Virus record (IMG/VR): IMGVR_UViG_2541047783_000004 | From: a virus | Taxonomy: Duplodnaviria; Heunggongvirae; Uroviricota; Caudoviricetes | Reading direction: 5' to 3' (one strand) | Length of the DNA stretch: 34,123 nt | Shown here: positions 1 through 34,123 of the stretch, piece by piece | Layout of the letters: every line of letters begins with the position of its first letter | Position numbering within the stretch: the stretch's first letter is position 1 | Translations under genes and position numbers: made by a program | The notes under the pieces: generated by a model | Seen by the model: the letters and a program-made list of their open reading frames with translations, nothing else | The model's database searches: none | What the model was told of the DNA's origin: nothing

Positions 1-900
1 TTAACGCAACAATGGGCAATCTGGTGGTAATCGACAACGCAACGCCGCCGGAAGTATTTCAATATGAAAGTTTTGTCCGCTCAACGGTTCGCCATCAAGA
101 TTAAAAGTGATTTCGTGTGGGGCTTGTATATCAAACCACGACGAAGCGCCTTCGATAATATTCGGGTTATCTTCGTCAGATTTTAATGTTGATACGAGAG
201 CCGGAAGAATTTCATCGCCGGTAAAAATGCGCAGTTGCAGCAAGCCATCGTTAATTAACGCGTTCGGGCACAATTGCTGACCGCCACCGGCCTGACGCCC
301 GTTACCAATACCAATGACCAGGGCGTCACCTTGCCAGTGAAAGTTTTCACCGCGGATCTCACAACGGTCCGGTTGCAGAGTATCCATGCGCATTAAGCCA
401 TGAATGATGTAAGAGACGCCACCCAGCGCGGCTTTTAATTTTTCCGGCGTTTCTGTGGTAATACGCGTCCCAAATCCGCCTGTCGCCATATTAATAAAAC
501 AGGTTTGTTTGTTGACCTGCGCCATATCTATCGCAATGGCGTCACCGGCAATTGCCAGTTTCAGCGCCTTATCCAGTGCCTCAGGAATCCTTACACTGGT
601 GGCAAAATCATTGGCGGTTCCTAATGGCAAAATTCCTAGCGCGGGTATGTCATCCCCCTCACACTGAATCAACGCCGTAGAAACTTCATTAATGGTGCCA
701 TCGCCACCACCGGCAATCACCGTTGCGACGCCCAACTTCCGGGCCTCCTCTACATATCGTGCGGCATCGCCTTTCTCCCAGGTGACCCGCACATGGATCG
801 TCATTCCTTCCTCACGCAACAGCATAATTGCTTCGCGCAATGGTAAATTGTCAGTACTTTTGCCATTAAGAATCAGTAAGCTGGCGGGAAATTCTGCCAT
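1..900 (-). CDS. yegS: Lipid kinase YegS (diacylglycerol-kinase-like), 299 aa, complete
   Basis: ORF-track translation begins [18 protein letters not shown] and contains the GGDGT kinase motif; matches E. coli YegS as I recall it; start codon is the complement of 898..900. Confidence 0.9.
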
Positions 901-1314
901 GATCGTATGTGCCTTTATGATTGGTCTGTAGATAGTGTAGAGCAGAAAAGAAAAGGTGGAGTCAGAACAGGATGAAAGTCGGAGGATAAAAAATCAGTTC
1001 AAGTATAGAGGATTCAGTGGTTACCACCAGGAGCTTGCAATGGGGACAGTGAATGTTAACGGTAGCCATAGGTAAATTTCAAAAAAGAGCATATACCTAA
1101 TATTCAACTAAACAGTGGCATCTTCAATATACTATTAAAAATATATTAACCCCCCCATGGGGTTACCCGGAAGGGCCTCCGTGTATGTAATTCCTACTTA
1201 TGTAGGAAATGTTGTACAGAACATTTATTATAATCCTATTCAATTATAATAATCATGCCATTATTATATTTTAACACCAGAGCGTGTCGTTGGTATTTAA
1301 TGGGGGAAGGTAAG

Positions 1315-1632
1315 ATGAAAAAGATAGCTGCTATATCATTAATTAGTGTTTTTCTTATGTCTGGGTGTGCTGTACATAATGATGAGACAAGTATCGGTAA
1401 ATTTGGTCTTGCATATAAAAGTAATATTCAGCGTAAACTCGATAACCAATACTACACCGAAGCCGAAGCTTCTTTAGCCAGGGGCAGAATTTCTGGTGCA
1501 GAAAATATAGTAAAAAATGATGCAGCTCATTTCTGTGTTACTCAGGGCAAAAAAATGCAGATAGTTGACCTGAAGACAGAAGGTGCAGGATTACATGGCG
1601 TCGCTCGTCTGACATTCAAATGTGGAGAGTGA
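1315..1632 (+). CDS. yegR: YegR, small putative lipoprotein-like protein, 105 aa
   Basis: Internal ATG at 1315 preceded by a GGAAGG Shine-Dalgarno; translation MKKIAAISLISVFLMSGCAVHN has a signal/lipobox-like N-terminus and matches E. coli YegR; the track ORF from 1255 is a longer upstream extension. Confidence 0.8.
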   Translation: MKKIAAISLISVFLMSGCAVHNDETSIGKFGLAYKSNIQRKLDNQYYTEAEASLARGRISGAENIVKNDAAHFCVTQGKKMQIVDLKTEGAGLHGVARLTFKCGE

Positions 1633-1789
1633 GAATATTTTTTGGTAAGCGTCAAACATGCGCGTTCTGGTTGTGCGTAGCCGGAATCTGTACGAGCACG
1701 ATGCCGTTACGTGAAAGGCATCGTGTTATGAAGGGGGATTCTATCGATGTGGTCAATGGAAGACGGTGACCAGGATACGGCTTATGCAT

Positions 1790-1816
1790 AAAAAATAAGC
1801 CCGTGTAAGGGAGATT
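1790..1816. repeat. attL core, 27-bp direct repeat AAAAAATAAGCCCGTGTAAGGGAGATT
   Basis: Identical to 32591..32617; matches the P2 att core as I recall it; sits next to int. Confidence 0.85.
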
Positions 1817-1895
1817 TAGGGTGTCACCAGTAGGGGCTTTCAACGGTACAATGCGGGTTTGAGTGGCATAAATTACCACTGAAAGCCCTTAAACG

Positions 1896-2909
1896 TTACT
1901 CTACTGTGGACACTGTGTGGACACTCTCGGCTTCAGTACCACCTCTTAGCGGATTAAGAGAAATGGCGTCCTGAAGGTACTCTGGCGCAAAATGAGCGTA
2001 AACCATAGTTTGCTCAATCCGCGTGTGACCTAGTATCCGTTGTAGCGTGATAATACTTCCTCCATTAATCATGAAATGAGTGGCAAAGCTGTGCCTTAGT
2101 GCATGTGTGGCTTGCCCCGTTGGCAAATCCGGTTTTATTGCTTTCATTGTTCGTCTGAAGCGAGGGTAATCAGCATCAGGGAATAAAAAACCTCGTTTGT
2201 TATCCGCGATCATTTTGGCAACAGCCTCTGAGATCGGGACGGTGCGTGGTTTGTTTGTTTTCGTTTTAACAAACGTGACGCGGTTATGGATGATATTTTC
2301 TGCTTTCAAACGAGCTGCTTCTCCCCAACGTGCTCCTGTACTCAGGCAAAGAATCGCAATCTTTTTGTTGTCGCCGTCAAGTGCTGCAAGCAGTAAGGCA
2401 ATTTCTTCCTGTGTGAGATAGCCTGTTTCTGGTTTTTCCTCCTTAAGCCTCTTTGTCCCTCTGATAGGGTGCTCACCAAAGAATAACTCCGCTTCAATCA
2501 GGGCTGTAAACATGCCGCTAATACATGTTAAATCACGATTGATACTCGAAGGTTTAATACCCTGACTTCTTCGGGTGGCGCAGTACTGGCTGATAAGGGA
2601 TTTCGTGATTTGAAATGCGCATGGGTCATTCGTTATTTTTGTGAAGATTTCAATTTTTCCAAGATTAGATTTCCCATGCTCTTCGTGTTTACCCTTTAAA
2701 TCCCACCAGATCTGTGTCAGTTCCGACAGACGTCGTTTGTCTGTTGGTTTTGATAGCCATTCTTTATTGTGGTGGTTGTACAACGTGTATTTTTCGAAAG
2801 CGACAGCTTCGCTTTTCTTATCAAACTTCCTACGGATGCGTTTTCCGTTACGTCCAGTAGGGCGGATGTCCACTTCATATCGACCATCATCGAGTTTTTT
2901 GATTGCCAT
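1896..2909 (-). CDS. int: Tyrosine integrase, P2 Int-like, 337 aa
   Basis: Translation MAIKKLDDGRYEVDIRPTGRNGKRIRRKF...HALRHSFATHFMINGGSIITLQRILGHTRIEQTMVYAHF carries the tyrosine-recombinase R..H-x-x-R..Y catalytic region; matches P2 Int from memory. Confidence 0.93.
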   Translation of the reverse strand: MAIKKLDDGRYEVDIRPTGRNGKRIRRKFDKKSEAVAFEKYTLYNHHNKEWLSKPTDKRRLSELTQIWWDLKGKHEEHGKSNLGKIEIFTKITNDPCAFQITKSLISQYCATRRSQGIKPSSINRDLTCISGMFTALIEAELFFGEHPIRGTKRLKEEKPETGYLTQEEIALLLAALDGDNKKIAILCLSTGARWGEAARLKAENIIHNRVTFVKTKTNKPRTVPISEAVAKMIADNKRGFLFPDADYPRFRRTMKAIKPDLPTGQATHALRHSFATHFMINGGSIITLQRILGHTRIEQTMVYAHFAPEYLQDAISLNPLRGGTEAESVHTVSTVE

Positions 2910-3024
2910 CAGAAAACCCTCCGAGTGGTACTTTTTTTTGCTACTACTAATCGCTTTTTTCGTGGTGGCTGAAATTTAGCCACCAATAGTAGGCACTTGT
3001 GATGAATATATTCGCGATAAATTG

Positions 3025-3324
3025 TTAACCAGTCTTTTGACCGGAGTGGGGCGACGTTGTTTCGTTTTGCCCAAAGTGTGCGAGAGCGGGCGCAATTTGC
3101 CCGGCTTCTGGAGCTACCTGATCAGTCATGAACCACAAAGTATATTTAGTAAATCTGGGATGTTGTAAGACCTTCATTATGGCTTCAACTCCAGCGTTTT
3201 TTGACCGGCTCTCATAGCTCGAAAGTGAGCTGTAGGCTACACCAGTTAATTCACTGAATTCTTTACGGTTTAACCTTTCAGATTCACGGATTAGCTTCAA
3301 CTTCTCCGAAACGTCTATTGACAT
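3025..3324 (-). CDS. C: Immunity repressor C, 99 aa, P2-like C-terminus with a divergent N-terminal region
   Basis: Internal ATG (complement of 3322..3324) with GGAG 7 nt upstream; C-terminal FTKYTLWFMTDQVAPEAGQIAPALAHFGQNETTSPHSGQKTG matches P2 C; N-terminal MSIDVSEKLKLIRESERLNRKEF differs from the P2 C I recall. Confidence 0.8.
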   Translation of the reverse strand: MSIDVSEKLKLIRESERLNRKEFSELTGVAYSSLSSYESRSKNAGVEAIMKVLQHPRFTKYTLWFMTDQVAPEAGQIAPALAHFGQNETTSPHSGQKTG

Positions 3325-3445
3325 AATTACTCCGATTGCGTAATTTCTTGCTGATAGTGTGAGATGTTGCGCTTCTGGAGTTATCCTTTTAGGCAATAAT
3401 TAGCCATTAGGAGCCATTAGAAGCACTAAGGGAGAATCGTAGCAG
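3325..3445. promoter_or_regulatory. Divergent early promoter/operator region (Pc leftward, Pe rightward) of the lysogeny-lysis switch
   Basis: Intergenic between divergent C and cox; contains a tandem direct repeat AGCCATTAG at 3402..3410 and 3412..3420, one helical turn apart, as candidate operator half-sites. Confidence 0.5.
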
Positions 3446-3721
3446 ATGAATAGACAGCTTGTAAGCGTGACTGATGCCGTGCCTTATCAGGAGTTTGCAA
3501 AACTCATTGGTAAAACTCCAAGAGCTGTAAGGGGCATGATTGAGAAAGGGAAATTACCAGTTATTGAGATTACTGACCCTCAGTCAGTATCGGGGCGTGC
3601 TGGTGAATATTGGGTATACCTTCCGGCATGGAATAACGGACTAAAACTGGCTTATGAAAGCCGTCCTAAAGAGATTCGTGACGGCTGGTTGATGTGGTTA
3701 GGTCTCGGTGAACCACGTTAA
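3446..3721 (+). CDS. cox: Cox (excisionase and Pc repressor), 91 aa
   Basis: Translation ...PYQEFAKLIGK...GKLPVIEITDPQSVSGRAGEYWVYLPAWNNGLKLAYESRPKEIRDGWLMWLGLGEPR matches P2 Cox; AAGGGAG Shine-Dalgarno upstream. Confidence 0.88.
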   Translation: MNRQLVSVTDAVPYQEFAKLIGKTPRAVRGMIEKGKLPVIEITDPQSVSGRAGEYWVYLPAWNNGLKLAYESRPKEIRDGWLMWLGLGEPR

Positions 3722-3731
3722 GGAGAACCGT

Positions 3732-3902
3732 ATGAATGAGCCTCGTTGTATTGCTCAGTTATTGCGTAACGAAAGCCCCAGGGCGATTGACTTCACCATC
3801 ACCCACGGTAAGGGGCGTAAGGGAATCATTATCCGCACCAAAAAACAGAGTCCGTTAAAAAAGGCTCTGACCTTTCTGAAAAGCCGGAGGGTCTGGAAAT
3901 GA
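3732..3902 (+). CDS. Small early protein, P2 orf78-like, 56 aa
   Basis: ATG at 3732 with AGGAG Shine-Dalgarno at 3721..3725; sits between cox and B as in P2; function unknown. Confidence 0.5.
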   Translation: MNEPRCIAQLLRNESPRAIDFTITHGKGRKGIIIRTKKQSPLKKALTFLKSRRVWK

Positions 3903-4399
3903 CAGTGATGACGCTCAATCTCGTTGAAAAACAGCCAGCAGCTATGCGCCGGATAATTGGTAAGCATCTGGCCGTCCCTCGCTGGCAGGAGACATGCGAT
4001 TATTATAATCAGATGATGGAACGCGAACGGCTAACGGTTTGCTTCCATGCGCAGTTAAAACAGCGTCACGCAACGATGCGTTTTGAAGAAATGAACGACG
4101 TCGAACGTGAACGGCTGGTTTGTGCAATTGATGAACTGCGTGGGGCATTCTCAAAACGCCGTCAGGTCGGTGCAAGTGAGTATGCATATATTAGCTTTTT
4201 AACTGTCAGTCAGCGCCGTACTTTATTTATGCATGCCGGATTGACTGAAAAAGAATTCAACCAGCCATACTGGCGAATTAATGAAGAATCATGTTACTGG
4301 CGTGATGCCTTATTCCGTGCATTACGTGAATTATTCAGCCTGTTTGAGTATGCACCGACAATTCTGACGTCGGTAAAACCAGAGCAATATCTGCATTAA
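3899..4399 (+). CDS. B: Replication protein B (helicase-loader-like), 166 aa
   Basis: Translation MTVMTLNLVEKQPAAMRRIIGKHLAVPRWQ... matches P2 B in size and position; ATGA overlap with the upstream ORF. Confidence 0.85.
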   Translation: MTVMTLNLVEKQPAAMRRIIGKHLAVPRWQETCDYYNQMMERERLTVCFHAQLKQRHATMRFEEMNDVERERLVCAIDELRGAFSKRRQVGASEYAYISFLTVSQRRTLFMHAGLTEKEFNQPYWRINEESCYWRDALFRALRELFSLFEYAPTILTSVKPEQYLH

Positions 4400-4462
4400 G
4401 TAATTAACCAGAGTTTTTAACGCACTTAATTGTGCGGGGCTTCTTTTTGCTTGGAGAAAGTC

Positions 4463-4687
4463 ATGCATACAGTTTCTGAAAATCAGTGCGGTAAATACGC
4501 ATTACTGCTGCAACAGGCCAGAACCGAAGCACAGGCCGACGCAGCGACGCGCTTTTCTTCTCATCTTGACGCCATGATTCGCCACATCACAAAGGCGGAG
4601 TTATCCCGCGTAGAGATAGTCGAGCTGCTCAGTCAGGAGTCGGAAAAATTTCACAATATCGGATTGTCTCGCGGGGAGGTGCTTTGA
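4463..4687 (+). CDS. Hypothetical early protein, P2 orf80-like, 74 aa
   Basis: ATG at 4463 with GGAG upstream; conserved position between B and A. Confidence 0.6.
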
Positions 4688-4989
4688 TGTCCTGTTCTCG
4701 TTCAGTTGTATTACTGAATAACGCCTTAAAAATCACCGTTATGAAAAATGGCGATCTATCTCTTATTCAACTTGGTCTTGATAAAGAAAAACGCGAAATA
4801 ACTGAGTCTGTTATCGCGATTTATCAGAACGAATTAAATCTCCTGTCTGATGTGGTCAATTTACTTGTTAAACGCGCTGTATTTCACAAGCAAATCTCCT
4901 CCGTGGATGAACTGACGAAATTAACGACAGAAATTGCCAGCTATTGCGCTGATGAATTTAAAAAACTTAACGACAAAAGGAACTGGTAA
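4687..4989 (+). CDS. Hypothetical early protein, P2 orf81-like, about 100 aa
   Basis: ATG at 4687 overlaps the orf80 stop (TGATG); conserved position. Confidence 0.6.
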   Translation: MSCSRSVVLLNNALKITVMKNGDLSLIQLGLDKEKREITESVIAIYQNELNLLSDVVNLLVKRAVFHKQISSVDELTKLTTEIASYCADEFKKLNDKRNW

Positions 4990-5213
4990 TGCCGGACAAC
5001 GTAGATTTTATTCAGGAACAACAGGCTGAATTACTGGAGCGTCAGATTAACGCGGCAAGGGTAAAACATTGCGGAGCTTCTGCGCTGGTTTGCGAAGAGT
5101 GTGACGCGCCAATACCTGCTGCCCGTCGTGCGGCTTATCCGTCAGCCACGCGTTGTGTTTCCTGCCAGTCAGTCTTTGAAGCAAAAAACAAACATTACCG
5201 GAGAACGGCATGA
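4989..5213 (+). CDS. Small C4 zinc-finger protein, TraR/DksA-like, P2 orf82-like, 74 aa
   Basis: Translation has two paired Cys motifs (CEEC ... CVSC); TAATG overlap with the upstream ORF. Confidence 0.65.
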   Translation: MPDNVDFIQEQQAELLERQINAARVKHCGASALVCEECDAPIPAARRAAYPSATRCVSCQSVFEAKNKHYRRTA

Positions 5214-5485
5214 GTATTCGTATTGAAATTGGCGAACGTTATGTCGTTACCAGTGACAGCTTTCAGTTTATTCTCCACGAGAAAAAGAGAGCGGAAAGCG
5301 GTAAAAACGCCGGTCAGGAATGGCTGGCGGTGGTTGGTTATTATCCGAAATTAAGCCAGCTCGTTTCCGGCCTGATGCATCACGATATTCTGACCGGAAG
5401 CGCAAAGTCTTTTGCTGATTTAAACGCGCAGGTTGAGCAACTCAGCAGGCGTTGTTCAGAGGCTTTTGGCTCATATGGCCGTTAA
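5210..5485 (+). CDS. Hypothetical early protein, P2 orf83-like, 91 aa
   Basis: ATG at 5210; conserved position immediately before A; its 3' end overlaps the A start. Confidence 0.6.
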   Translation: MSIRIEIGERYVVTSDSFQFILHEKKRAESGKNAGQEWLAVVGYYPKLSQLVSGLMHHDILTGSAKSFADLNAQVEQLSRRCSEAFGSYGR

Positions 5486-7742
5486 AGCCTCCGGGCGTTT
5501 TGTCCCTCCTTCAGCATTTGCTGCAGGCACCGGTAAGGCGTTTACCGGTGCTTATGCATGGAACGCGCCACGCGAGGCCGTCGGGCGCGAAAGACCCCTT
5601 ACACGTGACGAGATGCGTCAGGTGCAAGGTGTTTTATCCACGATTAACCGCCTGCCTTACTTTTTGCGCTCGCTGTTTACTTCACGCTATGACTACATCC
5701 GGCGCAATAAAAGCCCGGTACACGGGTTTTATTTCCTCACATCCACTTTTCAGCGTCGTTTATGGCCGCGCATTGAGCGTGTGAATCAGCGCCATGAAAT
5801 GAACACCGACGCGTCGTTACTGTTTCTGGCAGAGCGTGACCACTATGCGCGCCTGCCGGGAATGAATGACAAGGAGCTGAAAAAGTTTGCTGCCCGTATC
5901 TCATCGCAGCTTTTCATGATGTATGAGGAACTCAGCGATGCCTGGGTGGATGCGCATGGCGAAAAAGAATCGCTGTTTACGGATGAGGCGCAGGCTCACC
6001 TCTATGGTCATGTTGCTGGCGCTGCACGTGCTTTCAATATTTCCCCTCTCTACTGGAAAAAATACCGTAAAGGGCAGATGACCACGAGGCAGGCATATTC
6101 TGCCATTGCCCGTCTGTTTAACGATGAGTGGTGGACTCATCAGCTTAAAGGCCAGCGTATGCGCTGGCATGAAGCGTTACTGATAGCTGTCGGGGAGGTC
6201 AATAAAGACCGTTCTCCTTATGCCAGTAAACACGCCATTCGTGATGTGCGTGCGCGCCGCCAGGCAAATCTGGAATTTCTTAAATCGTGTGACCTTGAAA
6301 ACAGGGAAACCGGCGAGCGCATCGACCTTATCAGTAAGGTGATGGGCAGTATTTCTAATCCTGAAATTCGCCGGATGGAGCTGATGAACACCATTGCCGG
6401 TATTGAGCGTTACGCCGCCGCAGAGGGTGATGTGGGGATGTTTATCACGCTGACCGCGCCGTCAAAGTATCACCCGACTCGTCAGGTCAGAAAAGGCGAA
6501 AGTAAAACCGTTCAGCTTAATCACGGCTGGAACGATGAGGCATTTAATCCAAAGGATGCGCAGCGTTATCTCTGCCGTATCTGGAGCCTGATGCGCACGG
6601 CATTCAAGGATAATGATTTACAGGTCTACGGTTTGCGAGTCGTCGAGCCACACCACGACGGAACGCCGCACTGGCATATGATGCTTTTTTGTAATCCACG
6701 CCAGCGTAACCAGATTATCGAAATCATGCGTCGCTATGCGCTCAAAGAGGATGGCGACGAAAGAGGAGCCGCGCGAAACCGTTTTCAGGCAAAACATCTT
6801 AACCGGGGCGGTGCTGCGGGGTATATCGCGAAATACATCTCAAAAAACATCGATGGCTATGCACTGGATGGTCAGCTCGATAACGATACCGGCAGGCCGC
6901 TGAAAGATACTGCTGCGGCTGTTACCGCATGGGCGTCAACGTGGCGCATCCCGCAATTTAAAACGGTTGGCCTGCCGACAATGGGGGCTTACCGTGAACT
7001 ACGCAAATTGCCTCGCGGCGTCAGCATTGCTGATGAGTTTGACGAACGCGTTGAGGCTGCACGTGCCGCCGCAGACAGTGGTGATTTTGCGTTGTATATC
7101 AGCGCGCAGGGTGGGGCAAATGTTCCGCGTGATTGCCAGACTGTCAGAGTCGCCCGTAGCCCGTCGGATGACGTTAACGAGTACGAGGAAGAAGTCGGGA
7201 GAGTGGTCGGCATTTACGCGCCGCATCTCGGCGCGCGTCATATTCATATCACCAGAACGACGGACTGGCGCATTGTGCCGAAAGTTCCGGTCGTTGAGCC
7301 TTTGACTTTAAAAAGCGGCATCGCCGCGCCTCGGAGTCCTGTCAATAACTGTGGAAAGTTCACCGGCAGTGATACTTCGTTAACGGCTCCCACACCTTCT
7401 GAACATGCCGCAGCCGTGCTTAATCTGGTCGATGACGGTGTTATCGAATGGAATGACCCGGATGTCGTGAGGGCGCTCAGGGGGGCATTAAAACACGAAC
7501 TGAGAACACCAAATCGTCAGCAAAGAAACGGAAGCCCGTTAAAACCGCATGAAATTGCGCCTTCGGCCAGACTGACCCGGTCGGAACGAATGCAAATCCC
7601 CCGTATCCGCGTTGACCTTGGTCAGAACGGTATCAGGCCTCAGCGATGGGAGCTTGAGGCGCTGGCGCGTGGGGCAACCGTAAATTATGAGGGGGTAAAC
7701 TTCAGGTATCCGGTAAATGATGAGTGGCCGGGATTTAATTAA
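5475..7742 (+). CDS. A: Rolling-circle replication initiator endonuclease A (gpA), 755 aa
   Basis: Internal ATG at 5475; translation MAVKASGRFVPPSAFAAGTGK...VEPHHDGTPHWHMMLF...GYIAKYISKNIDGY matches P2 gpA, including the HUH-type and active-site tyrosine region. Confidence 0.92.
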   Translation: MAVKASGRFVPPSAFAAGTGKAFTGAYAWNAPREAVGRERPLTRDEMRQVQGVLSTINRLPYFLRSLFTSRYDYIRRNKSPVHGFYFLTSTFQRRLWPRIERVNQRHEMNTDASLLFLAERDHYARLPGMNDKELKKFAARISSQLFMMYEELSDAWVDAHGEKESLFTDEAQAHLYGHVAGAARAFNISPLYWKKYRKGQMTTRQAYSAIARLFNDEWWTHQLKGQRMRWHEALLIAVGEVNKDRSPYASKHAIRDVRARRQANLEFLKSCDLENRETGERIDLISKVMGSISNPEIRRMELMNTIAGIERYAAAEGDVGMFITLTAPSKYHPTRQVRKGESKTVQLNHGWNDEAFNPKDAQRYLCRIWSLMRTAFKDNDLQVYGLRVVEPHHDGTPHWHMMLFCNPRQRNQIIEIMRRYALKEDGDERGAARNRFQAKHLNRGGAAGYIAKYISKNIDGYALDGQLDNDTGRPLKDTAAAVTAWASTWRIPQFKTVGLPTMGAYRELRKLPRGVSIADEFDERVEAARAAADSGDFALYISAQGGANVPRDCQTVRVARSPSDDVNEYEEEVGRVVGIYAPHLGARHIHITRTTDWRIVPKVPVVEPLTLKSGIAAPRSPVNNCGKFTGSDTSLTAPTPSEHAAAVLNLVDDGVIEWNDPDVVRALRGALKHELRTPNRQQRNGSPLKPHEIAPSARLTRSERMQIPRIRVDLGQNGIRPQRWELEALARGATVNYEGVNFRYPVNDEWPGFN

Positions 7743-7885
7743 TGCTTTGATTTTTTAGTTAGGCTGCTCTAGAATCCACGCCAGTTACCGCTTGGGGTAT
7801 CCTTGCATTGCTCTTGGTATTAGCTTTATACAAAGGGTGTAAAGGCTGCTATTGGCAACAATAGTGCTGGCATGGAGATAATCTC

Positions 7886-7981
7886 ATGTTAAAGTTAGTG
7901 AAAGTACGTCAGTACAATCGCTATCGTTTCGGTAAGTGGGAGACGGTGTGTGAACACCGTCGTTCTTACCCAACCCGATGA
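7886..7981 (+). CDS. Candidate micro-ORF, 31 aa (MLKLVKVRQYNRYRFGKWETVCEHRRSYPTR), convergent with the hotspot gene
   Basis: ATG at 7886 with GGAGA Shine-Dalgarno 7 nt upstream; basic, aromatic-rich peptide; stop lies 9 nt from the stop of the minus-strand 739-aa gene; below the track's size cutoff, so support is weak. Confidence 0.25.
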   Translation: MLKLVKVRQYNRYRFGKWETVCEHRRSYPTR

Positions 7982-7989
7982 TATGCGGC

Positions 7990-10209
7990 CTAAGCGGTAA
8001 CGGTTTCCTCTTCCTCTTCGTCCATCATTTTCAAATAATGTTTTTCATCACCAGTCATACGAAAAATGGTTTTTAGTTGCTCCATATATTTCTCTGGAGA
8101 TATATCTCCCATGTCTGTGATATTAACTGCATCTGAATGGGAACCTCTATTAATGTATCTATAAAATGCTCTAAAATCATTATTCTTATCATCGCTAGCA
8201 AGTTTATTTAACTCTGTCTGTAATGCATCCGTTCTATGAACAAATGCGAAGTAGTATTCCAGTATATTTCTCATGATGTTAGGTATTATGACTTTATTTA
8301 CCCTTCCATCCTTCGCATCTTTTAATACTTGCCATAGGGACTGGTATTCATTCTGAATGCTCTTTTTCTCTATTTCTGTAATTATGCTATATTCATTTTT
8401 TGTTACTCGTCCAAGATAATAATCACGCTTGAATGTTCTATCTTCTTTGCTTCTAGGAGCTAATTTGATAAGTTCATGAAAGAAATAAAGGTTATGTGTG
8501 AGTATTAATGTTTTCTTTACTGCTTTGTTATTGTTGATTATTTCATGGTGAATTATTGAAGCAATATCGTACACATAATTTTGAGAGAGGCTGGATATTG
8601 GATCATCAATAACGATAAATACATCTCGCATATCCGTATCATTCTTATCTGTCTTACCTTTACAGCATTCCAGAAAGTAGAGAAAGGTAATTAAAGTTTT
8701 TTCACCCTCGCTAAGAGATCTGTATACATCTTTATCTGTTGTGTTTTCAGAACGTGATATAATATATTTATCATTGCTCTCAGTGTGTTTTTTTATGCTA
8801 AAACCATAAATTCCTAATAATTTTAGACGTTGATTTATAGAATCTATGGTTGCATCAATGTTAGATATTTGATCGCGTAGCTCTTTGATCTTTTTGCTAT
8901 TGTTATCTCCTTGTTCTTTTATGGTATTTAATTCAAGTTGATATTGTTCATAAATGATTTTATAGTCATTCTCATATTTTGAGAAAGCTTCAAACTCAGC
9001 GTTGCATAATTCTCTTATTGCTCCCCATATTTTGTAACGTATAGACTTTTCACTATCCTTAAATTGTTTGACTTTAATATTTATTTCTTTAATTCTATTG
9101 TTGTACTCTGCTATATTATCAACTACCTTTGCTTCAAGGTCGCTATTGGATTCCAAAATAATAGATATAGATGGGTTATTGATTTTATCTAACATCAATT
9201 TTAAGTTTTTGTTTGCTATTTCCTCTAATAACGCTATATGAGATGATGTTATATCTTTTTCTTTTGAGGTGATTAATTCACAAGATGAAATCTCTTGTTT
9301 TATTTTTCTTAAATTATCTATGGTAGCGGATTCATAAGACGATCTGATAATGCGTATTTGGTCAACTTTCTTGGAGTAGCTATCATCAAAGATAGATTCA
9401 ATTGCTTCTAAAAATTTGTCTTTAATAGTGTCTTCTTGGCAGAATGGGCAACATGTGCCATTTAAATATAATTCCTTCCCTTTTTTCACCCAGTCAAGGT
9501 TTTGAAGTTGTTTAATTGTTTCTGACAAATAGCTATTACTTGAGTCTATAATCGGAGTGGATAAAGATTCTTTATCTTTTTCTGAAATGATATATTTTTC
9601 TAAAGGTGTAATTGATGCAGTGAATTTATCTTTGTTCTTTAAAAGAATACTATATTCTTGAGCAAGTGACTCGATGTTAACGTCAGTGGTTTGAGGGGCT
9701 TTTTTAACTTGCTCATAAAATGATCTCTTGCTTCCTAACTGACCTTTCATCAAGTTCTTTAAGTCAGATGATCTAAAAGGTTCTGCTTTATTCCATATTA
9801 AATCAATATATTCATTTTCTTTATTGTTTTTATCTTTAATTAAACGCTCAATAACGTTTTTTTTATCTTTGTATTTTGTAAGTAGGTCTTGTCTTATAGC
9901 TTCTTTTTCCAACAATTCTTTTTCAATGTCAGCATTTTCCTTACTTAAAGTGAATACTCCTTTTTGCTCTTTTGCATTATAAAAATTATCCTCAACAAAC
10001 TTAGTATTATAAACCAATAGGCGAAAAGTATCTATGAAAGGACATTCGCATTCTTTGTAGTCCGTGTTATTTGGATTATAGAAATAATTAGATATGGTTG
10101 ATTTTCCACAACCGTTGTGACCATAAAGTATATTAATTTTTTTTGAGAGATTAAGAGTCGTGAAGCTATCTTTCTTATAGCTGGTTATATTCTTTAATTT
10201 AAGTTCCAT
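7990..10209 (-). CDS. Hotspot cargo: 739-aa ABC-type ATPase with a CxxC-containing central insert and a putative C-terminal anticodon-nuclease domain (RloC/PrrC-like, AAA_13-type); candidate anti-phage abortive-infection protein
   Basis: Walker A GHNGCGKST near the N-terminus; a long K/E/N/I-rich insert containing NGTCCPFCQ (CxxC); signature-like LSEGEKTLITFLYFL; Walker B VFIVIDDPISS; H-loop-like LILTHN; C-terminal MRNILE...INRGSH giving R-x3-E and a downstream His; very AT-rich relative to the flanking phage genes; occupies the P2 tin/old position. Confidence 0.55.
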   Translation of the reverse strand: MELKLKNITSYKKDSFTTLNLSKKINILYGHNGCGKSTISNYFYNPNNTDYKECECPFIDTFRLLVYNTKFVEDNFYNAKEQKGVFTLSKENADIEKELLEKEAIRQDLLTKYKDKKNVIERLIKDKNNKENEYIDLIWNKAEPFRSSDLKNLMKGQLGSKRSFYEQVKKAPQTTDVNIESLAQEYSILLKNKDKFTASITPLEKYIISEKDKESLSTPIIDSSNSYLSETIKQLQNLDWVKKGKELYLNGTCCPFCQEDTIKDKFLEAIESIFDDSYSKKVDQIRIIRSSYESATIDNLRKIKQEISSCELITSKEKDITSSHIALLEEIANKNLKLMLDKINNPSISIILESNSDLEAKVVDNIAEYNNRIKEINIKVKQFKDSEKSIRYKIWGAIRELCNAEFEAFSKYENDYKIIYEQYQLELNTIKEQGDNNSKKIKELRDQISNIDATIDSINQRLKLLGIYGFSIKKHTESNDKYIISRSENTTDKDVYRSLSEGEKTLITFLYFLECCKGKTDKNDTDMRDVFIVIDDPISSLSQNYVYDIASIIHHEIINNNKAVKKTLILTHNLYFFHELIKLAPRSKEDRTFKRDYYLGRVTKNEYSIITEIEKKSIQNEYQSLWQVLKDAKDGRVNKVIIPNIMRNILEYYFAFVHRTDALQTELNKLASDDKNNDFRAFYRYINRGSHSDAVNITDMGDISPEKYMEQLKTIFRMTGDEKHYLKMMDEEEEETVTA

Positions 10210-10538
10210 TTAAAACCTCATCATTGCCAATGATATTGTATAAATATTTAAGCTGTTTAACATGAATTATTTTGCTAAACGATAAAGATCTACCTCAGAA
10301 GTTTACTTTGTTCAAGCAAAATCTTTTGTTCTAAGAGATATAAAAATTTTTATTAATAGTTTGATTTTTGTTCATGGGATTTCCTTTTTTTATGTTTTTA
10401 CAAAGTAATAACTATGCATGTATCAGGTGCATGGTTTTGCATGTGTCAAAGTTATGCGTCCTCATTGCTTTACGTCACAGCTAGCGAGGATTCAACGTAC
10501 TCATGCAACTGCATTAAAACCGCCCCATGAAGCGGGCG

Positions 10539-10557
10539 GGCGAGGCGGGGAAAGCAC
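10539..10557. other. cos cohesive-end sequence GGCGAGGCGGGGAAAGCAC (P2/186-type 19-nt cos)
   Basis: Exact 19-mer as I recall it for P2 cos, about 170 bp outside the Q gene end, the expected position. Confidence 0.6.
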
Positions 10558-10698
10558 TGCGCGCTGGCGGTGGTGCTGATTTTATTTTTTCAGCGTCTCA
10601 GCGCGTCGTGACGGCGCTTAGTCTGTCCGTTGGGCGTTGGTTTGCCTGCGGGCTGTTTTGTGCGGTGGTGAGTGTGTGAGGGCGTGATGACGGGATGT

Positions 10699-10720
10699 AA
10701 AAAAGCCGCCCGCAGGCGGC
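10699..10720 (-). terminator. Putative rho-independent terminator after Q (minus strand)
   Basis: Minus-strand GCCGCC-TGCG-GGCGGC hairpin followed by TTTTTT, just downstream of the Q stop. Confidence 0.5.
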
Positions 10721-10725
10721 GATGT

Positions 10726-11760
10726 TCAGCCGTTGTCAGTGTCCAGTGAGTAGTTTTTAAAGCGGATGACCTCCTGACCGAGCCAGCCGTTTATCTCGCG
10801 GATCCTGTCCTGTAGCGGGATAAGCTCATTGCGGACAAAGACCTTTGCCACTTTCTCAATATCTCCCAGTGACCCGACGTTCTCCGGCTTGCCGCCCATC
10901 AACTGAAAGGGGATGCGGTGCGCGTCCAGCAGGTCAGCGGCGCTGGCTTTTTTGATATTAAAAAAATCGTCCTTCGTTGCCACTTCACTGAGCGGGATAA
11001 TTTTAATGCCGTCAGCTTTCCCCTGCGGGGCATAGAGAAACAGATTTTTAAAGTTGTTGCGGCCTTTCGACTTAACCATGTTTTCGCGAAGCATTTCGAT
11101 ATCGTTGCGATCCTGCACGGCATCGGTGACGTACATGATGTATCCGGCATGAGCGCCATTTTCGTAATACTTTCGGCGGAACAGCGTGGCCGACTCATTC
11201 AGCCAGGCAGAATTAAGGGCGCTGAGATATTCCGGCAGGCCGTACAACTCCTGATTAATATCCGGCTCCAGCAGGTGAAACACGGAGCCGGGCGTGAAGG
11301 CTGTCGGCTCGTTGAAGGACGGCACCCACCAGTAAACATCCTCCTCCACGCCACGGCGGGTATATTTTGCCGGTGAGGTTTCCAGTCTGATGACCTTACC
11401 GGTGGTGCTGTAACGCTTTTCCAGAAACGCATTACCGAAAACCAGAAAATCCAGCACAAAGCGGCTGAAATCCTGCTGGGAAAGCCACGGATGCGGGATA
11501 AATGTCGAGGCCAGAATATTGCGTTTAACGTAAATCGGTGAGCTGTGATGCACGGCAGCACGCAGGCTTTTTGCCAGACCGGTAAAGCTGACCGGTGGCT
11601 CATACCATCTGCCGTTACTGATGCACTCGACGTAATCCAGAATGTCACGGCGGTCGAGTACCGGCACCGGCTCACCAAAGGTGAATGCCTCCATTTTCGG
11701 TGCGCTGGGGGTCATTTTTTTTGCCGCAGGTTGCGGTGTTTTCCCTTTTTTCTTGCTCAT
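10726..11760 (-). CDS. Q: Portal protein Q, 344 aa
   Basis: Translation MSKKKGKTPQPAAKKMTPSAPKMEAFTFGEPVPVLDRRDILDY... matches P2 gpQ. Confidence 0.93.
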   Translation of the reverse strand: MSKKKGKTPQPAAKKMTPSAPKMEAFTFGEPVPVLDRRDILDYVECISNGRWYEPPVSFTGLAKSLRAAVHHSSPIYVKRNILASTFIPHPWLSQQDFSRFVLDFLVFGNAFLEKRYSTTGKVIRLETSPAKYTRRGVEEDVYWWVPSFNEPTAFTPGSVFHLLEPDINQELYGLPEYLSALNSAWLNESATLFRRKYYENGAHAGYIMYVTDAVQDRNDIEMLRENMVKSKGRNNFKNLFLYAPQGKADGIKIIPLSEVATKDDFFNIKKASAADLLDAHRIPFQLMGGKPENVGSLGDIEKVAKVFVRNELIPLQDRIREINGWLGQEVIRFKNYSLDTDNG

Positions 11761-13532
11761 CAGTAAAACTCCAGAATGGTGGATGTCAGCGGGGTGCTGA
11801 TACCGGCGGTGAGTGGCTCATTTAACAGGGCGTGCATGGTCGCCCAGGCGAGGTCGGCATGGCTGGCTTCCTCGCTGCGGCTGGCCTCATAGGTGGCGCT
11901 GCGTCCGCTGCTGGTCATGGTCTTGCGGATAGCCATAAACGAGCTGGTGATGTCGGTGGCGCTGACGTCATATTCCAGACAGCCACGGCGAATAACGTCT
12001 TTTGCCTTGAGCACCATTGCGGTTTTCATTTCCGGCGTGTAGCGGATATCGCGCGCGGCGGGATAGAACGAGCGAACGAGCTGAAACACGCCGACACCGA
12101 GGCCGGTGGCATCAATTCCGATGTATTCGACGTTGTATTTTTCGGTGAGTTTGCGGATGGATTCAGCCTGGGTGGCAAAGTCCATGCCTTTCCACTGGTG
12201 ACGCTCAAGTATTCTGAATTTGCCACCGGCCACCACCGGCGGTGCCAGTACCACGCATCCGGCACTGTCGCCACGGTGTGACGGGTCGTAACCAATCCAT
12301 ACCGGGCGGGAGCCGAACGGATTTGCGGCAAACGGCGCGTAGTCTTCCCATTCTTCCAGCGTGTCGACCATGCAGCGTTGCAGCTCCTCGAACGGGAACA
12401 CTGACGCCTTGTCGTCAACAAATTCACACATGAACAGGTTTTTAAAATCGTCGGCGCTGTTTTCGCGTTTGAGCTGCTCAATGTCGAACAGCGTGCAGCC
12501 GCCTTTCAGCGCGTCCTCAATGGTGACAATCTGCCGCCACTGGCCGTCTGCACAGAGAAGCCCACCGGCAAGGGCGTTATGACTGACGTCGATTTCCACG
12601 CGTTCGGCGGCGCTGGCGCGTCCCCGGTTGAACAGTTCACCCGACCAGAACGGGTAGGCGTCGTGCGCCAGCGTGGACGGGGTGGAGAAATAGGTCGAAC
12701 GCAGGTGACTCTGTGAGGCCATACCTGATGCCACCTTACGCAGTACCTGAAAATTCGGGATCCAGAAAATCTCGTCGACGTACAGGTCGCCGTTATGGCT
12801 CTGCGCGGTGTTGGAGTTGGTGCCGAGAAAAATCAGTTTTGCGCCGTTATTGCCCAGGACAATCGGGTCACCGGTCAGGTCAACGTCAACCAGCCGGGCA
12901 AAGGCGATGATGTATTCGCGGAACACATACGCCTGCGTTTTACTGGCCGACAGAAAAATCTGGTTATGACCGGTTTTCAGGGCGCGCAGCAGCGCCTCGC
13001 GGGAAAAATAAAACGTCGCGCCAATCTGGCGGGATTTCAGGATATCGCGGATGCGGTGCTCAAGCCCGGCGCGATACCAGTGCAACTGATATTCGAAAGA
13101 CTGCTCAAAGAAAATCTGCTCCAGCTTTTCGATGGCCTCGTCACTGAAAAAATTCTTTTTCGGTTTGCGACGCCCGCCTTTGTTGCGGTTAGCGACGTTC
13201 GGATTAAGGTCTGCCTCGTTGCCGGTCTCACTGTAACGGTTGACCCGTGCCAGTCGTTCAATCTGGCGTCCGAGCAGGTCAATTTCCTTGAAGTCACCGC
13301 CGGTTTTCTGCGGTTTGATGATGAGCTGGGTCAGCCGCGCTTCCAGACTCATTTCGACACGGCTGATGGGGGCAACGCTGTCCCAGCCGTCGCGCTGTTT
13401 CCAGCTCTGCACCGTCGGGCGTTTCATCTGCAACATGGCGGCAATCTGCGGCACGGAAAATCCCTGCCAGTACAGCAGCGCCGCCTGACGACGCGGGTCG
13501 TGTAAAAGAGTGGTGTCTGTGGTGATGGTCAT
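11760..13532 (-). CDS. P: Terminase ATPase (large) subunit P, 590 aa
   Basis: Internal ATG (complement of 13530..13532); translation MTITTDTTLLHDPRRQAALLYWQGFSVPQIAAMLQ... matches P2 gpP; TGATG overlap with Q. Confidence 0.92.
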   Translation of the reverse strand: MTITTDTTLLHDPRRQAALLYWQGFSVPQIAAMLQMKRPTVQSWKQRDGWDSVAPISRVEMSLEARLTQLIIKPQKTGGDFKEIDLLGRQIERLARVNRYSETGNEADLNPNVANRNKGGRRKPKKNFFSDEAIEKLEQIFFEQSFEYQLHWYRAGLEHRIRDILKSRQIGATFYFSREALLRALKTGHNQIFLSASKTQAYVFREYIIAFARLVDVDLTGDPIVLGNNGAKLIFLGTNSNTAQSHNGDLYVDEIFWIPNFQVLRKVASGMASQSHLRSTYFSTPSTLAHDAYPFWSGELFNRGRASAAERVEIDVSHNALAGGLLCADGQWRQIVTIEDALKGGCTLFDIEQLKRENSADDFKNLFMCEFVDDKASVFPFEELQRCMVDTLEEWEDYAPFAANPFGSRPVWIGYDPSHRGDSAGCVVLAPPVVAGGKFRILERHQWKGMDFATQAESIRKLTEKYNVEYIGIDATGLGVGVFQLVRSFYPAARDIRYTPEMKTAMVLKAKDVIRRGCLEYDVSATDITSSFMAIRKTMTSSGRSATYEASRSEEASHADLAWATMHALLNEPLTAGISTPLTSTILEFY

Positions 13533-13705
13533 GAATACCTCGCCGTGATGAATACACGGCAAGGCTACTGAGTCGCGCCCCGCGATTCGCTAAGGTGCTG
13601 TTGTGTCAGTGATAAGCCATCCGGGACTGATGGCGGAGGATGCGCATCGTCGGGAAACTGATGCCGACATGTGACTCCTCTAATCACTATTCAGGACTCC
13701 TGACA
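13533..13705. promoter_or_regulatory. Divergent late promoter region between P and O (expected Ogr-dependent promoters)
   Basis: Intergenic between divergently transcribed P and O, the conserved P2 arrangement; imperfect palindrome GCCGTGATGAATACACGGC at 13551..13569; exact promoter elements not resolved. Confidence 0.4.
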
Positions 13706-14560
13706 ATGGCAAAAAAAGTCTCAAAATTCTTTCGTATCGGCGTTGAGGGTGACACCTGTGACGGGCGTGTCATCAGTGCGCAGGATATTCAGGAAATGGC
13801 CGAAACCTTTGACCCGCGAGTCTATGGTTGCCGCATTAACCTGGAACATCTGCGTGGCATCCTGCCTGACGGTATTTTTAAGCGTTATGGCGATGTGGCC
13901 GAACTGAAGGCCGAAAAGATTGACGACGATTCGGCGCTGAAAGGCAAATGGGCGCTGTTTGCGAAAATCACCCCGACCGATGACCTTATCGCGATGAACA
14001 AGGCCGCGCAGAAGGTCTACACCTCAATGGAAATTCAGCCGAACTTTGCCAATACCGGCAAATGTTATCTGGTGGGGCTGGCCGTCACCGATGACCCGGC
14101 AAGCCTCGGCACGGAATACCTGGAATTCTGCCGCACGGCAAAACACAACCCCCTGAACCGCTTCAAATTAAGCCCTGAAAACCTGATTTCAGTGGCAACG
14201 CCTGTTGAGCTGGAATTTGAAGACCTGCCTGAAACCGTGTTCACCGCCCTGACCGAAAAGGTGAAATCCATTTTTGGCCGCAAACAGGCCAGCGATGATG
14301 CCCGTCTGAATGATGTGCATGAAGCGGTGACCGCTGTTGCTGAACATGTGCAGGAAAAACTGAGCGCCACTGAGCAGCGCCTCGCTGAGATGGAAACCGC
14401 CTTTTCCGCACTTAAGCAGGATGTGACTGACAGGGCGGATGAAACCAGCCAGGCATTCACCCGCCTGAAAAACAGTCTCGACAGCACCGAAAGTCTGACC
14501 CAGCAGCGCCGCAGTAAAGCCACCGGCGGTGGCGGTGATGCCCTGCTGACGAACTGCTGA
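13706..14560 (+). CDS. O: Capsid scaffolding protein O, 284 aa
   Basis: Internal ATG at 13706; translation MAKKVSKFFRIGVEGDTCDGRVISAQDIQEMAETFDPRVYG... matches P2 gpO. Confidence 0.92.
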   Translation: MAKKVSKFFRIGVEGDTCDGRVISAQDIQEMAETFDPRVYGCRINLEHLRGILPDGIFKRYGDVAELKAEKIDDDSALKGKWALFAKITPTDDLIAMNKAAQKVYTSMEIQPNFANTGKCYLVGLAVTDDPASLGTEYLEFCRTAKHNPLNRFKLSPENLISVATPVELEFEDLPETVFTALTEKVKSIFGRKQASDDARLNDVHEAVTAVAEHVQEKLSATEQRLAEMETAFSALKQDVTDRADETSQAFTRLKNSLDSTESLTQQRRSKATGGGGDALLTNC

Positions 14561-14618
14561 CCGGCGTCAGTCAGTCCGGGAAAACCTTCACGATTAACCC
14601 TTAATTTCAGGAAAAACT

Positions 14619-15692
14619 ATGCGCCAGGAAACCCGCTTTAAATTTAATGCTTACCTGTCCCGTGTTGCCGAACTGAACGGCATCGACGCCGGTGATGTGT
14701 CGAAAAAATTCACCGTTGAACCGTCGGTCACCCAGACCCTGATGAACACCATGCAGGAGTCCTCTGACTTTCTGACCCGCATCAACATTGTGCCGGTCAG
14801 CGAAATGAAAGGGGAAAAAATTGGCATCGGTGTCACCGGCTCCATCGCCAGCACCACCGACACCGCCGGTGGCACCGAGCGTCAGCCGAAGGACTTCTCG
14901 AAGCTGGCGTCTAACAAGTACGAATGCGACCAGATTAACTTCGATTTTTATATCCGCTACAAAACGCTGGACCTGTGGGCGCGTTATCAGGATTTCCAGC
15001 TCCGTATCCGTAACGCCATTATCAAACGCCAGTCCCTTGATTTCATCATGGCCGGTTTTAACGGCGTGAAGCGTGCCGAAACCTCTGACCGCAGCAGCAA
15101 TCCGATGCTGCAGGATGTGGCGGTCGGCTGGCTGCAGAAATACCGCAATGAAGCACCGGCGCGCGTGATGAGCAAGGTCACTGACGAGGAAGGGCACACC
15201 ACCTCTGAGGTCATCCGCGTGGGTAAGGGCGGTGATTATGCCAGCCTCGATGCACTGGTGATGGATGCGACCAACAACCTGATTGAGCCGTGGTATCAGG
15301 AAGACCCTGACCTTGTGGTGATTGTGGGGCGTCAGCTGCTGGCGGACAAATATTTCCCCATCGTCAACAAGGAGCAGGACAACAGCGAAATGCTGGCCGC
15401 TGACGTCATCATCAGCCAGAAACGCATCGGTAACCTGCCGGCGGTACGCGTCCCGTACTTCCCGGCGGATGCGATGCTCATCACGAAGCTGGAAAACCTG
15501 TCCATCTACTACATGGATGACAGCCATCGCCGCGTGATTGTGGAAAACCCGAAACTCGACCGCGTGGAGAACTACGAGTCAATGAACATTGATTACGTGG
15601 TGGAAGACTACGCCGCCGGTTGTCTGGTGGAAAAAATTAAGGTCGGTGATTTCTCCACACCGGCTAAGGCGACCGCAGAGCCGGGAGCGTAA
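14619..15692 (+). CDS. N: Major capsid protein N, 357 aa
   Basis: Translation MRQETRFKFNAYLSRVAELNGIDAGDVSKKFTVEPSVTQ... matches P2 gpN. Confidence 0.93.
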   Translation: MRQETRFKFNAYLSRVAELNGIDAGDVSKKFTVEPSVTQTLMNTMQESSDFLTRINIVPVSEMKGEKIGIGVTGSIASTTDTAGGTERQPKDFSKLASNKYECDQINFDFYIRYKTLDLWARYQDFQLRIRNAIIKRQSLDFIMAGFNGVKRAETSDRSSNPMLQDVAVGWLQKYRNEAPARVMSKVTDEEGHTTSEVIRVGKGGDYASLDALVMDATNNLIEPWYQEDPDLVVIVGRQLLADKYFPIVNKEQDNSEMLAADVIISQKRIGNLPAVRVPYFPADAMLITKLENLSIYYMDDSHRRVIVENPKLDRVENYESMNIDYVVEDYAAGCLVEKIKVGDFSTPAKATAEPGA

Positions 15693-15695
15693 CCG

Positions 15696-16439
15696 ATGAC
15701 GAGTCCCGCACAGCGCCACATGATGCGGGTCTCGGCAGCGATGACCGCGCAGCGGGAAGCCGCCCCGCTGCGACATGCAACTGTCTATGAGCAGATGCTG
15801 GTTAAGCTCGCCGCAGATCAGCGCACACTGAAAGCGATTTATTCAAAAGAGCTTAAGGCCGCGAAAAAACGCGAACTGCTGCCGTTCTGGTTGCCGTGGG
15901 TGAACGGCGTGCTGGAGCAGGGCAAAGGTGCACAGGATGACATTCTGATGACGGTCATGCTGTGGCGTCTGGATACCGGCGATATTGCCGGTGCGCTGGA
16001 GATTGCCCGTTATGCCCTGAAGTACGGTCTGACCATGCCGGGTAAACACCGCCGCACCCCGCCGTACATGTTCACCGAGGAGGTGGCGCTTGCGGCCATG
16101 CGCGCTCACGCTGCCGGTGAGTCTGTGGATCCCCGCCTGCTGACGGACACACTTGAACTTACCGCCACGGCTGACATGCCTGATGAAGTGCGCGCAAAGC
16201 TGCACAAAATCACCGGTCTGTTTCTGCGTGACGGTGGTGATGCCGCCGGTGCGCTGGCTCACCTGCAACGTGCGACACAGCTCGACTGTCAGGCAGGCGT
16301 CAAAAAAGAGATTGAACGACTGGAGCGGGAGCTGAAACCGAAGCCGGAGCCGCAGCCCAAAGCGGCCACCCGTACCCCGCGTAAGACCCGGAGCGTGACA
16401 CCGGCAAAACGTGGACGCCCGAAAAAGAAAGCCAGTTAA
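15696..16439 (+). CDS. M: Terminase small/endonuclease subunit M, 247 aa
   Basis: Translation MTSPAQRHMMRVSAAMTAQREAAPLRHATVYEQMLVKLAAD... matches P2 gpM. Confidence 0.92.
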   Translation: MTSPAQRHMMRVSAAMTAQREAAPLRHATVYEQMLVKLAADQRTLKAIYSKELKAAKKRELLPFWLPWVNGVLEQGKGAQDDILMTVMLWRLDTGDIAGALEIARYALKYGLTMPGKHRRTPPYMFTEEVALAAMRAHAAGESVDPRLLTDTLELTATADMPDEVRAKLHKITGLFLRDGGDAAGALAHLQRATQLDCQAGVKKEIERLERELKPKPEPQPKAATRTPRKTRSVTPAKRGRPKKKAS

Positions 16440-16538
16440 CAACCGAATGCGCCCCGCGCCAGGGCGGCACGCCGGTCTGTGAGGGTGAATCACCTGACGC
16501 TGTACCGGCGTCCACCGCCCGACTTTTCAGAGGTAGTC

Positions 16539-17048
16539 ATGATGACGCTGATTATTCCGCGAAAGGAGGCTCCCGTGTCCGGTGAGGGTACGGTGGTCAT
16601 CCCGCAACCGGCAGGCGACGAGCCGGTGATTAAAAACACGTTCTTTTTTCCCGATATCGACCCGAAGCGCGTCCGGGAACGTATGCGCCTTGAGCAGACC
16701 GTCGCCCCCGCCCGTCTGCGTGAGGCCATCAAGTCAGGCATGGCGGAGACGAATGCGGAGCTGTACGAGTACCGCGAACAGAAAATTGCCGCCGGTTTTA
16801 CGCGTCTGGCGGACGTTCCGGCGGACGACATCGACGGTGAAAGCATCAAAGTTTTTTACTACGAGCGCGCCGTGTGTGCGATGGCGACCGCGTCGCTTTA
16901 TGAGCGTTACCGCGGCGTGGATGCCAGTGCGAAAGGCGACAAGAAGGCCGACAGCATTGACAGCACCATTGATGAGCTGTGGCGGGATATGCGCTGGGCG
17001 GTGGCGCGTATCCAGGACAAGCCGCGCTGCATCGTGAGTCAAATCTGA
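16539..17048 (+). CDS. L: Head completion/stabilisation protein L, 169 aa
   Basis: Internal ATG at 16539; translation MMTLIIPRKEAPVSGEGTVVIPQPAGDEPVIKNTFFFPDIDPKRVRERMRLEQ... matches P2 gpL. Confidence 0.9.
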   Translation: MMTLIIPRKEAPVSGEGTVVIPQPAGDEPVIKNTFFFPDIDPKRVRERMRLEQTVAPARLREAIKSGMAETNAELYEYREQKIAAGFTRLADVPADDIDGESIKVFYYERAVCAMATASLYERYRGVDASAKGDKKADSIDSTIDELWRDMRWAVARIQDKPRCIVSQI

Positions 17049-17251
17049 TGAAGACCTTTGCGCTACAGGGCGACACGCTCGACGCCATTTGTGTCCGGTA
17101 TTACGGGCGCACTGAGGGCGTGGTTGAGACCGTGCTCGCCGCAAATCCGGGACTGGCTGAACTGGGCGCGATGCTGCCACACGGCACCGCCGTCGAACTG
17201 CCCGACGTTCAGACCGCGCCCGTAGCTGAAACTGTCAATCTGTGGGAGTAA
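17048..17251 (+). CDS. X: Tail protein X, 67 aa
   Basis: ATG at 17048 overlaps the L stop (TGATG); translation MKTFALQGDTLDAICVRYYGRTEGVVETVLAANPGLAELG... matches P2 gpX. Confidence 0.88.
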   Translation: MKTFALQGDTLDAICVRYYGRTEGVVETVLAANPGLAELGAMLPHGTAVELPDVQTAPVAETVNLWE

Positions 17252-17254
17252 CGC

Positions 17255-17536
17255 ATGACAGCAGAAGAAAAAAGCGTCCTGTCGCTTTTCATGATTGGGG
17301 TGCTGATTGTTGTCGGCAAGGTGCTTGCCGGTGGTGAACCCATCACCCCGCGTCTGTTTATCGGGCGCATGTTGCTCGGTGGTTTTGTCTCGATGGTTGC
17401 CGGTGTTGTTCTGGTGCAGTTTCCTGACCTGTCACTGCCTGCGGTGTGCGGTATCGGCTCCATGCTGGGTATCGCCGGTTATCAGGTGATTGAGATTGCC
17501 ATTCAGCGCCGTTTTAAGGGCAGGGGGAAACCGTAA
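17255..17536 (+). CDS. Y: Holin Y, 93 aa
   Basis: Small membrane protein with hydrophobic helices (SLFMIGVLIVVGKVLAGG..., GFVSMVAGVVLVQF...); matches P2 gpY. Confidence 0.9.
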   Translation: MTAEEKSVLSLFMIGVLIVVGKVLAGGEPITPRLFIGRMLLGGFVSMVAGVVLVQFPDLSLPAVCGIGSMLGIAGYQVIEIAIQRRFKGRGKP

Positions 17537-18033
17537 TGCCGGTAATTAACACGCATCAGAATATCGCCGCCTTTCTCGACATGCTGGCCGTGTCCGAAGG
17601 GACGGCGAATCATACGCTGACGAAAAACCGGGGCTATGACGTGATAGTCACCGGACTGGACGGGAAGCCGGAAATTTTCACCGACTACAGCGACCACCCG
17701 TTCGCGCATGGCCGACCAGCGAAGGTGTTTAACCGTCGCGGTGAAAAATCCACGGCCTCCGGTCGCTATCAGCAGCTTTACCTGTTCTGGCCGCATTACC
17801 GCAAACAGCTTGCCCTGCCGGATTTCAGTCCGTTGTCACAGGACAGGCTCGCCATTCAGTTGATCCGCGAATGCGGTGCACTGGATGACATCCGGGCGGG
17901 ACGCATTGAGCGCGCCATTTCACGCTGTCGCAATATCTGGGCGTCCCTGCCGGGTGCCGGTTACGGTCAGCGTGAGCATTCACTGGAAAAACTGGTCACC
18001 GTCTGGCGTACCGCTGGCGGCGTACCGGCTTAA
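17536..18033 (+). CDS. K: Endolysin K (lysozyme), 165 aa
   Basis: Translation MPVINTHQNIAAFLDMLAVSEGTANHTLTKNRGYDVIV... matches P2 gpK; TAATG overlap with Y. Confidence 0.92.
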   Translation: MPVINTHQNIAAFLDMLAVSEGTANHTLTKNRGYDVIVTGLDGKPEIFTDYSDHPFAHGRPAKVFNRRGEKSTASGRYQQLYLFWPHYRKQLALPDFSPLSQDRLAIQLIRECGALDDIRAGRIERAISRCRNIWASLPGAGYGQREHSLEKLVTVWRTAGGVPA

Positions 18034-18047
18034 ACGGAGTAAACACC

Positions 18048-18473
18048 ATGAAGAAATTATCCCTTTCACTGATGCTGAACGTGTCGCTGGCGCTGATGCT
18101 GGCACTGTCCCTGATTTACCCGCAGAGCGTGGCCGTCAGTTTTGTCGCTGCCTGGGCGATTCTGGCGACGGTTATCTGTGTGGTTGCCGGTGGTGTCGGC
18201 GTGTATGCCACGGAGTATGTGCTGGAACGCTACGGGCGGGAGCTGCCGCCGGAATCGCTGGCCGTGAAGATTGTCACGTCGCTGTTTTTGCAGCCGGTGC
18301 CGTGGCGCAGACGGGCGGCGGCTCTGGTGGTGATGGTGGCGACGTTTATCTCGCTGGTCGCTGCCGGGTGGATTTTTACCGCACTGATTTATCTCGTGGC
18401 ATCGCTGTTTTTCCGGCTGATACGTACGGCCTGCCGTCAGCGTTTTGAGGAGCGGCAACCATGTCAAAGCTGA
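18048..18473 (+). CDS. lysA: Lysis-timing membrane protein LysA, 141 aa
   Basis: Highly hydrophobic multi-helix protein at the P2 lysA position. Confidence 0.85.
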   Translation: MKKLSLSLMLNVSLALMLALSLIYPQSVAVSFVAAWAILATVICVVAGGVGVYATEYVLERYGRELPPESLAVKIVTSLFLQPVPWRRRAAALVVMVATFISLVAAGWIFTALIYLVASLFFRLIRTACRQRFEERQPCQS

Positions 18474-18886
18474 TGATTGTGATGGTTGTGTTGTTATCGC
18501 TGGCGGTGGTGGGGCTGTTTCTGGCGAAGCATGAAAACGCCAGCCTGCGCGCCTCGCTGGACAGGGTGAACAACGTCGCCAGTGAACAGCAGACGACCAT
18601 CACCATGCTGAAAAATCAGCTTCATGTTGCCCTCACCAGGGCAGACAAAAACGAGCTGGCGCAGGTGGCACTGCGTCAGGAACTGGAGAACGCCGCGAAG
18701 CGTGAAGCACAGCGCGAGAAAACCATCACGAGGTTACTGAATGAAAACGAAGATTTTCGCCGCTGGTACGGTGCTGATCTGCCTGATGCTGTGCGCCGGT
18801 TGCACCAGCGCCCGGCCTGCGCCGACGCCAGTGATTGTCCACAACTCCTGCCCGAAAGTGAGTCTTTGCCCGATGCCGGGCAGTGA
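18461..18886 (+). CDS. lysB: LysB, Rz-like inner-membrane spanin, 141 aa
   Basis: N-terminal transmembrane segment MSKLMIVMVVLLSLAVVGLFLA followed by a charged helical region; matches P2 LysB. Confidence 0.88.
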   Translation: MSKLMIVMVVLLSLAVVGLFLAKHENASLRASLDRVNNVASEQQTTITMLKNQLHVALTRADKNELAQVALRQELENAAKREAQREKTITRLLNENEDFRRWYGADLPDAVRRLHQRPACADASDCPQLLPESESLPDAGQ

Positions 18887-19031
18887 CCCGCAGACGAACG
18901 GCGATTTAAGTGCCGATATCCGGCAGCTTGAGAACGCGCTGGCACGTTGTGCCAGCCAGGTAAAAATGATTAAACACTGTCAGGACGAAAACGATGCTCA
19001 AACCCGACAGCCTGCGCAGGGCACTGACTGA
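18741..19031 (+). CDS. lysC: LysC, Rz1-like outer-membrane lipoprotein spanin, 96 aa, nested in another frame across the lysB 3' end
   Basis: Lipoprotein signal with lipobox LCAGC; proline-rich mature region; starts inside lysB as in P2. Confidence 0.85.
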   Translation: MKTKIFAAGTVLICLMLCAGCTSARPAPTPVIVHNSCPKVSLCPMPGSDPQTNGDLSADIRQLENALARCASQVKMIKHCQDENDAQTRQPAQGTD

Positions 19032-19461
19032 TGCCGTCACGGTGCTGAAAACCAGCCCCGAGATGCTGCGGATATTCATGGATAACGGGAGTATTGCCTC
19101 CACACTGGCGACGTCGCTGTCATTCGAAAAGCGTTACACGCTCAATGTGATTGTGACCGACTTTACCGGTGATTTTGACCTGCTCATCGTGCCGGTGCTG
19201 GCGTGGCTGCGGGAAAATCAGCCCGACATCATGACCACTGACGAAGGCCAGAAAAAGGGCTTCACGTTTTATGCAGACATCAACAATGACAGCAGCTTTG
19301 ATATCAGCATCAGCCTGATGCTGACCGAGCGCACGCTGGTCAGTGAGGTGGACGGCGCACTGCATGTGAAGAATATCCCGGAACCCACGCCGCCGGAGCC
19401 GGTCACCCGCCCGGTGGAGCTTTATATCAATGGCGAACTGGTGAGCAAGTGGGATGAATGA
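18994..19461 (+). CDS. R: Tail completion protein R, 155 aa
   Basis: Translation MLKPDSLRRALTDAVTVLKTSPEMLRIFMDNGSIAS... matches P2 gpR. Confidence 0.9.
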   Translation: MLKPDSLRRALTDAVTVLKTSPEMLRIFMDNGSIASTLATSLSFEKRYTLNVIVTDFTGDFDLLIVPVLAWLRENQPDIMTTDEGQKKGFTFYADINNDSSFDISISLMLTERTLVSEVDGALHVKNIPEPTPPEPVTRPVELYINGELVSKWDE

Positions 19462-19906
19462 GTTTAAGCGTTTTGAAGACCGGCTGACCGGACTGATTGA
19501 ATCGCTGTCACCGTCAGGGCGTCGGCGACTGAGCGCCGAACTGGCGAAACGTCTGCGGCAGAGTCAGCAGCGTCGGGTGATGGCTCAGAAAGCCCCGGAC
19601 GGCACACCCTACGCGCCACGCCAGCAGCAGAGCGCCAGAAAAAAGACTGGTCGTGTTAAGCGAAAAATGTTTGCGAAACTTATCACCAGTCGTTTTTTGC
19701 ATATCCGCGCCAGCCCGGAACAGGCATCAATGGAGTTTTACGGCGGGAAGTCACCGAAAATCGCCAGCGTGCATCAGTTCGGTCTGTCGGAAGAAACCCG
19801 GAAAGACGGTAAGAAAATTGATTATCCGGCGCGTCCTCTGCTCGGCTTTACCGGTGAGGATGTGCAGATGATTGAAGAGATTATTCTGGCGCACCTCGAC
19901 CGTTAG
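19454..19906 (+). CDS. S: Tail completion protein S, 150 aa
   Basis: Translation MNEFKRFEDRLTGLIESLSPSGRRRLSAELAKRLRQSQQRRV... matches P2 gpS; overlaps the R stop. Confidence 0.9.
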   Translation: MNEFKRFEDRLTGLIESLSPSGRRRLSAELAKRLRQSQQRRVMAQKAPDGTPYAPRQQQSARKKTGRVKRKMFAKLITSRFLHIRASPEQASMEFYGGKSPKIASVHQFGLSEETRKDGKKIDYPARPLLGFTGEDVQMIEEIILAHLDR

Positions 19907-19972
19907 TTGTGCCATCCCCGACACCTCATCGTCACATTGCCGCCGGTATGACCCGGCGGCATCCTTCCCGTT

Positions 19973-20608
19973 ATGAACACTCTCGCAAATATTCAGGAAC
20001 TCGCGCGCGCACTGCGCAACATGATTCGCACCGGCATTATCGTCGAAACCGACCTTAACGCCGGTCGCTGCCGTGTGCAGACCGGCGGCATGTGCACCGA
20101 CTGGCTTCAGTGGCTGACCTGTCGTGCCGGGCGTTCGCGCACATGGTGGGCACCTTCCGTGGGGGAGCAGGTGCTGATTCTGGCCGTGGGCGGTGAACTT
20201 GACACGGCGTTTGTTCTGCCGGGGATTTATTCCGGCGATAACCCCGCGCCGTCTGCGTCGGCGGATGCCCTGCATATCCGTTTCCCTGACGGGGCGGTGA
20301 TTGAGTATGAACCCGAAACCAGTGCACTCACGGTAAGCGGAATTAAAACGGCCAGCGTGACGGCTTCTGATTCTGTTACTGCCACGGTACCGGTGGTCAC
20401 GGTGAAAGCGTCAACCCGTGTCACCCTGGACACACCGGAAGTGGTCTGCACTAACAAACTGACTACCGGCACGCTGGAAGTGCAGAAGGGCGGGACGATG
20501 CGCGGCAACATTGAACACACCGGCGGTGAACTCTCATCAAACGGTAAGGTACTGCATACCCACAAACACCCCGGCGACAGCGGCGGCACAACCGGGAGTC
20601 CTTTATGA
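19973..20608 (+). CDS. V: Baseplate spike/assembly protein V, 211 aa
   Basis: Translation MNTLANIQELARALRNMIRTGIIVETDLNAGRCRVQTGGM... matches P2 gpV. Confidence 0.92.
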   Translation: MNTLANIQELARALRNMIRTGIIVETDLNAGRCRVQTGGMCTDWLQWLTCRAGRSRTWWAPSVGEQVLILAVGGELDTAFVLPGIYSGDNPAPSASADALHIRFPDGAVIEYEPETSALTVSGIKTASVTASDSVTATVPVVTVKASTRVTLDTPEVVCTNKLTTGTLEVQKGGTMRGNIEHTGGELSSNGKVLHTHKHPGDSGGTTGSPL

Positions 20609-20952
20609 CAGCGCGTTATCTCGGAATGAATCGCAGTGATGGCCTGACGGTCACTGACCTTGAGCATATCAGCCAGAGTATCGGCGATATCCTGCGCACA
20701 CCGGTCGGCTCACGGGTGATGCGTCGTGATTACGGCTCGTTGCTGGCGTCAATGATTGACCAGCCGCAGACTCCGGCGCTTGAGTTGCAGATTAAGGTCG
20801 CCTGTTACATGGCAGTGCTGAAATGGGAACCCCGCGTCACCCTGTCATCCGTCACCACGGCGCGCAGTTTTGACGGGCGAATGACGGTCACGTTAACCGG
20901 TCAGCACAACGACACCGGCCAGCCACTTTCGTTAACCATCCCTGTGAGTTGA
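20605..20952 (+). CDS. W: Baseplate wedge protein W (gp25-like), 115 aa
   Basis: Translation MTARYLGMNRSDGLTVTDLEHISQSIGDILRTPVGSRVMRRDYGS... matches P2 gpW; ATGA overlap with V. Confidence 0.92.
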   Translation: MTARYLGMNRSDGLTVTDLEHISQSIGDILRTPVGSRVMRRDYGSLLASMIDQPQTPALELQIKVACYMAVLKWEPRVTLSSVTTARSFDGRMTVTLTGQHNDTGQPLSLTIPVS

Positions 20953-20956
20953 AACC

Positions 20957-21865
20957 ATGCCGATTATCGACCTGAACCAGCTACCCGCACCGGATGTGGT
21001 CGAGGAGCTGGACTTTGAAACCATTCTTGCCGAACGCAAGGCGACACTGATTTCCCTTTACCCGGAAGACCAGCAGGAGGCGGTCGCCCGTACCCTGACG
21101 CTGGAATCCGAACCTCTCGTCAAACTGCTGGAGGAAAATGCTTATCGTGAGCTTATCTGGCGTCAGCGTGTGAATGAGGCCGCACGGGCGGTAATGCTGG
21201 CCTGTGCCGCCGGTAATGACCTTGATGTGATTGGTGCCAATTACAACACCACGCGCCTGATTATCACCCCGGCAGATGATTCGACCCTCCCGCCGACACC
21301 GGCAGTGATGGAATCTGATACCGATTATCGTCTGCGTATTCAGCAGGCGTTTGAGGGCTTAAGCGTCGCCGGGTCGGTGGGTGCCTATCAGTATCATGGT
21401 CGCAGTGCCGACGGGCGTGTCGCAGATATCTCTGTCACCAGTCCGTCTCCGGCCTGCGTCACCATCTCCGTGCTGTCACGTGAAAATAACGGTGTGGCAT
21501 CCGAAGACCTGCTGGCGGTGGTGCGTAACGCCCTTAATGGCGAGGACGTCAGGCCGGTGGCCGACCGCGTGACCGTGCAGTCTGCCGCCATTGTTGAATA
21601 CCAGATAAACGCCACGCTTTACCTTTACCCTGGTCCCGAAAGCGAACCCATCCGCGCCGCCGCCGTGAAAAAACTGGAAGCGTATATCACGGCACAGCAC
21701 CGGCTGGGGCGTGACATCCGTCTGTCTGCCATTTATGCCGCTTTGCATGTGGAAGGCGTGCAGCGTGTCGAGCTGGCCGCACCACTGGCCGACATTGTGC
21801 TCAACAGTACGCAGGCGTCTTTCTGCACCGAATACAGCGTCGTGACCGGAGGCTCGGATGAGTGA
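20957..21865 (+). CDS. J: Baseplate protein J, 302 aa
   Basis: Translation MPIIDLNQLPAPDVVEELDFETILAERKATLISLYPEDQQ... matches P2 gpJ. Confidence 0.92.
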   Translation: MPIIDLNQLPAPDVVEELDFETILAERKATLISLYPEDQQEAVARTLTLESEPLVKLLEENAYRELIWRQRVNEAARAVMLACAAGNDLDVIGANYNTTRLIITPADDSTLPPTPAVMESDTDYRLRIQQAFEGLSVAGSVGAYQYHGRSADGRVADISVTSPSPACVTISVLSRENNGVASEDLLAVVRNALNGEDVRPVADRVTVQSAAIVEYQINATLYLYPGPESEPIRAAAVKKLEAYITAQHRLGRDIRLSAIYAALHVEGVQRVELAAPLADIVLNSTQASFCTEYSVVTGGSDE

Positions 21866-22469
21866 TTCGCGCCTGCTGCCGACCGGCTCATCACCGCTTG
21901 AAGTCGCCGCCGCAAAAGCCTGTGCGGAAATTGAAAAAACGCCGGTCAGTATTCGTGAGCTGTGGAACCCGGATACCTGTCCGGCAAATCTGCTGCCGTG
22001 GCTGGCGTGGTCATTTTCGGTTGACCGCTGGGATGATAAGTGGCCGGAAGCGACAAAACGCGCTGTTATCCGCGATGCGTATTTCATTCACTGCCATAAG
22101 GGCACTATTGGTGCGATTCGCCGTGTGGTGGAGCCACTCGGCTATCTGATTGAGGTGAGGGAGTGGTGGCAGCTCAACGAGGAGCCGGGGACGTTCCGTA
22201 TCGTTGTCGGCGTGCTTGAGCAGGGTATTACCGAGGAAATGTATCAGGAGCTGGAGCGCCTCGTTGCTGATGCAAAACCGGCAAGCCGCCATCTGACGGG
22301 ACTGGCTATCAGTTTAAGTACAACCGGCAACATTTTTGCCGGTGCGGGATGCTATCACGGTGACGCCCTGACGGTTTATCCCTACACCCCGGAGGCCATT
22401 ATTGTCGGAGGGGATTATTTCCCGGCCTCGGCCATTCATTTAATTGATAACCTGAGAGTAAACGCATGA
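21858..22469 (+). CDS. I: Baseplate protein I, 203 aa (longer than the 176 aa I recall for P2 gpI)
   Basis: Translation [51 protein letters not shown]... matches P2 gpI N-terminally; C-terminus differs and is extended. Confidence 0.88.
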
Positions 22470-23665
22470 CAGTGAAATACTACGCCATTCTGACTAATCA
22501 GGGCGCAGCACGGCTGGCTAACGCGACGATGCTCGGCAGTAAGCTGAATCTGACGCAAATGGCCGTTGGTGATGCGAATGGTGTCTTGCCGACACCAGAC
22601 CCGGCACAGACAAAACTGATTAACCAGAAACGCATCGCGCCGCTGAATCTTCTGAGTGTTGACCCGAACAACCAGAGCCAGATTATTGCGGAGCAAATCA
22701 TCCCTGAGAACGAGGGCGGATTCTGGATCCGTGAGATTGGGCTTTATGATGATGAAGGCGTACTCATTGCGGTGGCGAACTGCCCGGAAACGTACAAACC
22801 GCAGTTGCAGGAAGGCAGCGGTCGTACCCAGACTATCCGCATGATTCTGGTTGTCACGAATACCGAAGCCATCACGCTGAAAATCGACCCGTCGGTGGTA
22901 CTGGCGACCCGTAAATACGTGGATGATGAAGTCCTGGAATTAAAGCTGTATGTGGATGACCAGATGAGAAACCACATTGCCGCACAGGATCCTCATACCC
23001 AGTATGCACAGAAACATAATCCGACATTTACCGGAGAACCAAAAGCGCCGACGCCTGCCGCAGGAAATAACACCACGCGGATTGCGACCACTGCGTTTGT
23101 ACAGGCCGCTATCACCGCTCTGATTAACGGTGCGCCTGCCACGCTGGATACACTGAAAGAAATTGCCGCAGCCATTAACAATGACCCGAAATTCAGCACC
23201 ACCATTAACAATGCGCTGTCAGGTAAGCAGCCACTGGATGAGACGCTGACTCATTTGAGTGGGAAGGATGTTGCCGGTCTTCTCGCATACCTTGGTTTGG
23301 GAGAAGCGGCAAAACGGGGTGTGGGAACAGGGGAAAATCAGATACCGGACATGGCTTCATTTAGTGGGGTGAGGGATTATTACGGAAAACAACTTTTGCC
23401 AGGAGGGTTGATACTTCAGTGGCTGACGATTCCATCAAGTGCAGCAGCTAAAGCTGTAACACTGAATAATGGTAATTATCAGCTGTCAGGCTATAAATGG
23501 CCCCAGTCATTTGGTGTCCTGTTTGCTGTGTTTGCTACAAAAGTTTCTGGCTCGACTAACGAAGCATATGCAATCTCAGTTAATCGTCACTCTACCGATG
23601 TAATTGTCACTTGGAATGCCCGTAAGGCTGATGATGTCCACATTTTAGGAATTGGGAAATTATGA
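22466..23665 (+). CDS. H: Tail fibre protein H, 399 aa; constant N-terminal part fused to the currently expressed variable C-terminal cassette
   Basis: N-terminal 250 aa or so resemble P2 gpH ([22 protein letters not shown]...EGSGR); the gene is crossed by the left inversion site at 23280..23305; ATGA overlap with I. Confidence 0.85.
23280..23305. repeat. Left crossover site of the invertible tail-fibre segment (gix/hix-like, 26 bp) inside H
   Basis: TTCTCGCATACC-TT-GGTTTGGGAGAA is an inverted copy of the right site at 25153..25178 (15-bp perfect core TTGGTTTGGGAGAAG / CTTCTCCCAAACCAA); half-sites resemble the Gin/Hin consensus TTATCnAAACC. Confidence 0.7.
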
Positions 23666-24081
23666 AAATGAAATGGTCCCCATCTGTTCAGGGATTTTTC
23701 TCTGAAAATAACAGCGATATTCCCGATGATGCTTTCGATATTGAAGATGCTCTTTATTATGAACTTATGAATGGTCAGAGTACGGGGAAAATTATTATCA
23801 ATAACCCGGATAACTACCCTGTACTTACTGAATATCCAGCGAAGACACAGGAACAGGAAATAGCTGAAGCGGAGGGAATGAAAAGTATACTTATTGAACA
23901 GGCCAACGAATACATGAACAGTAAGCAATGGCCTGGTAAAGCCGCTATTGGTCGTCTGAAAGGTGAGGAACTGGCGCAATATAATTTGTGGCTGGATTAT
24001 CTGGACGCACTGGAACTGGTTGATACCTCCAGTGCGCCAGATATTGAATGGCCTACGCCTCCGGCAGTTCAGGCCAGATGA
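23662..24081 (+). CDS. Tail fibre assembly chaperone (gpG/Tfa-like), 139 aa, in the expressed orientation
   Basis: Immediately follows H with an ATGA overlap; C-terminal ...[23 protein letters not shown] is echoed in the inverted paralogue ([25 protein letters not shown]). Confidence 0.8.
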
Positions 24082-24655
24082 CATCCGGCGCGGTGCTGGT
24101 ATCTGTTGCCGTCACCGAGTCAATGTAATCCAGCACAGCGTTAAGTCGGGTGTTTTCTGTCTGCGTCAGCTTCCGCCCGGCCTGTAATTTCAGTTGAATC
24201 AGACTGATGGAAGCCATTGCAGCATCAATCAGCGACTGGCGCTGTGCTTCTGCCGCTTCTACTGCGGCGCTATGCTGTGCCTCAGTATTGGTCACCCATT
24301 TCTCACCATCCCATTTATCGTATGGCGTTAACGGTGCGAGAGTGGTTGTATTTTCGGGATAGTCGCCTGGTGCTGTGATTTCTTTGGCATCTCCCGTTTC
24401 GGTGTTGTAGACAATTTCACCGCGATGGTCTGGCACATATTCCCATGAGTTAAAATCTGCAGAACGGCAGATTGCATAACCAGCTTTATGTGTAACTGGT
24501 GCATCTAAACAAGAACATGCCGGGATACCGACGCCAACCGCAAGATATTCAGTTGATGAGGAAATATATTCCCGCGTTTCACCATCATAATTATAAATGG
24601 TAATGTCTCCCGCTTTTATGGCAATGAGTTCGTTATTTAATACGGCTTTATTCAT
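24053..24655 (-). CDS. Alternative tail fibre assembly chaperone (Tfa'), 200 aa, inverted orientation
   Basis: Convergent with and overlapping the 3' end of the plus-strand tfa; shares its C-terminal motif; follows the Sv' cassette on the minus strand with a TGATG overlap. Confidence 0.75.
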   Translation of the reverse strand: MNKAVLNNELIAIKAGDITIYNYDGETREYISSSTEYLAVGVGIPACSCLDAPVTHKAGYAICRSADFNSWEYVPDHRGEIVYNTETGDAKEITAPGDYPENTTTLAPLTPYDKWDGEKWVTNTEAQHSAAVEAAEAQRQSLIDAAMASISLIQLKLQAGRKLTQTENTRLNAVLDYIDSVTATDTSTAPDVIWPELPEA

Positions 24656-25165
24656 CAGGCAGCCCTCACGATATAATTAAAGGCAATGTTACGAGGACGG
24701 TTTTCGTTTGCAGTTGGAACAATTCTTGAAGCATCAAGGCCAATCACTTTTGGGTAAACAGCGCCATCTGTTCTTTCTGTCACCATACTTCTGATTAAGG
24801 AGAAATAACTATTGTTCGTTGAGGGGTTCAAAGGCACCACTGCCCCCTTAAACGAGCCTACTGATTCCCATATTGAATAATTTTCGGTGTTTACAGTCTT
24901 GAACTCACCATAGATATTACGTATGGCATCGCCCTGAGCTGATAATATTGCCCTCCCCGTATCCATACCACGTCCGTCATCCCAGCCACGAATAAACTCA
25001 CCACGTAAATCAGGCAATTTATTTGTCGGGTAAGCCTTTGCCAGTTCCGGGTATTCTTCAGCAGAAAAAGCTGCTCCGTTGCATTTTAGCCAGCCTGTTG
25101 GCGGAGTGGCTGAGGGCCACGGAACAGGCACACCAACGGGTAATGCCGAACCTTCTCCCAAACCA
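24655..25165 (-). CDS. Silent alternative tail-fibre C-terminal cassette (Sv'), about 170 codons, with no start of its own in this orientation
   Basis: The minus-strand frame reads ...FLNVGLGEGSALPVGVPVPWP..., continuing in frame through the right crossover site, where GLGE matches the LAYLGLGE junction in H; inversion would fuse it to the H constant region. Confidence 0.65.
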
Positions 25166-25178
25166 ACGTTTAAGAAAA
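25153..25178. repeat. Right crossover site of the invertible segment (gix/hix-like, 26 bp)
   Basis: TTCTCCCAAACC-AA-CGTTTAAGAAAA; inverted repeat of 23280..23305; lies just upstream of the invertase gene. Confidence 0.7.
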
Positions 25179-25233
25179 TGCAGAGATTATGGCTAACTGG
25201 CATCATCTCCGGTTTTTATTCAGGGGGATGCTC

Positions 25234-25827
25234 ATGCTTATTGGCTATGTACGCGTGTCAACAAATGACCAGAACACGGAATTGCAGCGTAATGCGCTGG
25301 AGTGCGCAGGATGTGAGCTGATTTTTGAGGACAAAATCAGCGGCACGAAGTCCGACAGGCCGGGGCTGAAAAAACTGCTCAGAACATTATCGGAAGGTGA
25401 CACTCTGGTTGTCTGGAAGCTGGACAGGCTGGGGCGTAGTATGCGGCATCTGGTCATTCTGGTTGAGGAACTGCGCGAACGCGGCGTTAATTTTCGCAGC
25501 CTGACGGATGCTATTGATACCAGCACGCCGATGGGGCGTTTTTTCTTTCATGTGATGGGTGCCCTGGCTGAAATGGAGCGAGAACTCATTGTCGAGCGGA
25601 CACGCGCCGGACTGGAAGCGGCCAGAGCCAAAGGTCGTATTGGTGGCAGACGACCGAAACTCACCGCGAGTGAGTGGGAGCAGGCCGGGCGTTTGCTGGC
25701 TGCAGGGGAGTCACGTCAACGCGTGGCACTGATTTTTGATATTGGTCTGTCCACGCTCTATAAAAAATTTCCCTCATCAGCGACAAAGAATAAATTGTGT
25801 CATCCCTTAGCCAACCGGGACAAATAG
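25234..25827 (+). CDS. Site-specific DNA invertase, serine recombinase of the Gin/Hin/Cin/Pin family, 197 aa
   Basis: Internal ATG at 25234 with AGGGGG Shine-Dalgarno; translation MLIGYVRVSTNDQNTELQRNAL...LVVWKLDRLGRSMRHL...GRIGGRRPKL...LSTLYKK has the catalytic Ser in YVRVSTNDQ and a C-terminal helix-turn-helix. Confidence 0.92.
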   Translation: MLIGYVRVSTNDQNTELQRNALECAGCELIFEDKISGTKSDRPGLKKLLRTLSEGDTLVVWKLDRLGRSMRHLVILVEELRERGVNFRSLTDAIDTSTPMGRFFFHVMGALAEMERELIVERTRAGLEAARAKGRIGGRRPKLTASEWEQAGRLLAAGESRQRVALIFDIGLSTLYKKFPSSATKNKLCHPLANRDK

Positions 25828-25886
25828 CCTGACATCTCCGGCACAACTGAAAATATCACTCACCCATTAACCACGGAGTTAAACGG

Positions 25887-27077
25887 ATGAGTGACTATCA
25901 TCACGGCGTGCAGGTGCTGGAGATTAACGACGGCACCCGCGTCATTTCCACCGTATCCACTGCCATTGTCGGCATGGTCTGCACGGCCAGCGATGCGGAT
26001 GCGGAAACCTTCCCCCTCAATAAACCTGTGCTGATTACCAATGTGCAGAGCGCAATTGCAAAGGCCGGTAAAAAAGGCACGCTGGCGGCATCGTTGCAGG
26101 CCATCGCTGACCAGTCAAAACCGGTCACCGTTGTCGTGCGCGTGGAAGACGGCACCGGTGATGACGAGGAAACGAAACTCGCGCAGACCGTTTCCAATAT
26201 CATCGGCACCACTGACGAAAACGGTCAGTACACCGGACTGAAAGCCCTGCTGGCGGCGGAGTCGGTAACCGGTGTTAAGCCGCGTATTCTCGGTGTGCCG
26301 GGGCTGGATACCAAAGAGGTTGCCGTCGCACTGGCATCAGTCTGTCAGAAGCTGCGCGCTTTCGGATATATCAGCGCATGGGGCTGTAAAACCATTTCCG
26401 AGGTGAAAGCCTACCGCCAGAATTTCAGCCAGCGTGAGCTGATGGTCATCTGGCCGGATTTCCTCGCATGGGATACGGTTGCCAGTACCACCACCACCGC
26501 GTATGCCACCGCCCGTGCGCTGGGTCTGCGTGCCAGAATTGACCAGGAGCAGGGCTGGCATAAAACGCTGTCCAATGTCGGGGTGAACGGTGTTACCGGC
26601 ATCAGCGCCTCTGTATTCTGGGATTTGCAGGAGTCCGGCACCGATGCTGACCTGCTTAACGAGTCAGGCGTCACTACGCTGATTCGCCGTGACGGTTTCC
26701 GATTCTGGGGTAACCGTACCTGCTCGGATGACCCGCTGTTCCTCTTTGAAAACTACACCCGCACCGCGCAGGTGCTGGCCGACACGATGGCTGAAGCGCA
26801 CATGTGGGCGGTGGACAAGCCTATCACCGCAACGCTGATTCGCGACATCGTTGACGGCATTAATGCCAAATTCCGTGAGCTGAAAACAAACGGCTATATC
26901 GTGGATGCGACCTGCTGGTTCAGCGAAGAATCCAACGATGCGGAAACCCTCAAGGCCGGAAAACTGTATATCGACTACGACTATACACCGGTGCCTCCTC
27001 TTGAAAACCTGACCCTGCGCCAGCGTATTACCGATAAATACCTGGCAAATCTGGTCACCTCGGTTAACAGCAATTAA
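25887..27077 (+). CDS. FI: Tail sheath protein FI, 396 aa
   Basis: Translation MSDYHHGVQVLEINDGTRVISTVSTAIVGMVCTASDADAETFPLNKPVLI... matches P2 gpFI; GGAG Shine-Dalgarno upstream. Confidence 0.93.
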   Translation: MSDYHHGVQVLEINDGTRVISTVSTAIVGMVCTASDADAETFPLNKPVLITNVQSAIAKAGKKGTLAASLQAIADQSKPVTVVVRVEDGTGDDEETKLAQTVSNIIGTTDENGQYTGLKALLAAESVTGVKPRILGVPGLDTKEVAVALASVCQKLRAFGYISAWGCKTISEVKAYRQNFSQRELMVIWPDFLAWDTVASTTTTAYATARALGLRARIDQEQGWHKTLSNVGVNGVTGISASVFWDLQESGTDADLLNESGVTTLIRRDGFRFWGNRTCSDDPLFLFENYTRTAQVLADTMAEAHMWAVDKPITATLIRDIVDGINAKFRELKTNGYIVDATCWFSEESNDAETLKAGKLYIDYDYTPVPPLENLTLRQRITDKYLANLVTSVNSN

Positions 27078-27089
27078 GGAGCCTGACCG

Positions 27090-27608
27090 ATGGCAATGCC
27101 GCGCAAACTCAAGTTAATGAACGTCTTTCTGAACGGCTACAGCTATCAGGGCGTCGCGAAGTCCGTCACGCTACCAAAACTGACCCGTAAGCTCGAAAAC
27201 TATCGCGGTGCGGGGATGAACGGCAGCGCACCGGTAGACCTCGGCCTTGATGACGATGCGCTGTCAATGGAGTGGTCGCTCGGTGGCTTCCCGGATTCGG
27301 TTATCTGGGAGCTTTACGCCGCAACCGGTGTGGATGCCGTCCCGATTCGTTTTGCAGGCTCTTACCAGCGCGACGATACCGGCGAAACGGTGGCCGTCGA
27401 GGTGGTCATGCGTGGACGTCAGAAAGAAATCGACACCGGCGAGGGCAAACAGGGAGAAGACACCGAGTCGAAAATCTCCGTGGTCTGCACCTATTTCCGG
27501 CTGACGATGGACGGTAAGGAGCTGGTCGAAATCGACACCATCAACATGATTGAGAAGGTGAACGGCGTCGACCGGCTGGAGCAACACCGCCGCAATATCG
27601 GCCTGTGA
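27090..27608 (+). CDS. FII: Tail tube protein FII, 172 aa
   Basis: Translation MAMPRKLKLMNVFLNGYSYQGVAKSVTLPKLTRKLENYRGAGMNG... matches P2 gpFII; AAGGAG Shine-Dalgarno upstream. Confidence 0.93.
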   Translation: MAMPRKLKLMNVFLNGYSYQGVAKSVTLPKLTRKLENYRGAGMNGSAPVDLGLDDDALSMEWSLGGFPDSVIWELYAATGVDAVPIRFAGSYQRDDTGETVAVEVVMRGRQKEIDTGEGKQGEDTESKISVVCTYFRLTMDGKELVEIDTINMIEKVNGVDRLEQHRRNIGL

Positions 27609-27664
27609 TTTTCATCCGGTCAGCCTGGCTGACCGGTTAACCCCGATTCAGAAGTGAGAAAACC

Positions 27665-27940
27665 ATGAACAAAGAAAATGTGATTACCCTGGACAATCCG
27701 GTCAAGCGTGGTGAGCAGGTTATCGAACAGGTCACGCTGATGAAACCTAATGCCGGGACGCTGCGCGGTGTCAGTCTGGCTGCGGTCGCAAACTCCGAAG
27801 TCGATGCACTGATTAAGGTGCTGCCGCGCATGACGGCACCGATGCTGACCGAGCAGGAGGTCGCCGCGCTGGAACTGCCTGACCTTGTGGCGCTGGCCGG
27901 TAAGGTGGTCGGTTTTTTGTCTCCGAACTCGGTGCAGTGA
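27665..27940 (+). CDS. E: Tail assembly chaperone E, 91 aa
   Basis: Translation MNKENVITLDNPVKRGEQVIEQVTLMKPNAGTLRGVSLAAVANSEVDALIKVLPRMTAPMLTEQEVAALELPDLVALAGKVVGFLSPNSVQ matches P2 gpE. Confidence 0.9.
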   Translation: MNKENVITLDNPVKRGEQVIEQVTLMKPNAGTLRGVSLAAVANSEVDALIKVLPRMTAPMLTEQEVAALELPDLVALAGKVVGFLSPNSVQ

Positions 27941-28092
27941 CGTTTCCGAAAAATCTGTCGGTCGATGACCTGATGGCAGATGTGGCAGTGATATTTCACT
28001 GGCCGCCATCAGAACTGTATCCCATGAGCCTGACCGAACTCATCACATGGCGCGAAAAGGCGCTCCGGCGAAGCGGAAACACGAATGAGTAA
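27665..28092 (+). CDS. E': E+E' programmed -1 frameshift product (tail assembly chaperone long form)
   Basis: Slippery heptamer T_TTT_TTG at 27913..27919 near the end of E; the -1 frame continues open (...VSELGAVTFPKNLSVDDLMADVAVIFHWPPSELYPMSLTELITWREKALRRSGNTNE) to TAA at 28090..28092, overlapping the T start. Confidence 0.75.
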
Positions 28093-30532
28093 CAATGTAA
28101 AATTACAGGTATTGCTCAGGGCTGTTGACCAGGCATCCCACCCGTTTAAATCCATCCGCACAGCGAGCAAATCGCTGTCGGGGGATATCCGGGAAACACA
28201 AAAATCACTGCGCGAGCTGAACGGTCAGGCATCCCGTATTGAGGGATTTCGCAAGACCAGTGCACAGCTCGCCGTGACTGGTCATGCACTTGAAAAGGCA
28301 CGGCAGGAGGCCGAAGCCCTTGCCACACAGTTTAAAAACACCGAACGTCCGACACGTGCTCAGGCGAAGGTGCTGGAATCCGCGAAGCGTGCGGCAGAGG
28401 ACTTACAGGCGAAATATAACCGCCTGACGGATTCCGTTAAACGCCAGCAGCGGGAACTGGCCGTTGTGGGAATTAATACCCGCAATCTTGCACATGATGA
28501 GCAGGGACTGAAAAACCGTATCAGTGAAACCACCGCCCAGCTTAACCGGCAGCGTGACGCGCTGGCGCGTGTCAGTGCACAACAGGCAAAACTTAACGCA
28601 GTCAAACAGCGTTATCAGGCCGGAAAGGAACTGGCCGGAAATATGGTCTCAGTTGGCGCTGCCGGTGTGGGGATTGCGGCGGCGGGAACGATGGCCGGTG
28701 TTAAGCTGTTGATGCCCGGTTATGAGTTTGCGCAGAAAAACTCAGAATTGCAGGCCGTGCTAGGTGTGGCAAAAGACTCCGCCGAAATGGCCGCGCTCCG
28801 CAAGCAGGCGCGCCAGCTCGGCGATAATACCGCCGCCTCGGCGGATGATGCAGCCGGTGCGCAGATTATCATTGCGAAAGCCGGCGGGAATGTTGATGCC
28901 ATTCAGGCGGCAACGCCGGTCACGCTGAATATGGCGCTGGCGAACCGTCGCACGATGGAAGAAAACGCCGCCCTGTTGATGGGGATGAAATCCGCCTTTC
29001 AGCTTTCAAACGATAAGGTCGCTCATATCGGGGATGTTCTCTCCATGACGATGAACAAAACCGCCGCCGATTTTGACGGCATGAGCGATGCGCTGACCTA
29101 TGCCGCACCTGTGGCAAAAAATGCCGGTGTCAGCATTGAAGAAACCGCCGCAATGGTCGGGGCGCTGCATGATGCAAAAATTACCGGTTCAATGGCGGGG
29201 ACGGGAAGCCGTGCCGTGTTAAGCCGCCTGCAGGCACCGACGGGAAAAGCATGGGATGCACTGAAAGAGCTTGGTGTGAAAACCTCAGACAGCAAGGGAA
29301 ACACCCGACCAATATTTACCATTCTGAAAGAAATGCAGGCCAGTTTTGAGAAAAACCGGCTCGGTACTGCCCAGCAGGCTGAATACATGAAAACCATTTT
29401 CGGGGAGGAGGCCAGCTCAGCCGCCGCCGTGCTGATGACTGCCGCCTCAACCGGAAAGCTGGACAAACTGACCGCTGCGTTTAAAGCCTCAGACGGGAAG
29501 ACCGCCGAGCTGGTAAATATCATGCAGGACAACCTCGGCGGTGACTTTAAGGAGTTTCAGTCCGCTTATGAGGCGGTGGGGACAGACCTGTTTGACCAGC
29601 AGGAAGGCGCACTGCGTAAACTCACTCAGACGGCCACAAAGTATGTGTTAAAACTCGACGGCTGGATCCAGAAAAACAAATCACTGGCGTCAACCATCGG
29701 CCTCATTGTCGGTGGCGCGCTGGCGCTTATTGGCATCATCGGTGCCATTGGTCTTGTAGCATGGCCGGTTATCACCGGCATCAATGCCATTATCGCGGCA
29801 GCAGGCGCAATGGGGGCAATCTTCATGACGGTTGGCAGTGCTGTTATGACGGCCATCGGGGCGATTAGCTGGCCGGTTGTGGCCGTGGTGGCCGCCATTG
29901 TCGCCGGGGCGTTGCTTATCCGTAAATACTGGGAGCCTGTCAGCGCATTCTTTGGCGGTGTGGTGGAAGGGCTGAAAGCGGCATTTGCGCCGGTGGGGGA
30001 GCTGTTCACGCCACTGAAACCGGTGTTTGACTGGCTGGGCGAAAAGTTACAGGCCGCGTGGCAGTGGTTTAAAAACCTGATTGCCCCGGTCAAAGCCACA
30101 CAGGACACCCTGAACCGTTGCCGTGACACGGGCGTCATGTTCGGGCAGGCACTGGCTGACGCGCTGATGCTGCCGCTTAATGCGTTCAACAAACTGCGCA
30201 GCGGTATTGACTGGGTACTGGAAAAGCTCGGGGTCATCAACAAAGAGTCAGACACACTTGACCAGACCGCCGCCAGAACTCATGCCGCCACGTATGGCAC
30301 CGGTGGTTATATTCCGGCGACCAGCTCTTATGCAGGCTATCAGGCTTATCAGCCGGTCACGGCACCGGCTGGCCGCTCTTATGTGGACCAGAGTAAAAAC
30401 GAATATCACATCAGCCTGACGAGTGGTACTGCGCCGGGGACACAGCTTGACCGCCAGTTACAGGATGCGCTCGAAAAATACGAGCGGGATAAACGTGCGC
30501 GCGCCCGTGCCAGCATGATGCATGACGGTTAA
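28085..30532 (+). CDS. T: Tail tape measure protein T, 815 aa
   Basis: Translation MSNNVKLQVLLRAVDQASHPFKSIRTASKSLSGDIRETQKSLREL...; long helical protein with a hydrophobic Gly/Ala-rich central region; matches P2 gpT in size and position. Confidence 0.93.
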   Translation: MSNNVKLQVLLRAVDQASHPFKSIRTASKSLSGDIRETQKSLRELNGQASRIEGFRKTSAQLAVTGHALEKARQEAEALATQFKNTERPTRAQAKVLESAKRAAEDLQAKYNRLTDSVKRQQRELAVVGINTRNLAHDEQGLKNRISETTAQLNRQRDALARVSAQQAKLNAVKQRYQAGKELAGNMVSVGAAGVGIAAAGTMAGVKLLMPGYEFAQKNSELQAVLGVAKDSAEMAALRKQARQLGDNTAASADDAAGAQIIIAKAGGNVDAIQAATPVTLNMALANRRTMEENAALLMGMKSAFQLSNDKVAHIGDVLSMTMNKTAADFDGMSDALTYAAPVAKNAGVSIEETAAMVGALHDAKITGSMAGTGSRAVLSRLQAPTGKAWDALKELGVKTSDSKGNTRPIFTILKEMQASFEKNRLGTAQQAEYMKTIFGEEASSAAAVLMTAASTGKLDKLTAAFKASDGKTAELVNIMQDNLGGDFKEFQSAYEAVGTDLFDQQEGALRKLTQTATKYVLKLDGWIQKNKSLASTIGLIVGGALALIGIIGAIGLVAWPVITGINAIIAAAGAMGAIFMTVGSAVMTAIGAISWPVVAVVAAIVAGALLIRKYWEPVSAFFGGVVEGLKAAFAPVGELFTPLKPVFDWLGEKLQAAWQWFKNLIAPVKATQDTLNRCRDTGVMFGQALADALMLPLNAFNKLRSGIDWVLEKLGVINKESDTLDQTAARTHAATYGTGGYIPATSSYAGYQAYQPVTAPAGRSYVDQSKNEYHISLTSGTAPGTQLDRQLQDALEKYERDKRARARASMMHDG

Positions 30533-30546
30533 GGAGGTGACGAAAA

Positions 30547-31026
30547 ATGATGCTCGCGTTAGGTATGTTTGTTTTTATGCGCCAGACGCTGCCACACCAG
30601 ACCATGCAGCGTGAATCAGATTATCGCTGGCCGTCAAATTCCCGTGTCGGCAAACGGGATGCCTTTCAGTTTCTCGGTGTGGGTGAGGAAAACATTACGC
30701 TTGCCGGTGTGCTTTATCCCGAACTGACCGGCGGAAAGCTGACGATGACCACGCTCAGACTGATGGCAGAGGAAGGCCGGGCGTGGCCGTTGCTGGATGG
30801 CACCGGAATGATTTACGGCATGTATGTCATCAGCAGGGTGAGTGAAACAGGGTGTATTTTCTTTGCAGACGGCACACCCCGAAAAATTGATTTTACGCTG
30901 TCGCTCACCCGCGTTGATGAATCACTGGCCGCGCTTTATGGCGATATCGGTAAACAGGCGGAATCGCTCATCGGTAAGGCCGGCAGTATGGCGACCAGAT
31001 TCACGGGTATGACGGGGGCGGGATAA
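30547..31026 (+). CDS. U: Tail protein U, 159 aa
   Basis: Translation MMLALGMFVFMRQTLPHQTMQRESDYRWPSNSRVGKRDAFQFLGVGEENITLAG... matches P2 gpU. Confidence 0.92.
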   Translation: MMLALGMFVFMRQTLPHQTMQRESDYRWPSNSRVGKRDAFQFLGVGEENITLAGVLYPELTGGKLTMTTLRLMAEEGRAWPLLDGTGMIYGMYVISRVSETGCIFFADGTPRKIDFTLSLTRVDESLAALYGDIGKQAESLIGKAGSMATRFTGMTGAG

Positions 31027-32189
31027 TGCTGGATGCGCTGACATTTGATGCAGGCAGTACGCTGACACCGGATTACATGCTGATGCTCGACAGCAGGGAT
31101 ATTACCGGCAATATCAGCGACCGTCTGATGAGCATGACCCTGACGGATAACCGGGGCTTTGAGGCTGACCAGCTTGATATTGAACTGAACGATGCCGACG
31201 GGCAGGTCGGACTGCCGGTTCGTGGCGCTGTCCTGACGGTGTATATCGGCTGGAAAGGTTTTGCCCTGGTATGCAAAGGGAAATTCACCGTTGATGAGGT
31301 TGAACACCGGGGCGCGCCGGATGTGGTCACCATCCGCGCCCGGAGTGCAGATTTCCGCGGGACGCTCAATTCCCGCCGTGAAGGTTCCTGGCATGACACC
31401 ACGCTCGGTGCGATTGTTGAGGCGATAGCCTCCCGTAACAGGCTGGAAGCCAGTGTCGCTCCGTCACTGGCCGGAATTAAAATCCCGCACATCGACCAGT
31501 CGCAGGAGTCTGATGCGAAATTCCTGACCCGTCTTGCAGAACGCAACGGCGGTGAGGTGTCGGTAAAAATGGGAAAACTGTTGTTTCTCAAAGCGGGGCA
31601 GGGGGTGACGGCCAGCGGTAAAAAAATCCCGCAGGTCACCATCACCCGCAGCGACGGCGACCGTCATCATTTTGCGATTGCTGACCGTGGAGCCTATACC
31701 GGCGTTACGGCAAAGTGGTTACACACCAAAGACCCGAAGCCACAAAAGCAGAAGGTAAAACTGAAACGCAAAAAGAAAGAAAAACACCTGCGCGCACTGG
31801 AGCACCCGAAAGCAAAACCGGTCACGCAGAAGAAAGCGCCAAAAGTACCGGAAGCGCGCGAAGGTGAATACATGGCCGGTGAGGCTGACAACGTTTTTGC
31901 ACTGACCACGGTATATGCCACGAAAGCACAGGCCATGCGCGCCGCTCAGGCGAAGTGGGATAAACTGCAACGGGGTGTAGCGGAGTTCTCCATCAGTCTG
32001 GCTACTGGTCGGGCAGATATTTACACGGAAACGCCGGTCAAAGTGTCAGGCTTTAAGCGCGTCATAGACGAGCAGGACTGGACAATCACTAAGGTGACAC
32101 ATTTTCTGAATAATAGCGGCTTCACGACGTCCTTGGAGCTTGAGGTCAGGCTTTCTGATGTGGAGTACGAAACCGAAGATGATGAGTGA
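31026..32189 (+). CDS. D: Tail protein D (late control gene D), 387 aa
   Basis: Translation MLDALTFDAGSTLTPDYMLMLDSRDITGNISDRLMSMTLTDNRGFEADQLDIELNDADG... matches P2 gpD; TAATG overlap with U. Confidence 0.92.
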   Translation: MLDALTFDAGSTLTPDYMLMLDSRDITGNISDRLMSMTLTDNRGFEADQLDIELNDADGQVGLPVRGAVLTVYIGWKGFALVCKGKFTVDEVEHRGAPDVVTIRARSADFRGTLNSRREGSWHDTTLGAIVEAIASRNRLEASVAPSLAGIKIPHIDQSQESDAKFLTRLAERNGGEVSVKMGKLLFLKAGQGVTASGKKIPQVTITRSDGDRHHFAIADRGAYTGVTAKWLHTKDPKPQKQKVKLKRKKKEKHLRALEHPKAKPVTQKKAPKVPEAREGEYMAGEADNVFALTTVYATKAQAMRAAQAKWDKLQRGVAEFSISLATGRADIYTETPVKVSGFKRVIDEQDWTITKVTHFLNNSGFTTSLELEVRLSDVEYETEDDE

Positions 32190-32270
32190 TGTTTTTGTTT
32201 TATCTGTTTGTTTTATAAGAATAAATTAACTAAAATGGCACCATCAACAAAACCGGAAGAGGTGCTCGCG

Positions 32271-32489
32271 ATGTTTCATTGTCCTTTATGCCAGCATGCC
32301 GCACATGCGCGTACAAGTCGCTATATCACTGACACGACAAAAGAGCGTTATCACCAGTGCCAGAACGTGAATTGCAGCGCCACGTTCATCACTTATGAGT
32401 CGGTACAGCGATACATCGTGAAGCCGGGAGAAGTCCACGCCGTAAGGCCGCACCCGTTGCCGTCAGGGCAGCAAATTATGTGGATGTAA
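32271..32489 (+). CDS. ogr: Ogr, zinc-finger activator of late transcription, 72 aa
   Basis: Internal ATG at 32271; translation MFHCPLCQHAAHARTSRYITDTTKERYHQCQNVNCSATFITYESVQRYIVKPGEVHAVRPHPLPSGQQIMWM matches P2 Ogr, with four Cys in CPLC...CQNVNC. Confidence 0.93.
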   Translation: MFHCPLCQHAAHARTSRYITDTTKERYHQCQNVNCSATFITYESVQRYIVKPGEVHAVRPHPLPSGQQIMWM

Positions 32490-32501
32490 TTACAAACAGA
32501 A

Positions 32502-32527
32502 AGCCCCTCAGTCGAGGGGCTTTTTTG
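32502..32527 (+). terminator. Rho-independent terminator after ogr
   Basis: GCCCCTC-AGTC-GAGGGGC hairpin followed by TTTTTT. Confidence 0.75.
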
Positions 32528-32590
32528 TCGATGTGGTCAATGTGTGGACGTGACCAGAAATAAATCCTTTTATTTCATTGTATTACGCGT

Positions 32591-32617
32591 AAAAAATAAG
32601 CCCGTGTAAGGGAGATT
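32591..32617. repeat. attR core, 27-bp direct repeat; doubles as the 3' terminator segment of cyaR
   Basis: Identical to 1790..1816; the minus-strand reading gives AATCTCCCTTACACGGGCTTATTTTTT, a hairpin plus U-tract. Confidence 0.85.
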
Positions 32618-32677
32618 ACACAGGCTAAGGAGGTGGTTCCTGGTACAGCTAGCATTTTATGGGTTATGTTTTTCAGC
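32591..32677 (-). ncRNA. cyaR: CyaR (RyeE) Hfq-dependent small RNA, about 87 nt
   Basis: Minus-strand sequence GCTGAAAAACATAACCCATAAAATGCTAGCTGTACCAGGAACCACCTCCTTAGCCTGTGTAATCTCCCTTACACGGGCTTATTTTTT matches E. coli CyaR as I recall it, including the anti-Shine-Dalgarno seed CACCUCCUUA and terminator hairpin; sits next to yegQ as in E. coli K-12. Confidence 0.8.
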
Positions 32678-32761
32678 GAAACGGATGATAACCTTAATAA
32701 ATGCAGCTGTATGTGATCGGTTTCTAAGAATTTTCCATCCGGGAAAAATAATCGAAATTAA

Positions 32762-34123
32762 TCACTTACCGTGGGGGTTACGCGTGGTTTCCCCGGAGAA
32801 ATTACGCATCAGGAGCGCGTAATTTAGCTCAAGATCCTGCGGGACCGGGAGCCACACAGTATAACCATCGCCTGGTGCGACCGGCATAGCTTCACCTTTG
32901 GCGTTTTCCATGTGCTCAAGGGTAAAGTTAATGTTGCCTTGCGGCGTCATCAGCTCAAGGCTGTCACCAACGGAGAATTTATTTTTCACCGCTACCGCCG
33001 CGAGGTCGCCCTTGCGCTCACCGGTAAACTCACCAACAAACTGCTGGCGGTCAGAAACTGAATAACCGTATTCGTAGTTCTGATAATCGTCGTGAGTATG
33101 ACGACGCAGGAAACCTTCGGTATAGCCACGATGCGCCAGACCTTCCAGAGTTTCCAGCAGGCTGGTATCGAATGGTTTTCCCGCAGCTGCGTCATCGATA
33201 GCTTTACGGTAAACCTGCGCGGTGCGTGCGCAATAGTAGAAAGATTTGGTACGGCCTTCGATTTTCAGCGAATGCACTCCCATTTTGGTCAGGCGTTCTA
33301 CATGGGCGATGGCGCGCAGATCTTTCGAGTTCATGATGTAAGTGCCGTGCTCATCTTCAAACGCGGTCATATACTCGCCCGGACGCTGGGCCTCTTCGAT
33401 CATAAACACTTTGTCGGTTGGTGCGCCGATACCCAGCGTCGGCTCAACATTTTGCACCGGAATCGGCTCGTACTTGTGTACGATGTTGCCAACGTCATCT
33501 TCTTTCCCTTCCTGGACGTTGTATTCCCAGCGGCAGGCGTTGGTGCAGGTGCCCTGGTTCGGGTCGCGCTTGTTGATATAGCCAGAGAGCAGGCAGCGAC
33601 CGGAGTAGGCCATGCACAGCGCGCCGTGAACGAAGATCTCTACCTCCATATCCGGCACCTGATTGCGGATCTCTTCAATCTCTTCCAGCGACAGCTCGCG
33701 AGAGAGGATCACGCGGGTCAGGCCCATTTGCTGCCAGAATTTCACCGTCGCCCAGTTCACGGCGTTAGCCTGTACCGAGAGATGGATCGGCATTTCAGGG
33801 AAGTGCTCACGCACCAGCATAATCAGCCCTGGATCGGACATAATCAGCGCATCCGGCCCCATTTCCACCACCGGTTTCAGGTCACGGATAAAGGTTTTCA
33901 GCTTGGCGTTGTGCGGTGCAATGTTGACCACGACATAAAACTTTTTCCCCAGCGCGTGGGCTTCATTGATGCCGAGCTGGAGATTTTCGTGGTTAAATTC
34001 GTTGTTGCGCACACGCAGGGAGTAACGCGGCTGGCCCGCATAAACAGCATCTGCGCCATAAGCGAAAGCGTAACGCATATTTTTCAGCGTTCCCGCCGGG
34101 GAAAGGAGTTCCGGTTTAAACAT
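32762..34123 (-). CDS. yegQ: Peptidase U32-family protein YegQ (TrhP, tRNA hydroxylation), 453 aa, complete
   Basis: Translation MFKPELLSPAGTLKNMRYAFAYGADAVYAGQPRYSLRVRNNEFNHENL... matches E. coli YegQ; start codon is the complement of 34121..34123. Confidence 0.9.
   Translation of the reverse strand: MFKPELLSPAGTLKNMRYAFAYGADAVYAGQPRYSLRVRNNEFNHENLQLGINEAHALGKKFYVVVNIAPHNAKLKTFIRDLKPVVEMGPDALIMSDPGLIMLVREHFPEMPIHLSVQANAVNWATVKFWQQMGLTRVILSRELSLEEIEEIRNQVPDMEVEIFVHGALCMAYSGRCLLSGYINKRDPNQGTCTNACRWEYNVQEGKEDDVGNIVHKYEPIPVQNVEPTLGIGAPTDKVFMIEEAQRPGEYMTAFEDEHGTYIMNSKDLRAIAHVERLTKMGVHSLKIEGRTKSFYYCARTAQVYRKAIDDAAAGKPFDTSLLETLEGLAHRGYTEGFLRRHTHDDYQNYEYGYSVSDRQQFVGEFTGERKGDLAAVAVKNKFSVGDSLELMTPQGNINFTLEHMENAKGEAMPVAPGDGYTVWLPVPQDLELNYALLMRNFSGETTRNPHGK

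Follow-up and report, generated by a model that had tools for sequence, protein, structure and literature searches.

A predicted RloC-family anticodon nuclease as single-gene cargo in the cos-proximal hotspot of an Escherichia coli P2-like prophage

ATPase-gated RNases that attack tRNA are encoded by bacteria and by the phages they carry, and two described families bear most directly on the gene reported here. PrrC, the product of the E. coli prr locus, is an ABC-type NTPase fused to a C-terminal nuclease with an Arg-Glu-His triad, and it brings about abortive infection by tRNA cleavage. It uses GTP and dTTP, nicks tRNA-Lys rather than excising a base, has no coiled-coil/hook insert, and is always encoded within a type Ic hsd operon, which keeps it silent. 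The RloC family was founded by Davidov and Kaufmann (2008) on a set of shared features: PrrC-type ABC motifs, a helical insert with CX2C in its central loop, an Arg-X3-Glu-X36-52-His triad in which Ser often precedes the His, a size range of 658-897 aa, and rare linkage (8/73) to type I or type III restriction-modification (R-M) loci. The characterised members, from G. kaustophilus (GkaRloC, 804 aa) and A. baylyi ADP1 (826 aa), are chromosomal or transposon-borne and usually have no linked R-M system. Wobble excision, a response to Zn2+, and activation by DNA ends have been demonstrated only for these enzymes; their nuclease activity is lost in triad mutants and heightened in hook mutants, is inhibited by Zn2+, and is activated by ATP hydrolysis together with linear DNA.

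Other systems share parts of this plan. Rad50/SbcC and the SMC-like defence ATPases (Lamassu LmuB, Septu PtuA, and PARIS AriA) also have a split ABC head with a helical insert, and Rad50 carries a Cys-x-x-Cys hook. They lack a fused C-terminal RNase and act with the separate partners Mre11/SbcD, LmuA, PtuB, and AriB. In P2 itself, the reference cargo between replication gene A and portal gene Q consists of old and tin, which have a presumed role in phage exclusion. A 2026 preprint describes Old, too, as an ABC-ATPase-gated abortive tRNase; its nuclease is a TOPRIM domain, it has no CxxC hook, and it belongs to a different family with an unrelated effector domain.

The A-to-Q slot is a documented and experimentally validated P2 defence hotspot. 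Rousset et al. (2022; Table S5B) list as hotspot system #5 a single-gene AAA_13 system labeled "RloC-like", with 420 occurrences in the gpA-gpQ interval of E. coli P2-like prophages; it lies outside the set that they cloned and tested. Genes of this type have been on record in the slot since 2008, when the E. coli APEC O1 orthologue entered the founding list of RloC proteins. A survey of HEPN domains (Anantharaman et al. [quoted passage not shown] All three elements were on record before this analysis: the family since 2008, its occurrence in prophages since 2013, and its position in this hotspot since 2022.

We analyzed a 34,123-nucleotide stretch of viral DNA (IMG/VR record IMGVR_UViG_2541047783_000004; hereafter the window) that holds an E. 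coli P2-like prophage. An RloC-family gene is the sole cargo between replication gene A and cos/portal gene Q (Table 1). Its reading frame opens with ATG, closes with TAG, and encodes 739 aa on the minus strand, as the first-pass annotation of the window had proposed. The AT-rich island around it contains no second plausible gene, partner, or antitoxin, only short chance ORFs, and no hsd genes were found within the window. Between the gene and portal gene Q lies GGCGAGGCGGGGAAAGCAC, which we take to be the P2 cos cohesive-end sequence. The allele of this window occurs in 32 of 5426 complete E. coli genomes, and a homologue occupies the same slot in the sequenced Enterobacter phage ENT4. In several complete genomes, the homologue is annotated in two pieces, as "AAA family ATPase (x2)".

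Table 1. Features of the RloC-family gene and its prophage surroundings (positions in the window).
Feature	Coordinates	Strand	Evidence
P2 gpA-type replication endonuclease, left hotspot border	5433..7742	+	PGAP name "replication endonuclease" in identical E. coli loci; 73% identity to phage ENT4 homologue
RloC-family gene, 739 aa	7990..10209	-	ORF; Pfam AAA_13 and PADLOC PDC-S06; 65% identity to APEC O1 orthologue #51
Predicted anticodon-nuclease (PrrC/RloC-type, HEPN-related) domain, residues 585-739	7993..8457	-	Two short strands, then seven helices; AlphaFold2 domain model pLDDT 78
Predicted catalytic-triad His and preceding Ser, S690-H691	8137..8142	-	Invariant, 54 homologues
Predicted catalytic-triad Arg and Glu, R647-N-I-L-E651	8257..8271	-	R647, E651 invariant, 54 homologues
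H-loop / switch LILTHN, residues 568-573	8491..8508	-	H572 invariant, 54 homologues; kept in 68/68 intact distant loci
Walker B and D-loop VFIVIDDPISSL, residues 530-541	8587..8622	-	D535, D536, P537, S540 invariant, 54 homologues
ABC signature LSEGE, residues 499-503	8701..8715	-	L499, S500, E501, G502, E503 invariant, 54 homologues
Helical insert splitting ATPase, residues about 93-448	8866..9933	-	AlphaFold2 secondary structure, mean pLDDT 82.7
CPFC, candidate zinc hook, residues 254-257	9439..9450	-	C254, P255, F256, C257 invariant
Walker A / P-loop GHNGCGKST, residues 30-38	10096..10122	-	G30, N32, G33, G35, K36, T38 invariant, 54 homologues
AT-rich leader upstream of RloC-family gene	10210..10450	-	GC 0.20-0.36 per 50-nt bin
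P2-type cos cohesive-end sequence GGCGAGGCGGGGAAAGCAC	10539..10557	+	Exact 19-nt match, single; 0 expected by chance
P2 gpQ portal protein, right hotspot border	10726..11760	-	PGAP name "phage portal protein"; 80% identity to phage ENT4 homologue

The composition of the gene sets it apart from its surroundings. Computed GC is 0.303 in the ORF (0.272 at third positions), against 0.531 elsewhere in the window and 0.552 in the prophage core, and the AT-rich island extends about 240 bp upstream of the ORF, to roughly position 10450. The earlier by-eye estimate of an AT-rich insertion was correct in direction, although its figure of less than 30% GC was slightly too low for a value of about 30%. 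Likewise, the reported codon bias is borne out for AAA, AAT, and ATT and not for TTT, which lies outside the top 12; the most used codons are AAA, GAA, GAT, AAT, ATA, and ATT, with 35 of the rare ATA codon. A Shine-Dalgarno GAGG (10216-10219) and a weak sigma-70-like site (10259..10230) can be read in the leader upstream of the gene; a promoter and terminator scan of the cargo region returned counts at or below the shuffled expectation.

The predicted protein is built around an ABC ATPase head of the Rad50/SMC type, interrupted by a helical insert (about 355 residues) with an invariant CPFC. All seven motifs quoted in the first-pass annotation were located, among them LSEGEKTLITFLYFL (residues 499-513) in the signature region, VFIVIDDPISS (residues 530-540), NGTCCPFCQ (residues 250-258), MRNILE (residues 646-651), and INRGSH (residues 686-691), and their key residues are conserved. 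Across 54 homologues, a set that reaches down to 25% identity, K36, C254, C257, S500, E503, D535, D536, H572, R647, E651, S690, and H691 are invariant. Among 68 intact relatives from distant species of many phyla, 67-68 retain the same key motif residues; Walker A K36, and the pair C254 and C257, are present in all 68.

The AlphaFold2 model refines the earlier description of a roughly 450-residue insert laid out like a zinc hook on a coiled coil. Walker A and the signature are separated by 461 residues, which include parts of both ATPase lobes. The middle part of the insert consists of several helices and is bordered by two long ones (93-141 and 403-448), and CPFC sits in a loop between helices 240-249 and 264-273, where local pLDDT is only 52-66. 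In the model, the insert is built of several helices and not of one long coiled coil. The best Foldseek matches in the PDB are Rad50 and SMC heads with coiled coil. A single-sequence search of the PDB returned no match, and a profile search returned weak P-loop/coiled-coil matches to SMC3 and Rad50, with no PrrC or RloC structure among the PDB entries. Sequence likeness to Rad50/SbcC, LmuB, PtuA, and AriA is confined to the P-loop region.

The C-terminal domain, modelled as all-alpha in line with expectation for a PrrC/RloC nuclease domain, bears the Arg-x3-Glu...Ser-His triad common to PrrC and RloC, in the layout R647-x3-E651-x39-H691 with S690 before the His; the Glu-to-His spacing is 39 here and 34-39 across the family. 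Ser directly precedes the triad His in 54 of 54 homologues. The suggestion of an Arg-x3-Glu followed by a downstream His stands, with R647, E651, and H691 all invariant; the Arg inside INRGSH (R688) is variable and forms no part of the conserved set. The equivalents of R647 and E651 are R320 and E324 in PrrC and R692 and E696 in GkaRloC, and Ala mutants at these positions lose nuclease activity there; the GkaRloC triad is completed by H737, the counterpart of H691. An R684-x6-H691 arrangement of the HEPN Rx4-6H form is present in this protein and its closer relatives, with Tyr or Ser at residue 684 in a distant subclade; the Arg that is invariant throughout the family, R647, lies 43 residues upstream of H691. 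Residues 585-739 alone align with the last part of Pfam AAA_13 (profile positions 588-712 of 713, E=1.3e-19). Foldseek with the model of this domain (pLDDT 78) gave no match at E<1.

Profile searches, which the first-pass annotation had proposed, place the whole protein. Pfam AAA_13 (PF13166) covers residues 16-716 (E=2e-102; 344.6 bits against a gathering threshold of 36 bits; profile 9-712 of 713), and the PADLOC PDC-S06 model PDLC04886 matches over the full length (E=4e-253; 840 bits; profile 4-725 of 727). The PADLOC PrrC model (372 positions) aligns to residues 456-734 only (E=2.5e-14), and an NCBIfam scan of the 739-aa protein gave no meaningful match. The APEC O1 RloC orthologue, the ENT4 protein, and one hsd-embedded relative also match PDLC04886. 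PADLOC matches to the Old, PARIS, Septu, and Lamassu ATPases are weak and limited to the N-terminal P-loop, and these candidates were rejected. The lack of an Mre11/SbcD partner and the presence of a fused C-terminal triad domain led us to reject Rad50/SbcC. PrrC proper was rejected because the protein has an insert and its gene is not part of an hsd operon; the neighbors of the gene are phage genes A and Q.

Sequence comparison confirms that the 739-aa protein is a member of the known RloC family, and the RloC/PrrC-like assignment proposed from motif layout is upheld. It displays every sequence feature by which Davidov and Kaufmann (2008) defined the family: PrrC-type ABC motifs (residues 30-38, 499-503, 530-541, and H572), a length within 658-897 aa, the triad, and a CX2C in the insert, where C254/C257 correspond to C288/C291 in the central loop of GkaRloC. 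R-M linkage is also rare, with no hsd genes in the window and about 10% of the relatives' loci linked to type I systems (approximately 7 of 70 distant loci linked to hsd), which agrees with the 8/73 of Davidov and Kaufmann. No neighbor gene is conserved across these 70 distant loci, in agreement with the proposal that the gene stands alone. Compared by published motifs, the characterised RloCs share the ABC head, the hook cysteines, and the triad; they are 65-87 residues longer and distant in sequence.

The nearest listed family member is the APEC O1 orthologue (YP_852004; now APECO1_RS04465, WP_000423308.1), with 65% full-length identity. It agrees with entry #51 in Table S1 of Davidov and Kaufmann in strain, length, and flanking genes. 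This 738-aa protein has the same motifs and the same best PADLOC model, and it is encoded in the same slot, from the P2 replication endonuclease to the portal gene. The two are separate alleles that have diverged by 35%; of 5426 complete E. coli genomes, 44 have the APEC O1 allele and 32 the allele of this window. The gene is located at 925.9 kb of the APEC O1 genome, via the P0028 allele; from this position, it is probably gi 117623091 / APECO1_4465, the ABC-HEPN prototype of Anantharaman et al. (2013). The representative of Rousset system #5 is 48% identical to our protein over the 399 residues available. The protein belongs to a clade of about 720-750 aa, often phage-borne, that corresponds to PDLC04886 and to APEC O1 entry #51, and probably to the "APECO1_4465" group of the HEPN survey. 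In a 2025 preprint, an E. coli PDC-S06 protein is among those without DefenseFinder annotation; this, together with the separate grouping in the 2013 survey, suggests that the clade is a divergent branch. We found no work in the literature on phage restriction or tRNA cleavage by any member of this clade.

In our view, the gene product is likely to be a stand-alone anticodon nuclease of the RloC family, and the gene an accessory element in the defence hotspot that P2-like prophages have next to cos. The defence role is inferred from context, that is, from a slot documented as a hotspot for such cargo, as the first-pass annotation had recognized. By analogy with GkaRloC and A. baylyi RloC, the nuclease would be kept silent in the uninfected lysogen by its ATPase and zinc-bound hook. 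Infection would be signalled at the level of DNA, for instance by double-strand ends or DNA damage, and this signal would trigger one round of ATP binding and hydrolysis and turn the nuclease on. Once active, the enzyme would cleave the anticodon loops of tRNAs with no need for a metal cofactor and might remove the wobble nucleotide, which would leave phage tRNA repair enzymes unable to mend the damage. The resulting halt in translation would abort the infection and protect sister lysogens and, in turn, the prophage.

The same architecture could also house another chemistry or target: an RNase, still gated by the ATPase, that cuts once in the manner of PrrC or acts on other RNAs such as mRNA or rRNA, with no wobble excision. 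Wobble excision has been demonstrated for the 804-aa G. kaustophilus enzyme only, this protein belongs to a shorter clade with its own entry in the HEPN survey, the PADLOC PrrC model matches its C-terminal half, and other HEPN RNases, such as RnlA and LsoA, cut mRNA (Anantharaman et al. 2013). We nevertheless regard this reading as unlikely: both the triad and the distances within it agree with how RloC was defined, the RloC-type AAA_13 model aligns with the protein over its whole length, and both characterised relatives of the nuclease domain, PrrC and RloC, are anticodon nucleases. Less probable still is a PrrC-style second line of defence, in which a host type I R-M enzyme silences the nuclease in trans and a phage anti-restriction protein, rather than DNA ends, releases it. 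Davidov and Kaufmann (2008) raised trans-silencing and remarked that APEC O1 "encodes type I EcoK like"; about 10% of relatives lie inside hsdM-hsdS-X-hsdR operons (e.g., loci L045, L059, and L080), and PARIS, a neighboring hotspot system, senses an anti-restriction protein. However, the window has no hsd genes, about 90% of loci have no conserved neighbor, phages carry the gene between hosts with differing R-M systems, and GkaRloC is controlled from within, through its hook and its DNA-dependent ATPase.

We give the least credence to a function that is not primarily anti-phage, be it a selfish toxin or addiction module, an SMC/Rad50-like DNA-handling helper, or a silenced or decaying passenger. 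AT-rich genes gained by horizontal transfer frequently undergo silencing, the rare ATA codons and the split annotation of the homologue in several genomes also speak for this group of readings, and direct anti-phage activity has never been demonstrated for RloC in the literature. Against this, the catalytic and ATPase residues are strictly conserved over thousands of cluster representatives from many phyla, which points to an active enzyme maintained by selection; experiments have validated the slot as a defence hotspot; and the Mre11/SbcD-type partner that a Rad50/SbcC role would need is missing. The preferred reading, a stand-alone RloC-family anticodon nuclease, leaves room for specialization. 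Tentatively, and with low confidence, the short clade may differ from the 804-826-aa RloCs in trigger or target, and its E. coli-native member might provide the first direct demonstration of anti-phage activity for an RloC. The enzyme might, for example, sense the ends of incoming or replicating phage DNA while tolerating the cos ends of its own P2 host phage, or the short clade might cut another set of tRNAs.

At the level of kind, the locus adds little that is new; its value lies in naming and in access. For a gene that PGAP names only "AAA family ATPase", the annotation "RloC-family anticodon nuclease" is safe, and the PADLOC candidate PDC-S06 (PDLC04886) proves equivalent to members of the original RloC orthologue list, which removes a redundancy in naming. 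The anti-phage role of RloC apparently still rests on inference, and the literature that could be searched yielded no experiment in which an RloC was challenged with phage; this E. coli-native, phage-borne allele offers a convenient subject for phage challenge.

The cargo gene of this P2-like prophage is a new allele of the known RloC family, and its slot is one already catalogued for that family. The prophage insertion has a yegS-like lipid kinase gene on one side and a U32 peptidase gene on the other. The first-pass annotation had placed a single minus-strand gene of 739 aa between replication gene A and cos/Q, and the ORF we find there bears this out. Between cargo and Q lies an exact copy of a 19-nt sequence, which we take to be the P2 cohesive end; examination of the ORFs of the AT-rich island revealed no second plausible gene.

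Features of the prophage and its host flanks
Feature	Coordinates	Strand	Remark
yegS-like lipid kinase gene	1-900		left of prophage
Orphan 125-aa ORF	1255-1632	+	between yegS-like gene and integrase
Prophage integrase	1896-2909	-	
P2 gpA-type replication endonuclease gene (A)	5433-7742		one flank of cargo
Cargo ORF, 739 aa	7990-10209	-	single ORF in slot
19-nt sequence	10539-10557		between cargo and Q
Portal gene Q	10726-11760		other flank of cargo
Tail-fibre assembly gene	23662-24081	+	part of apparent switch
Assembly protein, opposite second set	24053-24655	-	part of apparent switch
Collar-domain fibre tip, opposite second set	24655-25206	-	part of apparent switch
Resolvase/HTH_7 serine invertase	25189-25827	+	part of apparent switch
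U32 peptidase gene	32762-34123		right of prophage

The composition of the cargo ORF contrasts strongly with that of the prophage core (GC 0.303, and 0.272 at third codon positions, vs 0.552), as the annotation had proposed, although the value is about 30% rather than strictly below it and the prevailing codons do not include TTT. The AT-rich island extends beyond the start codon by ~240 bp on the upstream side, after which GC returns to ~0.6. The gene contains 35 rare Ile ATA codons among 739, and its leader is 20-36% GC; both features would suit a gene that is weakly expressed or under H-NS-type silencing, in line with the weak expression predicted for rloC genes when the family was first described (Davidov & Kaufmann 2008).

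Profile matches span the whole cargo protein. Pfam AAA_13 aligns to residues 16-716 (profile positions 9-712 of 713, E=2e-102), and the last 155 residues alone still align to its end (E=1.3e-19), so AAA_13 models the full-length architecture and not the ATPase alone. The PADLOC PDC-S06 model matches full length (E=4e-253), and the PADLOC PrrC model matches part of the C-terminal half (residues 456-734, E=2.5e-14). IMG names exactly the same protein "wobble nucleotide-excising tRNase"; an NCBIfam profile scan returned nothing, which explains the bare PGAP name "AAA family ATPase". All seven motifs quoted in the first-pass annotation occur in the order and positions given there; one of them, INRGSH, is present, but its Arg is not conserved. 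An alignment of 54 homologues, with identity down to 25%, reveals invariant residues in Walker A (G30, N32, G33, G35, K36, T38), the hook (C254-P-F-C257), the signature (L499-S-E-G-E503), Walker B (D535-D-P537) with H572, and the C-terminal domain (R647, E651, S690, H691). Of 68 intact relatives, taken from species-representative genomes across many phyla, 67-68 retain the same ATPase, hook, and C-terminal residues. The family is large, with 2,846 representatives of 50%-identity clusters recovered by an alignment-profile search at E<=1e-30; among the top 150, almost every protein is 710-790 aa long and aligns from end to end.

RloC proteins were defined as distant PrrC homologues that share the ABC motifs of PrrC, carry a helical insert whose central loop contains CX2C and a C-proximal Arg-X3-Glu-X36-52-His, often with Ser before the His, and measure 658-897 aa; linkage to restriction-modification (R-M) is rare, at 8/73 (Davidov & Kaufmann 2008). 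The cargo protein displays every one of these sequence features: R647-x3-E651-x39-S690-H691, a CPFC hook, and a length of 739 aa, with Ser preceding the triad His in 54/54 homologues. Entry #51 of Supplementary Table S1 in that paper is a 738-aa protein of Escherichia coli APEC O1 (YP_852004), flanked by "Phage replication initiation, Capsid". In APEC O1 we find a 738-aa "AAA family ATPase" at 925,932-928,148, between phage portal and replication endonuclease genes; its full-length alignment to the cargo protein shows 65% identity and one gap. Its genome position fits APECO1_4465, the type of an ABC-HEPN group described in a 2013 HEPN survey as "frequently found in integrated prophages." The gpA-gpQ hotspot has been catalogued in E. 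coli, where a single AAA_13 gene, "RloC-like," ranked fifth among systems by frequency, at 420 occurrences; its representative was not among the systems cloned (Rousset et al. 2022). The part of that sequence given in the text is 48% identical to the cargo protein. Together, the AAA_13, PDC-S06, and PrrC matches, the agreement with the RloC definition, and the identity to orthologue #51 support the proposed RloC/PrrC-like ATPase-nuclease in the P2 hotspot.

In an AlphaFold2 model derived from the 54 aligned sequences (mean pLDDT 82.7), an N-terminal ABC lobe is followed by a long helix (93-141), a multi-helix region, a returning long helix (403-448), a C-terminal ABC lobe, and an all-alpha C-terminal domain. 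CPFC falls within the multi-helix region, on a loop flanked by helices 240-249 and 264-273, where local pLDDT is only 52-66. The top Foldseek matches in the PDB are Rad50 (Mre11-Rad50 complexes) and SMC heads that include coiled coil, followed by defence ATPases including retron-associated PtuA, Lamassu LmuB, and AriA; sequence and profile searches of the PDB found no PrrC or RloC structure.

The window's locus occurs identically in 32 of 5,426 complete E. coli genomes, and the APEC O1 allele in 44. The sequenced Enterobacter phage ENT4 carries an equally AT-rich homologue (64% identity) in the same slot; its portal and A proteins are 80% and 73% identical to those of the window. The cargo is less conserved than its flanks, yet both copies retain ~30% GC, which reflects either long residence without drift towards the phage's composition or repeated swaps of divergent alleles. 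The ENT4 A homologue starts at the residue aligned with Met15 (MAVKASG...) of the window's A ORF, so the TTG start at 5433 is probably too far upstream and the start lies at ~5475. Several complete E. coli genomes (records H11, H48, H49, H65, H66) have the homologous gene annotated as two "AAA family ATPase" pieces, and database clusters include many truncated members; this suggests that either the gene, which is potentially toxic, has repeatedly suffered frameshifts or pseudogenisation, or AT-rich homopolymers were misassembled.

When all flanking ORFs from 70 distant loci were clustered, no neighbour was common to more than 4, which argues that the RloC-family protein works without a dedicated partner. 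Type I R-M linkage is seen at ~10% of the distant loci, which reproduces the "restriction-linked ORF" minority described in 2008: relatives lie inside hsdM-hsdS-X-hsdR operons at L045, L059, and L080, and partly at L061, and follow an HsdR gene at L022, L047, and L050. At L061, a Candidatus Gracilibacteria MAG, the tblastn match (6001-8166) is nearly full length, yet table 11 gives 25 residues before a stop. Gracilibacteria read UGA as Gly, and the early stop likely reflects this alternative code rather than a pseudogene.

Elsewhere in the prophage, the second P2 hotspot (Z/fun position, 23587-25827) lies between the tail-fibre genes H/G and FI and is occupied by what appears to be an invertible tail-fibre switch. 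GC drops there to 0.41-0.43. The orphan ORF matches no Pfam model, and GC is low around it (0.37 at 1001-1500); the ORF may represent either a small moron at the end of the prophage or what is left of an attachment site.

The cargo protein combines the domain architecture with conserved ATPase, hook, and triad residues and a stand-alone organisation, and its gene resides in a validated P2 defence hotspot. The characterised RloC proteins come from G. kaustophilus and A. baylyi; they are distant relatives that exceed the cargo protein in length by 65-87 residues. In papers on these proteins, any triad mutation abolishes anticodon nuclease and toxicity; mutating the hook Cys residues raises activity ~20-fold, and inhibition by Zn2+ is seen with the wild type only. 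The nuclease is activated by ATP hydrolysis with linear DNA and, in vivo, by a DNA-break inducer, and the wobble nucleotide is excised via two successive cuts. By analogy, the ATPase and hook of the cargo protein would keep its nuclease inactive in the lysogen until a DNA-level cue of infection turned it on; tRNA cleavage would then stop translation and abort the infection. We found no phage-challenge test of any RloC in the published literature.

PADLOC model PDLC04886 (PDC-S06, "phage defence candidate") matches the cargo protein (7990-10209), the APEC O1 RloC orthologue (L086 4501-6717), the hsd-embedded relative (L045 6001-8151), and the ENT4 protein (L083 4001-6229). This candidate corresponds to members of the RloC list of 2008, a naming redundancy across defence databases; a 2025 preprint counts an E. 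coli PDC-S06 protein among those without DefenseFinder annotation. A phage-borne RloC native to E. coli would provide a convenient subject for a direct test of anti-phage function.

Follow-up and report, generated by a model that had tools for sequence, protein, structure and literature searches.

The 34,123-nt stretch of DNA analysed here (the window; IMG/VR record IMGVR_UViG_2541047783_000004) represents an apparently intact P2-like (Peduoviridae) prophage of Escherichia coli. Its tail-fibre region very probably constitutes a functional two-state switch of the Gin/Pin type, in which site-specific inversion of a DNA segment exchanges the tip of the fibre. The features of this module are the following:

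22466-23665, plus strand: tail-fibre gene H, 399 aa, with a Phage_tail_fib N-terminal domain
22466-23291, plus strand: constant part of H (Sc), 275 codons, outside the invertible segment (PF12571 Phage_tail_fib, E 2e-62)
23280-23305: left crossover site, 26 bp, inside H, central TT at 23292-23293, TTCTCGCATACC-TT-GGTTTGGGAGAA
23292-25166: invertible segment, 1875 bp between the crossover dinucleotides
23292-23665, plus strand: Sv, the variable fibre tip now expressed, 124 codons, in frame with H
23662-24081, plus strand: chaperone 1, for Sv, 139 aa (Caudo_TAP, E 5.7e-24; phrog_188)
24053-24655, minus strand: chaperone 2, for the silent tip, 200 aa, TfaE-like (Caudo_TAP, E 6e-32)
24655-25166, minus strand: Sv', the silent alternative fibre tip (Collar domain, E 8e-16)
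25153-25178: right crossover site, 26 bp, central AA at 25165-25166, TTCTCCCAAACC-AA-CGTTTAAGAAAA
25234-25827, plus strand: serine DNA invertase of the Gin/Pin/Cin type, 197 aa (Resolvase and HTH_7 domains)
25252-25323: putative recombinational enhancer, inside the 5' end of the invertase gene
25790-25818, plus strand: counterpart of the binding site of the P2 pF activator (Ogr), in the last 12 invertase codons

Genomic context

Except at the old/tin hotspot, the prophage is 94-98% identical in nucleotide sequence to P2 (NC_001895) over 1789-22294 and 25807-32617, and its gene order is collinear with that of P2 from int to ogr, in agreement with the PGAP annotation of the identical prophage of E. 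coli Q65. Between these regions a foreign block (22294-25807) replaces P2 12629-17572, comprising the end of I, H, G and fun(Z), and P2 homology resumes at 25807. A first-pass annotation of this DNA had placed the module at the position of P2 Z/fun, between H and FI. Z/fun is indeed covered, but the replacement also takes in the end of I, H and G, and the description as a simple insertion between H and FI has to be abandoned in favour of an imported block. The same annotation considered the segment to be absent from classic P2, as the comparison with NC_001895 also indicated. The H N-terminus shares 42% amino acid identity with that of P2 H.

Two convergent cassettes with exchangeable fibre tips

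The segment consists of two convergent cassettes, each formed by a fibre tip and a Caudo_TAP chaperone, an arrangement that had been proposed from the sequence and agrees with the ORFs and Pfam domains. Sv shows a weak match to Gp53-like_C (E 0.0019, under the Pfam cut-off), phrog_2557 spans H residues 186-399 and PGAP names the relatives of Sv 'gp53-like domain-containing protein'. No sequence similarity was detected between Sv and Sv' (E 0.59), suggesting that an orientation-specific host range is likely, and the similarity between chaperones 1 and 2 is confined to the C-terminal 68 aa. NCBIfam assigned neither the fibre nor the chaperone proteins to a family, and its matches for the invertase stayed below threshold. 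As called mechanically, the ORF of the silent tip extends over 24655-25206 (minus strand), with its ATG at 25206 falling outside the segment.

Both fibre frames read the central TT as the second and third positions of a codon, and across the crossover the silent cassette reads ...IFLNVGLGEGSA. Inversion of 23292-25166 in silico produced an in-frame fibre of 445 aa, the stop codon of which overlaps the start of chaperone 2 (TGATG), with the 200-aa chaperone directly next. Residues 1-280 are common to the 399-aa and 445-aa products. The in-frame fusion claimed earlier for both states is thus preserved, and since each alternative tip has its own Caudo_TAP gene directly after it, tip and chaperone would switch together.

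Crossover sites

The left and right sites rank first among the inverted repeats of the region (27 nt, 81% complementary) and share a perfect 15-bp core (TTGGTTTGGGAGAAG), in which 23292-23306 is the reverse complement of 25152-25166. When the whole 34-kb window was searched with the invertase-site consensus TTCTCNNAAACCNNGGTTTNNGAGAA, allowing up to 3 mismatches, exactly two matches were obtained, corresponding to the left and right sites, compared with 0.00 expected by chance (100 shuffles). These repeat and consensus searches substantiate the initial description of two 26-bp inverted sites sharing a 15-bp perfect core. Alignment with gix, cix and the e14 sites identified both as gix/cix/pix-type sites in inverted orientation with matching central dinucleotides. 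No additional or degenerate crossover sites were found in the window with the consensus at up to 3 or at 6 mismatches; raising the tolerance to 6 substitutions added one match, at 3702, which is implausible, and the system was considered on this basis to have two sites and two states. A multi-state system such as Min of p15B or the four-state prophage of enteropathogenic E. coli (EPEC) is not indicated, as these searches gave no further sites.

The invertase and its putative enhancer

The invertase reading frame is intact and encodes Resolvase (PF00239, E 2e-52) and HTH_7 (PF02796, E 1e-12) domains, with MLIGYVRVSTND containing the catalytic Ser9. The protein matched the Gin structure 3UJ3 with E 1.6e-94 and gamma-delta resolvase only with E 6e-33, and is 98.0% identical to the pro483 invertase, 85.3% to PinE, 78.5% to Cin and 78.0% to Gin. 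These domains and identities confirm the serine invertase that had been noticed beside the segment, and the suggested alignment of enzyme and sites with their gin, cin and pin relatives gave close matches. Met114 is wild-type, whereas in the Gin crystal construct 3UJ3 this position was changed to V. The motif EQAGRLL is that of Gin, without any difference, and helix B (GLKKLLRTL) has basic residues as in Gin (GLKRALKRL) and Cin (GLKKVLRML); we take these residues to be the counterparts of those that carry Hin numbering. In Hin, roles in Fis activation have been described for Q151, R154 and L155 and for basic helix-B residues (PMC3798978). From its sequence, the enzyme appears to be a member of the Fis/enhancer-dependent Gin/Cin/Pin/Hin subfamily of small serine recombinases. 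The distance from the centre of the right site to the invertase ATG is 68.5 bp, a value common to pro483, Cartapus and MET_P1_103_31; for Mu and e14 it is 67.5 bp.

A Fis-dependent enhancer had been suggested as a feature to look for in the 5' part of the invertase gene, and a putative one is present at sequence level. Two Fis-type 15-mers, 25256-25270 (TGTCAACAAATGACC) and 25304-25318 (GCGCAGGATGTGAGC), conform to (G/T)NNYRNNWNNYRNNC; measured from centre to centre they are 48 bp apart, and the proximal one is centred about 97.5 bp from the right-site centre, a spacing that matches the enhancer geometry of Hin (PMC3798978). The stretch 25252-25323 corresponds to nt 19-90 of P1 cin, annotated as enhancer in the P1 record, the distal 15-mer is the same as that of P1 cin and the register of the 15-mers agrees with the annotated P1 cin enhancer as well as with Mu and e14. 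Nucleotide conservation was dropped as independent support, the values for this stretch (0.74-0.86) being not clearly higher than those for the remaining invertase gene (0.71-0.87). Because the candidate enhancer overlaps coding sequence and its conservation does not exceed that of the rest, the motif match is inseparable from protein constraint. A scan of 23200-25950 for sigma-70 promoters and terminators detected 4 promoter-like sites vs 4.1 in shuffles, and none could be placed for the invertase.

Both orientations occur in nature

The module flipped in silico was found with 100.0% identity and 100% coverage (3435 nt) in 3 records, belonging to E. coli Q65 and to CB7453, the latter being one assembly under two accessions, and at 99.9% in two further records. 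The Q65 prophage (CP180222), which occupies the same chromosomal site (yegS/yegQ locus), is equal to the flipped window at 31,656 of 31,658 nt. The segment aligns to the minus strand of Q65 and both flanks to the plus strand, and inverting exactly 23292-25166 reproduces the Q65 sequence. Since the two prophages are separated by the inversion plus 2 SNPs in 31.7 kb, the flip is younger than almost any point mutation. Among complete genomes of close relatives, counting modules that cover at least 80% of the 3.4-kb query, 15 had the orientation of the window and 23 were flipped. A count made with 301-bp junction queries (18 vs 436 genomes) was set aside as confounded, because the start of the collar-type Sv' is common to many different modules, and the whole-module counts were used for this reason.

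Based on this natural polymorphism across genomes, as opposed to observation within one culture, inversion between the two sites appears to occur; in principle, the difference in orientation between genomes could reflect rare events. Loss of the reading frame on inversion, or a single orientation throughout, had been named beforehand as outcomes that would speak against the switch; the frame is kept and both states exist among the genomes.

A model for the switch

In the proposed mechanism, the invertase would bind both 26-bp sites and, assisted by host Fis bound at the enhancer within the 5' part of the invertase gene, would make its cuts at the central TT/AA dinucleotides, inverting 23292-25166 by strand rotation. 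In the orientation of the window, the late V-operon transcript would encode H(1-275) joined to Sv (399 aa), along with the 139-aa chaperone; once flipped, it would encode H(1-275) joined to the collar-domain tip Sv' (445 aa) and the 200-aa TfaE-like chaperone. As fibre and chaperone would both depend on orientation, the virions released by a lysogen population would be of two kinds, differing in the receptor-binding tip. We infer both the dependence on Fis and the timing of switching, and the two tips probably recognise different receptors.

Alternative interpretations

An unlikely reading, although the one that best survives, considers the ORF starting outside the right site (ATG at 25206/25203) as the source of a free fibre-tip fragment in the lysogen, which would shield surface receptors from other phages in a phase-variable manner, in addition to or instead of the switch in phage host range, and would functionally replace the Z/fun exclusion gene. 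The fragment would be a collar-type tip of 183 aa now and a gp53-like tip of 137 aa once inverted. This idea draws on an in-frame Met-(Met)-Pro start that lies 13-14 codons outside the crossover in the window, Cartapus, e14 and Mu (Met-Met-Pro in the first three and Met-Pro in Mu), on the report that the e14 equivalent, StfE2, blocks adsorption of T2 (PMC12529663) and on the fact that the P2 Z/fun hotspot usually houses exclusion or defence genes. However, no promoter was found for the ORF, which abuts the invertase start, a match of only 9/12 lying 180 nt upstream, inside the invertase gene; GGAG is placed 0-3 nt from the ATGs, a poor spacing; and the shared TGGCATCAT could serve the expression of the invertase itself. 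Moreover, the fragment is only 57% identical to StfE, and the claim for e14 comes from one study (PMC12529663). That the start at 25206 is a mere annotation artefact was considered as well and kept as an alternative, against which stand the conservation of the in-frame ATG and the StfE2 report (PMC12529663).

It is very unlikely that the switch is a fossil, once invertible and now effectively locked, with both orientations representing old, rarely interconverting lineages. Some relatives have clearly decayed, for instance phage P2-T22, which has a hybrid right site and a truncated invertase of 164 aa; nevertheless, the near-identity of window and Q65 apart from the inversion, the integrity of the invertase and of both sites, and the frequency of both states among near-identical modules all argue for a switch that still operates.

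Gin, Cin, Pin and Hin cross-complement. This, the agreement of the 15-bp core with the opening 15 nt of the core of the e14 P segment and the reported ability of several Pin enzymes to flip one segment (PMC12529663) would favour a real inversion produced mainly in trans by PinE, PinQ and PinR of host cryptic prophages, or by RecA acting on the short repeats, and not by the adjacent gene. Against this reading, which is the least probable of all, the cis invertase is intact and has the canonical site-to-ATG geometry, and efficient recombination by RecA requires perfect repeats longer than 15 bp.

Significance

The module, read as an inversion switch of the fibre tip, is an already known kind of host-range switch, and annotations of this architecture already exist for deposited genomes of Peduoviridae, among them pro483 and Cartapus. 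Its value is that of a clear and apparently active case of a mechanism known from textbooks, with the same module present in many of the E. coli genomes searched. It explains the 1.9-kb inversion that separates otherwise identical assemblies, as well as the orphan 'tail protein' or 'hypothetical protein' of 183 aa or 136 aa, depending on the state, in PGAP annotations. Phage obtained from this lysogen probably comprises two adsorption types, and the match of the crossover core to the e14 P segment over 15 nt makes cross-talk with host Pin invertases likely. The sole reading of wider interest, if true, would be phase-variable receptor masking at the Z/fun hotspot.

Comparison with known systems

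The first-pass annotation had compared the module with the machinery of Mu G, P1 C and e14; the type was correctly recognised, but the closest classical relative is the P segment/PinE of e14 from E. coli K-12, not Mu or P1. All five genes have the same order and orientation there (stfP/tfaP - tfaE/stfE - pinE), the two systems have the 15-bp core in common, with one difference in 26 positions at the right site and three at the left, and their site-to-invertase geometry agrees to 1 bp. The e14 proteins show 85% (PinE), 88.5% (TfaE, chaperone 2), 50% (TfaP, chaperone 1) and 57% (StfE, Sv') identity to those encoded here, whereas Sv (gp53-like) is without a counterpart in StfP. In addition, e14 is a defective lambdoid element, while the module described here resides in an apparently complete P2-type myovirus and is joined to an H N-terminus of P2 type. 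For the homologous P segment of e14, inversion has been documented (PMC12529663).

Mu G/Gin and P1 C/Cin follow the same logic, with a constant Sc, alternative Sv/U and Sv'/U' and 26-bp inverted sites, have the enhancer in the 5' end of the invertase gene, as putatively here, and encode invertases about 78% identical to this one. In contrast, the segment here (1.9 kb) is shorter than those of Mu (3.0 kb) and P1 (4.2 kb), the tips show no relationship at sequence level (blastp gave no hits to Mu S or S'), and the P1 invertase lies on the opposite side and reads towards the segment, unlike the arrangement in this prophage. The Hin/H segment of Salmonella shares, by description, the enzyme family, the 26-bp site type and the Fis/enhancer geometry of about 100 bp (PMC3798978), but Hin flips a promoter controlling flagellin genes and not alternative coding cassettes.

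Identical architecture is found in pro483, Cartapus, MET_P1_103_31 and the P2-like prophages of EPEC E2348/69, with the invertase at the Z/fun hotspot and the order I - H - tfa - (tfa' - Sv') - DNA invertase - FI common to the P2-like carriers. Fels-2/Fin of Salmonella is counted among these carriers as well, by citation only. The left site is identical to those of pro483, Cartapus, P2-T22 and MET_P1_103_31, and this prophage and the P2-like carriers have in common the C-terminal invertase tail KNKLCHPLxNRDK, which extends into the pF upstream region. Only the pairing of tips differs among them, pro483 aligning, at 94% identity, to 78% of the 3.4-kb query. Among the EPEC prophages, one has three sites and four states, compared with the two sites present here. 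Invertases have been reported at the P2 Z/fun hotspot (bioRxiv 10.1101/2024.10.15.618418), and segment inversion in the P2-like prophages of EPEC E2348/69 was shown by whole-genome sequencing (WGS) and PCR (PMC4272514).

Structure of the Invertible Segment

A first-pass annotation, made from the sequence alone, proposed that this P2-like prophage carries a Gin/Hin-type invertible tail-fiber segment bounded by two inverted 26-bp sites with a perfect 15-bp core. Inverted-repeat and consensus searches bore out both sites, and ORF calls and domain searches agreed with the genes and protein families that had been named.

Features of the module
Left crossover site, 23280-23305, 26 bp: TTCTCGCATACC-TT-GGTTTGGGAGAA
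Right crossover site, 25153-25178, 26 bp: TTCTCCCAAACC-AA-CGTTTAAGAAAA
H, tail fiber, 399 aa: Phage_tail_fib N-terminal domain
First chaperone, 139 aa: Caudo_TAP
Second chaperone, 200 aa, strand opposite to H: Caudo_TAP
Silent fiber tip (Sv'), strand opposite to H: Collar domain
Invertase, start 25234, 197 aa, beginning MLIGYVRVSTNDQ: Resolvase and HTH_7
Fis-type 15-mer, proximal, 25256-25270: TGTCAACAAATGACC
Fis-type 15-mer, distal, 25304-25318: GCGCAGGATGTGAGC

The longest inverted repeat in 21000-27000 pairs 23280-23306 with 25152-25178 (27 nt, 81% complementary). Both sites are imperfect palindromes with the central dinucleotide in the middle, and they share the perfect core TTGGTTTGGGAGAAG (23292-23306 and 25152-25166). 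In the whole 34-kb window the invertase-site consensus with up to three mismatches matched these two sites only, with no match in 100 dinucleotide-preserving shuffles; allowing up to six substitutions across the window added a single, implausible match at 3702.

The central TT occupies codon positions 2-3 in both fiber frames, and in silico inversion of 23292-25166 kept the frame, as predicted, producing a 445-aa fiber in which H residues 1-275 are followed by ...LGLGEGSALPVGVPVPWPSATPPTGW... and which ends in a stop overlapping the 200-aa chaperone's start codon (TGATG). Sequence comparison of the expressed (Sv) and silent tips detected no likeness (E 0.59), and the similarity between the two chaperones is confined to their C-terminal 68 residues. 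The convergent chaperone genes share 29 nt at their 3' ends (24053-24081). Their conserved C-terminal motifs (LDYLD.../...APD(I/V).WP) also give rise to a short inverted repeat that pairs 23991-24006 and 24119-24134.

Two ATGs on the minus strand of 25179-25233, at 25206 and 25203, provide an in-frame Met-Met-Pro start 13-14 codons beyond the right site, so that the "silent" cassette is a complete ORF (183 aa at present, 137 aa once inverted; PGAP annotates both forms). The Met-(Met)-Pro start is also present in the cryptic prophage e14, phage Cartapus and Mu, and the plus-strand motif TGGCATCAT is kept in e14 and Cartapus (TGGCATGAT in Mu). This ORF is the equivalent of e14 stfE/stfE2 (PMC12529663), and it has been claimed that e14 StfE2 blocks T2 adsorption (Kirigo et al., 2025; PMC12529663). 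Synthesis of a StfE2-like product from the ORF is unlikely here, and a receptor mask serving the lysogen is given low weight.

Both Orientations in Escherichia coli Genomes

Orientation was counted by running 22466-25900, native or flipped, as a megablast query over a set of 5,426 complete E. coli genomes. Both orientations were found, the native one in 15 genomes (best identity 99.5%) and the flipped one in 23, each with at least 80% query coverage. E. coli Q65 (CP180222) and CB7453, the latter standing under two accessions (CM144245 and OZ392432), each matched the entire flipped query at 100.0% identity, and two further records matched it at 99.9%. Aligned to the Q65 locus, the window matches the plus strand at 2466-23306 and 25152-34123 (99.99%) and the minus strand at 23292-25169; Q65 differs from the in silico-flipped window at 2 of 31,658 positions (8755 and 28647), both far away from the module. 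The Q65 prophage occupies the same chromosomal site, adjoining yegQ. The same prophage is thus known from sequenced genomes in either state, and the breakpoints fall exactly within the predicted core. This is strong evidence for a recent, site-specific inversion, judged across separate genomes rather than as a rate within a culture. The reading of the module as a locked fossil carries low weight.

In the E. coli MS 198-1 assembly, related modules in opposite orientations were observed on NZ_CP146687.1 (chromosome) and NZ_CP146689.1 (66,790 bp). The two matches are equal in score and identity; either the strain has a second copy of the prophage, or mixed orientation in the culture caused the assembly to split.

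Invertase and Enhancer

Domains and identities support the proposed serine invertase gene directly after the segment and make its product Gin/Pin-type. The closest solved structure is Mu Gin (3UJ3, E 1.6e-94), resolvase structures matching far less well (~E 1e-33). Global protein identity is 98.0% to the phage pro483 "DNA invertase", 85.3% to e14 PinE, 78.5% to Cin and 78.0% to Gin. Ser9 is kept, and position 114 carries Met, the wild-type Gin residue (V in the crystallized construct 3UJ3). In its EQAGRLL stretch and basic helix-B residues the protein agrees with Gin and Cin; the equivalent residues in Hin are specific to Fis/enhancer activation (McLean et al.; PMC3798978).

The Fis-dependent enhancer expected in the 5' part of the invertase gene is present at the sequence level. 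The P1 record places the Cin enhancer at cin nt 19-90, colinear with 25252-25323, where the two Fis-type 15-mers lie with centers 48 bp apart, Y-R steps at ±3-4 in both, and the same register in gin, cin and pinE; the distal one is identical to that of cin. The proximal center is 97.5 bp from that of the right site; the Hin enhancer comprises 65 bp with a Fis site at either end, ~100 bp from hixL (PMC3798978). The site center lies 68.5 bp from the invertase ATG in the window, pro483, Cartapus and Salmonella phage MET_P1_103_31; in Mu and e14 the distance is 67.5 bp. Since the stretch encodes protein and is not clearly better conserved at the nucleotide level than the remaining gene, we infer its enhancer function.

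Prophage Context

The window holds a P2-like prophage bounded by yegS (1-900, minus strand) and yegQ, a site also occupied in E. coli Q65 and SC418. Most of it is collinear with P2 (NC_001895; 94-98% identity), and the prophage ends (~1789 and ~32617) coincide with the limits of homology to the attP core of P2. Two blocks are not P2-like, 7735-10510 and 22294-25807. The former lies in the old/tin hotspot; within the block, the minus strand of 7990-10209 encodes a 739-aa AAA_13 ATPase matching the PADLOC candidate defense family PDC-S06 (E 4e-253), its C-terminal part being PrrC-like.

The second block stands in place of P2 12629-17572 (end of I, H, G, fun(Z)). The proposed location at Z/fun holds in that this hotspot is occupied, but the exchange that brought in the module also took in H and its chaperone, and at its N-terminus H shares only 42% identity with P2 H. 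Because P2 homology restarts within the final invertase codons (25807), the counterpart of the pF activator-binding (Ogr) site (25790-25818; P2 17555-17583) lies inside the last 12 codons of the invertase ORF, which terminates (25827) in sequence homologous to the upstream region of the P2 pF promoter. The invertase C-terminal tail KNKLCHPLANRDK is common to pro483 and MET_P1_103_31, evidencing an old and conserved mosaic junction and pointing to a single ancestral acquisition in this lineage.

Mechanism of Inversion

Module anatomy, frame logic and both natural states are direct observations, and the standard Gin/Cin/Pin mechanism is the best-supported account. Invertase dimers at the two sites and Fis at the enhancer would form an invertasome; cuts at the central dinucleotides, subunit rotation and religation would invert the segment, and the late V operon would then yield one of the two tips with its own chaperone. 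Inversion is likely Fis dependent, switching presumably takes place during lysogeny, as it does in Mu, and the tips may differ in receptor. Inversion by trans-acting host Pin enzymes or RecA is given low weight. The core agrees with the e14 P-segment core given in PMC12529663 over the first 15 nt of the latter; PinE, PinQ and PinR, invertases of cryptic prophages, could probably invert the segment studied here, and the window invertase could flip that of e14.

Comparison with Known Systems

Among classical systems, the e14 P segment comes closest to this one within the invertible part (TfaE 88.5%, TfaP 50% and StfE 57% identical to their counterparts), and its right site differs at 1 of 26 positions. 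Deposited Peduoviridae genomes are annotated with this gene order (I - H - tfa - (tfa' - Sv') - DNA invertase - FI), namely those of pro483, Cartapus, MET_P1_103_31 and the P2-like phage from E. coli O157:H43 T22. In the T22 phage (KC618326; 3198-3789) the right site is a hybrid, TTCTCCCAAACCAAGGTATGCGAGAA, with the outer half of a normal right site left over behind it, and the invertase is shortened to 495 nt (164 aa). This is probably a derivative of the same module that has been rearranged or locked.

In EPEC E2348/69, sequencing and PCR demonstrated that invertible loci in two P2-like prophages, one two-state and one four-state, are phase variable (Goldberg et al., 2014; PMC4272514), and a DNA invertase, together with inversion of its neighboring genes, is often seen at the Z/fun hotspot (2024 preprint, 10.1101/2024.10.15.618418). 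Based on these deposited genomes, the EPEC inversion and the hotspot preprint, the finding is correct, yet already known in kind and in the P2-like phage group.

Follow-up and report, generated by a model that had tools for sequence, protein, structure and literature searches.

The window, by which we mean the whole 34,123-nucleotide stretch of DNA analysed, is 100% identical at both junction queries to Escherichia coli Q65 (RefSeq record NZ_CP180222.1, PGAP annotation; locus L145). It carries a P2-like prophage, the right end of which abuts the small RNA gene cyaR. The features of this right end are as follows, strands being given for those features that have one.

32271..32489, plus strand: ogr, late-gene activator of 72 aa (PF04606; ogrK in the source record annotation)
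32500..32526, plus strand: ogr/F-operon intrinsic terminator, hairpin and T-run (P2 annotation, 100% alignment, terminator scan)
32528..32592: predicted Int sites of the P arm at 32528-32555 and a predicted IHF site at 32559-32592, placed by alignment to annotated P2
32591..32617: attR core copy, 27 bp (28-bp exact repeat at 32590-32617), equal to CyaR nt 63-89 (repeat and P2 attP alignment)
32591..32677, minus strand: cyaR (CyaR/RyeE sRNA gene), intact (Rfam RF00112; identical to the empty-site and K-12-type copies)
32599..32626, minus strand: CyaR intrinsic terminator hairpin, 11-bp stem with loop UCUCCC (fold, terminator scan, Rfam structure line)
32712..32727: CRP-like site TGTGATCGGTTTCTAA, centred ~42 bp upstream of the cyaR start (pattern match)
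32762..34123, minus strand: yegQ/trhP, host gene flanking cyaR (Pfam Peptidase_U32 and annotation)

The Rfam family RF00112 (CyaR/RyeE) matched positions 32594-32679 of the minus strand with 100.7 bits against a gathering score of 47 (E 3e-19). This match, the sole Rfam match within the window, was full-length and covered model positions 1-85 of 85. A sequence-only reading of this DNA had placed an 87-nt cyaR at 32591-32677 on the minus strand; this is the same gene as the Rfam call with the last Us of the tail included, the two being offset by at most 3 nt. Folding of the minus strand gave a small hairpin with a C/U-rich loop followed by the 11-bp terminator stem, as expected for CyaR. By both the fold and the terminator scan, 32626-32616 pair with 32609-32599 around the loop UCUCCC (32615-32610), and the tail UAUUUUUU follows at 32598-32591. 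The C/U-rich anti-SD loop AACCACCUCC upstream of the terminator is present in the Rfam alignment, and yegQ (32762-34123) adjoins cyaR, which is the conserved synteny of CyaR. As the RefSeq record leaves cyaR unannotated, the identity of the gene rests on the Rfam match and on its identity to the K-12-type locus, and the overlap of prophage and sRNA is therefore invisible in public annotation. A scan of the window for tRNA and tmRNA genes found none and hence the integration target is not a tRNA.

Upstream of cyaR, a CRP half-site (TCACA) had been predicted to lie within 32705-32730. The motif is found there on the cyaR strand, inside TGTGATCGGTTTCTAA at 32712-32727. By itself the relaxed CRP pattern occurs at chance level (20 matches versus 14.8 expected), and the weight given to TGTGATCGGTTTCTAA derives from the 100% identity of the cyaR upstream region to that of the K-12-type locus. 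The promoter scan found no sigma-70 consensus promoter upstream of cyaR, which is as expected for an activator-dependent promoter and hence uninformative.

Pairwise alignment of the two prophage ends gave an exact 28-bp direct repeat, TAAAAAATAAGCCCGTGTAAGGGAGATT, at 1789-1816 and 32590-32617 (spacing 30801 bp), which includes the 27-bp attP core of phage P2. A direct-repeat family (D4) pairs the somewhat longer stretches 1782-1816 and 32583-32617, and a 34-nt pattern spanning the right core copy had 0 matches in 100 dinucleotide-preserving shuffles. The core had been described as the reverse complement of the CyaR 3' terminator. This holds for the loop, the descending arm and the U-tract, but for only 2 of the 11 nucleotides of the ascending arm; the other nine (32618-32626) are outside the repeat, in host chromosomal DNA. 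The att core is the 3' two-thirds of the CyaR terminator and not the whole hairpin. The left end of the prophage has the following features.

1315..1632, plus strand: yegR, host-side gene left of attL (annotation)
1700..1789: attB host-side flank, homologous to the P2 right end (repeat family D1 and alignments)
1790..1816: attL core copy, 27 bp (28-bp exact repeat at 1789-1816; repeat and P2 attP alignment)
1817..32590: body of the P2-like (Peduovirus) prophage, running from int to ogr, with 30.8 kb separating the two cores (P2 identity and Pfam)
1833..1930: predicted binding region of Cox, with predicted Int P' arm sites, placed by alignment to annotated P2
1896..2909, minus strand: int, tyrosine integrase (PF24624 and PF00589; aligns to P2 int)

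The attL core is a promoterless 27-nt 3' fragment of cyaR that lacks the ascending arm. Because phage DNA replaces that arm, the attL copy folds into no terminator, and the terminator scan of the attL region (1200-2000) found no terminator-like sites. The possibility that the attL core together with phage DNA acts as the terminator of int was considered and rejected, as the fold had no hairpin at the core.

We compared the junctions with those expected from phage P2 (GenBank AF063097), in which the attP core (24356-24382), the P arm, the IHF site, the Cox sites and the P' arm are annotated. Each end of the prophage has one copy, in direct repeat, of a 27-bp core that does not differ from that of P2 attP. 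In the alignments attR consists of the P2 left half (ogr, its terminator, the P arm and the IHF site) followed by the core and host DNA, and attL consists of host DNA followed by the core and the P2 right half (the Cox region, the P' arm and int). Identity to P2 is complete at the P-arm Int sites and at the ogr terminator, and a few substitutions separate the IHF region and the Cox/P' arm region from the P2 counterparts to which they align. Predicted Int arm-binding repeats (consensus tgTGGaCa in the P2 phylogeny of PMC3448106) flank the core on both sides, with the IHF and Cox sites, those of the P' arm being the putative sites TGTGGACAC at 1905-1913 and 1916-1924. The ogr terminator had been put about 65 bp from cyaR on the opposite strand and proved to be there: its hairpin (32500-32526) lies 64 bp from the CyaR 3' end, in convergent orientation. 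P2 and this prophage have int, cox and ogr in common and share a host position between yegR and cyaR/yegQ. This position is presumably the P2 site called locI, the preferred site in E. coli C. The prophage is nevertheless a relative of P2 and not P2 itself, with 96.5% DNA identity to P2 over the int-A region.

The unoccupied site of E. coli GN25 (locus L001) reads yegS-yegR-cyaR-yegQ. Base for base, it is the left flank of the window plus one core plus the right flank of the window, and hence the arrangement is that of site-specific integration of the textbook kind, in which the target gene is regenerated. Between the GN25 empty site, the lysogen and the K-12-type locus of HB101, the sole K-12-type strain examined at this level, there is no difference in CyaR, in the region upstream of it or in the first nucleotide past the U-tract. 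Alignment to the K-12 cyaR locus had been suggested as a check, and the window agrees with the K-12-type HB101 over both the gene and the region upstream of it. The HB101 locus is not naive: a P2 remnant with the same junction is present, composed of ogrK and a D' fragment (a pseudogene), and across the stretch aligned the ogr terminator, the P arm, the IHF region and the core-cyaR junction of HB101 are those of the window. Barreiro and Haggard-Ljungquist reportedly described the K-12 ogr-D' remnant in 1992. If MG1655 matches HB101, the CyaR characterised in K-12 would already sit in a "lysogen" context.

The GN25 empty site, the P2 attP alignment and the intact cyaR gene together uphold the central proposal of the sequence-only reading, a P2-type prophage in the cyaR terminator with the att core restoring the 3' end of the sRNA. 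We are highly confident that a P2-type prophage has integrated at the classical P2 site, the one overlapping the cyaR 3' end, and that the right junction is its attR. The alternative is that the repeat is no att site but a terminator-like sequence arisen by chance or duplication, and that the phage region came in some other way, for instance through homologous recombination with an earlier remnant. The host flank already has P2-arm-like sequence and recombination with resident remnants is conceivable in principle, but the arm-like homology (repeat family D1) is only 73% over 44 nt, and the junctions coincide exactly with the annotated ends of the P2 core. Moreover, identical junctions recur across hundreds of genomes: the yegR-integrase junction was found, at a coverage of at least 80%, in 812 of 5426 complete E. 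coli genomes (~15%), and the ogr-cyaR junction was found in 1126 of the 5426. The single core of the GN25 empty site and the reconstruction of that site from the window effectively refute arrival by a route other than attachment-site recombination, which we regard as extremely improbable.

Integration at the P2 site would proceed by way of a tyrosine integrase acting on a 27-bp core that is also the last 27 nt of the presumably CRP-activated cyaR gene. The phage attP holds an exact copy of those 27 nucleotides, so recombination within the core leaves the loop, descending arm and U-tract at attR unchanged. It also leaves the promoterless 27-nt tail fragment of cyaR at attL, beside int. We infer that Int, IHF and Cox have here the roles they have in P2, and that this strain produces and terminates CyaR as K-12 does.

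The exact 27-mer core was present in 21 stretches of the species-representative genome set, these being from Escherichia, Shigella, many Kluyvera and two records labelled Enterobacter hormaechei. Thirteen loci were scanned, and in all 12 loci with an Rfam cyaR (Escherichia, Shigella, Kluyvera and Enterobacter-labelled) the core lay at the cyaR 3' end; in the thirteenth, from E. ruysiae, it was an attL copy adjoining P2 DNA. The core also occurred in more than 120 viral contigs among the matches listed. The two loci titled Enterobacter hormaechei (L004 and L015) have a cyaR that scores 100.7 bits, as does the E. coli copy, together with an exact P2 core, and their sequences beyond the core differ. 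Either their cyaR is conserved or the records are mislabelled.

That a P2-type prophage lies at the cyaR terminator is real, was correctly read, is common and is already known. Archer et al. 2011 (PMC3032704, Table 2) give "cyaR RNA" as the insertion site of Wphi2, a P2-type prophage of E. coli W, and also as the site occupied by ogr-D' in K-12 and by P2*B in strain B; rybB, ssrA and tRNA genes are among the other insertion sites in that table. Wphi2, P2*B and ogr-D' are thus P2-type elements at the cyaR RNA gene, as here, but in other strains. The P2 phylogeny (PMC3448106) describes P2-type sites as mostly intergenic, notes that long cores keep tRNA genes intact and makes no mention of cyaR. 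Our literature search found no explicit mechanistic statement on cyaR as a P2 attachment site, the sole explicit listing being Table 2 of PMC3032704. The arrangement resembles those of other elements that target tRNA, tmRNA or sRNA genes, such as P2-type elements at rybB, 186 at tRNA-Ile, and Fels-2 and SopE-phi at ssrA. Such 3'-end integrators, like this prophage, have in attP a second copy of the 3' end of a small structured RNA gene, which is thereby regenerated on integration (PMC3448106; PMC3032704, Table 2). In contrast to them, the overlap with cyaR is a short one of 27 nt that does not take in the full terminator hairpin, and the regenerated gene is at the int-distal (ogr) end of the prophage. 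The case confirms the known rule that the 3' ends of genes for small structured RNAs are targets of temperate phages, which bring along a copy of the part that would otherwise be lost, and the exact prophage boundaries and the intact cyaR are of value chiefly for correct annotation.

The sequence-only reading had further suggested that lysogeny might alter CyaR termination or lead to collision with ogr transcription. The sequence lends this no support: the RNA through the U-tract plus one nucleotide is the same in the lysogen, the GN25 empty site and HB101, and hence the primary termination signal of CyaR is unaltered by integration. Any effect of integration must therefore come from read-through: transcripts leaking through the CyaR terminator would meet different DNA depending on whether the site is occupied. 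In lysogens and K-12-type strains the ogr terminator, met from its reverse face, would halt read-through after another 64-90 nt and so give a longer product, estimated at ~180 nt, whereas in empty-site strains read-through would run antisense across yegR. The ogr terminator (32500-32526) scores as terminator-like on both strands owing to an A-run upstream and T-rich sequence downstream of the hairpin, its tail on the cyaR strand being CUGUUUGU. At the empty site the next terminator-like site on the cyaR strand is ~630 nt downstream, past yegR, with none found in the window at 1200-1789. The ogr/F-operon terminator could also shield ogr from antisense transcription entering from cyaR.

In a delta-hfq strain with a double-terminator plasmid construct (cyaR-rplLT), 41% of transcription passed the CyaR terminator (PMC9765468, 2022), and thus read-through is not negligible in that setting, although the figure is for a plasmid without Hfq and not for the chromosome. 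The terminators that would catch the read-through come from consensus scans, which are no proof of function, and the primary signal is one and the same in lysogen, empty site and HB101. We therefore think it rather unlikely that occupancy has a regulatory consequence of this kind, in which strain-dependent CyaR 3' isoforms or silencing of yegR would result and the expression of yegR or ogr could differ. Cross-strain comparisons of CyaR 3' end formation should nonetheless account for site occupancy.

The host side of attL suggests an older history of the attachment site. The attB host flank contains a decayed ogr terminator and a P-arm site, TCGATGTGGTCAATG, that matches at 15 of 15 positions, and an Escherichia sp. 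locus (L024) also retains a homologue of the IHF region. In E. ruysiae and three Kluyvera genomes yegR is absent and yegS starts ~85-95 nt from the core; the homology of E. coli to this arrangement ends at ~993 (loci compared: L017, L008, L012, L013 and L024). At that point, at 988-1014, is a decayed, ungapped copy of the core with 18 of 27 matches; the two true cores apart, a search of both strands of the window gave a single further position with as many as 18. The segment from there to the intact core (1015-1789, ~775 bp) holds yegR and is of lower GC (0.31-0.47 in 200-nt windows). The yegR segment lies between a decayed and an intact core and ends in a decayed P2 right arm. The "empty" E. 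coli attB looks like a scar, 1015-1789 being apparently what is left of an earlier element with the same core, of which only the cyaR-side core copy seems to have been preserved. The cyaR terminator may therefore have received P2-family elements already before yegR entered the E. coli lineage, though we give this reading a low probability.

Within the prophage, Pfam domains of Int, Cox, GPA, portal, GPD and Ogr were found, and int and cox are intact by Pfam. Two parts of the prophage set it apart from P2. One is a cargo gene of 739 aa (7990-10209, minus strand) that lies between gene A and the portal gene and takes the position held by old/tin in P2. Its product was assigned to AAA_13 by Pfam (E 2e-102) and to the candidate defence family PDC-S06 by PADLOC (E 4e-253), and its C-terminal part is PrrC-like; the gene is probably an anti-phage defence moron. 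The other, which P2 lacks, is an invertible tail-fibre cassette with a serine invertase at 22466-25827, which has the following parts.

22466-23665, plus strand: tail fibre H
23662-24081, plus strand: tail-fibre assembly protein
24053-24655, minus strand: alternative tail-fibre assembly protein
24655-25206, minus strand: alternative collar-domain C-terminus
25189-25827: serine invertase, Resolvase and HTH_7 (Pfam)

The minus-strand ORFs of 24053-25206 were considered as defence genes and rejected, as neither of the two had a PADLOC match and Pfam identified them as tail-fibre parts. The module resembles the host-range switching systems of Mu (Gin) and P1 (Cin).
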